Shown piece after piece: positions 1 through 64,000 of a stretch of 64,000 nucleotides of DNA. Location: positions 19,372 to 83,371 of the forward strand of contig JBBRBF010000002.1 of assembly GCA_038206105.1 (NCBI GenBank). Reading direction: 5' to 3'. Every line of letters starts with the position of its first letter. Position 1 is the first letter of the stretch. The translations under genes were made by a program, and so were the position numbers. The DNA comes from Actinomycetales bacterium. Lineage in GTDB: Bacteria; Actinomycetota; Actinomycetes; Actinomycetales; JBBRBF01. The notes below the pieces were generated by a model that was not told where the DNA came from, did not search any database, and was given only the letters and a program-made list of their open reading frames with translations.

Positions 1-88
1 GTGCCCGGCGCACGAGCCGGCGCTGGCGTACCGGGTGGACGACGGCGTCCCGGTGCTGCTGGTCGACGAGGCCCGCAGGGTCGGCTGA
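1..88 (+). CDS. Trm112 family protein, C-terminal fragment (5' end outside window)
   Basis: Frame-2 translation CPAHEPALAYRVDDGVPVLLVDEARRVG* ends at TGA 86-88. The xGIPVLLxDEAR ending is typical of Trm112/YcaR-like proteins. Confidence 0.55.
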   Translation, partial: CPAHEPALAYRVDDGVPVLLVDEARRVG

Positions 89-133
89 GGTGACGGCGCC
101 GGTGCGCTCGGCTCCCCGAGGGCGGGAGGCCCC

Positions 134-1321
134 ATGACATCGCACGACGGACCGACCGGCGGCGGACTGACCGGCGACGGCATCCTCGACGACCCCGACG
201 CCCTGGCGGCGGCCGACCCCTCCGGGGTGCTGCGGGCCCTGGCCGGGGCGGGCGCGCAGATCCGGCACGCGTGCGACCTCACCGACGAGGCCGGTGTCGA
301 GCGGCTCACCGAGGACCGCCCCCGGGGCGTCGTGGTCGCCGCCCGGGGTGGCGCGGCCGTGGTCGCGGACGCGGTCGCCACGCTGGCCGGGCCGGCCTCG
401 CCGGTCCCGGTCGTGGCCCGCACCGGGGACGTGCTGCCCGGCTGGGTGGGCCCGCTCGACCTCGTCGTGGCGGTCTCGCTGTCCGGCCGCTCGGAGCCCG
501 CGGTGCGCCTCGCCGGCGAGGCGGGCCGGCGGGGGGCGCGGCTGCTCACCGTCGGCGCGGCGGGCTCCCCCCTGGCCGAGGTGTGCGGGCGCGCCCGCGG
601 CGTGCACGTGCCGCTGCCCGAGCCCGGCCGGGCGGCCACGTCGGCCCCCACCAGCCGGACGGCGCTGTGGGGGATGCTCGTGCCCGTGCTGGTCGCCGGC
701 ACCCGCCTCGGGCTGCTCGACGCCGGCCGCGAGACCCTCGCCGACGTCGCCGACGTGCTCGACGAGGAAGCGGAGCTGTGCCGTCCCGCGTCGGAGGCCT
801 TCGTGAACCCGGCGAAGTCGCTGGCGACCGAGCTCGAGGGCACCGTGCCGCTGGTGCTCGGCGACGGTCCTGTCACCGCGGTCGCCGCGCGGCGGGCGGC
901 CAGCGTGCTCGCCCGCACGGCGCGCCTGCCCGCTCTGGCCGGGACGCTGCCGGACGACGCCGGCGACGTCGTCGCCACGTTCGGGGGCGCGCTCGCGGCC
1001 CACCCCGACGACGTCTTCGCCGACCCCTTCCTCGACGGCGTCGGCGCGGTGGGGCCCCGGCTGCGCCTGCTGCTGCTGCGCTCGACGTCCGGCGGTCACG
1101 CCGACCCGGTGGTCGCCATCGCCGAGGCCGCCGGCGTCCGGGTCAGCGACGTCGTGGCGGAGCCGGCCGGCGTCCGCGACGGAGGGCCGAGGGCCGACCT
1201 GCTGCACCTCGCCCGCCTCGTCGCCCGGACCGACTTCGCCGCCACCTACCTCGCGCTGGCCACCGGGTCCGACCCCGGCGCCTCGCCGCACGTCGCCGAC
1301 CTGCGCGACGCCACCCGCTGA
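134..1321 (+). CDS. SIS domain protein (phosphoglucose/phosphomannose isomerase-like)
   Basis: 395-aa ORF with GGGAGG 5 nt upstream of the ATG. The translation and its position after a Trm112 gene fit the SIS-domain gene of the actinobacterial manA/pmm neighbourhood. Confidence 0.7.
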   Translation: MTSHDGPTGGGLTGDGILDDPDALAAADPSGVLRALAGAGAQIRHACDLTDEAGVERLTEDRPRGVVVAARGGAAVVADAVATLAGPASPVPVVARTGDVLPGWVGPLDLVVAVSLSGRSEPAVRLAGEAGRRGARLLTVGAAGSPLAEVCGRARGVHVPLPEPGRAATSAPTSRTALWGMLVPVLVAGTRLGLLDAGRETLADVADVLDEEAELCRPASEAFVNPAKSLATELEGTVPLVLGDGPVTAVAARRAASVLARTARLPALAGTLPDDAGDVVATFGGALAAHPDDVFADPFLDGVGAVGPRLRLLLLRSTSGGHADPVVAIAEAAGVRVSDVVAEPAGVRDGGPRADLLHLARLVARTDFAATYLALATGSDPGASPHVADLRDATR

Positions 1322-1322
1322 G

Positions 1323-1386
1323 CCCACCCCTCGCGGTGATCAAGGAGCTCGCGCACCCACCCACGCGGTGATCAAGGAACTCGCGT
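1323..1386 (+). repeat. Two tandem 32-bp units of the CGGTGATCA repeat family (AAGGA subfamily)
   Basis: The units are cccaccccTCGCGGTGATCAAGGAGCTCGCGc and acccacccACGCGGTGATCAAGGAACTCGCGt. They start 2 nt after the SIS gene stop and end 70 nt upstream of the CDF transporter start. Confidence 0.9.
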
Positions 1387-1456
1387 GCGACCGGCGACTC
1401 GCCCGGTCCGGCACTAGGCTCCCGCGTCGGGCGGCACCCCGCCCCTGAGGACGGAG

Positions 1457-2440
1457 GTGGCCCCGATGGCGGCCGAGGGCGGTACCAAGGCGGTCGTGGC
1501 CGCGCTGCTCGCGAACAGCGGCATCGCGGTGACGAAGTTCGGGGCTTTCCTGCTGACCGGGTCGTCCTCGATGCTCGCCGAGTCGATCCACTCCGTCGCC
1601 GACGCCGGCAACCAGGGGCTGCTGCTGCTGGGCGGCAAGCGGGCGCGGCGCGATGCGACGCCGGAGCACCCGTTCGGCTACGGCCGCGAACGGTACGTCT
1701 ACGCGTTCCTCGTCGCCATCGTGCTCTTCAGCCTCGGTGGCCTGTTCGCCCTGTTCGAGGCCTACGAGAAGTGGGCCGAGCCGCACGCGATCGAGGCGTG
1801 GCACTGGGTGCCCGTCCTCGTCCTGGTCGCCGCGATCGTGATGGAGGGGTTCTCCTTCCGTACCGCCATCCGCGAGGCGAACCACGTGCGGGGCGACGCG
1901 TCCTGGGTGCAGTTCGTGCGACGTCACAAGTCCCCCGAGCTCCCGGTCATCCTGCTGGAGGACCTGGGCGCCCTCCTGGGCCTGGTGTTCGCCCTGGTCG
2001 GGGTCGGCTTGGCGCTGCTGACCGGCAACGGCCGGTGGGACGCCGCCGGGACCGCCACGATCGGCGTGCTGCTCGTCGTGATCGCGATCGTGCTCGCGGT
2101 CGAGACCAAGTCGCTGCTGCTGGGGGAGAGCGCCACCCGCGGCAACGTCACCGCGATCCGCGAGGCCCTGCTCGGCGACGGCCTCGACTCGGTGATCCAC
2201 ATGAAGACGCTGCACCTGGGCCCGGACGAGCTGCTCGTCGCGGCAAAGGTCGCGGTCACACCGACCGTCTCCGCCGCCGAGGTCGCCCGCGCCATCGACG
2301 CCGCGGAGCGGCGGGTGCGGGCCGCCGTCCCGATCGCCCGTGTGATCTACCTCGAGCCCGACCTGCGCATCCCGGGCAAGGGCCGCAGCGAGCCGGGCGA
2401 CGCGGAGGTCGCGGGGTCGTCGGCGACACCGGCCACCTGA
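1457..2440 (+). CDS. Cation diffusion facilitator (CDF) family metal efflux transporter
   Basis: The translation has the typical CDF N-terminus (AALLANSGIAVTKFGAFLLTGSSSMLAESIHSVADAGNQ), six TM segments and a C-terminal cytoplasmic domain. Confidence 0.9.
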   Translation: MAPMAAEGGTKAVVAALLANSGIAVTKFGAFLLTGSSSMLAESIHSVADAGNQGLLLLGGKRARRDATPEHPFGYGRERYVYAFLVAIVLFSLGGLFALFEAYEKWAEPHAIEAWHWVPVLVLVAAIVMEGFSFRTAIREANHVRGDASWVQFVRRHKSPELPVILLEDLGALLGLVFALVGVGLALLTGNGRWDAAGTATIGVLLVVIAIVLAVETKSLLLGESATRGNVTAIREALLGDGLDSVIHMKTLHLGPDELLVAAKVAVTPTVSAAEVARAIDAAERRVRAAVPIARVIYLEPDLRIPGKGRSEPGDAEVAGSSATPAT

Positions 2441-2635
2441 CCGACCCGCGAGCTGCCCCTGCGACGGGCGACGGGCCGGCGGCGGAGGCAGCGGCTATCG
2501 TGGACGCCGTCCGGCGCGGGTGATGCCCGACGGCCCAGAGGGGCCGCGCCGGGTCGACCAGCGGGAGTGCGACGTCCGACGAGGACCGCTGCGCCCGCAC
2601 CCCGGGAAGACCCGAACCGGAAGGAACCACCACCC

Positions 2636-4081
<1,446 letters not shown>

Positions 4082-4193
4082 GGCCGTCCCGAGCCCGGGG
4101 GGCACCCGGGTGCACGCACCGGCGGCCAGGGGTTCCCCGCAGCACGCGAGGGGCCCCGGGCCGCCGGTGCGTCCGGACCTAGACTTGGCGGTC

Positions 4194-4520
4194 ATGAGCG
4201 AGCCGCAGGAGCCCCGTCCGCAGTCCGAGCCGTCGGAGCCGCTGGAGTCCGGGCAGACGACCACGACGCTCGAGCGGGAGCGCGTCGTCACCCCGGAGCT
4301 CTCCGAGCCCGGCGACCACGAGCGCTTCGCGCACTACGTGCGCAAGGAGAAGATCCTCGACTCCGCGCTGTCCGGGAACCCGGTGATCGCCCTGTGCGGC
4401 AAGGTGTGGCTGCCGGGCCGCGACCCGTCGCGCTTCCCGGTCTGCCCGGCCTGCAAGGAGATCTTCGAGGGCATGCAGGGCGGGGGCGACGACAGCGGCG
4501 GTTCTGGCGACTCCTCGTGA
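4194..4520 (+). CDS. DUF3039 domain-containing protein
   Basis: The conserved core is GDHERFAHYVRKEKILDSALSGNPVIALCGKVWLPGRDPSRFPVCPACKEIFEG. The start is assigned to the internal ATG (MSEPQE). Confidence 0.8.
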   Translation: MSEPQEPRPQSEPSEPLESGQTTTTLERERVVTPELSEPGDHERFAHYVRKEKILDSALSGNPVIALCGKVWLPGRDPSRFPVCPACKEIFEGMQGGGDDSGGSGDSS

Positions 4521-4527
4521 CGCCGGG

Positions 4528-5934
4528 GTGAGCGCCGGTCGCCCCACGGCCGACCGGCCCGGGACGGAGCCCGCCGGCACCGCCCGCGTCACCGTGGGTC
4601 TCGTCGCGCTGGTGTCGCTGATCGCCTTCGAGGCGCTCGGCGTCGCCACCGCGATGCCCGTGGTCGCCGAGGACCTCGGGGCGGTGCGCTCCTACGCGCT
4701 CGCGTTCTCCGTCTTCCTGACCGCGAGCCTGCTCGGCACCGTCGTGGGCGGCGGGTACGCGGACGCGCGTGGGCCGCGCGGCCCGGTCGTCGGGGGGCTG
4801 GTGCTGTTCTGCGCCGGCCTGCTCGGCTGCGGCGCCGCGCCGACGTTCGCGGTCCTGCTCCTGGGCCGGGCGGTGTCCGGCCTGGGAGCCGGGTTCCTCG
4901 TGGTGGCGCTGTACGTCGTCGTCGCCCGCTGCTACCCCGAGGCGCAGCGGCCGCGCGTGTTCGGCTGGGTGAGTGCGGCCTGGGTGCTGCCCTCCGTGCT
5001 CGGTCCTCCGGTCGCCGGCTGGCTCGCCACCGACGTGTCCTGGCGGGTGGTGTTCTTCGCCGTCCCGCCCTTCGTGCTGGCCTCGGCGGGGCTGCTGCTC
5101 GGCGTCCTGGACCGGCTCGGCCCCCCGGCGGCACCGGCCGGCGGCGGGCGGCGTCGCGCGCTGCTGGGGGCCGCCGTCGCGGGCGGGGCCTTCGCGCTGC
5201 AGTGGGGCGCCCGAGGCGGCCAGACGTGGCCGGTGGCCCTCGCGTGGCTCGCCCCGGGCGCGGCGCTGCTTGCCGCGGGTCTGCCGGGGCTGCTGCCCGC
5301 GGGCACGCTGCGGGCTGGTCGCGGGCTCGCCAGCGTGGTCGCCGGTCGGGGCCTGCTCACCGCCTCGTTCTTCGCCGCCGAGACGTTCGTGCCGCTGATG
5401 CTGGTGCGCGAGCGGGGGCTGTCCCCGGCGGTCGCCGGGCTGGCGCTCACCGGCGCCGCACTGGGCTGGTTCGCCGGGGCGTGGGCGCAGGCGCGGCCCG
5501 ACCTGCGGGTGTCCCGGTCCGCGCTGCTCACCGCCGGCGGCCTGGTCGTCGCGGCCAGCGTGGCCGCGCTGCCGGTGCTGCTGGTGGACGGCGTCCCGCC
5601 GCTCCTGCTGCTGCCGCTGTGGGCGGTCGCCGGCCTGGGCATGGGGCTGGCCACCTCGACCTCCTCGGTGCTGCTGCTCGGGTTCTCCGCCGTGGGGGAG
5701 GAGGGGCGCAACTCGGCCGCGCTGCAGCTCAGCGACGCCCTCGGGTCGGTGCTCGGCATCGGGGCCGCCGGTGCGGTCTTCGCGGCGCTGCACACGACCG
5801 ACGGCGCCGACGGCCCCGCGTACGTGCTGATCTGGACCGGGTGCGCGGTCGTCGGGGTGGCGGCCGGCCTGGTGGGGCGCCGCGCCCGACCCGAGGGGAC
5901 CCACGTCGTCCCCGTTACGCTCGGGCACCCGTGA
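4528..5934 (+). CDS. MFS transporter
   Basis: 468 aa with about 12 hydrophobic segments and an MFS-like loop motif (GGGYADARGPRGP). Confidence 0.85.
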   Translation: MSAGRPTADRPGTEPAGTARVTVGLVALVSLIAFEALGVATAMPVVAEDLGAVRSYALAFSVFLTASLLGTVVGGGYADARGPRGPVVGGLVLFCAGLLGCGAAPTFAVLLLGRAVSGLGAGFLVVALYVVVARCYPEAQRPRVFGWVSAAWVLPSVLGPPVAGWLATDVSWRVVFFAVPPFVLASAGLLLGVLDRLGPPAAPAGGGRRRALLGAAVAGGAFALQWGARGGQTWPVALAWLAPGAALLAAGLPGLLPAGTLRAGRGLASVVAGRGLLTASFFAAETFVPLMLVRERGLSPAVAGLALTGAALGWFAGAWAQARPDLRVSRSALLTAGGLVVAASVAALPVLLVDGVPPLLLLPLWAVAGLGMGLATSTSSVLLLGFSAVGEEGRNSAALQLSDALGSVLGIGAAGAVFAALHTTDGADGPAYVLIWTGCAVVGVAAGLVGRRARPEGTHVVPVTLGHP

Positions 5935-7754
5935 CCCCCTCCTACTCCGCGTCGCACTCCCCGCAGCACGCGAGCGCCGCCGCGGCGTCGCAGTTGCCGC
6001 CCGCGTACCCGGGGCGGGCGGCGTGGGGCACGGCTGAACGGCTGCGGGCGTGGCAGGCCGAGGCCGTCGAGCAGTACCTGCGCAACGGCTCACGGGACTT
6101 CCTCGCCGTGGCGACCCCCGGGGCGGGCAAGACCACGTTCGCGCTGCGGGTCGCCACCGAGCTGCTCCAGGCGGGCGTCGTGCGGCGGATTGCCGTGGTC
6201 GCACCCACCGAGCACCTCAAGACCCAGTGGGCGGACGCCGCTGCCCGGGTCGGGGTGCGCCTCGACCCGAGCTTCCGCAACAGCCAGGGCAGTCACGGCC
6301 GGGACTACGACGGCGTCGCCCTCACCTACGCGCAGGTGGCCGCCCGCCCGCTGCTGCACCGGGCGCGCACCGAGGCCGCCCCGACGCTCGTGGTGCTCGA
6401 CGAGGTGCACCACGGCGGCGACGCGCTCTCGTGGGGCGACGCGGTGCGTGAGGCGTTCGAGCCGGCCACGCGGCGCCTCGCGATGACCGGGACCCCGTTC
6501 CGCAGCGACACCGCCGCGATCCCGTTCGTGGAGTACGCGCCCGGACGCGACGGCGTCCGCCGGTCCCGCGCCGACTACACCTACGGGTACTCCCACGCGC
6601 TCGCGGACGGCGTCGTGCGCCCGGTGCTGTTCCTGTCGTACTCGGGGCAGATGCGCTGGCGGACCCGGGCGGGCGACGAGGTGGCCGCCCGGCTCGGGGG
6701 GCCGCTGACGAAGGACGTCACCGCACAGGCGTGGCGCACCGCGCTCGACCCGGCGGGTGAGTGGGTGCCGGCGGTGCTGGCCGCCGCCGACCGGCGCCTG
6801 ACCGAGGTGCGCCGCGGCGTCCCGGACGCCGGGGGGCTGGTGATCGCCACCGACCAGGCCGCCGCACGGGCCTACGCCGCGGTGCTGCGGCGCGTCACCG
6901 GCGAGCCGCCGGTGGTCGTGCTGTCCGACGACGCCGGGTCCTCGCAGCGGATCGAGCAGTTCGCCACCGGCGACCAGCGCTGGATGGTCGCGGTCCGGAT
7001 GGTGAGCGAGGGAGTCGACGTGCCGAGGCTCTCCGTCGGGGTCTACGCCACCTCGGCGGCCACGCCGCTCTACTTCGCCCAGGCGGTCGGCCGGTTCGTG
7101 CGTGCCCGGCGCCGCGGGGAGACCGCGTCGGTGTTCCTGCCCAGCGTGCCGGTGCTGCTCGGGCTGGCGAACCAGATGGAGGTCGAGCGCGACCACGCCC
7201 TCGACCGCCCGCAGCCGGTGGGCGAGGAGTGGACGCCGGAGGACGGCCTGCTGGCGGCCGCGCAGCGCGAGGAGAAGGCCTCCGGGGAGCTGGCGACCGG
7301 GGCGTTCGAGGCCCTGGAGGCGCAGGCGTCGTTCGACCGCGTGCTCTTCGACGGCGGCGAGTTCGGGACCGGTGCCGCGGTCGGCAGCGAGGAGGAGGCC
7401 GACTTCATCGGCATCCCAGGGCTGCTGGAGCCGGACCAGGTCACGACGCTGCTGCGGGCCCGCCAGGCCGGCCAGGCCGACCGGCGCGACCGCCCCGACC
7501 GTCACGGCCGTCCCGACGCCTCGCCCACGGCGCCCGCGGCCGCCGACCCCGCGACGCACCGGGAGGTCGCGGCGCTGCGCAAGGAGCTGAACGCCCTCGT
7601 CGCCGCCTGGGCACGGCGCAGCGGCCAGCCGCACGGCGCGGTGCACGCCGAGCTGCGCCGCTCCGGTGGCGGCGGCGAGGTCGCGCGCGCCACCGCGGAG
7701 CAGATCCGCACCAGGATCGACACGCTGCGCCGCTGGTTCGTCGGCCGCGCCTGA
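5931..7754 (+). CDS. DEAD/DEAH-box (ResIII/SF2) helicase
   Basis: Walker A is ATPGAGKTT, DEAH-like box is LDEVHH, and a helicase C-terminal domain is present (MVAVRMVSEGVDVPRL). GTG 5931 overlaps the MFS stop by 4 bp. The 5202 start in the track runs through the MFS gene and is rejected. Confidence 0.85.
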   Translation: MTPSYSASHSPQHASAAAASQLPPAYPGRAAWGTAERLRAWQAEAVEQYLRNGSRDFLAVATPGAGKTTFALRVATELLQAGVVRRIAVVAPTEHLKTQWADAAARVGVRLDPSFRNSQGSHGRDYDGVALTYAQVAARPLLHRARTEAAPTLVVLDEVHHGGDALSWGDAVREAFEPATRRLAMTGTPFRSDTAAIPFVEYAPGRDGVRRSRADYTYGYSHALADGVVRPVLFLSYSGQMRWRTRAGDEVAARLGGPLTKDVTAQAWRTALDPAGEWVPAVLAAADRRLTEVRRGVPDAGGLVIATDQAAARAYAAVLRRVTGEPPVVVLSDDAGSSQRIEQFATGDQRWMVAVRMVSEGVDVPRLSVGVYATSAATPLYFAQAVGRFVRARRRGETASVFLPSVPVLLGLANQMEVERDHALDRPQPVGEEWTPEDGLLAAAQREEKASGELATGAFEALEAQASFDRVLFDGGEFGTGAAVGSEEEADFIGIPGLLEPDQVTTLLRARQAGQADRRDRPDRHGRPDASPTAPAAADPATHREVAALRKELNALVAAWARRSGQPHGAVHAELRRSGGGGEVARATAEQIRTRIDTLRRWFVGRA

Positions 7755-7862
7755 CTCAGGCTCACCGGCCCCCCTGCTGCACCCCCACTGCACCTCCACG
7801 GCAATCCCACCGCACTGCGCGCTACTACCCCCACGACCCCCGCACCGGCTCGCCCAGCGGCG

Positions 7863-7885
7863 TTGTCGGTGGTCGGTGGTGGGCT
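7863..7885 (+). promoter_or_regulatory. Possible RecA-independent DNA-damage promoter (RecA-NDp/PafBC-type) motif
   Basis: TTGTCGGTG-8 nt-TGGGCT compared with the remembered consensus tTGTCRgtg-N8-TAnnnT. The upstream half matches perfectly; the -10 lacks the A at position 2. Confidence 0.25.
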
Positions 7886-8006
7886 GATCCAGACGCGCGG
7901 CACCGAGCCGTGCCGGTGGGAGACACGACGCGAGCGAGCGGGCGGCCGTCGGGGCAGGGAGTGGACACCTCTTGCCCTCGCTGGTACAACTCGTACAGAC
8001 GTTCGA

Positions 8007-8022
8007 TCGAACACCGGTTCGA
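8007..8022 (+). promoter_or_regulatory. LexA (SOS) box
   Basis: TCGAACaccgGTTCGA is a perfect match to the actinobacterial consensus TCGAAC-N4-GTTCGA. It lies 34 nt upstream of the LysM gene ATG, with an extra GTTCGA half-site abutting at 8001-8006. Confidence 0.7.
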
Positions 8023-8055
8023 CCAGCCGCTCCGGGACGACGCCAGGAGGCCAGC

Positions 8056-8496
8056 ATGAGCGCACTGCCGATCGAGGACCTGCTCCCGCACACGGGTCGA
8101 CGCGACGCCACGGTGATCCCCTTCCCGGGGGGAGTGGTGGTCGTGCCGGCAGGGCCTGCCCGGTCCGGGAAGCCGTCGCGGGTGCGATCCCACCGGATGG
8201 ACCTGCGGATCACGCGACGGGGGCGGCTGCTGCTGACCTCCCTCGTGCTCGCCGCGGTCCTGGGTCTGGCCACCACGCTGGCCGCGGGCTCTGCGCTCGC
8301 GGGCAGCGGGTCGGCGCCGGAGCCGACCCGGACCGTCGTCGTGTTGCCCGGTCAGACCCTGCACGAGGTTGCCGCGACCGTCCCCGGCGGCGGCGACGTC
8401 CGCGACGTCGCGGCCGTCATCCGCGACGTGAACGGCTTGGAGTTCTCCGCGCTCGTCGCCGGACAGCAGTTGCGGGTCCCCCTGACCACCGACTGA
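8056..8496 (+). CDS. Single-pass membrane protein with C-terminal LysM domain (YneA/ChiZ-like candidate SOS division inhibitor)
   Basis: AGGAGG sits 5 nt before ATG 8056. The protein has a TM segment (LLLTSLVLAAVLGLATTLAAG) and a LysM-like C-terminus (VVVLPGQTLHEVAA...VAGQQLRVP). Confidence 0.8.
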   Translation: MSALPIEDLLPHTGRRDATVIPFPGGVVVVPAGPARSGKPSRVRSHRMDLRITRRGRLLLTSLVLAAVLGLATTLAAGSALAGSGSAPEPTRTVVVLPGQTLHEVAATVPGGGDVRDVAAVIRDVNGLEFSALVAGQQLRVPLTTD

Positions 8497-8584
8497 CGCA
8501 GACCACCGACTGACATCGCGAAGGGCGGCACCGGCGATCCGGGTACCCGCCGGACCGTCGGCGGCCTGTGACAGCCTCCGGCAC

Positions 8585-11500
8585 GTGCGTGGGGAGCGGG
8601 ACGTGACGTGGCGCGCGGACGACCCGGGGACGCCGCGACTGGTCCGCCCGGCAGCGACGGGGGTGGTCCCCCTCCGCCTGGACGCCGACCAGCGACGGGT
8701 CGTCGCGCACGGGCGCGGCGACGGTCCCCTCGTCGTCCGGGGCGCGCCGGGCACCGGACGCACGACTGCGCTCGTCGAGTCGGTCGCCGCGCGCGTCGAG
8801 CGCGACGCCGCCGACCCGGCGCGCGTCCTCGTGCTCGCGCCGACCCGGCGGGCAGCCGCGCAGTTGCGCGACCGGGTGAGCGCCCGGCTGGCGCGGACCG
8901 TCGCCGAGCCGGGGGTGCGCACCCCGCACGCCTACGCGTTCTCGCTCCTGCGGCGGCTCGCCCTGGCCGCCGGCGAGCCCCCACCGCGGCTGCTCGCCGG
9001 CCCGGAGCAGGACCGGGTGCTGGCCGACCTGCTCGCCGGTCACGCCGCCGGTGAGGGCCGCCCCGTCGCGTGGCCGCCGTCCGTGCCCGCCGAGACCCGG
9101 GGGCTGCGCGGGTTCCGGGACGAGCTGCGTGACCTGTTGATGCGGGCGCTGGAGCGCGGCCTGGCACCCGCGGACCTGCGGGCCGCCGGGCGGCGGCACG
9201 GCCGGCCGGAGTGGGTCGCCGGTGCCGCCGTCCTCGGGGAGTACCTGGAGGTGACGGCGCTCGCGACGCCCAACGGCTACGACCCCGCCGGGATCGTGGA
9301 CCAGGCCGGCCAGCGGCTCGCCGACGACGAGGACCTGCTCGCAACCGAGGTCCGCCGGTGGCAGCTCGTCGCCGTCGACGACCACCACGAGTCGACCGAG
9401 GCGACCGCGCGGCTGCTCGACCTGCTCGTCGGCGGCGGCGGCGACCTGCTGGTCACCGGTGACCCCGACGCCACGACGCAGTCCTTCCGCGGCGGCGACC
9501 CCCGGTTGGTGGCCGCCGCCGAGCACCGGTACCGCCGCGCCGACGGCGCTCCGGCCGAGGTCGTCGTGCTGCGTACCCCGCACCGGCAGGCTGCCGAGCC
9601 GGTGGACCTGGTCGCGCTGTTCCGCCGGGTGAGCGAGCGGATCGGCTCGGCCGGGTCGGTCGCCCACCGGGCGGCGGTCCCTGCGACCCCGCCGGCAGGC
9701 TCCGCGACCCGGCCGTCCCCGCTGCCGTCCCCGCTGCCGTCCTTCTTGGCGGCCTCGTCGGTCGAGGCCCACGTGCTGCGCTCGGCGACCCAGGAGGGCG
9801 CCTTCGTCGCCCACCTGCTGCGCAGCGAGCACCTGCTGGGCGGGCGGCCGTGGTCGACGATGGCCGTCGTCGTCCGCAGTGCCGGCCGCACCGCTGCGCT
9901 GCGCCGCGCGTTCGCGGCCACCGGGGTGCCCGTGGCGTCGCCCGCGGCCGAGGTGCCGGTCCGCGACGAGCCGGCGGTGCGTCCCCTTCGCACGGCGCTG
10001 CGGCTCGTGCTGCGCCCCGACGGGGCCGAGCCGCAGGACGCGGTCGCGCTGCTCACCTCGCCGCTCGGTGGCACCGACGCCCTCGGGCTGCGCCGGCTGC
10101 GGCGCCGGCTGCTGGCGGAGGAGCGTGCCGGCGGCGGGTCGCGGGCCTCCGACGACCTGCTGGTCGAGGCCCTGGCCGACCCGGTCCGGACCGCGACCCT
10201 CGACCGCCGCGTCGCCGCACCGGCGGCGCGCGTGGCCCGGGTGCTGGCAGCGGGCCGGCACGCCGCGGCCGAGCCCGGCGCCACCGCCGAGACGGTGCTG
10301 TGGGCGCTGTGGCAGGCGACGGGACTCGCCGGGGCCTGGCGGCAGCAGGCCCTTGTCGGCGGACCGGCCGGCAGCCGCGCCGACCGTGACCTCGACGCCG
10401 TCCTCGCGCTGTTCGACGCCGCCGCCCGTTTCGTCGACCGGCTCCCGGGGCAGCGTCCCGAGGCCTTCCTGGACCACCTCGACGCACAGGACGTGCCCGC
10501 CGACACCCTGGCCGAGCACGCCCCGGACGACGACGCGGTGCAGCTGCTGACCGCGGCCGGGTCAGCCGGCCGCGAGTGGGACGTCGTCGTCGTCGCCGGG
10601 CTGCAGGACGGCGTCTGGCCCGACACCCGGCTGCGGGGGTCCCTGCTCGGGTCGACCGACCTCGTCGACGTCCTCGCCGGGCGCGGCGACGACCCCGCAG
10701 GCGCCCGCCGTCAGGTGCTCGACGACGAGCTGCGGCTGCTCCACGTCGCCGTGAGCCGTGCCCGGCAGCGCGTCGTCGCGACCGCTGTGCGCGACGCCGA
10801 CGAGCGTCCCTCGCCGTTCCTCGACCTCGTCGCGCCCTACCGGCCCGCACCCGGCAACACCGCGGCGGGCGGAGCCGGGTCCGAGTCCAGCTCCGGGTCC
10901 GGGTCCGAGGAGCGCCCCGAGACGGTCGTGCCACGTGCGGTGACGCTGCCGGCGCTGGTCGCCGAGCTGCGCCAGGTGCTGCTGGTCGCCGATGGCGAGC
11001 GCGACGGCTCGGGGCGCGCCGTGGACCCGGGCCGGCGGCGCACCGCGGCCGCCGCGCTCGCGCGCCTCGCCGCTGCCGGCGTCCCCGGGGCCGGCCCGTC
11101 GCAGTGGTACGCCCTGGCGCCGCTGTCGGACGACGGACCGCTGCGGGCCGAGGGCGAGCCCGTCCACGTCTCGCCGTCGCGCGTCGAGGCCTTCCACCGC
11201 TGCGGGCTGCGCTGGCTGCTGGAGACCAACGGCGGCGCGACCTCCTCGGGCACCAGCCAGGGGGTCGGCACCCTCGTGCACGACGTGGCGGCCGAGCACC
11301 CGGACGCCGACGCGGACACTCTCCTGGCGGAGGTGGACCGGCGCTGGCCGTCGCTCGGGCTCGGCGACGGCTGGGTCTCCGCCCGCGAGCGCGGCCGCGC
11401 CCACGCGATGGTCCGCCGGCTCGCGGGCTACACCGCCGGCAGCGACCGCGAGGTGGCGGGTACCGAGGTGGAGGTCAGCACGCCGGTGGGCCGGGCCGTC

Positions 11501-11902
11501 GTCCGGGGCCGGGTGGACCGGCTCGAGCGCGACGCCGAGGGTCGGCTGGTCGTCGTCGACCTCAAGACCGGCAGCAGCGCGCCCAAGGACGGCGATGTGG
11601 CGCGGCACGCCCAGCTCGGCGTCTACCAGGTGGTGGTCGCCGAGGGCGGGCTCGGCCCCGGCGCGACGAGCGGTGGCGCCGCCCTGGTCCAGCTCGGCGG
11701 CACCCGCAAAGCGGCGAAGGAGCAGCGGCAGCGCGCCCTCGCCGACGACGCCGACCCGGGCTGGGCGCGACAGGTGCTCGACACCGCCGCGGACGGCATG
11801 GCGGCCGACCGGTTCGCCGCGGTCGGCAACGACCTGTGCCGCCGCTGCCCGGTGCGCGCCGCGTGCCCGCTGCAGCCCGAGGGCCGGCAGGTGACGTCGT
11901 GA
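8585..11902 (+). CDS. adnA: UvrD/Rep-like helicase-nuclease subunit AdnA
   Basis: SF1 helicase motifs are followed by a C-terminal PD-(D/E)XK nuclease (VVVDLKTG) and four Cys (HRC...CRRCPVRAAC). It is followed with a 4-bp overlap by its paralogue. The exact start is uncertain (GTG 8585 or 8603). Confidence 0.85.
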   Translation: MRGERDVTWRADDPGTPRLVRPAATGVVPLRLDADQRRVVAHGRGDGPLVVRGAPGTGRTTALVESVAARVERDAADPARVLVLAPTRRAAAQLRDRVSARLARTVAEPGVRTPHAYAFSLLRRLALAAGEPPPRLLAGPEQDRVLADLLAGHAAGEGRPVAWPPSVPAETRGLRGFRDELRDLLMRALERGLAPADLRAAGRRHGRPEWVAGAAVLGEYLEVTALATPNGYDPAGIVDQAGQRLADDEDLLATEVRRWQLVAVDDHHESTEATARLLDLLVGGGGDLLVTGDPDATTQSFRGGDPRLVAAAEHRYRRADGAPAEVVVLRTPHRQAAEPVDLVALFRRVSERIGSAGSVAHRAAVPATPPAGSATRPSPLPSPLPSFLAASSVEAHVLRSATQEGAFVAHLLRSEHLLGGRPWSTMAVVVRSAGRTAALRRAFAATGVPVASPAAEVPVRDEPAVRPLRTALRLVLRPDGAEPQDAVALLTSPLGGTDALGLRRLRRRLLAEERAGGGSRASDDLLVEALADPVRTATLDRRVAAPAARVARVLAAGRHAAAEPGATAETVLWALWQATGLAGAWRQQALVGGPAGSRADRDLDAVLALFDAAARFVDRLPGQRPEAFLDHLDAQDVPADTLAEHAPDDDAVQLLTAAGSAGREWDVVVVAGLQDGVWPDTRLRGSLLGSTDLVDVLAGRGDDPAGARRQVLDDELRLLHVAVSRARQRVVATAVRDADERPSPFLDLVAPYRPAPGNTAAGGAGSESSSGSGSEERPETVVPRAVTLPALVAELRQVLLVADGERDGSGRAVDPGRRRTAAAALARLAAAGVPGAGPSQWYALAPLSDDGPLRAEGEPVHVSPSRVEAFHRCGLRWLLETNGGATSSGTSQGVGTLVHDVAAEHPDADADTLLAEVDRRWPSLGLGDGWVSARERGRAHAMVRRLAGYTAGSDREVAGTEVEVSTPVGRAVVRGRVDRLERDAEGRLVVVDLKTGSSAPKDGDVARHAQLGVYQVVVAEGGLGPGATSGGAALVQLGGTRKAAKEQRQRALADDADPGWARQVLDTAADGMAADRFAAVGNDLCRRCPVRAACPLQPEGRQVTS

Positions 11903-14900
11903 CCGCCGGCCCGGGGACTGCCGGCCCGTCGTCGGCGGCGATCGCTGCGGCCCTGGGCCGGCCGGCGCCGACCGCGGAGCAGCAGGCGGTGATCGAGGCG
12001 CCGCTCGAGCCGCTGCTCGTCGTCGCCGGGGCGGGCTCCGGCAAGACCGAGACGATGGCGTCACGGGTGGTCTGGCTCGTCGCGGGCGGGCACGTCGCCC
12101 CGGCGGACGTGCTCGGTCTCACCTTCACCCGCAAGGCGGCCGGCGGGCTCGCCGACCGGGTCAGGGCGCGGCTGCGGGGACTGGCCCGCACCGGCCTGCT
12201 GACCGGCGAGGTGGCCGAGGCCCTGGGGTCCGCCGGTGAGCCGGCTGTCTCGACCTACCACTCCTACGCGGCCTCGGTGGTGGGCGACCACGGCCTGCGG
12301 GTCGGTGTCGAGCCCCGGTCCCGGCTGCTCGGTGAGGCGGCCTGCTGGCAGCTCGCGAGCAGCGTCGTCGAGACCTGGGACGGCGACCTCGGCGGGCTGA
12401 CGAAGGCTCCGGCGACCGTCGTGGACGCCGTGCTCGCACTGTCCGCGGAGTGCGCCGAGCACCTCGTCGACCCGACCGGGATCGCGCAGCTGGCAGAGCA
12501 GGTGGAGCGCCGGGTGTGCTCCCTGCCCGCGACGGACGCGGGCGGGGCGCCCGGTCGGCCGTCCCGCGACGTGGGCCTTGCCCTGGCGGCGCTGGCGGAG
12601 CGCGCGCAGCTCGTGCCGCTGCTGCGCCGCTACGCCGAGCGCAAGCGCGAGGCGGGGGCCCTGGACTTCGGCGACCAGGTGGCGCTCGCGGCAAGGATCG
12701 CCGAGCAGGTGCCGGAGGTCGGCGCGGCGGAGCGGGCCCGCGCGCGCGTCGTCCTGCTCGACGAGTACCAGGACACCAGCCACGCCCAGCTCGTGCTGCT
12801 GCGTGCCGTGTTCGGCGGCGGCCACCCCGTCACCGCGGTCGGCGACCCGCACCAGTCCATCTACGGCTGGCGGGGCGCGAGCGCCGGCACCCTCGAGGCG
12901 TTCGGGGGCCAGTTCCTGCAGCGGGACGGGGCCCCGGCACGTCGGCTCGGCCTGGCGACGTCCTGGCGCAACGACCACGCCCTGCTGGCGGCGGCGAACA
13001 CCCTGGCCGCGCCGCTGCGGCGGGCGTCGACGATCGAGGTGGCGCCGCTCGCGGCGCGTCCCGGCGCTGGCGCCGGGGCCGTGCACGTCGACTGGCACGC
13101 GACGACGGGCGACGAGGTCGCGGACCTCGCCGCGCGGTTCGCCGCCGTGTGGCACGCCGACGGCACCGGGGCCGGGCCCCGGCGGTCGATGGCGGTGCTG
13201 TGCCGCAAGCGCTCCCAGCTCGCCGCCGTGGAGGCGGGGCTGCGCGGGGCGGGGTTGCCGGTGGAGGTCGTCGGGCTGGGCGGGCTGCTCACCCGTCCCG
13301 AGGTCGTGGACGTCGTGAGCACGCTGCAGGTGCTCCACGACCCCAGCCGGGGGGACGCCCTGGTCCGGCTGCTCACCGGCGCCCGCTGGCGGATCGGGCC
13401 GCGCGACCTCGAGGTGCTCGCCGCGTGGTCTGCTGCCCTGGCGGCGCGGGACCGCGGGCGTCGCGCCGGTCCCCCCGGCGACGAGGCCCGGACCGCTGCC
13501 GACGCCCGGACCGCTGCCGACACCGGGACCGCTGCCGACACCGGGACCGCCGTGGCCGACGTCGCCGACGTGGCCGACGTCGCCGACGTGGCCGACGAGC
13601 GGAGCCTGGTGGACGCCCTGGACGACCCGCCGCCGCCGGGCTGGGTCGCCGGACACGGCCGCGGCCTGTCACCCGTGGGGCAGGCACGGCTTGCCGAGCT
13701 CGCGACGATGCTGCGGGGGCTGCGGAGCCGGGTCTCGGCGCCGCTGCCGGAGCTCGTCGTGGCCGTGGAGCGTGCACTCGGTCTCGACGTCGAGGTCGCG
13801 GCGCGACCCGGCGTCCCGCCCGGTACCGCACGGGCACAGCTCGACGCGTTCACCGACGTCGCGGCCTCGTTCGCGGCCGCCACCGGCACCCCGTCGCTCG
13901 GCGGGTTCTGCGCGTGGCTCGGGGCCGCGGCGGAGCGGGAGCGGGGTCTGGAGGCCGGCGACGACAGCGGCGTGGACGACGTGGCGCTCGCCCACGACGA
14001 CCTCGAACCCAGCCGCACCGCCGTCCAGGTGCTCACCGTGCACGCCGCGAAGGGCCTGGAGTGGGACGTGGTCGCCGTGCCCGGCATGGTCGAGGGCTCG
14101 TTCCCCGCGCGGGCCGGCGGCCGGGCGAGCGCCCAGGACGCGTCCAGCGGGTGGCTCAGCGGCCTCGGGACGCTGCCGTACCCGCTGCGGGGCGACCGCG
14201 ACGCGCTGCCGGTGCTGGACTGGCGGGGTCCGGGCGACCAGAAGGCGCTGGAGTCCGAGCGGCGGGCGTTCCGGCTCGCCTGCGGGCGCCACGAGGTCGC
14301 CGAGGAACGCCGCATCGCCTACGTCGCGGCGACCCGCGCCCGCGAGCTGCTGCTGCTCTCCGGCTCGTGGTGGCGCGACGGCTCCACGCCCGCGACCGCC
14401 TCCCGGTTCCTCACCGAGCTGGTGGGTGCCGCCGGCGAAGGCGATCTGCCCGGGGTCGACGCGACGGGGTTCGTCGCCGGGGTCGCCTCGCCGCCCGCAG
14501 AGGGTGAGGCGAACCCGTCGCTGGCGCAGCCGCCCACCGCGACGTGGCCGCTCGACCCGCTGGCGGGGCGACGTCCGGCGGTCGAGGCCGCCGCCGCAGC
14601 CGTCGCCTCAGCCGGTGCCGCAGCGGAGGGTGCCGACACGCTGGGGGAGGGCGGCGACCTCGGCGAGTGGCGCCGCGAGGTCGAGCTGCTGCTCGCGGAG
14701 CGGGACGCCCGCTCCCACGGACCCGGGCAGGTCCGGCTGCCGGAGCACCTGTCCGCGTCCCGGCTGGTCGACCTCGCGGCCGACCCGGCCGGCTTCGCCC
14801 GCAGCCTGCGACGGCCGGTGCCGGTCGAGCCGCGTCCGCAGACGCGCCGGGGCACGGCCTTCCACGCCTGGATCGAGGCTCGGTTCCGCGCCGAGACCCT

Positions 14901-15333
14901 CGTGGACCTCGACGACCTGCCCGGCGCCGGGGACGAGGGCGCCGCGCCGGACGACGAGCTGGCCCGGCTGCAGCGGGTGTTCCTCGCCTCGGAGTGGGCC
15001 ACCCGCGACCCGGTCGCCGTGGAGGTGGCGGTCGAGACGCCCGTCGACGGCGTGGTGCTGCGGGGTCGGATCGACGCCGTCTTCCGACGCGAGGACGGCG
15101 GGTGGGACGTCGTGGACTGGAAGACCGGCCAGCCACCGACCGGTGCGCGGCGCCGAGCGGTCGTCGTCCAGCTCGCGGTGTACCGGCTGGCCTGGGCGCG
15201 GCTGCGCGGCGTCGGCGTCGAGCAGGTCAGCGCGGCGTTCTTCTACGCCTCCACCGGCGAGACGGTGCGTCCCGCCGACGTCGGCGACGAGGCGACGCTG
15301 GGCGCCCTCGTCCGCGGCGTCCCGGCGTCCTGA
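11899..15333 (+). CDS. adnB: UvrD/Rep-like helicase-nuclease subunit AdnB
   Basis: The GTG overlaps the adnA stop (GTGA). It has a canonical Walker A (AGAGSGKTE), UvrD motifs and a C-terminal RecB-type nuclease (WDVVDWKTG). Confidence 0.88.
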   Translation: MTAGPGTAGPSSAAIAAALGRPAPTAEQQAVIEAPLEPLLVVAGAGSGKTETMASRVVWLVAGGHVAPADVLGLTFTRKAAGGLADRVRARLRGLARTGLLTGEVAEALGSAGEPAVSTYHSYAASVVGDHGLRVGVEPRSRLLGEAACWQLASSVVETWDGDLGGLTKAPATVVDAVLALSAECAEHLVDPTGIAQLAEQVERRVCSLPATDAGGAPGRPSRDVGLALAALAERAQLVPLLRRYAERKREAGALDFGDQVALAARIAEQVPEVGAAERARARVVLLDEYQDTSHAQLVLLRAVFGGGHPVTAVGDPHQSIYGWRGASAGTLEAFGGQFLQRDGAPARRLGLATSWRNDHALLAAANTLAAPLRRASTIEVAPLAARPGAGAGAVHVDWHATTGDEVADLAARFAAVWHADGTGAGPRRSMAVLCRKRSQLAAVEAGLRGAGLPVEVVGLGGLLTRPEVVDVVSTLQVLHDPSRGDALVRLLTGARWRIGPRDLEVLAAWSAALAARDRGRRAGPPGDEARTAADARTAADTGTAADTGTAVADVADVADVADVADERSLVDALDDPPPPGWVAGHGRGLSPVGQARLAELATMLRGLRSRVSAPLPELVVAVERALGLDVEVAARPGVPPGTARAQLDAFTDVAASFAAATGTPSLGGFCAWLGAAAERERGLEAGDDSGVDDVALAHDDLEPSRTAVQVLTVHAAKGLEWDVVAVPGMVEGSFPARAGGRASAQDASSGWLSGLGTLPYPLRGDRDALPVLDWRGPGDQKALESERRAFRLACGRHEVAEERRIAYVAATRARELLLLSGSWWRDGSTPATASRFLTELVGAAGEGDLPGVDATGFVAGVASPPAEGEANPSLAQPPTATWPLDPLAGRRPAVEAAAAAVASAGAAAEGADTLGEGGDLGEWRREVELLLAERDARSHGPGQVRLPEHLSASRLVDLAADPAGFARSLRRPVPVEPRPQTRRGTAFHAWIEARFRAETLVDLDDLPGAGDEGAAPDDELARLQRVFLASEWATRDPVAVEVAVETPVDGVVLRGRIDAVFRREDGGWDVVDWKTGQPPTGARRRAVVVQLAVYRLAWARLRGVGVEQVSAAFFYASTGETVRPADVGDEATLGALVRGVPAS
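13486..13596 (+). repeat. In-frame tandem repeats inside adnB (18-bp x4, then 9-bp x4)
   Basis: gcccggaccgctgccgac x2 and accgggaccgctgccgac x2 (variants), then gtSgccgac x4. These encode ARTAADARTAADTGTAADTGTAVADVADVADVADVAD. Confidence 0.9.
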
Positions 15334-15430
15334 GCCCGCTCGCTTCCAGGCCACGCCCTGCACCACCCCCGCAGAGCCCACCATCCGCCGCCGCCAGGAC
15401 ACCGCACGCAGGACACACCGCCGCGCCGAC

Positions 15431-15483
15431 TGGCACAGGGCGCCTCTGTGCCAACCCCATTGGTACAGGGCGCCCCTGTGACA
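15431..15483. repeat. Two tandem 23-bp palindromes, 30 bp apart (operator-like)
   Basis: TGGCACAGGGCGCCTCTGTGCCA (15431-15453) and TGGTACAGGGCGCCCCTGTGACA (15461-15483). They lie in the 380-bp gap between adnB and the ABM gene. Confidence 0.6.
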
Positions 15484-15572
15484 ACCGGGAGCTGGCGTGA
15501 ACGTCCCCAGGAGGCGTGCCTCGGCCGCCGCGGCACAGCCAGCCGGCGGCCCGGGCGCATCCGGACGCTCCG

Positions 15573-15630
15573 GCGAGTGTGACCCCCGTGCGCGACACGC
15601 CGGCGTGTCGCGCACAGAGGTCACACTCGC
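15573..15630. terminator. 58-nt GC-rich inverted repeat (possible U-tract-less terminator or structured RNA)
   Basis: GCGAGTGTGACCcccGTGCGCGACACGCC|GGCGTGTCGCGCACagaGGTCACACTCGC. The stem has 12 + 14 bp arms with a 3x3 internal loop. There is no T-tract. Confidence 0.4.
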
Positions 15631-15723
15631 GGGCTTGGGCCGGTCTCGACCCGTGCCGGGCGCGGGCGCGGGCGCGCGACCCGGCGTCGGCGAGCCGGCC
15701 CAGCACGGCGCAGGATGGGCCGC

Positions 15724-16095
15724 ATGTCGTACGTGGTGATCAACGTCCTGTCCGTGCCGGGCGGGCGCGGTGAGACCCTGGAGCAGCGCTTCGCCGGCCG
15801 GGCTGGCCTCGTGGAGCAGGCCGAGGGGTTCGAGCACTTCGAGCTGCTGCGCCCGGTGGAGGGGACGCAGGACTACCTCGTGTACACGCGCTGGCGCGCG
15901 AAGGCGGACTTCGAGGCGTGGCAGTCGTCGCAGGCGTTCGGCCGTGGCCACGGCGGGCCCACCGCCGGTGCGAGCGGGTCCGGTGGGAGCGGATCCGGCG
16001 CAGGCAGTCCCGCCGGCGACCGCCCGGCCGCGACGGGGTCGAGCATCTGGGCGTTCGAGGTGGCGCAGGCCACGGCGGGCCCCCAGCCGGTCTGA
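15724..16095 (+). CDS. Antibiotic biosynthesis monooxygenase (ABM) family protein (IsdG/MhuD-like fold)
   Basis: MSYVVINVLSVPGGRGETLEQRFAGRAGLVEQAEGFEHFELLRPVEG...YLVYTRWRAKADFEAW. The start could be ATG 15715 or 15724. A Gly/Ser-rich insertion lies near the C-terminus. Confidence 0.8.
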   Translation: MSYVVINVLSVPGGRGETLEQRFAGRAGLVEQAEGFEHFELLRPVEGTQDYLVYTRWRAKADFEAWQSSQAFGRGHGGPTAGASGSGGSGSGAGSPAGDRPAATGSSIWAFEVAQATAGPQPV

Positions 16096-16100
16096 CCGCG

Positions 16101-16973
16101 CTACGGCGACGTCCGTGCCGGCCCGGCAGCACGGTCGTCGGCTGCGGTGGCGGGGCTGCCCGCGGTGACGGCCACGCCCAGCGGGCGGTGGTCGCCCACG
16201 GCCAGCTCGGGCAGCAGCAAGCGGGTGGATCGCAGCGACGCGGCCCGGGGGCCGAGCGCCAGCAGGTGGTCGAGCTGGACCCCGGGCCGCTCCGCCGGGA
16301 ACGTGGGTGTGGTCACCAGCCCCCGGCCCCCCGCCAGCCGGCCGGGCAGGCGGCCCGGCAGGTTGAGGTCGCCGGCGAGCAGCACGGCGCGGTCCGGCCC
16401 GGCGAGCCGGGTGGCCCAGGCACGCAGGCGGCGTAGCTGCCGCCAGGCGGTGAGGGGCGCGAAGGACAGGTGCGTGCTCACCACGACCAGGGGGACGTCG
16501 TCCAGCTCGGCCGCCAGCGCGACCCGGGGCTCGTCGGGGAACCACAGCACGCCGGTGCGCCCGGTGCGAGGGTGGGTGACGCGCAGCGGCAGCCTGCCCT
16601 TCCCGTTGCCCAGCCCGAGGACCGACCAGGTGCGCACCGGCGCCCGGCTCACCAGCCCGACGCCGTAGCGGGGGCCGTCCGCGCCGGGGTCGTCGGTGCC
16701 GCAGGCGCGCGGCGCGACCGGCTCCCAGGTCTGGCCCGGCGTCCCCGTCAGCGTCGGCGCGAACCGCCAGTGCGCCGCCCTGAGCGCGGCCGCGGCGACC
16801 CGGCCCTGGTGCACGCCCATCGACCGGGGCTGGTCGACGTCGAGCTCCTGCAGCGCGAGGACGTCGACGTCCAGGGCGGCCAGGGCCCCCGCCAGCGCGT
16901 CGCCGTCCAGGTGCCTGCCGTCGCGGTCGCGTCCGGACGCGACGTTGAGGGTCGCGACCCGGACGGCGGTCAC
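16101..16973 (-). CDS. Endonuclease/exonuclease/phosphatase (EEP) family protein
   Basis: VRVATLNVASGRD...VDVLALQELD...VVSTHLSF...LLAGDLN...DHLL. The GTG start overlaps the upstream stop (GTGA). The longer 410-aa track ORF is an Arg-rich extension. Confidence 0.85.
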   Translation of the reverse strand: MTAVRVATLNVASGRDRDGRHLDGDALAGALAALDVDVLALQELDVDQPRSMGVHQGRVAAAALRAAHWRFAPTLTGTPGQTWEPVAPRACGTDDPGADGPRYGVGLVSRAPVRTWSVLGLGNGKGRLPLRVTHPRTGRTGVLWFPDEPRVALAAELDDVPLVVVSTHLSFAPLTAWRQLRRLRAWATRLAGPDRAVLLAGDLNLPGRLPGRLAGGRGLVTTPTFPAERPGVQLDHLLALGPRAASLRSTRLLLPELAVGDHRPLGVAVTAGSPATAADDRAAGPARTSP

Positions 16974-17869
16974 AGCCGCTCCTGGCCCACGTCGCCGTCG
17001 AGCTCGGTGAGCATGCCGACCGCGTCGTCGACGACGCCGGCGTCGTCGGTGCGCACGCCGTGCAGCAGCCAGCGGGCCAGGGCCAGCTCGCCGGCGAGCC
17101 GGGCGCGGACCGCGAGGTCGCGGTCGGGCTGGTCGCGGCGCGCCACGGCGTAGGCCTCGAGCACGGAGTCCAGGGCCTCGGCGTCGGCCCCGACGGCGAT
17201 CCACGCCAGGTCGTCGGCGGGGTCGGCCACGACGGCGTCGCCCCAGTCGAGCATGCCGGTGACGGTGCCGGCGTCCACGAGCACGTGCTCTGCGACGAGG
17301 TCGCCGTGCACGAGGCACGGCTGGAACCGCCACCGTCCGACGTCCTCCAGGGCGCGCTCCCAGCGACCGAGCAGCCCGGTGGGGACGTGCCCTGTCGCGG
17401 CGGCGCGGTCCACCTCGCTGAGCCGGCGCTCGCGGTACTCACCGGCCTCGTAGCTCGGCACGTCGACGTCCTCGACCACGGAGCGGGGGACGTCGTGCAC
17501 CGCGGCGAGCGCCGCCCCCAGCGCGGCGCCGAGGCCGGGACCGGGCTCGAGCTCGCCGGGGTGCAGCGGGTGACCGGGCAGGAACGGGTAGACCAGGGCG
17601 ACGCCGCCCTCGGGCAGGTCGGCGGTGCCCGCCGGCTCCGGCACCGCGAAGGGCAGCGAGCCGTGCTCCGCCAGCGCCGCCAGCAGCCGCACCTCGGCCT
17701 CGAGCCGTGCCCCCGCCGCCGTCCGCCGCGGTGCGCGCACGACCCACCGGCGCCGGCGGGAGTCGTGCACGACGGCGACGTCGTAGTCCGACCCCGGTTG
17801 CTGCGGGCCGCCGACCCCCACCGGGTCGAGCCCCGCGACGGCCGCGCTGGCGAGCGCGGCGAGCTGCAT
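16970..17869 (-). CDS. Phosphotransferase (APH / macrolide 2'-phosphotransferase-like kinase fold)
   Basis: The catalytic region is CLVHGDLVAEHVLVD...GMLDWGDAVVADPADDLAW. The start is ATG 17869 (alternative GTG 17902). The 721-aa track ORF is an artefactual extension. Confidence 0.85.
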   Translation of the reverse strand: MQLAALASAAVAGLDPVGVGGPQQPGSDYDVAVVHDSRRRRWVVRAPRRTAAGARLEAEVRLLAALAEHGSLPFAVPEPAGTADLPEGGVALVYPFLPGHPLHPGELEPGPGLGAALGAALAAVHDVPRSVVEDVDVPSYEAGEYRERRLSEVDRAAATGHVPTGLLGRWERALEDVGRWRFQPCLVHGDLVAEHVLVDAGTVTGMLDWGDAVVADPADDLAWIAVGADAEALDSVLEAYAVARRDQPDRDLAVRARLAGELALARWLLHGVRTDDAGVVDDAVGMLTELDGDVGQERL

Positions 17870-17983
17870 CGGGCTGCGGGCGGCGGACGGCACGGCGCCC
17901 ACCGTAGGGCTCGCGCGGCGCACCCGCCGAACCGGCTCGGCCCCCGTCCGGCGGGGACGTCGAGCCGCGCCTACCGTGTTCGG

Positions 17984-18979
17984 GTGACCCTGCCCGACTC
18001 CCCCTTGTCGTCCTCCGTGCCGAGCTCCCCCGCCACCGACGAGGCGCTGCCGGGACTGTCGCTGTCGCGCAGTGACCTGGACCGGCGGTCCGACAGGCGC
18101 GGTGGCGTGAGCCTCCTGGACGAGCTCTGGGCCGACCCGGCGACCCGGGTGTTGCCGGTCGTCGACGGCCGCGCGCCGCTCGACGAGGGGCAGGTCGACG
18201 GCGGGATGCAGCGGCCTCGGCTCGCGCTGCGACCGCCCCGCGAGGAGGACGCCGCCGGCCTGCGCGTGTACCTCGGCGACGACCGCGCGGGCGTGGCGCA
18301 CGTGGCGGTGGTGCCCGTCGAGGCCCTGGCGCCGGGCGCGGAGGCCGACCCCGCCTGGGCCGGGCTGCGTGACGTCGGAGCGGTGCTCGGTGACCGGGAC
18401 GCGGGACTGCTCACACAGGCTGTCGCCGTCACCGAGTGGCACCTGCGCCACCCCCGCTGCCCGCGGTGCGGCACCGCCACCGAGCCGGTCCAGGCGGGGT
18501 GGAGCAGGCGGTGCCCGGTCGACGGCAGCGAGCACCACCCCAGGACCGACCCGGCGGTGATCATGGCGGTGCTGGACGACGCGGACCGGGTGCTGCTCGG
18601 CCACAACCCGCGCTGGCCGGACCGGCGCTACTCCACCCTGGCGGGCTTCGTGGAGCCGGGGGAGTCGCTGGAGGCCGCGGTCCGCCGGGAGGTCGCGGAG
18701 GAGGCCGGCGTCACCGTTGGCCACGTGACGTACCTGGGCAGCCAGCCGTGGCCGTTCCCCGCGTCGCTGATGCTGGGCTTCCTCGCGCACGCGGTGGACC
18801 CCACGATCCGGGTCGACGCCGACGAGATCACCGACGCGCGCTGGTTCAGCCGCGAGGAGCTCGCCGACGCCGCCGGGACCGGGGCCGTGCTGCTCCCGCC
18901 GCGGGTGTCGATCGCCCGCCGGCTCGTCGAGCACTGGTTCGGCGGCGAGCTCACCGACGCGGTCGAGGCGTGGCGCTGA
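17984..18979 (+). CDS. nudC: NAD(+) diphosphatase (NUDIX)
   Basis: A zinc ribbon (CPRCG...RRCP) is followed by the Nudix box GFVEPGESLEAAVRREVAEEAGV and the NudC-type SQPWPFP motif. Confidence 0.9.
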   Translation: MTLPDSPLSSSVPSSPATDEALPGLSLSRSDLDRRSDRRGGVSLLDELWADPATRVLPVVDGRAPLDEGQVDGGMQRPRLALRPPREEDAAGLRVYLGDDRAGVAHVAVVPVEALAPGAEADPAWAGLRDVGAVLGDRDAGLLTQAVAVTEWHLRHPRCPRCGTATEPVQAGWSRRCPVDGSEHHPRTDPAVIMAVLDDADRVLLGHNPRWPDRRYSTLAGFVEPGESLEAAVRREVAEEAGVTVGHVTYLGSQPWPFPASLMLGFLAHAVDPTIRVDADEITDARWFSREELADAAGTGAVLLPPRVSIARRLVEHWFGGELTDAVEAWR

Positions 18980-19004
18980 GCGTGCCCGCGACGCGGCGCG
19001 GTGG

Positions 19005-19568
19005 TTACCACCACGCGCGCAGCAGCGCCGGCCGGGTGGGGCGCTCCATGGCCACGACGACGTCCGCGCGTTGCGCCGGCCACGTCTCGGTGAGGTAGCG
19101 GTCCCACGCACCCAGCACCCGCACGCGCTCGTCACCCGAGAGCCGGCGGCTGATCGCGGCCGACGTCGTGCTCAGGTGCACGCCGACGTCGACGGCGTCG
19201 GCGAGCTCCCACCGCAGCAGGAACGGTCCGCTCAGGACGGCGACCGTGCCGGGCACGGCGGCCCGCGCGGGCTCCCGGGTCGCGCGGCCCGACCGCGGGT
19301 CCCGCAGGCTCGGCAGCCAGCGCAGCGACCCGCCGGGCCCGAGCGGGTCGAGCACCTCCCGGCGTAGCGCGAGGTGGTCGACCCAGCGCTCGTAGCCCGT
19401 GTCGGCGTCCGCCGCGCCGTGCTCGAGGCGCAACGACGGCTGGTGCAGGTAGCCGTCCGCCGAGATGTGCGCGACCGGCCGGCCGAGATCGCGCACCGCG
19501 TCGGCGACGGCGTCGGCGACGAGCGCGGTGTCCGCTGCGACGGCTCCGTCGACGGCGACACGAGCCAC
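19005..19568 (-). CDS. Uridine-kinase-like protein with degenerate P-loop
   Basis: The 187-aa C-terminal part of track ORF 19005..20636. The N-terminus VAVDGAVAADTALVAD sits where a kinase P-loop (IAIDGxSGSGKT) would be. Alternative GTG start at 19613. Confidence 0.5.
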   Translation of the reverse strand: MARVAVDGAVAADTALVADAVADAVRDLGRPVAHISADGYLHQPSLRLEHGAADADTGYERWVDHLALRREVLDPLGPGGSLRWLPSLRDPRSGRATREPARAAVPGTVAVLSGPFLLRWELADAVDVGVHLSTTSAAISRRLSGDERVRVLGAWDRYLTETWPAQRADVVVAMERPTRPALLRAWW

Positions 19569-19696
19569 GCGGGGGGTCCCGTCGACAGCGCCGGACGGCA
19601 CCGCCAGGGTCACCGCATGGTGCGCGACGCGCCCGGCCAGGGACGCCAGGTCGACGGGCCGCGGTGCGGCGTCGCCGCCCGCTGCTGGGACGGGAC

Positions 19697-19981
19697 TCAG
19701 CGCCCGAGGCGGCTCTTCACCAGGGCGATGCTCGGGTTCGTGGCCGCCGTGCCGTCCGGGAACAGCAGCGTGGGCACCGTCTGGTTGCCGTCGTTGACGC
19801 TCATCACGTAGTCCGCCGCGCCGTCGGTGTGCTCGATGTTGACCTCGGAGTACTGCACGCCCTCGCGGTCCATCGCCTTCTTCAGCACGCGGCAGTAGCC
19901 GCACCACGTCGTCGTGAACATGGTCACCGTGCCGGTCTCGGGCAGGGCGGTGCGGGCGGGGGTGGCGGGGTTCACGGTCAT
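19697..19981 (-). CDS. Mycoredoxin (glutaredoxin-like)
   Basis: VTMFTTTWCGYCRVLKKAMDREGVQYSEVNIE...NQTVPTLLFPDG, with the CGYC active site. Start assigned to the internal ATG. Confidence 0.85.
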   Translation of the reverse strand: MTVNPATPARTALPETGTVTMFTTTWCGYCRVLKKAMDREGVQYSEVNIEHTDGAADYVMSVNDGNQTVPTLLFPDGTAATNPSIALVKSRLGR

Positions 19982-20215
19982 CGGTGGGTCCTCCGGGTCG
20001 TCGGTCTGCTCGTCGGGGGCGCCGCCCACCAGGGGCGCCGCCGCTGCGGGGCACAACCCCGACGGGCACCCGGAGCATTCCGGACAGCTGCCGGACGGCG
20101 GCCGCGCGGCTCCCGCGCCCGCTCCCTGGCACCCTCCCAGGCCGCGCCGGGGCCGCTCCCAGGCCACCCCAGACCGCCCCGGGGCCGCTCCTCGGCTGCC
20201 CGGCGCGGGAACGGC

Positions 20216-20728
20216 TCAGTCCCGGCGCTCCCAGAGGCCGCGCAGGTAGGCCGCCTGCCCGGCGTGCTGCAGGCCGTCGTCGACGACGCTGACGAGCCGG
20301 ACGCCGGCGGTCACGGCGGGCGTGAAGCTCGTGTCGACGACCCGGTCGAGGTCGTCGCCGGTCAGGCCTGCCACGTAGCCGCGGGTCCGGTCGGCGACGC
20401 GGTCGTGGTAGGCCAGCAGGGTGAGCGCGTCGGGCGGGACGACCGCGGCGACCTGCTCGGTGGTGTGTCCGTAGCCGATGTGCGTGTCGTCGGCGCCCAG
20501 GCCGAACCGTGGCGCCCAGTCCTCCAGCGTCCACGTCTGGTCCCAGCCGGCGATCCCGCAGACGTGGTCGTCGCGGATCCGGGCCAGGTGCCACACCAGC
20601 CAACCGATCGGGTTCGCCTCGGTATCGGGGCGCCACACCAGTGCCTCGGCGTCCAGGCCGGTCACCGCCTCCTGAACGGTCGCGGTGACGCGGTCGAGGG
20701 CCTCGAGCAGGAGGTCGGTGGTCTGCAC
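20216..20728 (-). CDS. DinB/DUF664 family protein (mycothiol-transferase-like)
   Basis: 170 aa with NPIGWLVWHLARIRDDH and C-terminal DDGLQHAGQAAYLRG histidine motifs typical of the DinB fold. Confidence 0.85.
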   Translation of the reverse strand: MQTTDLLLEALDRVTATVQEAVTGLDAEALVWRPDTEANPIGWLVWHLARIRDDHVCGIAGWDQTWTLEDWAPRFGLGADDTHIGYGHTTEQVAAVVPPDALTLLAYHDRVADRTRGYVAGLTGDDLDRVVDTSFTPAVTAGVRLVSVVDDGLQHAGQAAYLRGLWERRD

Positions 20729-20832
20729 CGGCGCGAGCCTAGCCAGCCGGGCCCCCTGCCGCCCACCCTTCGTCCCCAGGTGACGACGTCGCGGTCCGGA
20801 GCCTCGCCGCAGCGTGCGAGGCTTGGCCGACG

Positions 20833-22950
20833 ATGGAACCCAGCCCGCCCACCGGGGCCGACGCCGTGCTCGCCGCCCTGGACCCCGAGCAGCGGCAGGT
20901 CGCCACCGCCCTGTCCGGGACTGTGTGCGTGCTCGCCGGCGCCGGCACCGGCAAGACCCGGGCGATCACGCACCGGATCGCCTACGGCGCGACGTGCGGG
21001 GCGTGGAACCCGCGGCAGGTGCTGGCCGTGACGTTCACCGCCCGCGCGGCCGCGGAGATGCGGACCCGGCTGCGCGACCTCGGGGTCCCCGGGGTGCAGG
21101 CCCGCACGTTCCACTCGGCAGCGTTACGCCAGCTGCAGTTCTTCTGGCCGCAGACCGTTGGAGGCCCCGCCCCGGAGCTCGTGATGCAGAAGGCGCCGCT
21201 GGTGGCGCAGGCCGCATCCCGGCTCCGGCTGCCGGTGGACCGGGCCGCCGTCCGGGACCTGTCGGCGGAGGTGGAGTGGGCGAAGGTGAGCCTGCTGACC
21301 CCGGACACCTACCCGGCCGCGTGGCGACGCGCCGGCCGGGGGACGCCGGGCGGCGCCGACGCCGCGACGGTCGCCCGGCTGCTGCGCGGCTACGAGGACG
21401 TCAAGACCGACCGTGGCGTGATCGACTTCGAGGACGTGCTGCTCCTGACGGCGGGGATCCTCGCAGACCGGGCGGACGTCGCCGAGACGGTCCGAGGGCA
21501 GTACCGCCACCTCGTCGTGGACGAGTACCAGGACGTCTCCCCGCTGCAGCAGCACCTGCTCGACCTCTGGCTCGGCGACTCCCCGGACGTGTGCGTCGTC
21601 GGCGACGCCAGCCAGACCATCTACTCCTTCGCCGGTGCCAGCCCCTCGCACCTGCTCGACCTCGCCCACCGGCCCGGCACGACCGTGGTGCGGCTCGTGC
21701 GGGACTACCGCTCCACCCCGCAGGTCGTGGCGCTGGCGAACAGCGTGCTCGACCGGGCGCCCGCAGGCGCCGCTCCCGCCCGCGTCGAGCTCGTGGCACA
21801 GCGCCCCGGCGGCGCCGCACCGTCCTTCACGGAGTACTCCGACGACGTCGACGAGGCCGGCGGCGTGGCACGTCGGGTCCGCGAGCTGGCCGACGCGGGG
21901 ACGCCGGCGTCCCAGGTCGCCGTGCTGTACCGCACGAACGCCCAGTCCGAGGCGCTGGAGTCGGCGCTCGCCGACGCCGGGGTGGGGTACCTGCTGCGCG
22001 GCGGGGAGCGGTTCTTCGCCCGGGCCGAGGTGCGCCAGGCGATCATGCTGCTGCGCGGGGGTGCACGCGCGGACGACGGGAGCACCGACCTGGGGGCCGC
22101 GACCCGCGACGTGCTCGCCGGCGCCGGCTGGACCGCGGAGCCGCCGGCGGGCACCGGGGCCGTGCGCGAGCGCTGGGACTCCCTGCAGGCGCTCGCGACC
22201 CTCGCGGACGACCTGGCGGCCACCCGCCCGGGGGCACGGCTGGGTGACCTCGTCGCCGACCTCGACGAGCGGGCCGCGGCCCAGCACGCGCCGGCCGTCG
22301 AGGGGGTCACGCTGTCCTCGTTGCACGCCGCGAAGGGGCTGGAGTGGGACGCGGTGTTCCTCGTCGGGCTCAGCGAGGGGCTGCTGCCGATCTCGATGGC
22401 CGACTCCGCCGCCGAGGTGGAGGAGGAGCGGCGGTTGCTGTACGTCGGCGTCACCCGTGCCCGGGAGCACCTGCACCTGTCGTGGACGAGGGCGCGGACC
22501 CCCGGCGGCCGGGCAGTGCGCCGGCCCTCGCGGTTCCTCGACGGCATCCGGCCCGCCGGCAGCGAGCAGGGTCGGACGGCCGCCGAGCCGGGCCAGCGGT
22601 CCCGGCGCTCCCGGCAGCAGGCGCTGCCCCGCGCCTGCCGCACCTGCGGTCGTCCCCTGGGCAGCGGCGCCGAGCGCAAGGTCGGGCGGTGCGCCGACTG
22701 CCCGCCGACGTACGACGAGCACGTCTTCGAGGCCCTGCGGGAGTGGCGGTCCCGGACGGCGACCGACGCCAAGGTGCCCGCGTACGTCGTCTTCACCGAC
22801 GCCACGCTCGTGGCGATCGCGGAGTCCCGGCCCCGGGACGTCGCGGGGCTGGCCCGCGTCGCGGGCGTCGGCCCGACGAAGCTGGAGCGCTACGGCCCGG
22901 CGGTCCTGGACCTGCTGGGCGACGCGTCGGAGTCGTCCACCGGAGCCTGA
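20833..22950 (+). CDS. uvrD2: ATP-dependent DNA helicase UvrD2
   Basis: Walker A is AGAGTGKTR and SF1 motifs are present. A tetracysteine module (CRTCGRPL...RCADCP) is followed by a C-terminal HRDC domain (VFTDATLVAIAESRP). Confidence 0.92.
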   Translation: MEPSPPTGADAVLAALDPEQRQVATALSGTVCVLAGAGTGKTRAITHRIAYGATCGAWNPRQVLAVTFTARAAAEMRTRLRDLGVPGVQARTFHSAALRQLQFFWPQTVGGPAPELVMQKAPLVAQAASRLRLPVDRAAVRDLSAEVEWAKVSLLTPDTYPAAWRRAGRGTPGGADAATVARLLRGYEDVKTDRGVIDFEDVLLLTAGILADRADVAETVRGQYRHLVVDEYQDVSPLQQHLLDLWLGDSPDVCVVGDASQTIYSFAGASPSHLLDLAHRPGTTVVRLVRDYRSTPQVVALANSVLDRAPAGAAPARVELVAQRPGGAAPSFTEYSDDVDEAGGVARRVRELADAGTPASQVAVLYRTNAQSEALESALADAGVGYLLRGGERFFARAEVRQAIMLLRGGARADDGSTDLGAATRDVLAGAGWTAEPPAGTGAVRERWDSLQALATLADDLAATRPGARLGDLVADLDERAAAQHAPAVEGVTLSSLHAAKGLEWDAVFLVGLSEGLLPISMADSAAEVEEERRLLYVGVTRAREHLHLSWTRARTPGGRAVRRPSRFLDGIRPAGSEQGRTAAEPGQRSRRSRQQALPRACRTCGRPLGSGAERKVGRCADCPPTYDEHVFEALREWRSRTATDAKVPAYVVFTDATLVAIAESRPRDVAGLARVAGVGPTKLERYGPAVLDLLGDASESSTGA

Positions 22951-23022
22951 CGACGACGAGCCGGCGGTACCCAGCGCCGGTCCCCTGCGCTCACGCCTGC
23001 CGGTCATCCCGGCCGGCGAGGT

Positions 23023-24372
23023 TCACGCGGCCCGTCGCGACAGCCAGCGCGACACCAGTTCGGTCAGGGCCGGTCTCCAGGCGCCTGGTGGCAGGTGGGG
23101 CGGCGAACGCCCCGGGGGGTGCCAGATGACCCGGGTGCCGGCGAGCTCCCCGGTCCATCCCTGCCGGTGCACGCTGCGGTGGCACGGCGGGCACACGGCG
23201 GTGCCGTTGCACTCGCTCGTGGGCCCCCCGGCTGCCCACGTCCGCAGGTGGTGCAGCTGCAGCGGCAGGTCGGCCCGCCCGCACCGGGTGCAGGCGTGGC
23301 CGTCGCGCAGGAGCACGGCCGCGCGCACCCGGTCGGGGAACGTGTAGCGGGTCCGCCCCACGTCCAGCGGCGCGCCGTCCGGCGCCAGCAGGGCGGGTGT
23401 GACCGCCGCGTCGCAGCCGAGCACCTGCGCCGTGGCAGCCGACAGGACGAGCCCTCCGGTCGTGGTCGCCGGCTCCACCCCGGCGGTGCCGGGCGCGGCG
23501 GCCAGGGTCTCGGCGGTGGCGGTGACGACCAGCGCCGGTCGCGCGGCCGCACCGGACGGCGCCGAGGCTCGCCACTCGTCGACGATCGTGACCAGCGCGT
23601 CGGCGTCCCGGCGTGATCGCGGTCGGAGGTCGGTGCTGCCGTCTTCGCCGGCCGGCCTCGGGGCGTTGCGCGCGTCGAGCGCGCTACGCAGCTCCGCGCC
23701 GGCCTTGCCGTCGAGCACGCCGCGCAGCCACCACATGCCGTCGTCGGTCTCGACGCACGTCAGGCACCGGAGCGCCTCCGCGGCGTCCTCGGCGCGGGCC
23801 AGCCGCTCCCCGGCGTCGGGGTCGAGGCGGTGCCGGACCGCCCGTCCCAGCCGGGCGAGGCGGCGCGGGTCGAGCCCCGGTACCCGGGCGCCGTCCTCGT
23901 CGTGGTCGGCGGCGGAGCGCAGCAGGCACGCCTCCACCTCGTCGGCGGTCGTCGGGTCCACCGCGTCGCCGAGCCGCCGCACTGTGTCGTGGACCACGAC
24001 CGCGTGGTCGAACGTGATCGCGCCCGCCGCCAGTGCCGCGCCGGTGGCGGCCAGCGCGCCCTGCAGGGCGACGGACACCGTGACGCGCCGGGCGGCCTGC
24101 TCCGGCCGGGAGCCCGTGACGCCCGCGAGCCACGCGGCGGTCGTGGCGGCGCCGCTCGCGCTCCCGACGTCGCGGCCGTCCGCCTCGGCCAGCAGCCGGG
24201 CCCGCGCGGCGTCCAGACGGGCCGCCTGCTGGTCCAGCGACACGACGGCGGCGCGCACGTCGGCGTCGGAGCTGCGCCACCACGGCGCGGCTTGCGCCGC
24301 GTCGATCGCAGCCGAGAGGGCGACCGAGACGTCGTCCTGCCGCCGGGCGCCCGGGCTGGGCTGCTGCTCCAT
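23023..24372 (-). CDS. DUF222 / HNH endonuclease (REP13E12-like)
   Basis: The N-terminal DUF222-like region is followed by a C-terminal HNH core (CTRCGRADLPLQLHHLRTWAAGGPTSECNGTAVCPPCHRSVH). Start at ATG 24372. Confidence 0.85.
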   Translation of the reverse strand: MEQQPSPGARRQDDVSVALSAAIDAAQAAPWWRSSDADVRAAVVSLDQQAARLDAARARLLAEADGRDVGSASGAATTAAWLAGVTGSRPEQAARRVTVSVALQGALAATGAALAAGAITFDHAVVVHDTVRRLGDAVDPTTADEVEACLLRSAADHDEDGARVPGLDPRRLARLGRAVRHRLDPDAGERLARAEDAAEALRCLTCVETDDGMWWLRGVLDGKAGAELRSALDARNAPRPAGEDGSTDLRPRSRRDADALVTIVDEWRASAPSGAAARPALVVTATAETLAAAPGTAGVEPATTTGGLVLSAATAQVLGCDAAVTPALLAPDGAPLDVGRTRYTFPDRVRAAVLLRDGHACTRCGRADLPLQLHHLRTWAAGGPTSECNGTAVCPPCHRSVHRQGWTGELAGTRVIWHPPGRSPPHLPPGAWRPALTELVSRWLSRRAA

Positions 24373-24535
24373 CCCCTCACGGTAGCCACGCCCACCGACA
24401 CCCGGTCCGCGCGAGACTCGTTGTACGACAAGGCCCGTGGAGGAGCACGCCGGCCGGTCCGGAGGGTCGCGACACGTGCTCCCGCGGACCTCCGCAGACC
24501 CAGGTGCGCCGCGCCGAGGTCCTGGGCGCGGCCCC

Positions 24536-24577
24536 CGGAAAAAGGCGTTGTGCGGCGCCGGCACTGCGCTCTAACCT
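24536..24577 (+). promoter_or_regulatory. Candidate whiB7 promoter with upstream A-tract
   Basis: GGAAAAAGG (the only A5 run nearby) lies 4 nt upstream of TTGTGC (-35). An 18-nt spacer follows, then TAACCT (-10). This implies a leader of about 410 nt. Confidence 0.45.
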
Positions 24578-24646
24578 CGTGGAGTCCGACGAGGACTCCG
24601 GAGCGCGCCGACGCGCGAGCCGTGACAGCGAGCGGAGGTGACAGCG

Positions 24647-24895
24647 ATGAAGAGCCTGACATGGTCGACGTCCGGATGCGCAGTGCGCACCGTGACCCGC
24701 TCTCCGCTGGCCACTGACCGGCTCGCGGGGATCCGGCGTGTTCCGTCCGGAATGCGACTCACCGGGGGAGAGGTCTGCCCGCAGCCGACCGCACTCCTGC
24801 CCGGCGCCGGTATCACCGTGCCGGCCTTCCGCATCCGTACCACGTCCTTCTTCCGCACCGCCCCGGGTAGCGCGCCCGGAGGCCCACCGGCATAG
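24647..24895 (+). CDS. Candidate whiB7 leader peptide (uORF)
   Basis: GGAGG sits 8 nt before ATG 24647. The ORF has 82 codons and ends at TAG 24893-24895, 24 nt before the attenuator stem. About one codon in five ends in A/T, unlike neighbouring genes. Confidence 0.4.
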   Translation: MKSLTWSTSGCAVRTVTRSPLATDRLAGIRRVPSGMRLTGGEVCPQPTALLPGAGITVPAFRIRTTSFFRTAPGSAPGGPPA

Positions 24896-24918
24896 GTCAC
24901 CACCTCGCCGGCGCCTCC

Positions 24919-24958
24919 AGGCCGCGGAACCCGACACCCGGGATCCGCGGCCTTTCTC
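24919..24958 (+). terminator. Attenuator/terminator hairpin in the whiB7 leader
   Basis: AGGCCGCGGA-(15 nt)-TCCGCGGCCT is a perfect 10-bp stem followed by TTTCTCAT. It ends 39 nt before the whiB7 GTG. Confidence 0.6.
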
Positions 24959-24996
24959 ATGCCCCACCGCCACCACGTGTGACCTGGAGGTGCGCC

Positions 24997-25299
24997 GTGC
25001 AGCTCACGGCCATGATCGACGAGCTGACCGAACCGGGTCGGCAGGGGGACGTCGCCGTCGAGGCCGCGACCCCCTGCAGGACCTCCGACGCCGAGCTGTG
25101 GTTCGCCGAGTCCCCGCAGGACGTCGAGCAGGCGAAGGCGCTGTGCCGGGGCTGCCCGGTGATCGACGCGTGCCTGGCCGGTGCCCTCGAGCGGCGCGAG
25201 CCGTGGGGGGTCTGGGGCGGGCAGCTGCTCATCGCGGGCGCGGTCGTGGCGCGCAAGCGGCCCCGCGGCCGACCCCGCAAGGACGCAGCCGCGGCCTGA
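24997..25299 (+). CDS. whiB7: WhiB7/WblC-type transcriptional regulator
   Basis: It has four Cys (C..CRGCPVIDAC), the EPWGVWGG turn and a C-terminal AT-hook (KRPRGRPRK). GGAGG lies 6 nt before GTG 24997. Alternative starts are 24979 and 25012. Confidence 0.9.
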   Translation: MQLTAMIDELTEPGRQGDVAVEAATPCRTSDAELWFAESPQDVEQAKALCRGCPVIDACLAGALERREPWGVWGGQLLIAGAVVARKRPRGRPRKDAAAA

Positions 25300-25495
25300 G
25301 GCGACCGGCCCCGCTGGTCACCGCAACACCGACGGGCCCTCGCCAGGGCCCCCTCCCCGACGGTCCGCTCCCTGCGGGCCGGCCCCCAGCGGGTCCGCAG
25401 CCGCGGGTCCGCACGGTTCGGAACCCATCCGGCTCCGAGCCTCCACCACACCGCAGCCTGCCCTGCCACGAGCAGCGGCCGACCGAGGAGACGTC

Positions 25496-25675
25496 ATGAA
25501 CCAGACCCTGCTGTTCGTCGAGGTGGGCCGGGACCGCCGCCGAGACATGGAGGACCGGGCCACCGTCTACCGCGCCTACCGCGCCGTCCGTGCCCGGCGG
25601 TCCCGGGACGGCGGCCGCCGCCGGGTCGCGCAGACCCGGATCGCGCAGTGGGCGCGGGCGAGCGTGCCCGTCTGA
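25496..25675 (+). CDS. Hypothetical small basic protein (59 aa)
   Basis: GAGGAG sits 5 nt before ATG 25496. The translation is MNQTLLFVEVGRDRRRDMEDRATVYRAYRAVRARRSRDGG... with no recognisable family. Confidence 0.35.
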   Translation: MNQTLLFVEVGRDRRRDMEDRATVYRAYRAVRARRSRDGGRRRVAQTRIAQWARASVPV

Positions 25676-25745
25676 GGCCACCGCATCTGCCCCAGCTACC
25701 GCGGCATCCTGCCCCCGGCGGGCATCCGCCCGGGTCGGCCCAGCC

Positions 25746-25804
25746 GCCCCGCCCCGCCCCGCCCCGCCCCGCCCCGCCCCGCCCCGCCCCGCCCCGCCCC
25801 GCCC
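25746..25804. repeat. (GCCCC)11 pentanucleotide microsatellite
   Basis: Eleven perfect GCCCC units (25746-25800) plus a partial unit; the complement is (GGGGC)n. It ends 12 nt before GTG 25817. Confidence 0.95.
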
Positions 25805-25816
25805 TAGGATCGGCCG

Positions 25817-26020
25817 GTGGCAGGCACCGGCCCCGATCGCCCGACCGACCCCGGCGTGCCGACGGCGTGCGCCGGCTGCGGCACCGCCGCGCCGTCCGTC
25901 CCGCCGCCACCGACGTGGTCGACCGGGGTCGAACGCGGTCGGACGCAGCACCTCTGCCCGGCGTGCACCCGCAGCAACCTGCAGGGCATCGAGGCCCGCC
26001 TCGACCCGGGATGGTGGTGA
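25817..26020 (+). CDS. Hypothetical small zinc-ribbon-like protein (67 aa)
   Basis: It has two CxxC pairs (CAGC ... CPAC) and a C-terminal LDPGWW. GC3 looks coding-like. No family recognised. Confidence 0.45.
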   Translation: MAGTGPDRPTDPGVPTACAGCGTAAPSVPPPPTWSTGVERGRTQHLCPACTRSNLQGIEARLDPGWW

Positions 26021-26137
26021 GCCCGTCGCAGTCGCCGCACCAGCGGCACCAGCGGCACCAGCGGCGGTAGCGTCGATCGCGCCGGTCACGCACCGGCACC
26101 GGCCCCGGCCGGGTGAGACGCGAGGAGAGGGCCAGGA

Positions 26138-26854
26138 GTGCGCAGCGAGCTGTTCGACACCCGGCACCACGAGGTGGCCGCGACCGAGGCGTGGACGCTG
26201 CAGAGCGACCGGATGCTGAAGGTCACCCTCGGACCCGACGTCCTCGCGGCCAAGGGGGCGATGGTCGCCTACCAGGGCAGCGTGCAGTTCCACCACGAGA
26301 GCGCCGGCTCGCTCGGTCGCCTGGTCAAGAAGGTGCTCACCGCCGAGGACACGCCTCTGATGCGGGTCGCCGGGCAGGGTGAGGTGTTCTTCGCGCGGTC
26401 CGCCGCGAACGTCTTCCTCGTCGCTCTCGAGGGGGACGGGATCAGCGTCGACGGGACCAACCTGCTCGCCTTCGACGCCGCCGTCCGGTGGGACATCCGC
26501 CGGGTGCAGGGCGCCGGCATCGCTGCCGGCGGCCTGTTCAACGTGCTGCTCGAGGGCACCGGCACGGTCGCCCTCACCAGCGACGGCCCCCCGATGCTGC
26601 TGGACTGCTCGCAGCAGCCGACCTACGTCGACGTGCAGGCCGCCGTGGCGTGGTCGGCCAACCTCGTGCCGTCGGTGGTCTCCAGCATGAACGTGCGGTC
26701 CATGCTGCGGGGCGGGTCGGGGGAGGCGTTGCAGTACGCGTTCCACGGGCCGGGCTTCGTCGTCGTCCAGCCCAGCGAGGGCCCGGCGACTCCCCCCGGG
26801 GGAGGAAGCGGCAGCGGGGGCCGCGGCGGGATGCTCGGCGACCTGTTCACCTGA
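26138..26854 (+). CDS. AIM24 (DUF124) family protein
   Basis: KGAMVAYQGSVQFHHE...MRVAGQGEVFFA...LLAFD...LEGTGTVALTSDG...ALQYAFHGPGFVVVQPSE is typical of the AIM24 family. Confidence 0.85.
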   Translation: MRSELFDTRHHEVAATEAWTLQSDRMLKVTLGPDVLAAKGAMVAYQGSVQFHHESAGSLGRLVKKVLTAEDTPLMRVAGQGEVFFARSAANVFLVALEGDGISVDGTNLLAFDAAVRWDIRRVQGAGIAAGGLFNVLLEGTGTVALTSDGPPMLLDCSQQPTYVDVQAAVAWSANLVPSVVSSMNVRSMLRGGSGEALQYAFHGPGFVVVQPSEGPATPPGGGSGSGGRGGMLGDLFT

Positions 26855-26908
26855 GCCCCGCCACCTTCGACAGCCACCTCGACACGCGCTTCGACGACCC
26901 CCGGTCGG

Positions 26909-27466
26909 TCACCCCTGCGCGAGCACGGTGTCGGTGTCCGCGACCCGCGCGTGGTAGTAGAACGAGAGGTAGTCCAGCGCGGCCTGCTGTCGGTCCTGCA
27001 CCGAGGCCGGGTCCACGGGCTCGAACACGCAGGTCGCGTCGGAGACCACCGTCACCCCGATGCCTCGCGCGAACGCGTCGTACGTGGTGTGCCGGCAGCA
27101 GCAGTCGGTGTGCTGGCCCACGACCACGAGGTGGTCGATCCCGTGCAGGCGGCACGTGGCGTCGAGGTCGGTCTGGGTGAAGCTCGAGTAGAAGCGCTTG
27201 GGCACGACCACGTCACCGGCCGTCGGGGCCAGCTCGGGGATCACCGCTGCCCCGTCGCTGCCGGCGAGGGCGTGCTCCCCGAACACCTCGAACTCCAGGT
27301 CACCCTGCTGGTGCGCGTCGTTGCTGTAGACGACCGGCCAGCCCGCGCTGCGTGCGGCCTCGGACAGCCGCGCGATGGGGTCGATGGTCTGCTTGGAGAC
27401 CGGGTTCGCCAGGGTGCCGCCGACGAAGTCGTGCAGCATGTCCACGATGAGCAGGGCAGTCGTCAC
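26909..27466 (-). CDS. Isochorismatase-family cysteine hydrolase (nicotinamidase-like)
   Basis: [11 protein letters not shown]...[10 protein letters not shown]...[14 protein letters not shown] provides the D-K-C triad. The GTG start is preceded by GAGGAGAGG. Confidence 0.88.
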
Positions 27467-27624
27467 GGCGGGGTAACCTCTCCTCGGGGCCGGGTGATGC
27501 GTCCCCGGCCGGTCGTGCGGGACGGTCGTGCCGCGGCGCCCGCGTCCCACGAGCCTGCCACGCGGGCGTGTCATCGGGTAGTGCCGTCGCCCGACCCGGG
27601 CGACGGCGGCGTACCCTCCCCGGC

Positions 27625-28755
27625 GTGGCTGCCGTCGACTTCCCCGCCCGGATCCGGGACCTGAGAGCCACGTTCACGTCGATCCGCGAGGTCACCGGCG
27701 TGGAGCGGCTGCGGGCCGACATCTCCGAGCTGTCCGAGCAGGCGTCCGCGCCCGACCTGTGGGACGACCCGGCCGCTGCGCAGAAGGTCACGAGCCGGCT
27801 GTCGCACCGGCAGACCGAGCTCGACCGCGTCGAGGGCATGGGCCACCGCCTCGACGACCTCGAGGTGCTCGTCGAGATGGCCGACGAGGCCGAGGGCGCC
27901 GAGGCCGCGGAGGCGCGCCGCGAGGCGGAGGCGGAGCTGGAGTCCATCTCGCGCTCGCTGGCCGAGCTGGAGGTCCGCACCCTGCTCGCGGGCGAGTACG
28001 ACCCCCGCGAGGCGCTCCTGACGATCCGTGCCGAGGCGGGCGGCGTCGACGCGGCCGACTTCGCCGAGATGCTGATGCGGATGTACCTGCGGTGGGCCGA
28101 GCGGCACGGCTACCCGGCCGAGGTGATGGACACCTCCTACGCCGAGGAGGCGGGCATCAAGTCCGCCACGCTGGCGGTGCACTCGCCGTACGCGTACGGC
28201 ACCCTCTCGGTCGAGCAGGGCACCCACCGGCTGGTGCGGATCTCGCCGTTCGACAACCAGGGACGCCGTCAGACCTCCTTCGCCGGCGTGGAGGTGCTGC
28301 CGGTCGTGGAGGAGACCGACCACATCGACGTCGCCGAGGCGGACCTGCGGGTCGACGTCTTCCGGTCGTCCGGCCCGGGCGGGCAGAGCGTGAACACCAC
28401 GGACTCCGCCGTGCGCCTGACGCACCTGCCGACCGGGATCGTCGTGTCGTGCCAGAACGAGAAGTCGCAGCTGCAGAACAAGGCCGCCGCGCTGCGGGTG
28501 CTCCAGGCCCGGCTGCTGGTGCGCGCGCGCGAGGAGCGCCAGGCCGAGCTCGACGCCCTCAAGACGGACGCCGGCGGCTCCTGGGGCAACCAGATGCGGT
28601 CCTACGTGCTGCACCCCTACCAGATGGTCAAGGACCTGCGGACCGAGTACGAGGTGGGTAACCCGACGTCGGTGTTCGACGGCGAGATCGACACGTTCCT
28701 GGAGCAGGGCATCCGCTGGCGCCGCCAGGCCGAGAAGGCCGCCGCCGACGCCTGA
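27625..28755 (+). CDS. prfB: Peptide chain release factor 2
   Basis: The SPF-region motif ([16 protein letters not shown]) and the GGQ motif ([16 protein letters not shown]) are both present. The ORF is continuous with no +1 frameshift site. Confidence 0.95.
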
Positions 28756-28884
28756 GCGGTCCGGCCCTACACTCGACGGCGGCCTTGGCTGCGCTCGCCC
28801 GAGCGCAGGCCGCCGAGCAGGACCGGGACGTGGCCCGGCCAGGAGGCGGCCGTTTCGTCCTGTCCCCGAGAGCGGCCACCTCCG

Positions 28885-29574
28885 ATGATCACCTTCGAGA
28901 ACGTCTCCAAGCTGTACCAGCGGGGCACGGCGCCCGCCCTGGCCGACGTGACCCTGGAGGCCGAGCGCGGCGAGTTCCTCTTCCTGGTCGGCGCCTCCGG
29001 CTCGGGCAAGTCGACGTTCCTGCGCCTGGTGCTGAAGGAGGAGAAGGCCACCTCCGGTCGCGTCCTCGTCGCCGGGCGAGACGTCGCCCGGCTGTCGTCG
29101 TGGAAGGTGCCGGGGCTGCGCCGTCAGATCGGGGCGGTCTTCCAGGACTTCCGGCTGCTGCCGAACAAGAACGTGTACCAGAACGTCGCGTTCGCCCTGC
29201 AGGTGATCGGCCGGTCGCGCCACCACATCGCCCAGACGGTGCCGGAGACCCTCGACCTCGTGGGCCTGGCGGACAAGGAGCGTCGGCTGCCGCACGAGCT
29301 CTCCGGCGGTGAGCAGCAGCGCGTCGCGATCGCCCGGGCGTTCGTGAACCGGCCGGCGATCCTGCTGGCCGACGAGCCGACCGGGAACCTCGACCCCACC
29401 ACGAGCGTCGGCATCATGCGGCTGCTCGACCGGATCAACCGCACGGGCACGACCGTGGTGATGGCCACGCACGACGACGAGATCGTCGACCAGATGCGCA
29501 AGCGGGTCGTGGAGCTCGACGCGGGCCGGATGGTCCGCGACGAGTCCCGCGGGGCCTACGGCTACACCCGCTGA
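28885..29574 (+). CDS. ftsE: Cell division ATP-binding protein FtsE
   Basis: [11 protein letters not shown]...GASGSGKST...[14 protein letters not shown]...[11 protein letters not shown]. Confidence 0.95.
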
Positions 29575-29611
29575 CCGCGCGCCCGACGACCCCCACACCG
29601 GAGCCCACCTG

Positions 29612-30526
29612 ATGCGTCTGCAGTTCATCCTCAGCGAGATCGGCATCGGCCTGCGCCGCAACCTCGCCATGACGGTGTCGGTCGTGCTGGTGACCTTCGT
29701 GTCCCTGACGTTCGTGGGCGCCGGGATCCTGCTGCAGCAGCAGATCACCACCATGAAGGACTTCTGGTACGACAAGGTGCAGGTGTCGATATTCCTGTGC
29801 GTCCAGGACTCCGAGGCCCCCACCTGCGCGGCCGGCGAGGCGACGCAGGCCCAGCGCGACGCGATCAGCGCCGACCTGGACTCCGAGGCCCTCGCGCCGT
29901 ACGTCGACGAGGTGTTCTACGAGTCCAAGGCCGAGGCCTACGAGCGGTTCACCGAGCAGTTCGCGGACACGGCCATCGTCGACAACGTCACCGAGCAGCA
30001 GATGCCGGAGTCCTTCCGGGTCAAGCTCGTCGACCCGGAGGAGTTCCAGGTCATCTCGCAGGTCTTCTCGGGCCGGGACGGCGTCGAGGAGGTGCAGGAC
30101 CAGCGAAGGCTGCTCGACAGCTTCTTCGCGGCCCTCAACGGGGCGACGGTCGTCGCCGCCGTCCTCGCCGTGGTGATGACCGTGGCGGCGGCGCTGCTGA
30201 TCGCCACGACGATCCGGCTCTCGGCGTTCAGTCGCCGGCGCGAGACCGGGATCATGCGGCTCGTCGGTGCTTCCACCATCCTGCTGCAGCTCCCGTTCCT
30301 GCTCGAGGGCATGATCGCGGCGACGATCGGGGCCGCCCTGGCGTCGGTGGGTCTGTGGGCCGGGGTGCACTACGGGGTCGAGGGGTGGCTGACCGAACAG
30401 CTGCCGTTGTTCAGCTACATCACCACCGATTCACTCTTCGTTGTCGCTCCGCTACTATTTGTGTTTGGTATCGCCCTCGCGGGCGTGTCGTCCGTGGTCA
30501 CGTTGTCCCGGTACCTCAGGGTGTAG
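29612..30526 (+). CDS. ftsX: Cell division permease FtsX
   Basis: MRLQFILSEIGIGLRRNLAMT..., an extracellular domain and then three C-terminal TM segments. It lies directly after ftsE. Confidence 0.93.
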   Translation: MRLQFILSEIGIGLRRNLAMTVSVVLVTFVSLTFVGAGILLQQQITTMKDFWYDKVQVSIFLCVQDSEAPTCAAGEATQAQRDAISADLDSEALAPYVDEVFYESKAEAYERFTEQFADTAIVDNVTEQQMPESFRVKLVDPEEFQVISQVFSGRDGVEEVQDQRRLLDSFFAALNGATVVAAVLAVVMTVAAALLIATTIRLSAFSRRRETGIMRLVGASTILLQLPFLLEGMIAATIGAALASVGLWAGVHYGVEGWLTEQLPLFSYITTDSLFVVAPLLFVFGIALAGVSSVVTLSRYLRV

Positions 30527-30765
30527 AGGAAGTCACGCACCAGCAGCACCTCGGGCACCACCCGCGATAGGGCAGGATGCGAGTCCCGCCCCGAACCCAT
30601 CCAGACCACGACGGACCACACCCAGTCGGACACGACCAGGAGCCGGACGACGGAGCCGGCCGCCACCGCAGGGCACCCGAGGAGCCGAACCGCTCCGTCG
30701 CGCCCACCGCGTCGCCCCTGCGGCGCACCGACCACGCGGACACCCGCGGAAGGAGGCTGCGCGCC

Positions 30766-32280
30766 GTGCACCGAGGCCCCGACCCCACTGAGCGACCCGA
30801 CGCGGCGCGGGCCGCGTCCGCACCTGCCCTGCCCGAGCTGTCTGCGCTGCCCGTGCCGCTCCGCGTCGCCGGCTGCCGTCCGGCCCGCCGGGGGGCCGGC
30901 GCCGCCGGTGTGGCGGCGCTGCTCACACTCGGGGTGGCCCTCGGGGCGACCCCGGCCGCGGCCGTCCCGGACCCGGAGGAGCGCAAGCAGCAGATCGAGG
31001 GCACCATCTCCGACCTCGAGGAGGCCCTCGAGGGGACCAGCGTGGAGCTGCGGGGCGCCTACACGCGGCTGCGGGACACCGAGGCGCAGCTGCCGGAGGC
31101 GAAGGCCGCCCTGCAGCGCGCGACGGACCGCCGCGACGAGGCCCGCCGCAAGGACGCCGAGCTGGCCGCGCGCCTGGCCGCCGCCCGCGAGACCGAGTCG
31201 CAGGCCGCCGGTGAGATCGAGGCCGGTAGCGAGGAGATCGAGTCCACCCAGGCCTCGATCGGGCGGATCGCCTCCGAGGCCTACCGCGGCGCCGTCGTGT
31301 CGCCGTCCCTGAGCGTCGCCCTCGACGCCGGCAGCCCGGAGGAGTTCGCGACCCGTTTCGTGATGGTCGACACCGCCTTCCGCAGCCAGAGCGGGTTCCT
31401 GGCGCGGCTGAACGAGCTGCAGGCGCTGCGGGGCAACCAGCAGGCGCGGCTCGAGGCGGTTCGGGCCGTCGTCGACGAGCTGAAGGAGCAGGCCGCGGCG
31501 AACCTCGAGGAGGCCAGGGCGGCGCAGGCCGAGGCCGACCGTGCCAAGGCCCAGCTCGACTCCCTCGCCGCGCAGCAGTCGCAGGCGGCCGCCGAGATCG
31601 AGGCCCGCAAGGACGCCGAGATGCAGCGCCTCGACCAGGAGGAGCGGGAGCTGCGCAGCGTCGAGGCCGAACTGCGGCGCATCGCCGAGGCCGAGCGCCG
31701 CGCCCGCGAGCAGGCCGCCCGCGAGCAGGCCGCCCAGGAGGCCGCCGAGCAGGAGGCGGCCGAGCGGCGTGAGGCGGATGCCCGCTCCGAGTCCAGCAGG
31801 CGCGCCTCGCGCAGCGGTTCGTCGTCTGGCTCATCGTCGTCCGGTTCGTCGTCGTCCTCCGGTTCGTCGTCCTCGTCGTCCAGCTCCTCGAGCGGGCTGT
31901 CGATGCCGTCGAGCGGGCGGATCAGCTCGGGCTTCGGCTACCGGATCCACCCCATCTACGGCACCCGCAAGCTGCACTCCGGCACCGACTTCGCGGCCTC
32001 GTGCGGCACGCCGGTGACGGCAGCGGCCAGCGGGACCGTCGTCAGCGCCGGCAGCGCCGGCAGCTACGGCAACCGCGTGGTGCTCAGTCACGGGGTGATC
32101 GGCGGCACGTCGCTCGGCACCACGTACAACCACATGTCCAGCATCGCGGTGAGTGGTGGCTCGGTCTCCAAGGGCCAGGTCGTCGGCTACATCGGGACGA
32201 CGGGGACGTCGACCGGCTGCCACCTGCACTTCGAGGTCTTCGCGAACGGGGCCGTCACCGACCCGATGACGTACCTCTAG
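30766..32280 (+). CDS. Coiled-coil + M23 family peptidoglycan metallopeptidase (PcsB/EnvC-like)
   Basis: GGAAGGAGG sits upstream of GTG 30766. The protein has a signal sequence, long heptad-like coiled coil, poly-Ser linker and an M23 core (HSGTDFAA...GCHLHFEV). Confidence 0.85.
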   Translation: MHRGPDPTERPDAARAASAPALPELSALPVPLRVAGCRPARRGAGAAGVAALLTLGVALGATPAAAVPDPEERKQQIEGTISDLEEALEGTSVELRGAYTRLRDTEAQLPEAKAALQRATDRRDEARRKDAELAARLAAARETESQAAGEIEAGSEEIESTQASIGRIASEAYRGAVVSPSLSVALDAGSPEEFATRFVMVDTAFRSQSGFLARLNELQALRGNQQARLEAVRAVVDELKEQAAANLEEARAAQAEADRAKAQLDSLAAQQSQAAAEIEARKDAEMQRLDQEERELRSVEAELRRIAEAERRAREQAAREQAAQEAAEQEAAERREADARSESSRRASRSGSSSGSSSSGSSSSSGSSSSSSSSSSGLSMPSSGRISSGFGYRIHPIYGTRKLHSGTDFAASCGTPVTAAASGTVVSAGSAGSYGNRVVLSHGVIGGTSLGTTYNHMSSIAVSGGSVSKGQVVGYIGTTGTSTGCHLHFEVFANGAVTDPMTYL

Positions 32281-32284
32281 GTCG

Positions 32285-32304
32285 CACCTAGACTCACCTA
32301 GACT
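32285..32304 (+). promoter_or_regulatory. Direct repeat CACCTAGACT x2 upstream of smpB (possible -10 elements)
   Basis: cacctagactcacctagact; each copy carries TAGACT (TAnnnT). The first copy also pairs with tctaggt at the M23 stop codon (7-bp stem). Confidence 0.3.
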
Positions 32305-32331
32305 GCTCTCCCAGGAGCAGGAGGGACACCG

Positions 32332-32814
32332 GTGGCCAAGAGCGCGCAGAAGGACCGCACCGTCGTCGCGAGCAACCGCAAGGCCCGGCACGACTACCAC
32401 ATCGAGGACGTCGTCGAGGCGGGCCTCGTGCTCACCGGTACCGAGGTGAAGTCGCTGCGGCAGGGGCGGGCGTCTCTCGTGGACGGCTTCGCCTCGATCG
32501 ACGGCGGTGAGGCGTGGCTGGAGAACGTGCACATCCCGGAGTACACCGAGGGCACCTGGACCAACCACGCTGCCCGCCGCAAGCGCAAGCTGCTGCTGCA
32601 CCGCGAGGAGATCGACAAGCTCGCCGGCAAGGTGCGCGAGTCGGGCCGCACCATCGTGCCGCTGCAGCTGTACTTCCGCGACGGCCGGGCGAAGGTCGAG
32701 ATCGCGCTGGCGCGCGGCAAGCGCGAGTACGACAAGCGCCAGACGCTCCGGGAGCGCCAGGACACCCGCGAGGCGCAGCGCGCGATGTCCCTGCGTTCCC
32801 GACCCGGCGACTGA
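32332..32814 (+). CDS. smpB: SsrA-binding protein
   Basis: [38 protein letters not shown]...[20 protein letters not shown]. Confidence 0.95.
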
Positions 32815-32856
32815 CCCCACCGCACCCCTGCGTTGATCATGCACGTCCGGTACGCC
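32815..32856 (+). repeat. Single copy of the CGGTGATCA repeat family (ATGCAC subfamily)
   Basis: ccccaccgcacccctGCGTTGATCATGCACGTCCGGTACGCC starts at the first base after the smpB stop. Confidence 0.85.
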
Positions 32857-32914
32857 CGGCAGTGTCCGGTGGGCCAGCGGGAATGAGGACAGCTCGGCCG
32901 GTGCTGCGGGCCCC

Positions 32915-33838
32915 ATGCGCGCAGCCTCCTTCACCGAGTACGGACCCGCCGACGTCCTGCGGGTCGCCGACCTGCCCGACCCCCTTCCCGGCCCCGACGG
33001 TGTCGTCGTCCGGGTCCGCGCGGCGGGGGTGAACCCGGTCGACGCCAAGATCCGCGCCGGCTACCTCGACGGCGCGTTCCCGGCTGCCTTCCCGATCGTG
33101 ACGGGCTGGGACGTCGCCGGCGTCGTCGAGGCCGTCGGCCCCGCGGTGAGCGTCTATGCGGTCGGTGACGAGGTCCTCGGCTACGTCCGCAAGGACCACG
33201 TCCAGCACGGCACCGTCGCCGAGCTCGTCCGCGCCGACGTGCGGCACCTGGCGCCCAAGCCCGCCGGGGTGTCCTTCGAGGACGCCGGTGCGCTCCCGCT
33301 GGCCGGGCTGACCGCACTGCAGGCCCTCGACGCGGCGGGGGTCGCCGGCGGCGACACCGTGCTCGTGCACGCCGCCTCGGGCGGGGTCGGGGCCTTCGCT
33401 GTCCAGCTCGCAGCCGCTCGCGGCGCCCGTGTGATCGGCACGGCCGGCGAGAGCAACCACGACTTCGTCCGCGAGCTGGGCGCCGAGCCGGTCACCTACG
33501 GCGACGGCCTGGCCGACCGGGTCCGGGCGCTGGCCCCGGACGGCGTGGACGCCGCGATCGACCTCGTCGGCGGGGACGCCCTCGACGTCTCGTTCGAGGT
33601 CGTCGGCGACGCCTCCCGGGTGGCCTCGGTGACCGACGCCGCCAGCGTGCTGGAGCGCGGCGGCGCGTACGTCTTCGTGCGCCCCGACAGTGCGCAGATC
33701 GCCGAGCTCGCTGCGATGGTGGCCGATGGCCGGCTGCGGGTCACGGTCTCGCGCACCTTCGGCCTGGACGAGGTCGCCGACGCGCACCGTCACTCCGAGT
33801 CGGGTCATGTGCGCGGCAAGGTCGTCGTCGTCCCCTGA
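32915..33838 (+). CDS. NADPH:quinone oxidoreductase / zinc-type alcohol dehydrogenase superfamily (MDR)
   Basis: MRAASFTEYGPADVLRVADLPDP...VRAAGVNPVDAKIR...VLVHAASGGVGAFAVQLA...GKVVVVP. Confidence 0.88.
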   Translation: MRAASFTEYGPADVLRVADLPDPLPGPDGVVVRVRAAGVNPVDAKIRAGYLDGAFPAAFPIVTGWDVAGVVEAVGPAVSVYAVGDEVLGYVRKDHVQHGTVAELVRADVRHLAPKPAGVSFEDAGALPLAGLTALQALDAAGVAGGDTVLVHAASGGVGAFAVQLAAARGARVIGTAGESNHDFVRELGAEPVTYGDGLADRVRALAPDGVDAAIDLVGGDALDVSFEVVGDASRVASVTDAASVLERGGAYVFVRPDSAQIAELAAMVADGRLRVTVSRTFGLDEVADAHRHSESGHVRGKVVVVP

Positions 33839-33909
33839 CGGCGGGCCGCCGGGAATGCCCGGGCACGCCGAGGCGCTTTCGCGGTAGCCTGAGGGCGTAC
33901 AACTCAACA

Positions 33910-34276
33910 GGGGGTGACAGGTTTCGACGTCGGATGTCGAACCAGGGGAAGCGGGTCGAGGAGGCAGCGTGATCTCGTCAACCATCGCTGCAAACCACAG
34001 GTGCCGATTCCAAGCGCACCGACTTCGCCCTCGCCGCCTGAGCGAGGAGTAGAGGTCCGTCAGCCCGGGAGTGCTCCCGGTCCGGTAGCTGGCGTCATCT
34101 AGGGAGCCACTGCTCCTGGCCCTCGTCATCGGGGTCAGGGGGACACTCAGGTGACTGGGCCCGGCAGCGACACGTCTGCTAGATCGCTGGGGCCGAGAAA
34201 AACCGCAGCAGGCTGCACCCGGAGAAGCCCTGGAGGTACGACGACGGACGCGGGTTCGATTCCCGCCACCTCCACC
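33910..34276 (+). ncRNA. ssrA: tmRNA (transfer-messenger RNA)
   Basis: The 5' GGGGGTGACAGGTTTCGAC pairs with the 3' CACCTCC, including a G3:U wobble. The T-arm is GCGGGTTCGATTCCCGC and the 3' end reads ...CCACCTCCACC. The tag ORF 34003-34041 encodes ADSKRTDFALAA*. Confidence 0.93.
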
Positions 34277-34285
34277 CCTGTCCGA

Positions 34286-34317
34286 GACGGGGCCCGACCA
34301 CACGGTCGGGCCCCGTC
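34286..34317 (+). terminator. Hairpin immediately after ssrA
   Basis: GACGGGGCCCGACC-acac-GGTCGGGCCCCGTC is a perfect 14-bp stem. There is no T-tract. Confidence 0.6.
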
Positions 34318-34377
34318 GTCGTCCCGTGCTCGGCGATGATGCGACCGACGCGAGCCGGACGAGGCCAGGAGGACGAC

Positions 34378-34908
34378 GTGCTCGAACCGCTGGGTGCCAC
34401 GTGGGGGCAGGTGGCGACGGTGGTCGTCACCGTGGTGGGTATGTACGCGACGTTCATGGTGCTCGTGCGCGTCGTCGGGCAGCGGGCGCTGGCGGGGATG
34501 TCGGGCTTCGACATCGGGTGCATCGTCGCGCTGGGGTCGGTGCTCGGGCGCACCGTGCTGCTGGACACCCCGACGCTGATGATCGGAGTGGTCGCGCTGG
34601 CGACCCTGTTCGGGGTGCAGGCCGTGCTGGGGGCGCTCGGCCGCTTCCGGTCGGTCGACCGGCTGCTCAACCGCGAACCCGTGCTGCTCGTGCGCGACGG
34701 CGTGCTGCTGACCGACGCGATGCGCCGCGCGCACGTCAGCGTGGACGAGGTGCGCCAGCGGCTCCGGCTGGCGGGGGTGCGGTCGCTGACCGAGGTGGGG
34801 CGGTGCACGCTGGAGCGCAACGGCGCGGTGAGCGTGCTGCGCGCGGGGGCGCCGGTGGACGCGTGGCTGCACGCCGACGTCCCGTCACCGGTGTCGCAGG
34901 CGACGTGA
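34378..34908 (+). CDS. DUF421 (YetF-like) membrane protein
   Basis: AGGAGG sits 5 nt before GTG 34378. N-terminal TM segments are followed by a C-terminal domain ([33 protein letters not shown]). Confidence 0.8.
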
Positions 34909-34994
34909 CGTCCCGGCGCAGGGGAGCGGGGCCCGCCGCGGCGGGAACTTCGGCGCGTTCACAGCGGCGACGCCCGCCGAGTACGGTGCGTGGC

Positions 34995-35927
34995 ATGGCA
35001 GCCGCCGTCTCCGTGACCGGCCTCGTGAAGACCTTCGGGCGCACGCGTGCCCTCGCCGGGCTCGACCTCGAGGTGGCCACCGGCGAGGTGCACGGCTTCC
35101 TCGGGCCGAACGGGTCCGGCAAGTCGACCACCATCCGCGTCCTGCTCGGCCTGCTGCGCCCCGACGCCGGCCGGGCCCGGCTGCTCGGCGGCGACCCGTG
35201 GCGCGACGCCGTCGCGTTGCACCGCCGGCTGGCGTACGTGCCCGGAGACGTCACGCTGTGGCCCGCCATCAGCGGCGGTGAGGCGATCGACCTGCTGGGC
35301 CGGTTGCAGGGCGGCCTCGACCCGCGCCGCCGGGACGAGCTGCTGGAGCGGTTCGACCTCGACCCCCGCAAGAAGGCGCGCACCTACTCCAAGGGGAACC
35401 GCCAGAAGGTGGCGCTGGTGGCAGCCCTCGCGTCGGACGCGGAGCTGCTCGTGCTCGACGAGCCGACCGCGGGGCTCGACCCGCTGATGGAGGTGGTGTT
35501 CCAGGACGACGTCCGCACCGCCCGCGCGGAGGGACGCACGGTCCTGCTGTCCAGCCACATCCTTGCCGAGGTCGAGGCCCTCTGCGACCGCGTCAGCATC
35601 ATCCGCCGGGGTCGCACGGTGCAGACCGGCACGCTGGCGGAGATGCGTCACCTGACCCGTACCGCTGTGGTCGTGGCCACCCGGGAGCCCGCCTCCGGGC
35701 TGGGCGCTATGCCCGGGGTGCACGACCTGCGCACGGACGACGACCGGGTCCGGTTCGACGTGGACAACGCCCACCTCGACGCCGTGATGGCCTACCTCGG
35801 CGGGCTCGGCGTCCGGAGCCTCACGAGCCACCCGCCGACGCTGGAGGAGCTGTTCCTGCGCCACTACGGGGACGACGCCCCCGAGTCGCCGCCGACCGCG
35901 CACCACGCCCACGCGGCGGTGCCGTGA
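34995..35927 (+). CDS. ABC transporter ATP-binding protein (ABC-2 exporter type)
   Basis: [13 protein letters not shown] (Walker A), [15 protein letters not shown] (signature) and [12 protein letters not shown] (Walker B). Confidence 0.9.
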
Positions 35928-37702
35928 GCACCGACACGACCGGGTCGCGGCGGCGCTCGTCGTCCGCGCCGGTACGGGAGGCGCCCGACGTGCCCGTGGT
36001 GCCGGCGCAGGCCGACGTGCTTGCCCCGGAGGTGGCGGCGCGGCGGGCCGCCGCCCCCGCGACGCCGACGCGGCGTGCCCCGGAGCGCCGGCACGGTCGT
36101 CGTGCCGCAGCCCGGCGGGGCTCCACGTTCACCGGGACCGGGACGCTGCTGCGCTTCGCCCTGCGCCGCGACCGGATCCGCCTGCCGGTCTGGGTCGCCG
36201 CCGCGGCGGCGCTCGTCGCCGTCCAGTCCCGGCAGAGCCAGGACCTGTACTCCGGGCCCGGGGACCTCGACGCGTACGCCGCCTCCGTGGGATCGAACCC
36301 GGCGATCATCGCCATGACCGGGCCGCCCGTCGGGCTCGACACCATCGGCGGGGCCGTGGCGTTCGAGATCGGGACCACGGTCGCCGTCGTCGTCGGGCTG
36401 ATGGCGGTGTTCACGGTCGTGCGGCACACGCGCGGTGACGAGGAGGCCGGCCGCACCGAGCTGGTGCGTGCCGCCCGGGTAGGCCGGCACGCCCCGGTGG
36501 CGGCCGCCACGGCGGCTGCGGGCGCGGGGGGCGTCGGGGTCGCCGTCTCGGTCGCCGCCGTCGCCGCCGCCACCGGGCTGCCGGTGGGCGGCGCCGTCGT
36601 GTTCGGGGCCTCCCTGGGCGTGCTTGCTCTCGTGTTCGCCGCGGTCGCAGCCCTGGCTTCGCAGGTCGTCGAGCACCCGCGTGCCGCGCTCGGCCTCGGC
36701 GGGGCGGTGCTGGGAGCAGCCGTCGCGCTCCGCGCCGTCGGCGACGTCGGCGACGGATGGTTGTCGTGGCTGTCCCCGGTGGGGTGGACCCAGGCGGCGC
36801 ACGCCTGGTCCGACAACCGCTGGTGGCCCCTGCTGCTGGGCCTGGGCGCGGTGGTGCTGCTCGTCGGCGGCGCGCTGCAGCTGGTGGACCGGCGCGACCT
36901 CGGTGCCGGCGTCGTGCCGACGCGACCCGGCCGTGAGAGGGCTGGGCGGGCCCTGTCCGGACCGCTCGGCCTCGCGTGGCGGCTGCAGCGGGCGGCGATG
37001 CTGGGCTGGGCCGCGGGGATCGCGCTGGCGGGCCTGATGTTCGGGGCCGTCGTGGACGCCACGCTGGAGCTGGCCGACTCGAACCCGGATCTCGTCGCCC
37101 TCCTGCCCGGCGGTGCCGGTGACCTCGTCGACGCGTTCCTCGCCGTGCTGCTCGCGATGTGCGCCCTGCTCGTCGTCGCCGCGGGCGTCTCGGTCGTGCT
37201 GCGCACCCTCGGCGAGGAGTCGACCGGGCGCGCCGAGCTGGTGCTCGGCACCGCGACGGACCGGGTCCGCTGGCTCGGCAGCCACGTCCTCGTCGCCCTG
37301 GTCGGGACCGCGGTGCTGCTCGCGCTGGCGGGTGCGTCGATCGGCGCCGGCTACGGGCTCGACACCGGCGATCCGTCCGTGGTCCCGCAGGTGGCCCGCG
37401 ACGCGCTCGTGCTGCTGCCGGCGTTGTGGTTGGTGGTCGCCGTGACGGTGGCGCTCGTCGGGCTGGCTCCCCACCGTGCCGCCGCTGGGGCGTGGGGCCT
37501 CGTCGCGTACGTGGCCGTCGTCGCGATGCTCGCGGACTCCCTCGGCTGGCCGGACTGGGTGGGGGCCCTGTCGCCGGTCGCGCAGACGCCGGCCGTGCCG
37601 CTGGAGGAGGTGACGGTGGCGCCGCTGGTGCTGCTCGCCGTGCTCGCCGCGCTCGGCGTCCTGGTGGGTCTCGCCGGCTTCCGGCGCCGTGACGTCGGCT
37701 GA
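35924..37702 (+). CDS. ABC-2 type exporter permease
   Basis: The GTG overlaps the ATPase stop. The protein is 592 aa with about 12 hydrophobic segments. Confidence 0.8.
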
Positions 37703-37786
37703 GCGACTCGCGAGAGCGCCGACGTGGCCCGGCTCACGTCGGCAGCGAGCGGTCCCGGCGCGCGCAGGCTGACGGGCCGGGCAACC

Positions 37787-38356
37787 ATGGTGAGTATGGC
37801 TACCGACGCGCCCGACCTGCTCGACCTGCTCACCGCCGACCACCGCGAGGTCCGCAGCGCCTTCGCCGAGCTGGACGGGCGGCTGCCCGAGGCGAGGCGA
37901 CGCACCCTCGTGGAGCGCACCGTCACGGCGCTGGTGCAGCACTCCGTGGTCGAGGAGCAGCTGCTGTACCCGTTGGCCCGCCGGGTGCTCCCGGACGGCG
38001 GGCAGCACGCCGACCACGACGTCGCGGAGCACGCCGAGGTGGAGCGGTTGATGCTGCAGCTGGAGCGTCTCGACGTCGACTCCGAGGCCTTCGCCACCAC
38101 CCGGCGCCAGTGGGTCCGCAGCACGGTCGCCCACATCGAGGAGGAGGAGGCCGACCTCTTCCCGCGGCTGCGCGAGGCGTGCACCGCCGACGAGCTCGTC
38201 CGGCTCGGCCGTCAGGCGGTGCAGCTGCGCAAGGTGGCACCCACGCGACCCCACCCGGCCACCCCGAACCACCCTGTCGCGCACCTGACCGTGGGCCCGG
38301 TCGTCGGGCTCTTCGACCGGGTGCGGGACCGGGTCAGCGGCCGCGGCCGCGACTGA
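37787..38356 (+). CDS. Hemerythrin domain-containing protein
   Basis: LLTADHREVRSAFAEL...HSVVEEQLLYP...AEHAEVERLM...HIEEEEADLFPRL provides the His/Glu ligand pattern. Confidence 0.8.
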   Translation: MVSMATDAPDLLDLLTADHREVRSAFAELDGRLPEARRRTLVERTVTALVQHSVVEEQLLYPLARRVLPDGGQHADHDVAEHAEVERLMLQLERLDVDSEAFATTRRQWVRSTVAHIEEEEADLFPRLREACTADELVRLGRQAVQLRKVAPTRPHPATPNHPVAHLTVGPVVGLFDRVRDRVSGRGRD

Positions 38357-38450
38357 GCCGGGCCCCCCGCCCGCCTGGGCGGCGCTCCCGTGGCGGGGCC
38401 CCGGGGTACCGGGGCCGGACAGGCGCCGCGTGAGGCGGTTGGATGTGCCC

Positions 38451-39920
38451 ATGACCGCAGCACCGAGCGTCTCGTACTCCATCACCATCCGGCTGGAGAT
38501 CGCGTCCGGCCCGACCGCCGTCAGCGGGCTGACCGCGGCGATCGAGGGCACCGGGGGGATCGTCACCGCGCTCGACGTCACCTCGTCCGGCCACGACCGG
38601 GTCCAGGTCGACGTCACCTGCGCGACGCGCGCCTCGGACCATGCCGAGGAGATCGTCGAGGCGCTCCGCGCGGTGCCGGGGGTCACGATCGGCCGGGTCT
38701 CGGACCGGACCTTCCTGGCCCACCTCGGCGGCAAGATCCAGGTCGAGTCGAAGGTGCCGATCCGCAACCGGGACGACCTGTCGATCGTGTACACCCCGGG
38801 AGTGGCGCGCGTCTGCGAGGCGATCGCGGCGAACCCTGACGACGCCCGCCGGCTGACCATCAAGCGCAACACCGTCGCTGTCGTCACCGACGGCAGCGCG
38901 GTCCTGGGGCTGGGCAACCTGGGCCCGCTGGCCGCCCTGCCGGTGATGGAGGGCAAGGCCGCGCTCTTCAAGCGGTTCGCGGGCATCGACGCGTTCCCGA
39001 TCTGCCTCGACACCCAGGACAGCGACGAGATCGTCGCCGCCGTGCGGGCGATCGCGCCGGTGTTCGCCGGCATCAACCTCGAGGACATCTCGGCGCCGCG
39101 GTGCTTCGAGATCGAGCGCAGGCTCCGCGAGGTGCTCGACATCCCCGTGTTCCACGACGACCAGCACGGCACCGCGATCGTCACGCTCGCCGCACTGACG
39201 AACGCGTTGCGCTGCGTGGACAAGCAGATCGCGGACGTGCGGATCGTGCTCTCCGGCGCCGGGGCGGCCGGATCCGCCGTGCTGAACCTGCTGCTGGCCG
39301 CGGGCGCCCGGGACGTCGTCGTCGCCGACGCCGGGGGTGTCGTCGAGACCGGGCGCGACGACCTCGACCCGTCGCTGACCGCGATCGCGGAGCGGACGAA
39401 CCCGCGCGGTCTGACCGGCGCGCTGCGCGACGCCCTCGCGGGCGCCGACGTCTTCGTCGGCGTCTCCGCCCCGAACATCCTCACCGGCGACGACATCGCC
39501 ACGATGGCCGAGGACGCGATCGTCTTCGCCCTCGCGAACCCCACGCCGGAGGTGGACCCCGGTGAGGCGTCGCGGCACGCCGCGGTCGTCGCGACCGGGC
39601 GCAGCGACTTCGTGAACCAGATCAACAACGTGCTCGCGTTCCCCGGGGTCTTCCGGGGGCTGCTCGACGCCGCGTCGCACCGCATCACCGACGAGACGCT
39701 GCTCGCAGCCGCCTATGCGCTCGCCGCGACCGTGACCGACGAGGAGCTGAACCCGACCTACATCGTGCCGAGCGTGTTCCACCCCGACGTCGCGCAGGTC
39801 GTCGCCGGCGCGGTGGAGCGCGCCGTCCGCAAGGGTCGCGAGTCCGGTGACGACCCTGCTCCGGAGCAGGCCCGCGGCATCGCCGCCGCGGCCGCCGACG
39901 AGGCCGTCGAGGCGCAGTGA
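38451..39920 (+). CDS. NAD(P)-dependent malic enzyme with N-terminal ACT-like domain
   Basis: DDLSIVYTPGVARVCEAI...VVTDGSAVLGLGNLG...PVMEGKAALFKRFAGIDAFPI...FHDDQHGTAIV...GAGAAG. Confidence 0.9.
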   Translation: MTAAPSVSYSITIRLEIASGPTAVSGLTAAIEGTGGIVTALDVTSSGHDRVQVDVTCATRASDHAEEIVEALRAVPGVTIGRVSDRTFLAHLGGKIQVESKVPIRNRDDLSIVYTPGVARVCEAIAANPDDARRLTIKRNTVAVVTDGSAVLGLGNLGPLAALPVMEGKAALFKRFAGIDAFPICLDTQDSDEIVAAVRAIAPVFAGINLEDISAPRCFEIERRLREVLDIPVFHDDQHGTAIVTLAALTNALRCVDKQIADVRIVLSGAGAAGSAVLNLLLAAGARDVVVADAGGVVETGRDDLDPSLTAIAERTNPRGLTGALRDALAGADVFVGVSAPNILTGDDIATMAEDAIVFALANPTPEVDPGEASRHAAVVATGRSDFVNQINNVLAFPGVFRGLLDAASHRITDETLLAAAYALAATVTDEELNPTYIVPSVFHPDVAQVVAGAVERAVRKGRESGDDPAPEQARGIAAAAADEAVEAQ

Positions 39921-40678
39921 CCGAAGGGGTCGAGCCGGTCACACCCGAGCCGCCGCGCGACGTCGGCCGCACGGTCTTCGCGCAGCGGTGGGAGTCCCTG
40001 GCGTTCCTGCACTGGGCCGTCGAGCCCGACCGTGTCGCGCCGCTGTTGCCACCGGGGGTGCGGCCCGACGTCCTGGACGGCTCCACCTACGTGGGTCTGA
40101 TCCCGTTCGTGATGCGCCGCACCGCGCTGCTCGGCGGTCCGGTGGTGCCGTACCTCGGCTCGTTCTGCGAGACCAACGTCCGGCTGTACGCCGTTGACGC
40201 CGCCGGCAGACGCAGCGTGGTCTTCGTCTCGCTGGAGGCCTCCCGGCTGGCGCCGGTGCTCGTGGCGCGGGCGATGGGGCTGCCGTACCTCTGGGCCCGG
40301 ATGCGCTACCGGCGCGACGACGACGTGGTCTGCTACACGACCCGGCGCCGCTGGCCAGGGCCCCGGGGCGCGCGCAGCGACGTCACCGTGCGGGTCGGGC
40401 AGGTCGTCGCGGCCGGGCCGCTGGAGCACTTCCTCACTGCCCGGTGGGGGCTGCACACCGCTGCGCGCCACGGACCGCTCTACTGGCCGAACGAGCACGA
40501 CCGTTGGCCGCTGCGCGCCGCCCGGTTGGAGCACCTGGACGACGAGCTGCTCGCCGTCGCGGGGTTCGGCGACCTCGCCGCCCGTGAGCCCGACAGCGTG
40601 CTGTTCTCGGCAGGGGTCGACGTCCGCTTCGGCCCCCCCACCCCAACCCCGCACCCCCACCCCACCCCTTCGCGGTGA
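39917..40678 (+). CDS. DUF2071 (YqjF-like) domain protein
   Basis: FAQRWESLAFLHWAVEP...YVGLIPFVMR...FCETNVRLY. The last ~15 codons and the TGA stop lie inside the repeat element at 40662-40736. Confidence 0.85.
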   Translation: MTEGVEPVTPEPPRDVGRTVFAQRWESLAFLHWAVEPDRVAPLLPPGVRPDVLDGSTYVGLIPFVMRRTALLGGPVVPYLGSFCETNVRLYAVDAAGRRSVVFVSLEASRLAPVLVARAMGLPYLWARMRYRRDDDVVCYTTRRRWPGPRGARSDVTVRVGQVVAAGPLEHFLTARWGLHTAARHGPLYWPNEHDRWPLRAARLEHLDDELLAVAGFGDLAAREPDSVLFSAGVDVRFGPPTPTPHPHPTPSR

Positions 40679-40736
40679 TCATGCACTTCGGGTACGCAGG
40701 CCGTACCCGAGCTGCATGATCACCGCGAAGGGGTGG
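40662..40736. repeat. 75-bp near-perfect palindrome made of two inverted copies of the CGGTGATCA repeat
   Basis: CCACCCCTTCGCGGTGATCATGCA cttCGGGTACG cagg c CGTACCCGagc TGCATGATCACCGCGAAGGGGTGG. The arms are 24 bp perfect plus 8 bp perfect with one mismatch zone. It lies between convergent genes. Confidence 0.95.
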
Positions 40737-40754
40737 GTCAGGGTGGGGTGGTGG

Positions 40755-41879
40755 TCAGGCGGGGTCGAACGTGGCGAGAGCGTGGTCGGTCGGCGCGGGG
40801 ACGACGACCCGCCCGCCGGACGGCACCGCCAGCGTGTGCGGCGCGAGGGCCCGTAGCAGCGACCCGTCGGCCAGGCGGACGTGGTGCAGCACCGACCCGC
40901 CCCGGAACTCGGTGCGCACCACCGTGCCCACGGCGCCCCCGGCCGCCGCGGCGTCCGCAGCGAGGTCGCTGCCCTCGGCGAGCACGGTCAGGTCGTGGGG
41001 CCGCGTCATCACGTCGACCGGCCCGGTGCCGTTCCCCACGACGGGGAGCGCCCCGAGCGCGGTGCGGGCGCTGGCGCCGTCCCACTGCCCGGGGACGAAG
41101 TCGGCCTCGCCGAGGAACGTCGCGACGAACCGGCTGGCGGGGGAGTGGAACACCTGCGAGGGCGTGCCGACCTGCTCGATCCGGCCGGAGCGCAGCACCG
41201 CGACGCGGTCCCCGACCGCGAGCGCCTCGTCCTGGTCGTGGGTGACGAGGACGACGGTCGCGTCGGCGGCGCGCAGCACCGCCACCGCCTCGACCCGCAC
41301 GTGGGCGGCGAGCCCCCGGTCGAGGTGGGAGAACGGCTCGTCGAGCAACACCACGGACGGGCGGGGGGCCAGGGCGCGGGCCAGGGCGACGCGCTGCTGC
41401 TCGCCGCCGGAGAGCTCGTGGGGGAACCGGCCGGACAGGTGCGACAGCCCGACGAGGTCGAGCACCTCCGCGACGCGCTCGTCGCGCTCGCCGGCGCCGC
41501 GACGCGCCACGCGGCCCAGCCCGAACGCGACGTTGCCGGCGACGCTGAGGTGCGGGAAGAGCGCGAGGTCCTGGAACACCACCGCCACGCCGCGCTTCTC
41601 CGGCGGCACGAAGACGCCCGGCCCGGCGACCTCGCGACCGGCCAGGCGCACGCGGCCTCCGTCCACACCGACGAGCCCGGCGACGGTCCGCAGCAGCGTG
41701 GACTTGCCGCACCCGCTGGGTCCGACGACGGCGAGCATCTCGCCGCGGGAGACGGTCAGGCTCACGTCGTCCAGTGCCGTCGTCGCGCCATAGCGCTTGG
41801 TGACGTGGTCGAGGTCGAGCAGGGCGTGCCGCATCGTGCTGGGCACGGCCGGGACGAGCGCGTCGGTCCTGGTGGTCAC
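40755..41879 (-). CDS. Fe(3+)/polyamine-type ABC importer ATP-binding protein
   Basis: [27 protein letters not shown] and LLDEPFSHLD, with a C-terminal TOBE-like domain. The GTG start overlaps the permease stop. Confidence 0.9.
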   Translation of the reverse strand: MTTRTDALVPAVPSTMRHALLDLDHVTKRYGATTALDDVSLTVSRGEMLAVVGPSGCGKSTLLRTVAGLVGVDGGRVRLAGREVAGPGVFVPPEKRGVAVVFQDLALFPHLSVAGNVAFGLGRVARRGAGERDERVAEVLDLVGLSHLSGRFPHELSGGEQQRVALARALAPRPSVVLLDEPFSHLDRGLAAHVRVEAVAVLRAADATVVLVTHDQDEALAVGDRVAVLRSGRIEQVGTPSQVFHSPASRFVATFLGEADFVPGQWDGASARTALGALPVVGNGTGPVDVMTRPHDLTVLAEGSDLAADAAAAGGAVGTVVRTEFRGGSVLHHVRLADGSLLRALAPHTLAVPSGGRVVVPAPTDHALATFDPA

Positions 41880-43678
41880 GTCAGGACACCTCCACCGGGG
41901 TCGGGCCGGTCGCGTTCGCCGGCGACGGCGTGGGGGCTCGTCGGGGCCGACCGGACCTCGTCCGGCTGGGCCAGCGTACGGCGGAAGAGCAGCACGACCG
42001 GGACCAGGGCGGCCGCGACGATCGTCAGCGCCGGCAGCCCGGCCTCCTGCCACCGCGACTCCGACGCGAGCTGGAACACCCATACCGCGAGGGTCTCGAA
42101 GCCGAACGGTCGCAGCAGCAGCACGATCGGCAGCTCCTTGAGCGCGTCGACCGCGACGAGCACGAGCGCGACGCCGACCCCGGGGCGCACCAGCGGCAGG
42201 TGCACCGAGCGCACCACCCGCCGGGGTGCCGCGCCGAGGCTCAGCGCGGCCGCGGTCATCGACGGCGTCACCTTCTCGAGGCTCGCGTCGATGCTCGTCC
42301 ACGCCAGCGCGAGGAACCGGACCACGTAGGCGTAGACGAGACCGACGATCGTGCCCGTGACGAGCACCCCGCCCAGTGGCAGCCCGAGCCCGTCGAGCAG
42401 CCGCGCGGCCCCGGCCATCACGACGAGCACGCCGATGGCGACGACCGGCCCGGGGACGGCGTAGCCGACGGTGGCGGCGCGCGCGAGCCGGCGGGTCGTG
42501 GCGCCGCCGCCGAGCCGGCTGGCGCTGGCGAGCAGCACCCCGAGCCCGACGCAGATCACCGCGACCACGCCGGCCACCAGGAGGCTGTTGCCGAGGTACC
42601 CGAGGTAGCGGCTGTCGAGCCCGCCGCCGACGCCGCGCAACGACGCGGTCGACGTCCACCCGACGAGCTGGGCGACGGGCACGACGAACGTCACCGCGAG
42701 GACGGCGGCGCATCCGGCGGTGGCCATCGCGGCGCGCCGGCCGTACAGGCGCTGCGGCTCCAGCGTCGCCCCGCCGCCGCCCTGCTGGTGGAACCGCGCG
42801 CGACCCCGCGCCGCACGCTCCAGCGCGATCACCGCGACGGCGAACACCAGGACGACGCCGGCGAGCTCGGTCGCGGCGGCACGGTCGTACATCCCGATCC
42901 ACACCTGGTGGATGCCGACAGAGACGGTGGTGACGTTGAAGTACTGCACGGTCGCGAAGTCGGTGAGGGTCTCCATCGCCACGAGCGCGCCGCCGGCCGC
43001 CAGCGACGGCCGTGCCAGCGGCAGCACCACCCGCCAGGCGGCCACGAGGGGACCGGCTCCCAGCACGCGGGCGGCGTCGTACGTGGTCGCGGACTGCTCC
43101 CGCAGCGCCGCCCGCGCCAGCAGGTACGGGTACGGGTAGAACGCCATCACGAGGACGACGGCCGCCGCCCAGAACGAGCGGACGTCGGGGAACCACACGC
43201 CGCTCCCGAACCAGCCGCGCAGCGCTGTCTGCACCGGTCCGGGGTGGTCGAGCAGCCCGACGTAGACGAAGCCCAGCACGTAGGACGGGACGGCGAGCGG
43301 CAGCACGAGCAGCCACGAGAACCAGCGCTGCCCCGGGAACCGGTAGCGGCCCACGAGCCAGGCGAGCCCCGCGCCCAGCACGGTCGTCCCGACGACCACG
43401 CAGGCGACGAGCGCGAGCGTCGTGACCACCATCCGTCCGAGGCCCACCTCCAGCAGGAACCGCCAGACCTGAGTGCTCGGCGTCAGCAGGCTCCCCGCGA
43501 CCAGCGCCACCGGCACGACCACGACGACGGCCACGACCAGCACGACGAGCCGCCAGGAGCGGCGGCCGTCGCGCGCCGAGACGTGCGGCAGGTGACCCCG
43601 CGGACGCCTGCCGTCGCGGCCGCCGTCCCCGGCCGACCCGCCGGCGACCGGCGTCACCTGCCCGGGTGTCGCCGTCAT
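41876..43678 (-). CDS. Iron ABC importer permease (duplicated BPD domain)
   Basis: 600 aa with two permease repeats, typical of FbpB/ThiP-like fused permeases. Confidence 0.88.
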   Translation of the reverse strand: MTATPGQVTPVAGGSAGDGGRDGRRPRGHLPHVSARDGRRSWRLVVLVVAVVVVVPVALVAGSLLTPSTQVWRFLLEVGLGRMVVTTLALVACVVVGTTVLGAGLAWLVGRYRFPGQRWFSWLLVLPLAVPSYVLGFVYVGLLDHPGPVQTALRGWFGSGVWFPDVRSFWAAAVVLVMAFYPYPYLLARAALREQSATTYDAARVLGAGPLVAAWRVVLPLARPSLAAGGALVAMETLTDFATVQYFNVTTVSVGIHQVWIGMYDRAAATELAGVVLVFAVAVIALERAARGRARFHQQGGGGATLEPQRLYGRRAAMATAGCAAVLAVTFVVPVAQLVGWTSTASLRGVGGGLDSRYLGYLGNSLLVAGVVAVICVGLGVLLASASRLGGGATTRRLARAATVGYAVPGPVVAIGVLVVMAGAARLLDGLGLPLGGVLVTGTIVGLVYAYVVRFLALAWTSIDASLEKVTPSMTAAALSLGAAPRRVVRSVHLPLVRPGVGVALVLVAVDALKELPIVLLLRPFGFETLAVWVFQLASESRWQEAGLPALTIVAAALVPVVLLFRRTLAQPDEVRSAPTSPHAVAGERDRPDPGGGVLT

Positions 43679-43700
43679 GTCTGGTCTCGCCGCGCGCGCG

Positions 43701-44702
43701 TCACTCGTAGCCTGCTCGCGCCATCAGCTCGACCGCGTCGGGGTTGAGCGCGCCGTACGCGGCGGCGTCGACCTCCTCGGCGCGGAAGTCCTCGAAGTCC
43801 GCGATCACGGGCACCGGCGGCACGTCGGGGTTCACCGGGTACTCGAAGTTGCCGCCGACGAACGCGTCCTGGCCGTCGGTGGCGAGCCACTCCAGCAGCT
43901 GCTGCGCCAGGTCGGGGTCGTCGGCGCCGTCGACCACGCCGGCCCCGGAGATGTTCACGTGCGTGCCCGTCGTCTCCTGGTTCGCCCAGAACAGGGACAC
44001 CGGCAGCTCGGGGTCGTCGGCGAGCTCGCGGGCCAGGTAGTAGTGGTTCACGACGCCGACGTCGCAGCGTCCGCTGGCGATGTTGTCGATGATCTCGACG
44101 TCGTTGTTGAAGATCTCGGCGTTGTCGGCCCAGCCGCGCACCACCCGCTGGGCCTCGGCCTCGCCGTCGGTGGTGATCATCGACGCGACGAGCGACTGCG
44201 TGTAGGTCGCGGTCGACTGCCGCAGGCACAGGCGCCCGGCCCAGCGCGGGTCGGCGAGGTCCTCGTAGGTGGACAGCTCCGCCGGGTCGACGCGGTCGGG
44301 GGAGTAGACGATGGTGCGGGCTCGCCGGGCCAGCCCGAACCAGCGGTCCTGAGGGTCGCGCAGGTTCTCCGGTACGGCGGCGTCCAGGACGTCGGAGCGC
44401 AGCGGCTGGAACACGCCCTGCTCGGCGGCGAGGGCGAGGTTTCCGGCGTCGACGGTCATGTAGACGTCGGCGAGGGTGTCCTCGCCCTCCGCCTCGATCC
44501 GTTCGCGCAGCTCGGCGTCCGAGCCGTAGAGGAACTCGACCTGGACGCCGGTCTCCTCGTTGAACTTCGTGAAGGCCTGCTCCAGGTCGTAGTGCCGAGC
44601 CGAGTAGACCCGTACGACCTGGTCGTCGCCGACGACGGTGCAGCCGCTCGCGACGAGCGCCAGGCTCGTCACGACGGCCGCGGTCCGCAGCGCTCGCCTC
44701 AC
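43701..44702 (-). CDS. Fe(3+) ABC transporter substrate-binding lipoprotein
   Basis: The lipobox is in VRRALRTAAVVTSLALVASGC, followed by VRVYSARHYDLEQAFTKFNEETG... The GTG start overlaps the upstream stop (GTGA). The longer 44816 start is less likely. Confidence 0.82.
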   Translation of the reverse strand: MRRALRTAAVVTSLALVASGCTVVGDDQVVRVYSARHYDLEQAFTKFNEETGVQVEFLYGSDAELRERIEAEGEDTLADVYMTVDAGNLALAAEQGVFQPLRSDVLDAAVPENLRDPQDRWFGLARRARTIVYSPDRVDPAELSTYEDLADPRWAGRLCLRQSTATYTQSLVASMITTDGEAEAQRVVRGWADNAEIFNNDVEIIDNIASGRCDVGVVNHYYLARELADDPELPVSLFWANQETTGTHVNISGAGVVDGADDPDLAQQLLEWLATDGQDAFVGGNFEYPVNPDVPPVPVIADFEDFRAEEVDAAAYGALNPDAVELMARAGYE

Positions 44703-45133
44703 GGCGTCCCCGTCACGGCCGGCTCGGAGGACTCGGCGGGTGCGGACGTCGCCGACGGCTCCGACCCGCTCTCCGACCCGCTGTCCGAGCCGGTGCCCGA
44801 ACCGTCGGTGGGGCACGCCGTGGCCTCGGAGCCGCTGGCCTCGGAGCCGCTGGCCTCGGAGCCGCTGGCGGCGTCGGTGGTCTCGGAGCCGCTGGCGGCG
44901 TCGGTGGTCTCGGTGGTCTCGGAGACGCTGGCGGCGTCGGTGGTCTCGGTGGCCTCGGAGCCGCTGGCGCTCGTGGCACAGGCGTCGTTCTCGAGCTCGC
45001 GGACACCGGCGCCGTCGTCCTGGCCGCAGGCGGACACCGCGAGCAGCAGGCCGAGGGCGGCTGCGGCGGCAGGACGCCGCAGCGTCGAGGACAGGGTGCG
45101 GTGGGTGGGCATCGGAGCCTTCCGGGTGCTCAT
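44699..45133 (-). CDS. Acidic Ser/Thr/Glu-rich repeat lipoprotein (hypothetical)
   Basis: Signal and lipobox are RRPAAAAALGLLLAVSAC. The mature part is low-complexity (SGSEATETTDAAS / SGSEA repeats). ATG 45133 overlaps the upstream stop (ATGA); alternative ATG at 45112. Confidence 0.55.
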   Translation of the reverse strand: MSTRKAPMPTHRTLSSTLRRPAAAAALGLLLAVSACGQDDGAGVRELENDACATSASGSEATETTDAASVSETTETTDAASGSETTDAASGSEASGSEASGSEATACPTDGSGTGSDSGSESGSEPSATSAPAESSEPAVTGTP

Positions 45134-46677
45134 CGGGTCAGGACGGTCTGGTCGACGCACCCCTCGGTGATCAAGGACTCGGATTCCTCGATCACCGAGG
45201 GGGTGGGGGGAGGGGCGGCAGTCAGCGGGGTGGCAGGGCGGCGGCCGGCGCTGCGGGCACCCAGCGTCAGGAGTGCCAGCAGCGCCGCGGTCCACACGGC
45301 GTGCAGCGCCCAGGTGGCCGTCCCCGGCTCGCGGTAGTCCGGCAGGGCCAGGCGCAGCGCCGCGAGCGGCCAGGGCGCCGCGACGTCCGGTGCCCCGACC
45401 CAGGTGAGGTCGCCGCGCAGGCCCGCGGTGAGCACCCACGCGCTCACGAGCAGTCCGGCGGCCGCCAGCGGGGCGCCCACCGCCGCCGCCACCCGCCGCT
45501 CGGGACGGCGCAGCTCTGCGAGCCACGCGGTGACGGCGAGCACCGCCAGGGGCAGCACGACGACGACCTGCCGGCCGGGCCACCAGTACCCGTGCATCGT
45601 CAGCGCCACGAACGTCGCGGTCAGCCAGCCGGCCACCACCGGGGCGAGCAGCGCCGAGGCGACCAGAGGCCTCCGCCGCGCGGAGGCGGCGAGCGCGCCG
45701 AGGGCCGGCACGGCCAGCAGCCACACGGGAGCCCAGGCGAGCAGCCCGAAGTCCCGGTCGGCGAGCAGCCCGACGAGCCGGGTGCTGCGCCCCAGCAGGT
45801 CGGGAGCGAAGCCGACGGCGCCGATGTCGCCGGACGCCTGGAAGTGGTCGCCGCTGGCGTACGCGGTCCACCCCCCGTACAGGGCGCGGTGGACGACCAG
45901 CCACGCCGCGCCGGACGCCGCGAGCGCACCGACGACGACGGCCGCCGTCCGGCGCTGCCCGCCGCGCCAGGCGGACACGATGCCCACGGCGGCCAGCGCC
46001 GCGGCGACCGGCACGTACTTCACGGCCAGCCAGGGCAGCGCGCTGACGGCGACGACCAGACCCAGCGACCGCGCGGCCGACCAGGGGTGCCCGGCGTTCG
46101 CGCCCGGGGCCGCGCCCGCGTCGCCAGCCCCCGGGCGGGCCGGCAGCAGCACCGCCACGGCCGCGAGCACGACGAGCGCCGCGGGCAGCTCGGGGTAGAC
46201 CTGCTGGCCGTACACGACGAGGGGGGCACTCACACCGGCGACGCCCGCCAGGAGGGCGGCCGAGCCGGGGCCGGTGTCGAACCGGGTGCCGGCGAGCCAC
46301 GTCGTCAGGGCCGCGACGGCTCCGGCGAGCACCGCCAGCAGCGCCTTGGCGGCGACCCACCCACCGAGCCCGACGGCGGGTGCCAGCAGCACCGGCAGCA
46401 GGGGGTCGTGCGGGCTGACCTGCCGGCTGTCGGCGCCCACCTCGGTCTGTGTGGGCAGGGTCGCGGCGTGGTACTGCGACGCCCTGCCGGCAGCCAGCTC
46501 GTCGGCGACGTCGAGGTCGCCGTCCTCCCACAGGCTCGTGGCCGTCAGCAGGTACTGCGGCTCGTCCACGGCAGCCCGCGCACCGTCGGTGGCCGCCACG
46601 CCGATACCCAACGCGGCCGCCACGGCGACCACGACGCCGGCCAGCAGCGCCGCGGACGCCAGGCGCCGTCGGCTCAC
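45130..46677 (-). CDS. GT-C fold polyprenyl-phosphate-dependent glycosyltransferase (ArnT/PMT-like membrane protein)
   Basis: About 515 aa and polytopic. The first-loop acidic motif is VDEPQYLLTATSLWEDGDLDVADE. The GTG start overlaps the epimerase stop (GTGA). Confidence 0.7.
   Translation of the reverse strand: MSRRRLASAALLAGVVVAVAAALGIGVAATDGARAAVDEPQYLLTATSLWEDGDLDVADELAAGRASQYHAATLPTQTEVGADSRQVSPHDPLLPVLLAPAVGLGGWVAAKALLAVLAGAVAALTTWLAGTRFDTGPGSAALLAGVAGVSAPLVVYGQQVYPELPAALVVLAAVAVLLPARPGAGDAGAAPGANAGHPWSAARSLGLVVAVSALPWLAVKYVPVAAALAAVGIVSAWRGGQRRTAAVVVGALAASGAAWLVVHRALYGGWTAYASGDHFQASGDIGAVGFAPDLLGRSTRLVGLLADRDFGLLAWAPVWLLAVPALGALAASARRRPLVASALLAPVVAGWLTATFVALTMHGYWWPGRQVVVVLPLAVLAVTAWLAELRRPERRVAAAVGAPLAAAGLLVSAWVLTAGLRGDLTWVGAPDVAAPWPLAALRLALPDYREPGTATWALHAVWTAALLALLTLGARSAGRRPATPLTAAPPPTPSVIEESESLITEGCVDQTVLTR
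45160..45202. repeat. Inverted pair of CGGTGATCA repeats (AAGGA subfamily) forming an 18-bp-stem hairpin
   Basis: CCCCTCGGTGATCAAGGA-ctcggat-TCCTCGATCACCGAGGGG, with 17/18 positions paired. It lies inside the last ~25 codons of the GT-C gene. Confidence 0.9.
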
Positions 46678-47630
46678 CGAGGAGCCCCCGCGACGAGGGC
46701 GTCCTTCGGACGCTGCCCGGCGGTGGGGAGCCCGGCGAGGGTGGCGGCGACCTGCCGCTCCACCAGCGAGGCCAGGTCGGTCACCGGCACGGTGCCGAGG
46801 AGGTCTCGCAGGCGGCGGGTGCAGGCCAGCGTGTGCCGCACCTCTGCCCGACCGGCGGGGTGCATGACCCGCCCGGGGTCCGTGCCGGTCGCGCGGCAGA
46901 CCGCGTCGGCCAGCTCGCGCAGCGTCCGGCCCCGCCCGGTGCCGACGTTCACGGTGCCGGTCGCGCCGCGCTCGACCAGGCCGAGCAGGACCCGCGCGAC
47001 CTGCACGACGTCGGTGACGTCTCGCGTGCGCTCCGGCGAGCCGAGCAGGTCCAGCGGCCGCCCCGCGAGGGCGGCGTCGATCCATCGGGCCAGTGCCATG
47101 TCGGGTCGTTGGCCCTCGCCGGCGACGGTGAACGGGCGCACGACGAGCACGTGCCCGCCCGCGGCGGCGCGCTGAGCGCAGACGTCCTCGACGGCCACCT
47201 TGCTCCGCGCGTACCCGCCGCGGGGCTGCGGGCGGTCGGTCTCGTGGCAGGCACGGGTACCTGTGGAGCCGCCGTACACCGAGGACGACGACGCCACGAC
47301 GAGCGGGACGTCGGCAGGCACGGCGTCGACGACGGCGGCAGTGGCGAGCACGTTGTCGCGGTGCCGCCGGACGGCGACGTCGGGCCCGTCGTCGCGGACA
47401 CCCGGACACCCGGCGAGGTGCCACACCGCGTCCGCGCCGGCCAGCGCGGCCCGCGTGGCGGGCTCGGCGGCCACGAGGTCGGCGGTGATCGCGTCGACCC
47501 CGGGGACGGCGGTGCGCTCGGCGGGAAGGGGCCGCCGGTCGATGACCGTCACGGCGTGGCCGGCGTCCGACAGGGTGCGCACCAGGTGCCCGCCGAGGAA
47601 GCCGGCACCCCCCGTCACGACGACGCCCAC
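46674..47630 (-). CDS. NAD-dependent epimerase/dehydratase (SDR)
   Basis: VVVTGGAGFLGGHL (Rossmann fold) and the YARSK catalytic motif. GGAGG lies 6 nt before GTG 47630. Confidence 0.9.
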   Translation of the reverse strand: MGVVVTGGAGFLGGHLVRTLSDAGHAVTVIDRRPLPAERTAVPGVDAITADLVAAEPATRAALAGADAVWHLAGCPGVRDDGPDVAVRRHRDNVLATAAVVDAVPADVPLVVASSSSVYGGSTGTRACHETDRPQPRGGYARSKVAVEDVCAQRAAAGGHVLVVRPFTVAGEGQRPDMALARWIDAALAGRPLDLLGSPERTRDVTDVVQVARVLLGLVERGATGTVNVGTGRGRTLRELADAVCRATGTDPGRVMHPAGRAEVRHTLACTRRLRDLLGTVPVTDLASLVERQVAATLAGLPTAGQRPKDALVAGAPR

Positions 47631-47714
47631 CGGCCACCTCCGATCCTGCTGTCGCTGCGGTGGGCCCGAGCCCGGTGCGGCCAGGCGTGACCGCACTGCG
47701 AAGTTAGGGCATCC

Positions 47715-49550
47715 TTGCCTATGTCGGCAAACGCCGACCCGGTCGCCGCGGTGGCCGCCGGGAGCCCGACCGCAGGAGGCCCGATGCCGATCGCCGGCAC
47801 CCGCTACCGGCGTGCGGTCGACCCCGGTCAGACCCGGCTCGGCGCCGACGGACTGCCCGGTCCCGACGCGTCGAGGGGTGCGTTCCCGCGGCCGAACGGT
47901 CCGGCTGCACGGGTGGGACCGGGCGCCCTGCGCCGGGCACGCGTGCTCGCCGGCGTCGCCGTCCTCGTCGTCGCCGCGGTCTACCTGGCCCGCGTGGCCG
48001 ACGTCGCCGAGCTCACGGCCGCGGCGACGGCGGTGGCCTCGGCCCCGGCCACGGTGCTCGCCGCCGTCGCCGCCTACGCCGCCGCCTTCGGGTTGCGCTC
48101 GCTGGCCTGGTGCCGGGTGCTGCCCGGCCTGCGCCCCGGGCAGTCCTGGGCCGCCCTGCACGTCAGCCTGCTCGGCAACCACGTGCTGCCGCTGCGCCTG
48201 GGCGAGGTGCTGCGGGTCACGAGCGTGCTCCGCCGCACCGACCTGGCGCCCGCCCCCGTCGTCGCGAGTGCGGTGACCCTGCGCCTGGGGGACCTGCTCG
48301 GGCTGCTCGTCGTCGCGGCCGTCGCCACGCCCGCCCTGCTGGCGACGCTGGTCGGCCCGGCGTGGTCGGCCACGCTGGCCGTCGCGGTCTCGGCTGCCGC
48401 TCTCGCCGGCGCCGTGTGGTGCCACCGGCTCGCGGCGGGGCGCCGGGTCCGGGTGCCCGGCCCCGCGGTCGCCGCCGCGACGCTGGCCGCGTGGGTGCTG
48501 GAGGCGGTCGTGCTGCTCGCGGTCGCCGGCGCCGCGGGACTGCCGCTGACCTGGGCGCAGGCGGCGGGCGTGACCGCGGTGACGGTGCTGGCCCAGACGG
48601 TGGCGCTGACGCCGGGCGGCCTCGGCACCTACGAGGCGGCCGGGACGGCCGCCCTCGTCGCGCTCGGGCTCCCGGCCGGCCCCGCGCTCGCCGTCGTCCT
48701 GCTCACCCACGGTGTCAAGACCGCCTACGCCCTGGTCGTGGGCGCGATCGCCCTCGGCGTGCCGGGGCCCGGGTACTGGGGCCGGTGGCGGCTGCCGCGC
48801 CGGCTGCCGCAGCGTCCCCCCGGGACGGCCGTGCCCGACGACGCCCCGGTCGTCGCGTTCCTGCCCGCGCACGACGAGGAGGACGCCGTCGCCGAGGTGG
48901 TCGGCGGGCTGCCGCGAGAGGTGCACGGCCGCCGGGTCGAGGTCGTCGTGGTGGACGACGGGTCCACCGACCGGACCGCCGCTCGCGCAGCCGCGGCCGG
49001 CGCCGACGTCGTCCGCGTCGTGCCGAACCGGGGACTGGGTGCCGCCGTCCGCCGGGGCCTGGCCGAGGCCGTGGCGCGTCGCCCCGCGTGCGTGGTCTAC
49101 CTCGACGCGGACGGAGAGTACTTCGGCGAGGACCTCGCCGCGGTGGCCGCGCCCGTGCTCGCGGACGACGCGGACTACGTCGTCGGCAGCCGGTTCGCCG
49201 GCCGGATCGAGGTGATGCGCCGGCACCGCCGCGCCGGCAACCTGGCCCTGACGGCGTGGGTCCGGTGGATGACGCGTCGCCGGGACCTCACCGACGGCCA
49301 GAGCGGCTACCGCGCCTTCTCGCCGGCGGCGGCCGCCGCGGCCGAGGTCGTGCACGACTACAACTACGCCCAGGTGCTCACCCTGGACCTGCTCGGCAAG
49401 GGCTTCACGTACGCCGAGGTCCCGATCCGCTACACGTTCCGTACCTCCGGCACGTCCTTCGTGCACCTAGGGAGGTACCTGCGCGCGGTCGTCCCGGCGG
49501 TCCACCGGCAGCTCAACCCCGCCGACGCTGCGACCCACGACAGCCGGTGA
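47715..49550 (+). CDS. Fusion: flippase-like (lysyl-PG-synthase TM / UPF0104) domain + family 2 glycosyltransferase
   Basis: The N-terminal ~330 aa are polytopic (LLGNHVLPLRLGEVLRV...TPGGLGTYEAA). The C-terminus is GT2 (VVAFLPAHDEEDAV...VVVDDGSTDRT...DADGEY...GQSGYRAF). The true start may be downstream of 47715. Confidence 0.82.
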   Translation: MPMSANADPVAAVAAGSPTAGGPMPIAGTRYRRAVDPGQTRLGADGLPGPDASRGAFPRPNGPAARVGPGALRRARVLAGVAVLVVAAVYLARVADVAELTAAATAVASAPATVLAAVAAYAAAFGLRSLAWCRVLPGLRPGQSWAALHVSLLGNHVLPLRLGEVLRVTSVLRRTDLAPAPVVASAVTLRLGDLLGLLVVAAVATPALLATLVGPAWSATLAVAVSAAALAGAVWCHRLAAGRRVRVPGPAVAAATLAAWVLEAVVLLAVAGAAGLPLTWAQAAGVTAVTVLAQTVALTPGGLGTYEAAGTAALVALGLPAGPALAVVLLTHGVKTAYALVVGAIALGVPGPGYWGRWRLPRRLPQRPPGTAVPDDAPVVAFLPAHDEEDAVAEVVGGLPREVHGRRVEVVVVDDGSTDRTAARAAAAGADVVRVVPNRGLGAAVRRGLAEAVARRPACVVYLDADGEYFGEDLAAVAAPVLADDADYVVGSRFAGRIEVMRRHRRAGNLALTAWVRWMTRRRDLTDGQSGYRAFSPAAAAAAEVVHDYNYAQVLTLDLLGKGFTYAEVPIRYTFRTSGTSFVHLGRYLRAVVPAVHRQLNPADAATHDSR

Positions 49551-49653
49551 CCGGAGCCGGGCAGGCCGTCACAGACTGGCCAGGGACGGGCACGAGGGGT
49601 TACCGTCAGACCTGGTCCAGCAGCGCGGCCGGACCCCACCACGTGTCCGGGGG

Positions 49654-50049
49654 ATGACCATGGCACTGAACCTCACAGCCCAGCTCGACCTCGACGGCGC
49701 CTTCACGGTCGTGGAGACCTCGGGGAGCCTGACCGTTGCCGACGCCCCCGACCTGCGGCGCCGGCTGTCGGCGGTGATGACCGTCGGCGGGCCCCGCGTG
49801 GTGCTCGACCTGTCGAGCTGCGACGCCTCGGGCCCGGACCTGGCCGGGGTGCTGGCCGCGACGCACCGGCAGGCGCGGATGCTCGGCGGCTGGCTCCGCG
49901 TGGTCGGCCCGTCGGACGACCTGCGCCGCGCGCTCGCGGACCCGCTCGGTCCCGGCCACGTCGATGTGATCGACTCCCGGGCGGAGGCCCTGGACGACGT
50001 CCCGACCCAGGCGCGGCGGGCGCGCGACGCCGTGCGTCCCGGAGGCTGA
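49654..50049 (+). CDS. STAS domain protein (anti-sigma factor antagonist-like)
   Basis: FTVVETSGSLTVADAPDLRRRL...VVLDLSSCDASGPDLAGVL is a typical SpoIIAA-like layout. Confidence 0.75.
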   Translation: MTMALNLTAQLDLDGAFTVVETSGSLTVADAPDLRRRLSAVMTVGGPRVVLDLSSCDASGPDLAGVLAATHRQARMLGGWLRVVGPSDDLRRALADPLGPGHVDVIDSRAEALDDVPTQARRARDAVRPGG

Positions 50050-50077
50050 GCGCAGCGGCGAACGCGGTCCGCCGCGC

Positions 50078-51550
50078 TCAGTCCTCGACGACGTGGGAGC
50101 GGAACCCGGCCCTCGCCGCCGCCCATGCCGCGTCGTCCCATCCCCCGCCGGGGCGCAGCGCCGCCGCGGCCGCGGCCGCCATCACCAGCGCGTGGTGGGT
50201 GTTGTCGTGCGCGAACAGCCCGGCGCGGCCCAGCGTCGTGACGCCGGGCAGGCCGTCGGCCCACGCCTCCAGGCCCGCGAGGTGGTCCCCGAAGCCCCGG
50301 GCGTACACCGGGTAGACCACCGGCAGGCGCTCCACGTGCACGCCGCGCAGCACCACGGGGGGCAGGTCCGCGGCAGCCAGCCCGCGTCGCACCGTGTCCG
50401 CGAGGGTGGTGTCGTCGGCCCGCCAGACGTCGTCCCCGACGTCGCAGGGGATCTCGGCGCAGAGCACGGTCCGGTCGCGGGGGTCGTCGGCGCTGTCGCG
50501 GTAGTTGACCGGCTCGCTGACGCGCGACACGGGCGTCTCGCCCCCCGGCAGGTAGTGGGCGTCGTACCGGGTCCACCGGACGCGGCCGGTCGCGTCGGGC
50601 GGGCCGCCGTGCACGAGGTATACGAGCACCATCGCCCGGTACCGCAGCTCGGCGGCGTCCCGCAGCGCCCGGCCCGGGGGCGGCGGGTCGGCGACGCGGG
50701 CGAGCAGCGGCAGCGGCAGCGTCGAGAGCACGCGGGCGGCCCGCACCGCGCGACCGTCCGCCGTGCTCACCACGGTCCTGGCCCCGGACGACGACACCCG
50801 GGTCACCTCTGCGCCGCAGCGGACCGTGGCACCGGCCTGCTCCGCCGCCGCGTGCAGGGCGGTGGTGATCTGCCCGAAGCCGCGGCGGGGGTAGGAGAAG
50901 GTCCTGCCCGGCTGGGGGCCGGGCCCGCGCCGGCGGCGCAGCAGCCGGGCGGCGACCTTGGCGGGCGTGTCCGCGGTGACCCGTACCCGGGCCTGCTCGG
51001 CGTCGACGTCCTCGCCGTCCCGGCCCCAGAGCTTGCGGGCGTAGGGGGCGTACATCTCCCCGTAGAGCGTCGGGCCCAGCGAGGAGCGCAGCACCGCCGC
51101 GTAGGAGTCACGGCTGCCGTGCCGCAGCGGGCCCGTGACGGCGTCCCTCGCGACCCGGGCCAGGACGCCGGGCGGTACCACCCGGGCGAGCTCGGTCGCC
51201 CGCAGGGGGAACGCGACCCACCGTCCGTACAGTCGCAGCCGCCCGTCGCGGGCCCGCACCTGCAGGTCGTCGCCCAGCAGGTCGCGCAGCAGCGCGAGCA
51301 CCGGCTCCGGGGCGGCGGGGTGCAGGCGGTGGCTGCCGCGGTCGACGGCCACGCCGGCGACGGTGAGCCCGGCGGCCATCCCCCCGACCGAGCCGGAGCG
51401 CTCCAGCACCGTCACCGAGAGCCCCTGCGCCGCCGCGCCGTGGGCGACCGCGAGGCCGGCCGGGCCCGCGCCGAGAACCGCGACGTCGACGTCGTCGGCC
51501 TCGTGGCTGCGGGCCGCGTGCCGTCCGTCGTCCCCCGGTGCTGGCGCCAC
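50078..51550 (-). CDS. FAD-dependent oxidoreductase (amine oxidase / HemY-like fold)
   Basis: The dinucleotide motif is VDVAVLGAGPAGLAVAHGAAAQGLSVTVLERSGSVGG. Start at GTG 51550; the track ORF is extended upstream. Confidence 0.8.
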   Translation of the reverse strand: MAPAPGDDGRHAARSHEADDVDVAVLGAGPAGLAVAHGAAAQGLSVTVLERSGSVGGMAAGLTVAGVAVDRGSHRLHPAAPEPVLALLRDLLGDDLQVRARDGRLRLYGRWVAFPLRATELARVVPPGVLARVARDAVTGPLRHGSRDSYAAVLRSSLGPTLYGEMYAPYARKLWGRDGEDVDAEQARVRVTADTPAKVAARLLRRRRGPGPQPGRTFSYPRRGFGQITTALHAAAEQAGATVRCGAEVTRVSSSGARTVVSTADGRAVRAARVLSTLPLPLLARVADPPPPGRALRDAAELRYRAMVLVYLVHGGPPDATGRVRWTRYDAHYLPGGETPVSRVSEPVNYRDSADDPRDRTVLCAEIPCDVGDDVWRADDTTLADTVRRGLAAADLPPVVLRGVHVERLPVVYPVYARGFGDHLAGLEAWADGLPGVTTLGRAGLFAHDNTHHALVMAAAAAAALRPGGGWDDAAWAAARAGFRSHVVED

Positions 51551-51616
51551 GTGCGGTGAGGCTACCGGGGTGTTAGACCAGGACGCCGGCCACCGACCGC
51601 TGCCGGCTCCGGCAGG

Positions 51617-52027
51617 ATGGCCGCCGTGCGGCCGACGGCGGCGAGGCTCGCGTTCGGGCTGGCACTCGCCGTCCAGGTCGTCGTGCTGTATGTCCCCGAC
51701 CCGGGTACCGGCGGGGTCGGGGTCCCCGGGCTCGACAAGGTCGTGCACGCCGCGGTGTTCGCCGCGGCGGCCTGGACCGGGCGGATGGCGGGGGTGCGGT
51801 CCTCGGTCCTGGTCGCGGCGCTCGCGGTGCACGCCGGCGTCAGCGAGGTGGTCCAGGGAGCCGTGCTCGCCGACCGGCACGGGGATCCGCTGGACGTCGT
51901 CGCGGACCTCGTGGGCGTGGCACTGGGTGCCCTGCTGCCGACAGGTCGGGCCGCGACCCGCCGGTCCACCCGCCGGACCACCCCCCGGTCGCGGCGACGG
52001 TCGCGGACGGGGCCGGGCGCGTCATGA
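51617..52027 (+). CDS. VanZ-like family membrane protein
   Basis: Small TM protein with DKVVHAAVFAAAA...GDPLDVVADLVGVALG, as in the VanZ family. Confidence 0.65.
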   Translation: MAAVRPTAARLAFGLALAVQVVVLYVPDPGTGGVGVPGLDKVVHAAVFAAAAWTGRMAGVRSSVLVAALAVHAGVSEVVQGAVLADRHGDPLDVVADLVGVALGALLPTGRAATRRSTRRTTPRSRRRSRTGPGAS

Positions 52028-52034
52028 TGGGCAC

Positions 52035-52616
52035 ATGGACGACGCGGGGTCGGCGCCGGACGGCGGGCGGCTGGTGGGGCGGCTGCTGGTCGCCACGCCG
52101 CAGCTCGTCCACCCGACGTTCCGTCGCACCGTCGTGCTGCTGCTCGACCACGGCGAGGACGGCGCCCTGGGCGTCGTCGTGAACCGGCCGACAGAGGTCG
52201 ACGTCGACGCGGTGCTGCCGGCGTGGCAGCCGTTCGTGACGGGTCCGGGCCGGCTGTTCAACGGCGGGCCGGTGGCGCTCGACACGGCCCTGGGGCTGGC
52301 GACGGTGCCGGGGGACGACGCCGAGCCGATGGGGGTGCGCAAGGTCTTCGGGGCGCTCGGCCTGGTGGACCTCGACGCACCGCCGGAGGTCGTCGTGCCC
52401 GAGCTCTCGGGCCTGCGGATCTTCGCAGGCTACGCCGGGTGGTCGGCGGGCCAGCTCGAGGGCGAGATCGCCGAGGGGTCCTGGTACGTCGTCGACGCCG
52501 AGGCCCGTGACGCGTTCACCGGGGAGCCGCAGGACCTGTGGGGGCAGGTGCTCCGGCGTCAGGGCGGCGACCTCGCCTTCGTGGCCTCGTTCCCCGACGA
52601 CCCGACGATGAACTGA
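52035..52616 (+). CDS. YqgE/AlgH family protein (UPF0301)
   Basis: LLVATPQLVHPTFRRTVVLLLDHGEDGALGVVVNRP...FNGGPV...FAGYAGWSAGQLEGEI..GSWYV. Confidence 0.88.
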   Translation: MDDAGSAPDGGRLVGRLLVATPQLVHPTFRRTVVLLLDHGEDGALGVVVNRPTEVDVDAVLPAWQPFVTGPGRLFNGGPVALDTALGLATVPGDDAEPMGVRKVFGALGLVDLDAPPEVVVPELSGLRIFAGYAGWSAGQLEGEIAEGSWYVVDAEARDAFTGEPQDLWGQVLRRQGGDLAFVASFPDDPTMN

Positions 52617-52618
52617 GA

Positions 52619-52743
52619 CCCCCCGTCGGTGATCATGCACCTCGGCCCCCACCCTCCACGGTGATCATGCACCTCGGGTACGCCCCCGCCCCCCGACGGC
52701 TCCCGACGGCCCCCCACGGTGATCATGCACGTCAGGTACGCCG
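52619..52743 (+). repeat. Three direct copies of the CGGTGATCA repeat (ATGCAC subfamily)
   Basis: CGGTGATCATGCAC occurs at 52627, 52659 and 52717 (spacings 32 and 58 bp). Each copy is preceded by a C-tract; copies 2 and 3 extend to (C/G)TC(G/A)GGTACGCC. The array starts 3 nt after the yqgE stop. Confidence 0.95.
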
Positions 52744-52768
52744 CGTGGTCGCCGGTCGGTGCGCGCCG

Positions 52769-53623
52769 TCAGGTGGGGTCGTCGAGGCCGAAGGGCAGCG
52801 CGCCCAGGGTCCGGTCCCGCTCCTGGCGTGACGCCCGCTCGCGCAGCAGCCGCACCGCGTCGCGGCGGCGCCGTTCCGCGGTGACCGCCGCGAGGAACGC
52901 CTCCGGGGGCGTCCCCGGAGGCGGCGCGGGAGCCACGAGCGGGGCGACCTGCCCGGCGAGCTCGGCGGCGAGCTCCGCGCGGGCCCCCGGGTGCATCGCC
53001 GCGGCCCGGGCGTGCAGCTGGCGCACCGCCATCGCGGTGTCGTCGGGGAGCCGGCCGATGTCGGCGGACGCCGCCCAGGCGGTCAGCGGCGGCGGCATCT
53101 CCACCGGCGCGGGCCACTGCCGAGGGGCCCGCTCCCGCACGACGTAGGTACCGGCCAGCAGGTCACCGAGGCGCTTGCCCCTGGGGCTGGCCAGGGAGGT
53201 GATCACCGCCGGGCTGCCGAGCAGCAGCCACAGCTCGCCGAAGCCCACCAGGGCCCGGGGCAGCGCGTGCCGAAAGCGCACCGGGCCACCGTCGTCGCGC
53301 ACCACGCGCAGCCCGGCCGCGAGCTTTCCGGGCGAGCGCCCGCGGGTCGCCGTCTCCCAGGCGGTCGGGTAGCCGACGAGCACCGCCACCACGACGACGA
53401 GTCCGAGCGCAGCCGCCGCCGAGTCGTCCAGGCCCGTCCCCGCGCCGGCCACCGCCCAGAACAGGGCGACCAGGAGCGCCACCTGGATCACGACGTCGAG
53501 GGCGGCGCCGAGCATGCGGGTCGCGAACGACGCGGAGCGCAGGTCGAGCACGACCGCCTCACCGGTGACGAGGTCCCCGGGCAGCAGGCCCCGCTCGTCG
53601 GCCAGACCCGCCTCCTCGCGCAC
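52769..53623 (-). CDS. RDD family membrane protein
   Basis: TGEAVVLDLRSASFATRMLGAALD...SPGKLAAGLRVVRDDG...RLGDLLAGTYVVRER. Confidence 0.85.
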   Translation of the reverse strand: MREEAGLADERGLLPGDLVTGEAVVLDLRSASFATRMLGAALDVVIQVALLVALFWAVAGAGTGLDDSAAAALGLVVVVAVLVGYPTAWETATRGRSPGKLAAGLRVVRDDGGPVRFRHALPRALVGFGELWLLLGSPAVITSLASPRGKRLGDLLAGTYVVRERAPRQWPAPVEMPPPLTAWAASADIGRLPDDTAMAVRQLHARAAAMHPGARAELAAELAGQVAPLVAPAPPPGTPPEAFLAAVTAERRRRDAVRLLRERASRQERDRTLGALPFGLDDPT

Positions 53624-53718
53624 CCGGCCAGCCTACGAGCGCGCCGGGCGACGGATACGCTCGCCGCACCCGGGCGGCCGACGCCACGCCCGGCACCGAC
53701 CGGCCGGAGGGGGCGGGC

Positions 53719-54714
53719 GTGGACCTCGACGCGTTCGTGGTGGTCAACTCCGGCGACTGGGACGAGCTCGAGCGTCTCGTCGCCCGACGCCGGCTCACCG
53801 GCGCCGAGGCCGACCGGCTCGTGCAGCTGTACCAGCGCACGGCGACGCACCTGTCCACGGTCCGCAGCGCCGCGCCCGACCCGGCGCTCGTCGCGCGGCT
53901 GTCGACCGTGGTCGCTCGCGCCCGGACGCGGCTCACCGGGGCGCACGAGCCGGTCTGGCGCGACGTCGTCCGGTTCTGGCTGGTCTCGTTCCCGGCGGCC
54001 CTGTACCGGGTGCGGTGGTGGACCGCGGGCGTCACCGTCGCGTTCCTCGTCGTGGCGTTCGCGGCCGGGGCGTGGGTCGTGGGCAGCCCCGAGGTGCAGG
54101 CGTCGCTGGGCAGCGACGCCGAGATCCGCCGCCTCGTCGACGTCGACTTCGAGTCGTACTACTCCCAGGCGCCGGCGTCCTCGTTCGCGGCGCAGGTCTG
54201 GACGAACAACGCGTGGGTCGCGGCGCAGGCGATCGCGTTCGGCATCACCGGCGTCTTCGTCGTCTTCGTGGTGTGGCAGAACGCGTTCAACGTCGGCCTG
54301 GTCGGCGGGCTGATGTGGGCGAACGACCGTGGCGACCTGTTCTTCGGCCTGATCCTGCCGCACGGCCTGCTCGAGCTGACCGCGGTCTTCGTCGCCTCCG
54401 GGACCGGGCTGGCGCTGTTCTGGGCGTGGGCGGCACCCGGCCCCCGGACCCGGTCCGCGGCGCTGGCGGAGGAGGGACGGGCGCTGGTGACCGTGGCCGT
54501 CGGGCTCGTGGCGGTGCTCGCCGTCTCCGGTGTCGTGGAGGCGTTCGTGACGCCCAGCCCGCTGCCGACGTGGGGTCGGATCGGCGTCGGCGTGGTCGTG
54601 CTCGCCCTCTTCCTCGCCTACGCGGGGGTGCTCGGACGGCGTGCGGCGCGGGCCGGCGAGACCGGCGACCTGCGCGCGGAGCTCGCCGGGGACGCCGCCA
54701 CCGTCACCGGCTGA
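53719..54714 (+). CDS. Stage II sporulation protein M-like (DUF95) membrane protein
   Basis: NNAWVAAQAIAFGITG...ILPHGLLELTAVFVASGTGL is characteristic of SpoIIM/DUF95. It is divergent from the RDD gene. Confidence 0.8.
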   Translation: MDLDAFVVVNSGDWDELERLVARRRLTGAEADRLVQLYQRTATHLSTVRSAAPDPALVARLSTVVARARTRLTGAHEPVWRDVVRFWLVSFPAALYRVRWWTAGVTVAFLVVAFAAGAWVVGSPEVQASLGSDAEIRRLVDVDFESYYSQAPASSFAAQVWTNNAWVAAQAIAFGITGVFVVFVVWQNAFNVGLVGGLMWANDRGDLFFGLILPHGLLELTAVFVASGTGLALFWAWAAPGPRTRSAALAEEGRALVTVAVGLVAVLAVSGVVEAFVTPSPLPTWGRIGVGVVVLALFLAYAGVLGRRAARAGETGDLRAELAGDAATVTG

Positions 54715-54790
54715 CGCGCGTCACGCGAGGGGGTTGAGCCCACAGGGACCGGCGGGACCCGACGTGCATGGTCCCCTGGTGGGGGCGGGG

Positions 54791-56083
54791 TCAGAGCCGG
54801 CCTGCGGCCTTGAGCGCCAGGTAGGCCGAGGCCAGCGCCGGCGGCAGCCCGGCGGGGTCCGCCTCGACCACCTCGGCACCGGCGCGCTGCAGGGCCCCGG
54901 CCAGGGCCGCCCGTTCGAGCGCCCCCCGCTCCGCGGCGGCCGCGTCGACGACCGCGTCCGCGCTGCCCCGTCGTGCGGCCATCTCGGTCAGCACCGGGTC
55001 GGACACCGACGCGACGAGCACGGTGTGCCGGGCGGCGAGCCGCGGCACCACCGGGAGCAGGCCCTCCTGGGCCGCGGCCGCCTCGAGCGGCGTCAGCAGC
55101 ACCACCAGCGACCGGCGCGAGGTGCGGGCCCGCACCTCGGCGGCGATCCGCAACCAGTCCGCCTCGACCAGGGCGGGGGCCAGCGGCGCCAGCGCCCCGA
55201 CGAGCGCGGGCAGCAGGTCCTTGCCGGCGCGGCCGGTGACGCGGGCCCGCACCTGACGGTCGACGGCCACGAGGTCGACCCGGTCACCAGCGCGCGAGGC
55301 CAGCGCGGCGAGCAGCAGGGCGGAGTCGATCGCCGCGTCCAGCCGCGGCTCGTCCCCGACGCGGGCCGCCGCCGTCCGCGACGTGTCGAGCACGATCAGC
55401 ACGCGGCGGTCGCGCTCCGGCCGCCACGTGCGCACGACGACCTGCTGCCGTCGTGCCGTCGCCCGCCAGTCGATCGAGCGGACGTCGTCCCCGTCCACGT
55501 ACTCGCGCAACGCGTCGAACTCCGTGCCCTGCCCGCGTTGGCGCACCGCGGACCGGCCGTCGATCTCCTGCAGCCGGGCGAGCAGACCGGGCAGGTGCCG
55601 CCGCGACGTGAACGGCGGCAGCACCCGCAGCCGGGCCGGCACGGGGATCGAGGCCTGCCGGGCGGCCAGGCCCAGAGGGCCCACCGCCCGCACCGTGACG
55701 CGGTCCGCGACCCGGTCGCCGCGTCGCGTCGGCACCAGGGTCGTGACGACCCGGCGGCGCTCCCCGGGCGGCACGTCGACGCGGTGACGCGGGTCGCGTG
55801 CCCCGGCCGACGGCTGCCACGCGTCACGCAGCACCCCCCGCAGCCGGCGCCGGCCCCCGTTGGCCACGGTCACCGAGCACGTCGCGGGCTCGCCGAGGCG
55901 CACCCGCCCCGGCACGTCCCGCGCCAGCGAGAGCGTCCGCGGTGACGCGGCCAGCGCCACGTCGAGCGCCAGTGCCACCAGCACCACCAGCGACCAGCCG
56001 AGGAGCCCGGCCCACCCGGGCACGAGCACGACGACCGGCAACCCGATCACCGCGAGCAGCACCGCCCGTCCGGTGATGGCCAC
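54791..56083 (-). CDS. DUF58 domain-containing protein
   Basis: EFDALREYVDGDDVRSIDWRATARRQQVVVRTW...VLIVLD is the typical DUF58 partner of MoxR. Confidence 0.85.
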   Translation of the reverse strand: MAITGRAVLLAVIGLPVVVLVPGWAGLLGWSLVVLVALALDVALAASPRTLSLARDVPGRVRLGEPATCSVTVANGGRRRLRGVLRDAWQPSAGARDPRHRVDVPPGERRRVVTTLVPTRRGDRVADRVTVRAVGPLGLAARQASIPVPARLRVLPPFTSRRHLPGLLARLQEIDGRSAVRQRGQGTEFDALREYVDGDDVRSIDWRATARRQQVVVRTWRPERDRRVLIVLDTSRTAAARVGDEPRLDAAIDSALLLAALASRAGDRVDLVAVDRQVRARVTGRAGKDLLPALVGALAPLAPALVEADWLRIAAEVRARTSRRSLVVLLTPLEAAAAQEGLLPVVPRLAARHTVLVASVSDPVLTEMAARRGSADAVVDAAAAERGALERAALAGALQRAGAEVVEADPAGLPPALASAYLALKAAGRL

Positions 56084-56086
56084 GGC

Positions 56087-57112
56087 TCAGCGCGGGACGG
56101 CGACGGCGCGCAGCACCGAGTCGAGCACGCCGTCGGCGTCGACGCCCTCGAGCTCGGCCTCGGGGCGCAGCTGGAGCCGGTGCCGCAGGGTCGGGTGCGC
56201 CAGGGCCTTCACGTCGTCCGGGGTGACGTAGTCCCGGCCCGCCAGCCACGCCCACGCGCGGCTCGTCGCCAGCAGGGCCGTGGCGCCCCGGGGGGACACG
56301 CCGAGCCCCACGGACGGCGAGGTCCGGGTGGCGCGACACACGTCGACGACGTAGCCCAGCACCTCGGGCGCGACGCCGACCCGTGCGACCTCGGCGGTCG
56401 CTGCGGCGAGGTCCGCGGGGGACGCGACCGCCCGCACCCCGGCCGCGCGGAGGTCGCGCGGGTCGAACCCGCGGGCGTGACGGGCGAGCACCTCGATCTC
56501 GTCGTCGCGCGGAGGCACCGGCATCGTGAGCTTCAGCAGGAACCGGTCGAGCTGGGCCTCCGGGAGCGGGTAGGTGCCCTCGTGCTCCACCGGGTTCTGG
56601 GTCGCCGCGACGCAGAACGGGGACGGCAACGGGCGCGGGACGCCGTCCACGCTCACCTGCCGCTCCTCCATCGCCTCGAGCAGCGACGCCTGCGTCTTCG
56701 GCGGGGTCCGGTTGATCTCGTCGGCCAGCAGCAGGTTCGCGAAGACCGGACCCTCCCGGAACGAGAACTGCGCGGTCCGGGCGTCGTAGACGAGCGACCC
56801 GGTCACGTCCCCGGGCATGAGGTCGGGCGTGAACTGGACCCGGCGGGACTCCAGCTCCAGGCTCGCCGCCAGCGCCCGGACCAGCAGCGTCTTCGCGGTG
56901 CCCGGTACGCCCTCGAGCAGCACGTGCCCCCGGCACAGCAGGGCGACGACCACCCCGGAGACGACAGGCCCCTGCCCGACGACGGCCTTGCCGACCTCCT
57001 CGCGGACGGCGAGCAGCGCGGAGCGTGCGTCGGGCGTCGGGCCACCGCCCGGGTCGGACGACGCGGCACCGGGCTCGCCGGTCGGCTCGGGTGCGCTCGC
57101 GGGTGCGCTCAC
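56087..57112 (-). CDS. MoxR-family AAA+ ATPase
   Basis: LLEGVPGTAKTLLVRALA (Walker A), LLADEINRTPPKTQASLLEAMEE (Walker B/sensor) and GVSPRGATALL. The GTG start overlaps the upstream stop. Confidence 0.92.
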   Translation of the reverse strand: MSAPASAPEPTGEPGAASSDPGGGPTPDARSALLAVREEVGKAVVGQGPVVSGVVVALLCRGHVLLEGVPGTAKTLLVRALAASLELESRRVQFTPDLMPGDVTGSLVYDARTAQFSFREGPVFANLLLADEINRTPPKTQASLLEAMEERQVSVDGVPRPLPSPFCVAATQNPVEHEGTYPLPEAQLDRFLLKLTMPVPPRDDEIEVLARHARGFDPRDLRAAGVRAVASPADLAAATAEVARVGVAPEVLGYVVDVCRATRTSPSVGLGVSPRGATALLATSRAWAWLAGRDYVTPDDVKALAHPTLRHRLQLRPEAELEGVDADGVLDSVLRAVAVPR

Positions 57113-58494
57113 GGGTGCTCGGTCTCCCTCGGGTCGGCTGCGTCTCGGTCGCGGTCGTTGTGCGGGTCGCTCGGGTCGGGTGCACGAGGGTCGCGTGCGG
57201 GGGGTGCCGTCGCCGCACCCGCGACCGCGGCCTCCAGGGCGTCGAGGTCGTCGGCCAGGCGCACGAGGGCCCCGCCGTCGCGCCTGCTCGCACTGCCGGT
57301 GAGCAGGGCCGCGACGTCGGCGGTGCTGCGCCCGGCAGCGGGTGCGGCGGCGGCGACGACGGCGGCCGCGTCGGAGCCGGGCGGCAGGCCGAGCCGTCGG
57401 GCGAGCCGCGTCATCGCAGCCGCCCGCAGCACGGCGGCGGCCCGGTCGGTGGCACCCGCCTGCCGGTACAGGGCGGCCCGCCCCTGCGCGGTCTCGGCGG
57501 AGCGGACGACGACCGGGAGCGACTCGGGGACGAGTCGCCCGAGCCGCCGGCCCCGCCACAGCGCCGTCATCAGGGCGACGACCGCGAGCTGCGCGGTCAG
57601 CGGTGCCACCCAGCCGGGCAGCAGGGACTGCGGCGAGGGCTGGTCGGCGGCGGCGTCGAGCGGACTGGCCATCAGCCAGACCAGCGTCGCCTGCGAGCCG
57701 AGCACGCGCAGCGACAGGGCGGCGTTGCCGGCGGTCAACACCGAGGAGTTGCGCAGCACGTCCGGCTGGCCGATCACCCGCAGCGTGCCGCCCCCGTCCG
57801 GCAGCGAGGTGACCGCGAAGGCTCCGCTCGCACCGGCTGCACCGGCTGCACCGGCTGCACCGGCTGCACCGGCTGCCGCGGCGTCGCCGTCCGGACCGGT
57901 CTCGGGAAAGCACACCGTCGCGCCCGGGCCCGTCGACCGCAGCAGCGCCCCGCCTCCCGTGGCGCGCCCCGCGGCACCGGCGTCGGTGTCGTCGCAGGCG
58001 GCGTCGACGACCGCTGCGGACGCTGTGCCGGCGGGGGCGAGCTCGACGCCCAGGGCGTCCAGGACCGCCCCGTCGGGTGCCACGAGGACGAGGTCGGCGC
58101 CGGTGGCCGCCAGGCGCCGCAACCGGTCCGGTGCCAGCACCGGTGCGTCCACGACCAGCACGGTGGTCCCCGGCCCGGCGACGTCGAGCGCGGCGTCCAC
58201 CCGGGTCACCCGCTGCACGTGGACGCCCTCGCGCCGAAGCACCTGCGCGAGCGCGCGGGCACCGTCCGGTCCGGCGCTCTCGGGGTCGAGCGTCCCGGCG
58301 CCCGGGCTGCCGGTGACGACGACGGTGAGTACCGCGCCTGCCAGCAGGAAGACCCCGACGGCGGCGGCGAGGCGCCCCCGCCGCCACCGCGCGACGGCAC
58401 GGCTGCGCACGCTCGTCCCGTCGCCGGTGACCCCACCGGCTGCCACCGCCTCCGCGCCCTGCCCGGCGTCCACCACCGTCGCGCCGCCGCTCAC
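57109..58494 (-). CDS. DUF4350 domain-containing membrane protein
   Basis: An N-terminal TM is followed by ESAGPDGARALAQVLRREGVHV and a C-terminal TM. Position and translation fit the DUF4350 gene upstream of moxR. GTGA overlaps at both ends. Confidence 0.72.
   Translation of the reverse strand: MSGGATVVDAGQGAEAVAAGGVTGDGTSVRSRAVARWRRGRLAAAVGVFLLAGAVLTVVVTGSPGAGTLDPESAGPDGARALAQVLRREGVHVQRVTRVDAALDVAGPGTTVLVVDAPVLAPDRLRRLAATGADLVLVAPDGAVLDALGVELAPAGTASAAVVDAACDDTDAGAAGRATGGGALLRSTGPGATVCFPETGPDGDAAAAGAAGAAGAAGAAGASGAFAVTSLPDGGGTLRVIGQPDVLRNSSVLTAGNAALSLRVLGSQATLVWLMASPLDAAADQPSPQSLLPGWVAPLTAQLAVVALMTALWRGRRLGRLVPESLPVVVRSAETAQGRAALYRQAGATDRAAAVLRAAAMTRLARRLGLPPGSDAAAVVAAAAPAAGRSTADVAALLTGSASRRDGGALVRLADDLDALEAAVAGAATAPPARDPRAPDPSDPHNDRDRDAADPRETEHP
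57830..57874 (-). repeat. In-frame 9-bp tandem repeat x5 inside the DUF4350 gene
   Basis: (GCACCGGCT)5 on the + strand encodes AGAAGAAGAAGAAGA. Confidence 0.95.
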
Positions 58495-59153
58495 CACGGC
58501 ACCGCCGTCGGCGTGCCCCTGCCGGCGACCCCCGACGGGCCGGCCGGTCGGGCCGGCGTGGCTCGCGCCGCGGCCACGTCCTCGTCGAGCCGGCGGGCCC
58601 GCTCGGCGTCGGCAGACGTCGCCGGGTGCGACCCGTAGGTCACGTCGTCGAAGCGGCGGGCCACCGCTGTGAGGTCCGGCGCCAGCGCCGGCAGCCACCC
58701 CGCGACCTCGCGGGCGGCCTCGTCGGCCGTGCGGCCGGGGTCGGGGACCAGCAGTGCCCGCTCCTCGCAGCCTCGGACCACGGCGCGGAAGGCGTCGCGA
58801 AGCGCCCCCGCGTGGTCCCCGGCGGCGCGCCCCCTGGCCGCCGCGGCGCGGTACTGCTCGGCCGTCGCCGCGGAGTCGACCAGTGCTGAGGGGTGCCCGG
58901 AGCGGCCGCCCGCGAACGGTCGGCCCGCGGCGCGCACCCCCACCACCACGGCGACCGCGAGGACGGCGAGCAGCACCGCCAGCCCGACGCCGCCCGGCCC
59001 CCCCGGCAGCTCCAGCGACGTGAGCAGCTCCCACAGCCCGCGCAGGGCCTGCCCGATCGGGCCGGGCCGGGCCGCCTCGTACACCGGGTCCGCGAGCTCC
59101 TCGCGCAGCAGCCGGCGCGCGGTGCCCTCGTCCGGCAGGAGCGGCGTGCTCAC
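58491..59153 (-). CDS. DUF4129 domain-containing protein
   Basis: ARRLLREELADPVYEAA..., then a TM segment, then TADEAAREVA...RRFDDVTYG, as in DUF4129. GTGA overlaps at both ends. Confidence 0.72.
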   Translation of the reverse strand: MSTPLLPDEGTARRLLREELADPVYEAARPGPIGQALRGLWELLTSLELPGGPGGVGLAVLLAVLAVAVVVGVRAAGRPFAGGRSGHPSALVDSAATAEQYRAAAARGRAAGDHAGALRDAFRAVVRGCEERALLVPDPGRTADEAAREVAGWLPALAPDLTAVARRFDDVTYGSHPATSADAERARRLDEDVAAARATPARPAGPSGVAGRGTPTAVPW

Positions 59154-60379
59154 GCGCCCGGCGGGCCGTCCGCGGCGGGGTGGTCCCGGGTCGCGGCCCG
59201 GGCCAGCTGGACGTCGAGACCCTCGCGGCGCATCCGCAGGTCGATGTAGAGCAGCGCCGTGACGGCAGCGGTGAAGGGGTAGACGATCGTGCGCGCGACG
59301 ACGTCGCCGACGGCCTGCAGCACGAGCTGCGCCGGAGCGACCCCGGCGGCGGCCGCCGGGTCGTCCCCGGACACCACCGAGATCACCAGGGATCCTCCGG
59401 CGAACGGGGCGCTGACGATGGTCACCGTGATCATCGTGATCACCACGGTGAGCACCACGATCCCCAGCACCCGCCAGAAGCTGCCCCGGCTCAGGGCCCA
59501 GGAACGGCGCCACGCCCCCAGGACGCCCTGGTCCTCGAGCAGCAGGGCCGGCGCGACGAGCGCGAGCCGGCCGTAGAGCCACAGGAAGGCGCCGAGGCCC
59601 GCGAGCAGCCCGAGGAGCAGCAGACCCACCCCCAACGGCGTGCTGAACGCGAGCACCACGACCCCGGGCACGACCGGGACCACCATCGCCGCGACGAGGG
59701 CCAGGCCGACGAGCAGGGTGAGCCCGACGAGCGGCAGCAGCCGCCCGCGCGTGCGCTGCCACAGCTCGCCGAGCGGGACGCGCCGACCGAGCACGGCCTG
59801 GCTCACCGCGAACGTCAGCAGGCCGGTCACGACGGACAGGCCGATGAGACTGGCGACGGTCGAGACGACCAGACCGACGCCGAGCACCTCGAGGGAGCCG
59901 AACACGACGTCGAGGTCGGCCGAGGTGACCTCCCGCCCCGGGTCGGTGAGCCCGGTCAGCGTCGTCAGGGAGTCGGCGGCGAAGAGGCTGACGAGCAGGT
60001 CGACCACGGCCATCACCGTGACGACCACGGCTGTCATGCCCAGCATGGTGCGGGGGTTCGTCCGCAGCGCCTGGAACGCCCCGTCGTAGATCTCACCCAG
60101 GGACAGCGGCCGTAGCGGCACGATCCCTGGGCGCAGCCCCGGCGCGGCCGGCGGCTGCTGCGGCCGCGCCCCCCAGCCGGTGGGGGACGCTCCGACGTTC
60201 CCGCCCGGCGCCGACCCGCCCGGTGCCGACCCGCCCGGGGTGGACCAGCCTCCGGGCGCGTCGGCCCAGCCGGCGCCGGTCCCGCCGGTGCCGCTGTCGT
60301 CGTGCTCGCCCACGCGTGGTGCCCCCGCCTGCCGTGGTCGCAGCTGCCCTCGCAGCCTGCCGTGATCGTCACCGCTCAT
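59150..60379 (-). CDS. Polytopic membrane protein (glycerophosphodiester-phosphodiesterase membrane-domain-like / DUF7544-like)
   Basis: The Gly/Pro-rich N-terminus is followed by LSLGEIYDGAFQALRTNPRTMLG and about 6 TM segments. It is the first gene of the moxR operon. Confidence 0.65.
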   Translation of the reverse strand: MSGDDHGRLRGQLRPRQAGAPRVGEHDDSGTGGTGAGWADAPGGWSTPGGSAPGGSAPGGNVGASPTGWGARPQQPPAAPGLRPGIVPLRPLSLGEIYDGAFQALRTNPRTMLGMTAVVVTVMAVVDLLVSLFAADSLTTLTGLTDPGREVTSADLDVVFGSLEVLGVGLVVSTVASLIGLSVVTGLLTFAVSQAVLGRRVPLGELWQRTRGRLLPLVGLTLLVGLALVAAMVVPVVPGVVVLAFSTPLGVGLLLLGLLAGLGAFLWLYGRLALVAPALLLEDQGVLGAWRRSWALSRGSFWRVLGIVVLTVVITMITVTIVSAPFAGGSLVISVVSGDDPAAAAGVAPAQLVLQAVGDVVARTIVYPFTAAVTALLYIDLRMRREGLDVQLARAATRDHPAADGPPGA

Positions 60380-60478
60380 CCTGCCACGCGGGCCTGACGT
60401 CCCTGCCCTCGTCGGCGACCGGGTAGTGAGACGATGAGGCCCCCGGCGCCGGCGCGCCGGTTGGAGGACGGAGGACGG

Positions 60479-61156
60479 ATGCGAGGACGGGTGCTCGTCG
60501 TCGACGACGACACCGCGCTGGCGGAGATGATCGGGATCGTGCTGCGGGGCGAGGGCTTCGAGCCCTCGTTCTGCGCCGACGGGGACGCTGCCCTGGAGGC
60601 CTTCCGGACCGTGCGGCCGGACCTCGTGCTGCTCGACCTCATGCTCCCTGGCAAGGACGGCATCGAGGTGTGCCGCCAGATCCGCGCCGAGTCGGGCGTG
60701 CCGATCGTCATGCTCACGGCCAAGAGCGACACCGTGGACGTCGTCCTGGGGCTCGAGTCCGGCGCGGACGACTACGTGCCCAAGCCGTTCAAGCCGAAGG
60801 AGCTCGTCGCGCGGGTGCGCACGCGGCTGCGCCGCACCGAGCAGACCGGACCGGAGCTGCTGCAGGTCGGTGACGTCGAGATCGACGTGGCCGGGCACGC
60901 GGTCCGCCGCGACGGCGAGGTCGTCGCGCTGACACCGCTGGAGTTCGACCTGCTCGTCGCCCTCGCCCGCAAGCCGTGGCAGGTGTTCACGCGCGAGGTG
61001 CTCCTCGAGGAGGTGTGGGGCTACCGCCACGCCGCGGACACGCGGCTTGTGAACGTGCACGTGCAGCGGCTGCGCTCGAAGGTCGAGCGGGACCCCGAGC
61101 GGCCCGAGGTCGTCGTCACCGTGCGCGGTGTCGGCTACAAGGCGGGCACGGCCTGA
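60479..61156 (+). CDS. mtrA: OmpR-family response regulator MtrA
   Basis: MRGRVLVVDDDTALAEMIGIVLRGEGF...DLMLPGKDG...winged-helix...VVVTVRGVGYKAG. GGAGGACGGAGGACGG lies before ATG 60479. Confidence 0.95.
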   Translation: MRGRVLVVDDDTALAEMIGIVLRGEGFEPSFCADGDAALEAFRTVRPDLVLLDLMLPGKDGIEVCRQIRAESGVPIVMLTAKSDTVDVVLGLESGADDYVPKPFKPKELVARVRTRLRRTEQTGPELLQVGDVEIDVAGHAVRRDGEVVALTPLEFDLLVALARKPWQVFTREVLLEEVWGYRHAADTRLVNVHVQRLRSKVERDPERPEVVVTVRGVGYKAGTA

Positions 61157-61392
61157 GGGTGCCCACCCGTCCGGTCGTGCCCCGGTCCCCGGCCGTGGGG
61201 CAACCCCCCGCCCGGAGGGCCCCTGCGCAGACCGGCCGTCCGTCGGGTGCGGGCAGCACCGGCGAGGGCGTCCGTCCGGGACGCCCGCCGCACCCGGCCC
61301 CGCACCTGCTGGGTCGGCTCCAGGGTGCCGCACGACGCGGCCAGGTCAGGACGGGCGGTGCGCTCGGGCCGGCAGCCGCACGCGGCCGGGTG

Positions 61393-63042
61393 ATGCTGCG
61401 GGCAGGCCCGCGCCGGGGCCCCCGCAGCCTGCTGGCCGCCGCGAGGACGTCGTGGCGACGCTCGCTGCAGCTGCGGGTCGTGGCGACGACGGTGCTGCTG
61501 GGGATGGTGGCGGTCACCCTGCTCGGCGCCTACCTCGCGGGGCAGATCAGCGACCGGCTGTTCGTGGAGCGGCGCGAGCAGGTCCTCGCCGAGGCCGACC
61601 AGGCCCTCACCGACGTCCAGGAGCTGCTCGCTGGTGCGTCGGTCGGCAACCGGGACGAGGTCGAGACGTTCGTGCTCGACCAGGTCATCCGCGGCCTGCA
61701 GGGTGTCAACGCCGACCGGGAGCGCGGCGTGCTGCTGCTGCGGCCCCCGGGAACGGAGGGGGCTCGCCTGCTGCCCGACCTGGTGTCGGGAGGGTTGAGC
61801 ACCACCGTCGTGCCGGAGTCGCTGCGTGACGCGGTGCGGGCGGGCGACCGCGCGGACACCCCGGTGCGGTTGGGGGGAGCCGGAGGGTCGCGACCGGGCC
61901 TCGCCGTGGGCGACCTCGTCGACGTCCCGATCGTCGGGGTGTACGAGCTGTACCTCGTGTTCTCCCTGGAGCGCGAGCAGCGCACGCTCGACGCGGTGCA
62001 GCGGGTGCTCGCCGTGGGCGAGGTCGCCCTGGTGCTGATGGTCGGGGCCGTCGCGTGGGTGGTGACGCGACAGGTCGTCGCGCCGGTGCGGCAGGCAGCG
62101 GGGGTCGCAGCCCGCCTCGCCGACGGGGACCTCGACCAGCGGATGCAGCGCCGGGGGCAGGACGACCTGGCCCGGCTCGCCGGGTCCTTCAACGCCATGG
62201 CGGCGAGCCTGCAGGAGCAGATCGGCCGGATGGAGGAGCTGTCGCGGCTGCAGCGGCGGTTCGTCTCCGACGTCTCGCACGAGCTGCGGACGCCCCTGAC
62301 GACGATCCGGATGGCGGGGGAGGTGCTGCACGAGTCCCGGCACTCCTTCGACCCGGCGCTCGCGCGCTCCGCCGAGCTGCTGGCGACGCAGCTGGACCGC
62401 TTCGAGGAGCTGCTCGCCGACCTGCTGGAGATCAGCCGGTTCGATGCCGGGGCCGCCGCCCTGGACGCCGAGGCGGTGGACGTGCGCACGGTCGTCGAGC
62501 GGGTGCGCGACCTCGCAGGACCGATCGCGGAGCGCCGCGGGAGCCGGGTGTCCGTGGACCAGCCCGCGGCGCCGTGCATGGCCGAGGTCGACTCCCGCCG
62601 GGTGGAGCGCATCGTGCGCAACCTCGTGCTCAACGCCGTCGAGCACGGCGAGGGCCGTCCCGTGGAGGTGACGCTGCGCTCGGACGCCGACGCCGTCGCC
62701 GTGCGCGTGCGTGACCACGGCGTGGGGCTGGCCGCCGAGGAGGCGGACCGGGTCTTCGACCGGTTCTGGCGCGCCGACCCCGCCCGGGCCCGTTCCACGG
62801 GCGGCACCGGGCTCGGCCTGGCGATCTCGTTGGAGGACGCCCACCTGCACGGCGGCACGCTGCGGGTCTGGGGCCGTCCCGGGCAGGGCGCGGCGTTCCT
62901 GCTGACCCTGCCGCGGCGGGCCGGGGCACGGCTCGTCGGGTCGCCGCTGACGCTCGAGGACGGGTCCGGGGCCGGCCACGAGGGCGGCCACGGGGGCGGG
63001 GGGGCGCCTTCACGCGAGCCCACCGGTGGTGGGCGTGGGTGA
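61393..63042 (+). CDS. mtrB: Sensor histidine kinase MtrB
   Basis: WRRSLQLRVVATTVLLG (conserved MtrB N-terminus), a HAMP domain, the H-box FVSDVSHELRTPLT and the G-boxes. An in-frame GTG at 61159 would add 78 Pro/Arg/Gly-rich residues. Confidence 0.88.
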   Translation: MLRAGPRRGPRSLLAAARTSWRRSLQLRVVATTVLLGMVAVTLLGAYLAGQISDRLFVERREQVLAEADQALTDVQELLAGASVGNRDEVETFVLDQVIRGLQGVNADRERGVLLLRPPGTEGARLLPDLVSGGLSTTVVPESLRDAVRAGDRADTPVRLGGAGGSRPGLAVGDLVDVPIVGVYELYLVFSLEREQRTLDAVQRVLAVGEVALVLMVGAVAWVVTRQVVAPVRQAAGVAARLADGDLDQRMQRRGQDDLARLAGSFNAMAASLQEQIGRMEELSRLQRRFVSDVSHELRTPLTTIRMAGEVLHESRHSFDPALARSAELLATQLDRFEELLADLLEISRFDAGAAALDAEAVDVRTVVERVRDLAGPIAERRGSRVSVDQPAAPCMAEVDSRRVERIVRNLVLNAVEHGEGRPVEVTLRSDADAVAVRVRDHGVGLAAEEADRVFDRFWRADPARARSTGGTGLGLAISLEDAHLHGGTLRVWGRPGQGAAFLLTLPRRAGARLVGSPLTLEDGSGAGHEGGHGGGGAPSREPTGGGRG

Positions 63043-64000
63043 CCGGCGCGGGCGGTCGGCCGCAGCCCGTTCGCGGCTGCCCGGCCTGGCGGCCCTGGTG
63101 GTCGTGGTGCTCGCGCTCACGGCGTGCGTGTCGCTGCCGACCCGCGGGCCGGTCAGCACCGACGAGGAGGAGTCCGGCCCGGACGCCGCCGGCGTGCGCG
63201 CCGTGGCGCCCGCGCCGGGGCGTGGGGAGTCCCCGGCGGGCATCGTCGGCAACTTCCTGCTCGCGGTCACCGGCGACGACCTGGAGGTGGCCCGCTCCTA
63301 CCTCACCCCGGACGCGGCGGCGAGCTGGCGGCCGACCGACCGCACGGTCGTCTACGACAACGCGCTCGACCTGCAGGGGCTGCCCGGCGCGGGCCCGGCC
63401 GGGGGCGCGGACGCCGTCAGCCCGGCGTCCGGTCGCCTGCGCGTCAGCGCCGAGATCGCCGTCGTCGCCGAGGTCGACGCGCAGGGGCACTACCGGCCGG
63501 CCGCGCCGGGGGCGCGGGAGGAGGTCTCGCTGACGCTTGAGCGCACGGCCGACCGGCAGTGGCGGATCGCCGAGCTCGCCGACCAGCTGCTGCTCAACGA
63601 GGCCACCTTCGCGCGGTTCGTGCGCCAGGTCACCCTGTACTTCCCCGACCCGACCGGCCGCTACCTCGTGCCCGACGTGCGGTGGTTCGCACAGCGGTCC
63701 TCGCTGCCGACGACCGTCGCCGCCGCTCTGCTCGCCGGGCCGAGCGACTGGCTGCGCCCCGCGGTCGGGACCGTCACCCCCGCCGGCACCGAGCTCGCGA
63801 TGGAGGCCGTCGTCGTCTCCAGCGGCGTGGCGCGTGTCGAGCTGTCGGAGCAGGTGCTGCAGACCGGTCCGGAGCAGCGCAGCGTGCTGCAGGCCCAGCT
63901 GGACGCGACGCTGCTGCCACTGCCCGGCGTCGGCACGGTCCGGCTGCTGGTGGACGGGGCGCGGCTGGCTCAGACGGCGCGGCCCAGCACGCTCGAGCAG
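63035..64000 (+). CDS. lpqB: Lipoprotein LpqB (3' end outside window)
   Basis: GTG 63035 gives VGDRRGRSAAARSRLPGLAALVVVVLALTACVSLPTRGPVS, which includes a lipobox. The frame stays open to the window end and overlaps the mtrB stop by 8 nt. It is absent from the ORF track because no stop is reached. Confidence 0.85.
   Translation, partial: MGDRRGRSAAARSRLPGLAALVVVVLALTACVSLPTRGPVSTDEEESGPDAAGVRAVAPAPGRGESPAGIVGNFLLAVTGDDLEVARSYLTPDAAASWRPTDRTVVYDNALDLQGLPGAGPAGGADAVSPASGRLRVSAEIAVVAEVDAQGHYRPAAPGAREEVSLTLERTADRQWRIAELADQLLLNEATFARFVRQVTLYFPDPTGRYLVPDVRWFAQRSSLPTTVAAALLAGPSDWLRPAVGTVTPAGTELAMEAVVVSSGVARVELSEQVLQTGPEQRSVLQAQLDATLLPLPGVGTVRLLVDGARLAQTARPSTLEQ

Follow-up and report, generated by a model that had tools for sequence, protein, structure and literature searches.

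Six loci with a common module

The 64-kb stretch of DNA analysed here as a whole (the window) contains three head-to-tail copies of a short module, with C-rich linkers, between two convergent genes. The array begins 3 nt past the stop codon of yqgE/algH (52035-52616) and ends 26 nt short of the stop codon of the RDD gene (52769-53623). The module is present at six loci in the window, whose neighbours are unrelated housekeeping genes:

1323..1385, plus strand: two head-to-tail type-B units, GGTGATCAAGGAGCTCGCG at 1335-1353 and GGTGATCAAGGAACTCGCG at 1367-1385
32815..32856, plus strand: C-tract (32815-32831) and one type-A unit, GTTGATCATGCACGTCCGGTACGCC (32832-32856)
40633..40754, unstranded: tail-to-tail (inverted) type-A dimer, units at 40674-40698 (plus) and 40700-40724 (minus)
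45155..45215, unstranded: tail-to-tail type-B dimer (CCCCTCGGTGATCAAGGA, loop, TCCTCGATCACCGAGGGG), then a G-tract
52619..52742, plus strand: three head-to-tail type-A units, at 52628-52645 (truncated), 52660-52684 and 52718-52742
54751..54790, minus strand: decayed sixth copy, reading TGA, CCCCGCCCCCACCA, GGGGACCATGCACGTCGGGTCCCGCC on that strand

Five of these loci were named by the original prediction and all five hold the element; the decayed copy is an addition. The prediction treated the copies as one and the same element. They do form one family, but it consists of two subtypes: type A (ATGCAC..GGTACGCC; 32.8, 40.7 and 52.6 kb) and type B (AAGGAGCTCGCG, the subtype that reads GGTGATCAAGGAGCTCGCG; 1.3 and 45.2 kb), which share the C-tract, GGTGATCA and a 32-bp period, and nothing else. 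Similarly, there are three units at 52.6 kb, as described, but the first is cut off after ...CTCGG; the start-to-start spacing is 32 and 58 bp. The 32-bp phase attributed to both tandem arrays is indeed shared (unit starts 1335/1367 and 52628/52660), and it recurs in the close relative L031.

Each unit consists of a C-tract, (T)CGC, and a sharply bounded, nearly invariant core of ~25-26 bp with the consensus GC[G/C]GTGATCATGCAC-N-TC-S-GGTACGC. The whole module, C-rich linker plus core, is ~40 bp long. The C-tract was said to precede every copy and is seen at all of them; at most loci it is 9-17 nt long, and in the array at 1323..1385 it forms the linker before each unit (CCCACCCCTCGC and CACCCACCCACGC, period 32 bp). 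The core holds an imperfect dyad GGTG-N6-CACC. Its conservation was profiled in 33 companion copies, none of which had been picked by the search pattern: positions 1-12 are conserved at 94-100% and positions 14-18 at 97-100%, and conservation falls away at -4 and +24. A core that is near-invariant while the linkers drift could reflect a host function rather than a mobile element.

With at most one mismatch, GGTGATCAWGSA has 12 matches in the window against 0.16 expected, a number reached in 0 of 100 shuffled sequences. Repeat-finding, run independently, recovered the family as D3, D18, I2 and I4. The earlier description of the element as packed with AT-containing palindromes holds for TGATCA, 9 of whose 16 copies in the window fall within it, but not for GAGCTC (1/41) or GGTACC (0/18).

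Placement, clusters and distribution

In the window the elements lie at gene 3' ends only. They occupy four of the nine convergent gaps, two of the 34 tandem gaps and none of the nine divergent gaps. The expected position just past same-strand stop codons was borne out: in five cases (1321, 32814, 52616, 40755 on the minus strand, 54791 on the minus strand) the C-tract starts 0-3 nt past TGA. Thus, the array at 1323..1385 begins 2 nt past the stop of the SIS-domain gene 134-1321, the element at 32815..32856 is directly 3' of the smpB stop (32812-32814), the right end of the 40.7-kb dimer adjoins the stop (40755-40757) of a minus-strand ABC ATPase gene, and the decayed copy directly follows the stop of the minus-strand DUF58 gene (54791-56062), in a convergent gap facing the SpoIIM-family gene 53719-54714. 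The 3' flanks of other genes in the window have no comparable C-richness; only 6 of ~50 genes carry the element. Every stop-proximal unit in the window lineage is sense-oriented with its C-tract abutting the stop codon, and the stop-proximal units of L031 and of the metagenome-assembled genome (MAG) L006 are likewise all sense. This sense-only, stop-abutting order exceeds what random insertion and purifying selection obviously predict, and could mean a host-selected function at the RNA level.

Two protein C-termini in the window are rewritten by the element and read as footprints of its insertion. A C-tract borders the 40.7-kb dimer on its left and a G-tract on its right. This left C-tract, together with the head of the unit, supplies the last ~13 codons of a DUF2071 gene and its stop. 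The stop, predicted to lie in the element, is the TGA inside GGTGATCA at 40676-40678, and the protein ends in ...FGPPTPTPHPHPTPSR, whereas its homologues end in ...FGPRRRV. The 45.2-kb dimer lies in the 3' tail of ORF 45130-46677, which encodes a membrane protein on the minus strand. This agrees with the coding 3' end assigned to the dimer earlier: the hairpin at 45160-45202 falls in the last ~25 codons (..PPPTPSVIEESESLITEGCVDQTVLTR before the stop), which are read from the type-B element, and the ORF runs through it after the codon-position GC signal fades. In L006, one gene likewise stops at the TGA of GGTGATCA.

The core was found in the window lineage, in metagenome Ga0081539 (18 contigs) and in two further MAGs of Actinobacteria, L006 and the Pseudonocardiaceae MAG L003. 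In ~100 kb (97 kb) of DNA sampled from relatives, among them Quadrisphaera and a Euzebyales MAG, the element is absent. Its distribution is patchy. The window and the Ga0081539 contigs share no synteny. Downstream of yqgE and DUF2071 the loci of relatives are not syntenic, and these regions are without the element. The orthologous smpB 3' region, where SmpB is 95% identical, provides the kind of presence/absence comparison that had been proposed: one unit follows the gene in the window and two in L031. This difference is a clean one-unit indel. Between the two genomes, identity is 92% in the unit core and 67% in the flanking intergenic DNA. Six of the nine matches in a pattern scan of genome contigs were discarded as chance or coding; three of the six lie in an apparent mraY, judged by eye from a conserved peptide motif. 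The tail TPSR before the stop of P0002 looks element-like, but the DNA reads CGCTGACCG where the contig ends.

The clusters in Ga0081539 hold 2-4 units. Their neighbouring pairs comprise 19 head-to-tail, 11 tail-to-tail and 10 head-to-head, and composite clusters (<- -> -> <-) occur in L012, L014 and L028. Head-to-tail spacing is exactly 42 bp in 12 of the 19 pairs and 52 bp in two; most head-to-head linkers measure 19-21 nt, and most tail-to-tail loops 0-5 nt. The linkers are fixed in length and variable in sequence. Together with the 32-bp spacing in the window and L031, this gives three classes (32, 42 and 52 bp) one helical turn apart; spacings of 39, 43, 46 and 58 bp, which are off-phase, occur too. 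All six TT[A/G]TCCACA 9-mers in 215 kb, which we take to be DnaA-box-like, fall inside element clusters; the window copies are without such linkers. Two placements in Ga0081539 differ from those in the window lineage: in L018 (6444-6510) the units lie between two minus-strand CoA-transferase genes, antisense to the operon, and in L025 head-to-head dimers lie between convergent genes.

Folding and comparison with known repeats

Neither single units nor tandem arrays fold better than shuffled sequences, whether as RNA or as DNA (z from -0.96 to +1.2); the 52.6-kb array (z = +0.9 on one strand and +1.2 on the other) has no structure. Folding is confined to inverted pairs, which in the window are the 40.7- and 45.2-kb dimers. 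The former has 51-nt arms, 82% complementary, and a hairpin dG of -93 kcal/mol. The lack of structure in the unit argues for recognition as double-stranded DNA. No intrinsic terminator-like sites (hairpin plus U-tract) were found at 52300-53000 and 40400-41000, and the tandem arrays have no U-tract. When the whole window was scanned with Rfam 15 at the gathering thresholds, tmRNA alone passed; E-value scans of two element loci yielded only sub-threshold matches to generic miRNA-precursor hairpins.

Several other identities were rejected. For a promoter, no sigma-70-like sites were found at 52300-53000 and 40400-41000. Three of the 19 G4-type motifs lie at element loci, and two of the six loci carry one, so a G-quadruplex is not a defining feature. 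A coding role (VIMHLGY peptide; 42 bp = 14 codons) was discarded because variation falls on first codon positions, no consistent frame is kept and copies lie on both strands. As a CRISPR-like array, the clusters would have 'spacers' of 17 nt and just 2-4 units, some of them inverted.

The family was claimed not to be a described one, and by sequence it has no match in Rfam 15 or in the phage, plasmid and viral collections and the literature searched. Plasmids and phages gave no significant blastn match to the 107-bp palindrome, pattern scans of viral contigs with both subtypes gave 0 matches, and in the literature, string searches with either orientation of the core brought up nothing but unrelated primers.

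By description, the closest actinobacterial analogue would be TRIT of Mycobacterium ('tuberculosis Rho-independent terminator'; Gardner et al. 2011, RNIE; PMC3152330). TRIT is a sequence-conserved palindrome at ~-8 of stop codons, has 147 copies in M. tuberculosis and is reported in Mycobacterium only; an extra factor has been proposed as necessary (PMC3152330). Both TRIT and the element are actinobacterial, high-copy, confined to one lineage, and conserved in sequence and not merely in structure. Both are tied to gene termini, often overlap the stop codon, and are bidirectional between convergent genes; the 40.7- and 45.2-kb dimers of the window match this behaviour exactly. However, TRIT is a palindromic hairpin, whereas the unit of the element is non-palindromic and occurs singly or in structureless head-to-tail arrays. 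As to placement, stop codons lie inside the element or 0-3 nt before it, and hairpins are formed only at 40.7 and 45.2 kb.

With the REPs, BIMEs and REPINs the element shares short (20-40 bp), high-copy extragenic units (PMC2817692, PMC3116915, PMC3733652). As in BIMEs, these form mosaic clusters in both orientations with few recurring linker types; in Ga0081539 the units are regularly spaced and alternate in orientation with recurrent linkers, and one linker type carries a DnaA-box-like site, the counterpart of the IHF site in BIME-1. As in REPINs, inverted doublets make long hairpins; as in REPs, there are occasional intragenic copies at gene ends, and the families are patchy and lineage-specific. 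However, the REP unit is imperfectly palindromic and carries a GTAG or CGTC tag, while the unit of the element has no stem-loop, and the tag is missing from the required position in the GC(G/C)GTGATCATGCACNTCSGGTACGC consensus (definition in PMC3733652). Head-to-tail dimers are described as absent or rare in REP families in the available part of the 2013 REP survey, where Actinobacteria are mentioned 0 times (PMC3733652), whereas this is the commonest arrangement of the element (19 of 40 pairs). REPs and REPINs of Proteobacteria are mobilised by RAYTs (PMC2817692, PMC3116915, PMC3733652). A RAYT/TnpA-REP gene, sought after the original prediction, did not emerge: no RAYT/HUH-Y motif was matched by regular expression in ORFs of the ~236 kb scanned. 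No transposase, RAYT or parent IS with these ends was found next to the copies, whose flanking genes are ordinary.

The tail-to-tail dimer at 40646-40752, with its 51-nt arms, resembles a MITE (Correia/NEMIS, ERIC) consisting of two TIRs and almost no interior. Insertion at gene ends with altered C-termini is a further likeness, and the inner TGATCA...TGATCA provides the 5'-TG...CA-3' ends that many DDE transposons have. However, no target-site duplication is visible around the element: the flanks continue the palindrome (CGCGG...CCGCG) with no direct repeat. Since the palindrome continues into the C/G tracts, the termini of the element are undefined, unlike those of a MITE. Also unlike MITEs, units are arranged head-to-head or head-to-tail as often as tail-to-tail, and there is no parent IS in the phage, plasmid and viral collections or beside the contig copies.

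Finally, MIRUs are actinobacterial intergenic head-to-tail repeats of 40-100 bp, oriented with respect to genes, overlapping stop codons and varying in copy number between strains. The difference of one versus two units between the window and L031 is, by description, MIRU-like. MIRUs lie between operon genes, contain small ORFs that couple translation, and form no inverted dimers; we know of no sequence similarity between them and the element.

Nature of the family

We consider the element to be a lineage-restricted, non-coding, non-autonomous dispersed repeat family of the REP/BIME/REPIN/MITE kind with an architecture of its own, and assign this reading a probability of about 0.55. Mosaic clustering, polymorphism in copy number and patchy occurrence agree with the REP/MITE-like nature suggested earlier, and the family, which has no match in the collections searched, behaves like a new relative of REP/BIME/MITE-type repeats. 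A sequence-specific protein acting in trans would recognise the core as double-stranded DNA; this could be a transposase/recombinase or a DNA-binding protein of the host. Modules may be copied into or beside gene 3' ends and then grow or shrink locally by unit-length duplication or deletion, which would account for head-to-tail arrays with fixed spacing and for dimers of both kinds, head-to-head and tail-to-tail. They would survive only where they do little harm, that is, past the last codons or replacing them, and above all between convergent genes. Tail-to-tail dimers would form very stable bidirectional hairpins, probably acting as transcription barriers or mRNA 3'-end stabilisers, so that inverted pairs may serve as terminator-type hairpins incidentally. 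For the window lineage, a contribution of the C-rich leader to factor-dependent termination is possible.

An alternative, which we regard as unlikely, is a host-selected 3'-end signal, that is, a TRIT-like or factor-dependent terminator module. Its RNA would consist of the stop codon, a C-rich, G-poor Rho-loading-like leader and the conserved box, which would act in termination or 3'-end processing through an RNA-binding or termination factor; in inverted pairs the signal would work in both directions. The C-tracts 0-3 nt past TGA in five window cases, unmatched in other 3' flanks, are in line with such a signal, as are the sense orientation of all stop-proximal units (window, L031, L006), the enrichment in convergent gaps with divergent gaps empty, the conservation of the core above adjoining intergenic DNA between relatives, and the TRIT precedent (PMC3152330). 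However, the antisense units of L018 and the head-to-head dimers between convergent genes of L025 do not fit it, and the tandem arrays have neither structure nor a U-tract. Typical Rho-loading regions are far longer than the 9-17 nt of the C-tract at most loci. With the element at only 6 of ~50 window genes, and sampled relatives entirely without it, this is not a general termination device.

Rather improbable, too, are arrays of binding sites for a chromosomal protein (nucleoid-associated, topoisomerase or replication-related), modelled on BIME-2 (gyrase) and BIME-1 (IHF). They would keep helical register at transcription-unit ends, where positive supercoils accumulate, and in one organism the linkers would also recruit DnaA. 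The spacings of 32, 42 and 52 bp (~3, 4 and 5 helical turns) with fixed-length, variable linkers, the imperfect dyad in an invariant core between drifting linkers, and the 6/6 DnaA-box-like 9-mers inside clusters point this way. So does the enrichment in convergent gaps; in mycobacteria, gyrase occupancy is higher between convergent genes (PMC5433769). However, the protein partner is putative only. Ancestral dimers, and not selection, could have set the spacing classes, and spacings of 39, 43, 46 and 58 bp fall out of phase. The patchy phylogeny is odd for a core chromosome-organising site, and the window copies are without the DnaA-box-like linker. This explanation overlaps the preferred one, a dispersed repeat family, as a transposase is also a DNA-binding protein.

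More doubtful still, the core and C-tract might not be selfish DNA but the cis-site of an actinobacterial system that is undescribed and spreads horizontally. A putative protein would bind phased arrays at transcription-unit ends and drive factor-dependent termination or the management of supercoils and replication. If so, gene ends would be 'marked' by a sequence-specific module and not by structure, the DnaA-box linkers would serve supercoil/replication management in one lineage, and the TRIT puzzle would extend beyond Mycobacterium.

The original prediction also considered pairing with the 16S rRNA 3' tail, GGUGAUC with the conserved GAUCACC, to hold or recouple ribosomes after termination; it was prompted by the complementarity of GGTGATC, and the sense units right past stops in the window and an ATG 5 nt past the would-be SD core of type A are compatible with it, but it is highly improbable, as the 7-bp duplex (-12.2 kcal/mol) is within background (-9.15 +/- 2.9; 16.5% of random 40-mers of this GC-rich DNA match or beat it), the antisense strand pairs equally well (-10 to -15 kcal/mol), CGTGATC replaces GGTGATC in half of the metagenome copies and in most companion copies (26/33), the smpB copy has GTTGATC (-5.5 kcal/mol), conservation spans ~26 bp unrelated to the anti-SD complement, Ga0081539 has antisense and head-to-head placements, and no consistent ORF follows the ATG, which type B lacks.

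To our knowledge, canonical intrinsic terminators are mostly missing from high-GC Actinobacteria, and REP-type repeats have hardly been described there. A dispersed repeat family, itself undescribed, that sits at stop codons, alters C-termini and differs in copy number among close relatives is relevant to the way these genomes define their gene ends. It misleads annotation by adding spurious Pro-, Thr- and His-rich extensions to C-termini, and strain typing gains VNTR-like markers from its varying copy number. The architecture, with a non-palindromic invariant core, helical-turn linkers and occurrence in distant lineages, predicts a specific DNA-binding protein or transposase. Finding this protein would help to decide whether TRIT-like gene-end repeats are parasites, terminators or both.

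The repeat family and its position at gene ends

The window is about 76% G+C. Allowing up to one mismatch, the motif GGTGATCAWGSA has 12 matches in it; shuffles of the window that preserve dinucleotides give an expectation of 0.16, and none of 100 reached 12. A de novo repeat search of the window found the family independently (repeats D3, D18, I2, I4). Inspection of the sequence showed the element, a C-tract followed by a core of about 26 bp, as originally predicted at all five loci. A sixth, decayed copy was found at 54751-54790 on the minus strand by a profile constructed from the units (nhmmer without filters). The copies form two types, which have in common the C-tract in front, a (T)CGC-GGTGATCA head and the predicted 32-bp tandem period.

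Types of the element in the window
Type A: GGTGATCATGCAC-N-TC-N-GGTACGCC; 32.8, 40.7 and 52.6 kb, and the decayed copy
Type B: GGTGATCAAGGAGCTCGCG; 1.3 and 45.2 kb

Genes were placed by the codon-position GC score and then checked with Pfam. Elements are present in four of nine convergent gaps (one of which, at 45.2 kb, rests on a doubtful ORF), two of 34 tandem gaps and none of nine divergent gaps. In five cases the C-tract begins 0-3 nt past the TGA of the same-strand gene: the SIS gene, smpB and yqgE/algH, for all of which this placement had been predicted, and the minus-strand ABC ATPase and DUF58 genes. C-rich 3' flanks of this sort are absent from other genes of the window.

The DUF2071 gene indeed stops inside the element, at the TGA within GGTGATCA. 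The protein ends in ...FGPPTPTPHPHPTPSR, whereas nine homologues end in ...FGPRRRV or similar, and thus its last ~13 residues are translated element. The DUF2071 homologue P0002 encoded on contig L030 (76% identity) ends in ...RTPSR*, as does the window protein; the DNA at this end (1055-1079) is CACCCCCTCACGCTGACCG, not the element head, and the contig terminates there. This tail may derive from a decayed element at the corresponding site, or the likeness may be a coincidence. The copy at 45160, predicted to lie inside a coding 3' end, is read through by the ORF 45130-46677 (minus strand, membrane protein), whose codon-position GC signal fades near 45240 and which past this point runs through the type-B hairpin (..PPPTPSVIEESESLITEGCVDQTVLTR*). 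For the plus-strand ORF 44592-45170, too, the stop would be the TGA of GGTGATCA. The interval that separates the element-tailed ORF from the solute-binding-protein gene (43701-44702, minus strand) contains closely packed tandem repeats with periods of 9, 15 and 27 nt (44821-44972, GGAGCCGCTGGCCTC...), a stretch whose coding frame is ambiguous.

Neither single units nor head-to-tail arrays form secondary structure as RNA or DNA (folding z about 0 for isolated units, +0.9 and +1.2 for the two strands of the 52.6-kb array). Folding is limited to inverted pairs, since these are built as inverted repeats.

Folding of inverted pairs
40640-40760: dG -93.4 kcal/mol, z = -10.5
45150-45215: z = -3.6

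Neither sigma-70-like promoters nor terminators consisting of a hairpin and a T-run were predicted at the elements. In an Rfam 15 scan no family matched the element, which had not been recognised in the original prediction either; tmRNA alone passed within the window, and the palindrome produced only sub-threshold matches to generic miRNA hairpins. G-quadruplex-type runs (at least four G3+ tracts, located on the complement of the C-tract strand) flank units at two loci (40633-40668, 40730-40748, 52683-52715); they make up 3 of the window's 19 motifs of this type.

Copies in other genomes

The nearest named SmpB homologues come from Quadrisphaera, Kineosporiaceae and Thalassiella (~80-84% identity), which points to a Kineosporiales-like actinobacterium. 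A closer relative is L031 (ENA ERZ25039476), with 95% SmpB identity and synteny upstream of smpB. As the proposed comparison of orthologous intergenic regions demonstrates, unit number differs: smpB is followed by one unit in the window and two tandem units (period 32 bp) in L031, a clean one-unit indel.

Identity between the window and L031
Unit core: 23/25 (92%)
smpB 3' coding end: 38/45 (84%)
C-tract: 12/17 (71%)
Flanking intergenic DNA: 38/57 (67%)

In the window (32332-34277), a zinc-type alcohol dehydrogenase gene (32915-33838) lies between smpB and the tmRNA gene (33910-34277); in L031 (10001-10803) the gene call after smpB is no more than an 88-aa ADH fragment, and genes further downstream are ordered differently. 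Samples from Quadrisphaera, a Euzebyales MAG and four yqgE-bearing relatives, ~100 kb (97 kb) altogether, contain no element, and none was found in collections of phage, plasmid and viral sequences.

When one genome per species was scanned, only two convincing carriers emerged. An uncultured Actinomycetota MAG (L006) has two direct copies plus a degenerate and an inverted one, located between the DUF2550 gene that follows atpC and the convergent cobalamin adenosyltransferase gene, which again stops at the TGA of GGTGATCA. In a Pseudonocardiaceae MAG (L003) a single copy is present, preceded by CCACCCC. Other matches were attributed to chance, some lying within apparent mraY coding sequence.

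The metagenome scan retrieved 18 contigs, all from Ga0081539 (72-77% GC). A profile search of these revealed clusters of 2-4 units in mixed orientations, with two head variants, GCGGTGATC and GCCGTGATC; the composite <- -> -> <- is repeated in contigs L012, L014 and L028.

Neighbouring units in Ga0081539
Head-to-tail: 19 pairs
Tail-to-tail: 11 pairs, loops mostly 0-5 nt
Head-to-head: 10 pairs, linkers mostly 19-21 nt

Head-to-tail spacing is exactly 42 bp in 12 of the 19 pairs and 52 bp in two, compared to 32 bp in the window and L031, and linker lengths step by roughly one helical turn. The 17-nt linkers of the 42-bp-spaced pairs differ in sequence (loose consensus CNCACCTGCANGAACGC). All six TT[A/G]TCCACA 9-mers in the 215 kb examined fall in cluster linkers, and none occurs in the window copies; they resemble the DnaA box.

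DnaA-box-like 9-mers (TTGTCCACA / TTATCCACA)
L018: 8299
L020: 6782, 6834
L021: 3212
L024: 1806
L025: 2234

Conservation was assessed on 33 companion copies that the search pattern had not selected: it is 94-100% at core positions 1-12 and 97-100% at positions 14-18, and falls off sharply at -4 and +24. The flanking genes are ordinary metabolic ones. The L018 cluster (6444-6510) is antisense between two co-directional CoA-transferase genes, and L025 has a head-to-head dimer between convergent genes; therefore orientation relative to transcription is not fixed in this organism.

Other features of the window

The sequence TCGAACACCGGTTCGA (8007-8022), ~35 nt upstream of ORF 8056-8496, matches the actinobacterial LexA/SOS-box consensus TCGAAC-N4-GTTCGA perfectly. 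After this ORF come two very large genes on the plus strand (8585-11902, 11989-15333), and this may be an SOS-regulated repair operon. The second large gene contains at least five copies of a 9-nt periodic repeat (13530-13604, GCCGACGTG/GCCGACGTC), probably encoding a short peptide repeat.

Nature of the element

The suggested REP/MITE-like origin holds in part. The element has the hallmarks of REP/BIME, REPIN and MITE repeats: many copies beside unrelated genes, units with discrete boundaries, clusters of mosaic structure, polymorphism in unit number, footprints left in the ends of genes, and a patchy, lineage-specific distribution in which distant lineages have one core in common. However, the unit is not palindromic and lacks the GTAG / CGTC tag of REPs, and head-to-tail dimers predominate, whereas they are rare in REP families (PMC3733652); it also differs from classical MITEs, as no target-site duplication is visible and no parent IS was found in the phage, plasmid and viral collections or the contigs examined. 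The nearest actinobacterial counterpart is TRIT of Mycobacterium, comprising 147 sequence-conserved palindromes that overlap stop codons, are bidirectional and genus-restricted, and for which an unidentified factor was suspected (PMC3152330). Unlike the element, TRIT is defined as a hairpin.

The invariant, non-palindromic core and the linkers, fixed in length but free in sequence, suggest that a specific protein recognises the core in its double-stranded form. This protein could be either a transposase, the repeat spreading selfishly, or a host factor, the repeat being a domesticated gene-end module. We favour, with a probability of about 0.55, a mobile, selfish repeat whose inverted dimers have incidental terminator or stabiliser effects. 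That the host has selected the element as a 3'-end signal seems unlikely, and that it forms a chromosomal protein-binding array marginally less likely. The suggested ribosomal role, pairing with the 16S rRNA 3' tail (taken as the conserved GGAUCACCUCCUUUCU, because the 16S gene is outside the window), is highly improbable: a unit pairs at -12.2 kcal/mol via the 7-bp GGUGAUC, but 16.5% of random 40-mers of window DNA do as well or better (mean -9.15 +/- 2.9 kcal/mol), values for the G-rich complementary strand are -7 to -15.5 kcal/mol, CGTGATC head variants exist, conservation spans 26 bp, and units are also placed antisense. This complementarity accounts for nothing that needs explanation.

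The family is real and apparently so far undescribed. It belongs to a well-known kind and by itself is no sign of a new mechanism; its interest lies mainly in annotation, in the biology of gene ends in actinobacteria and in the access it gives to the TRIT question.
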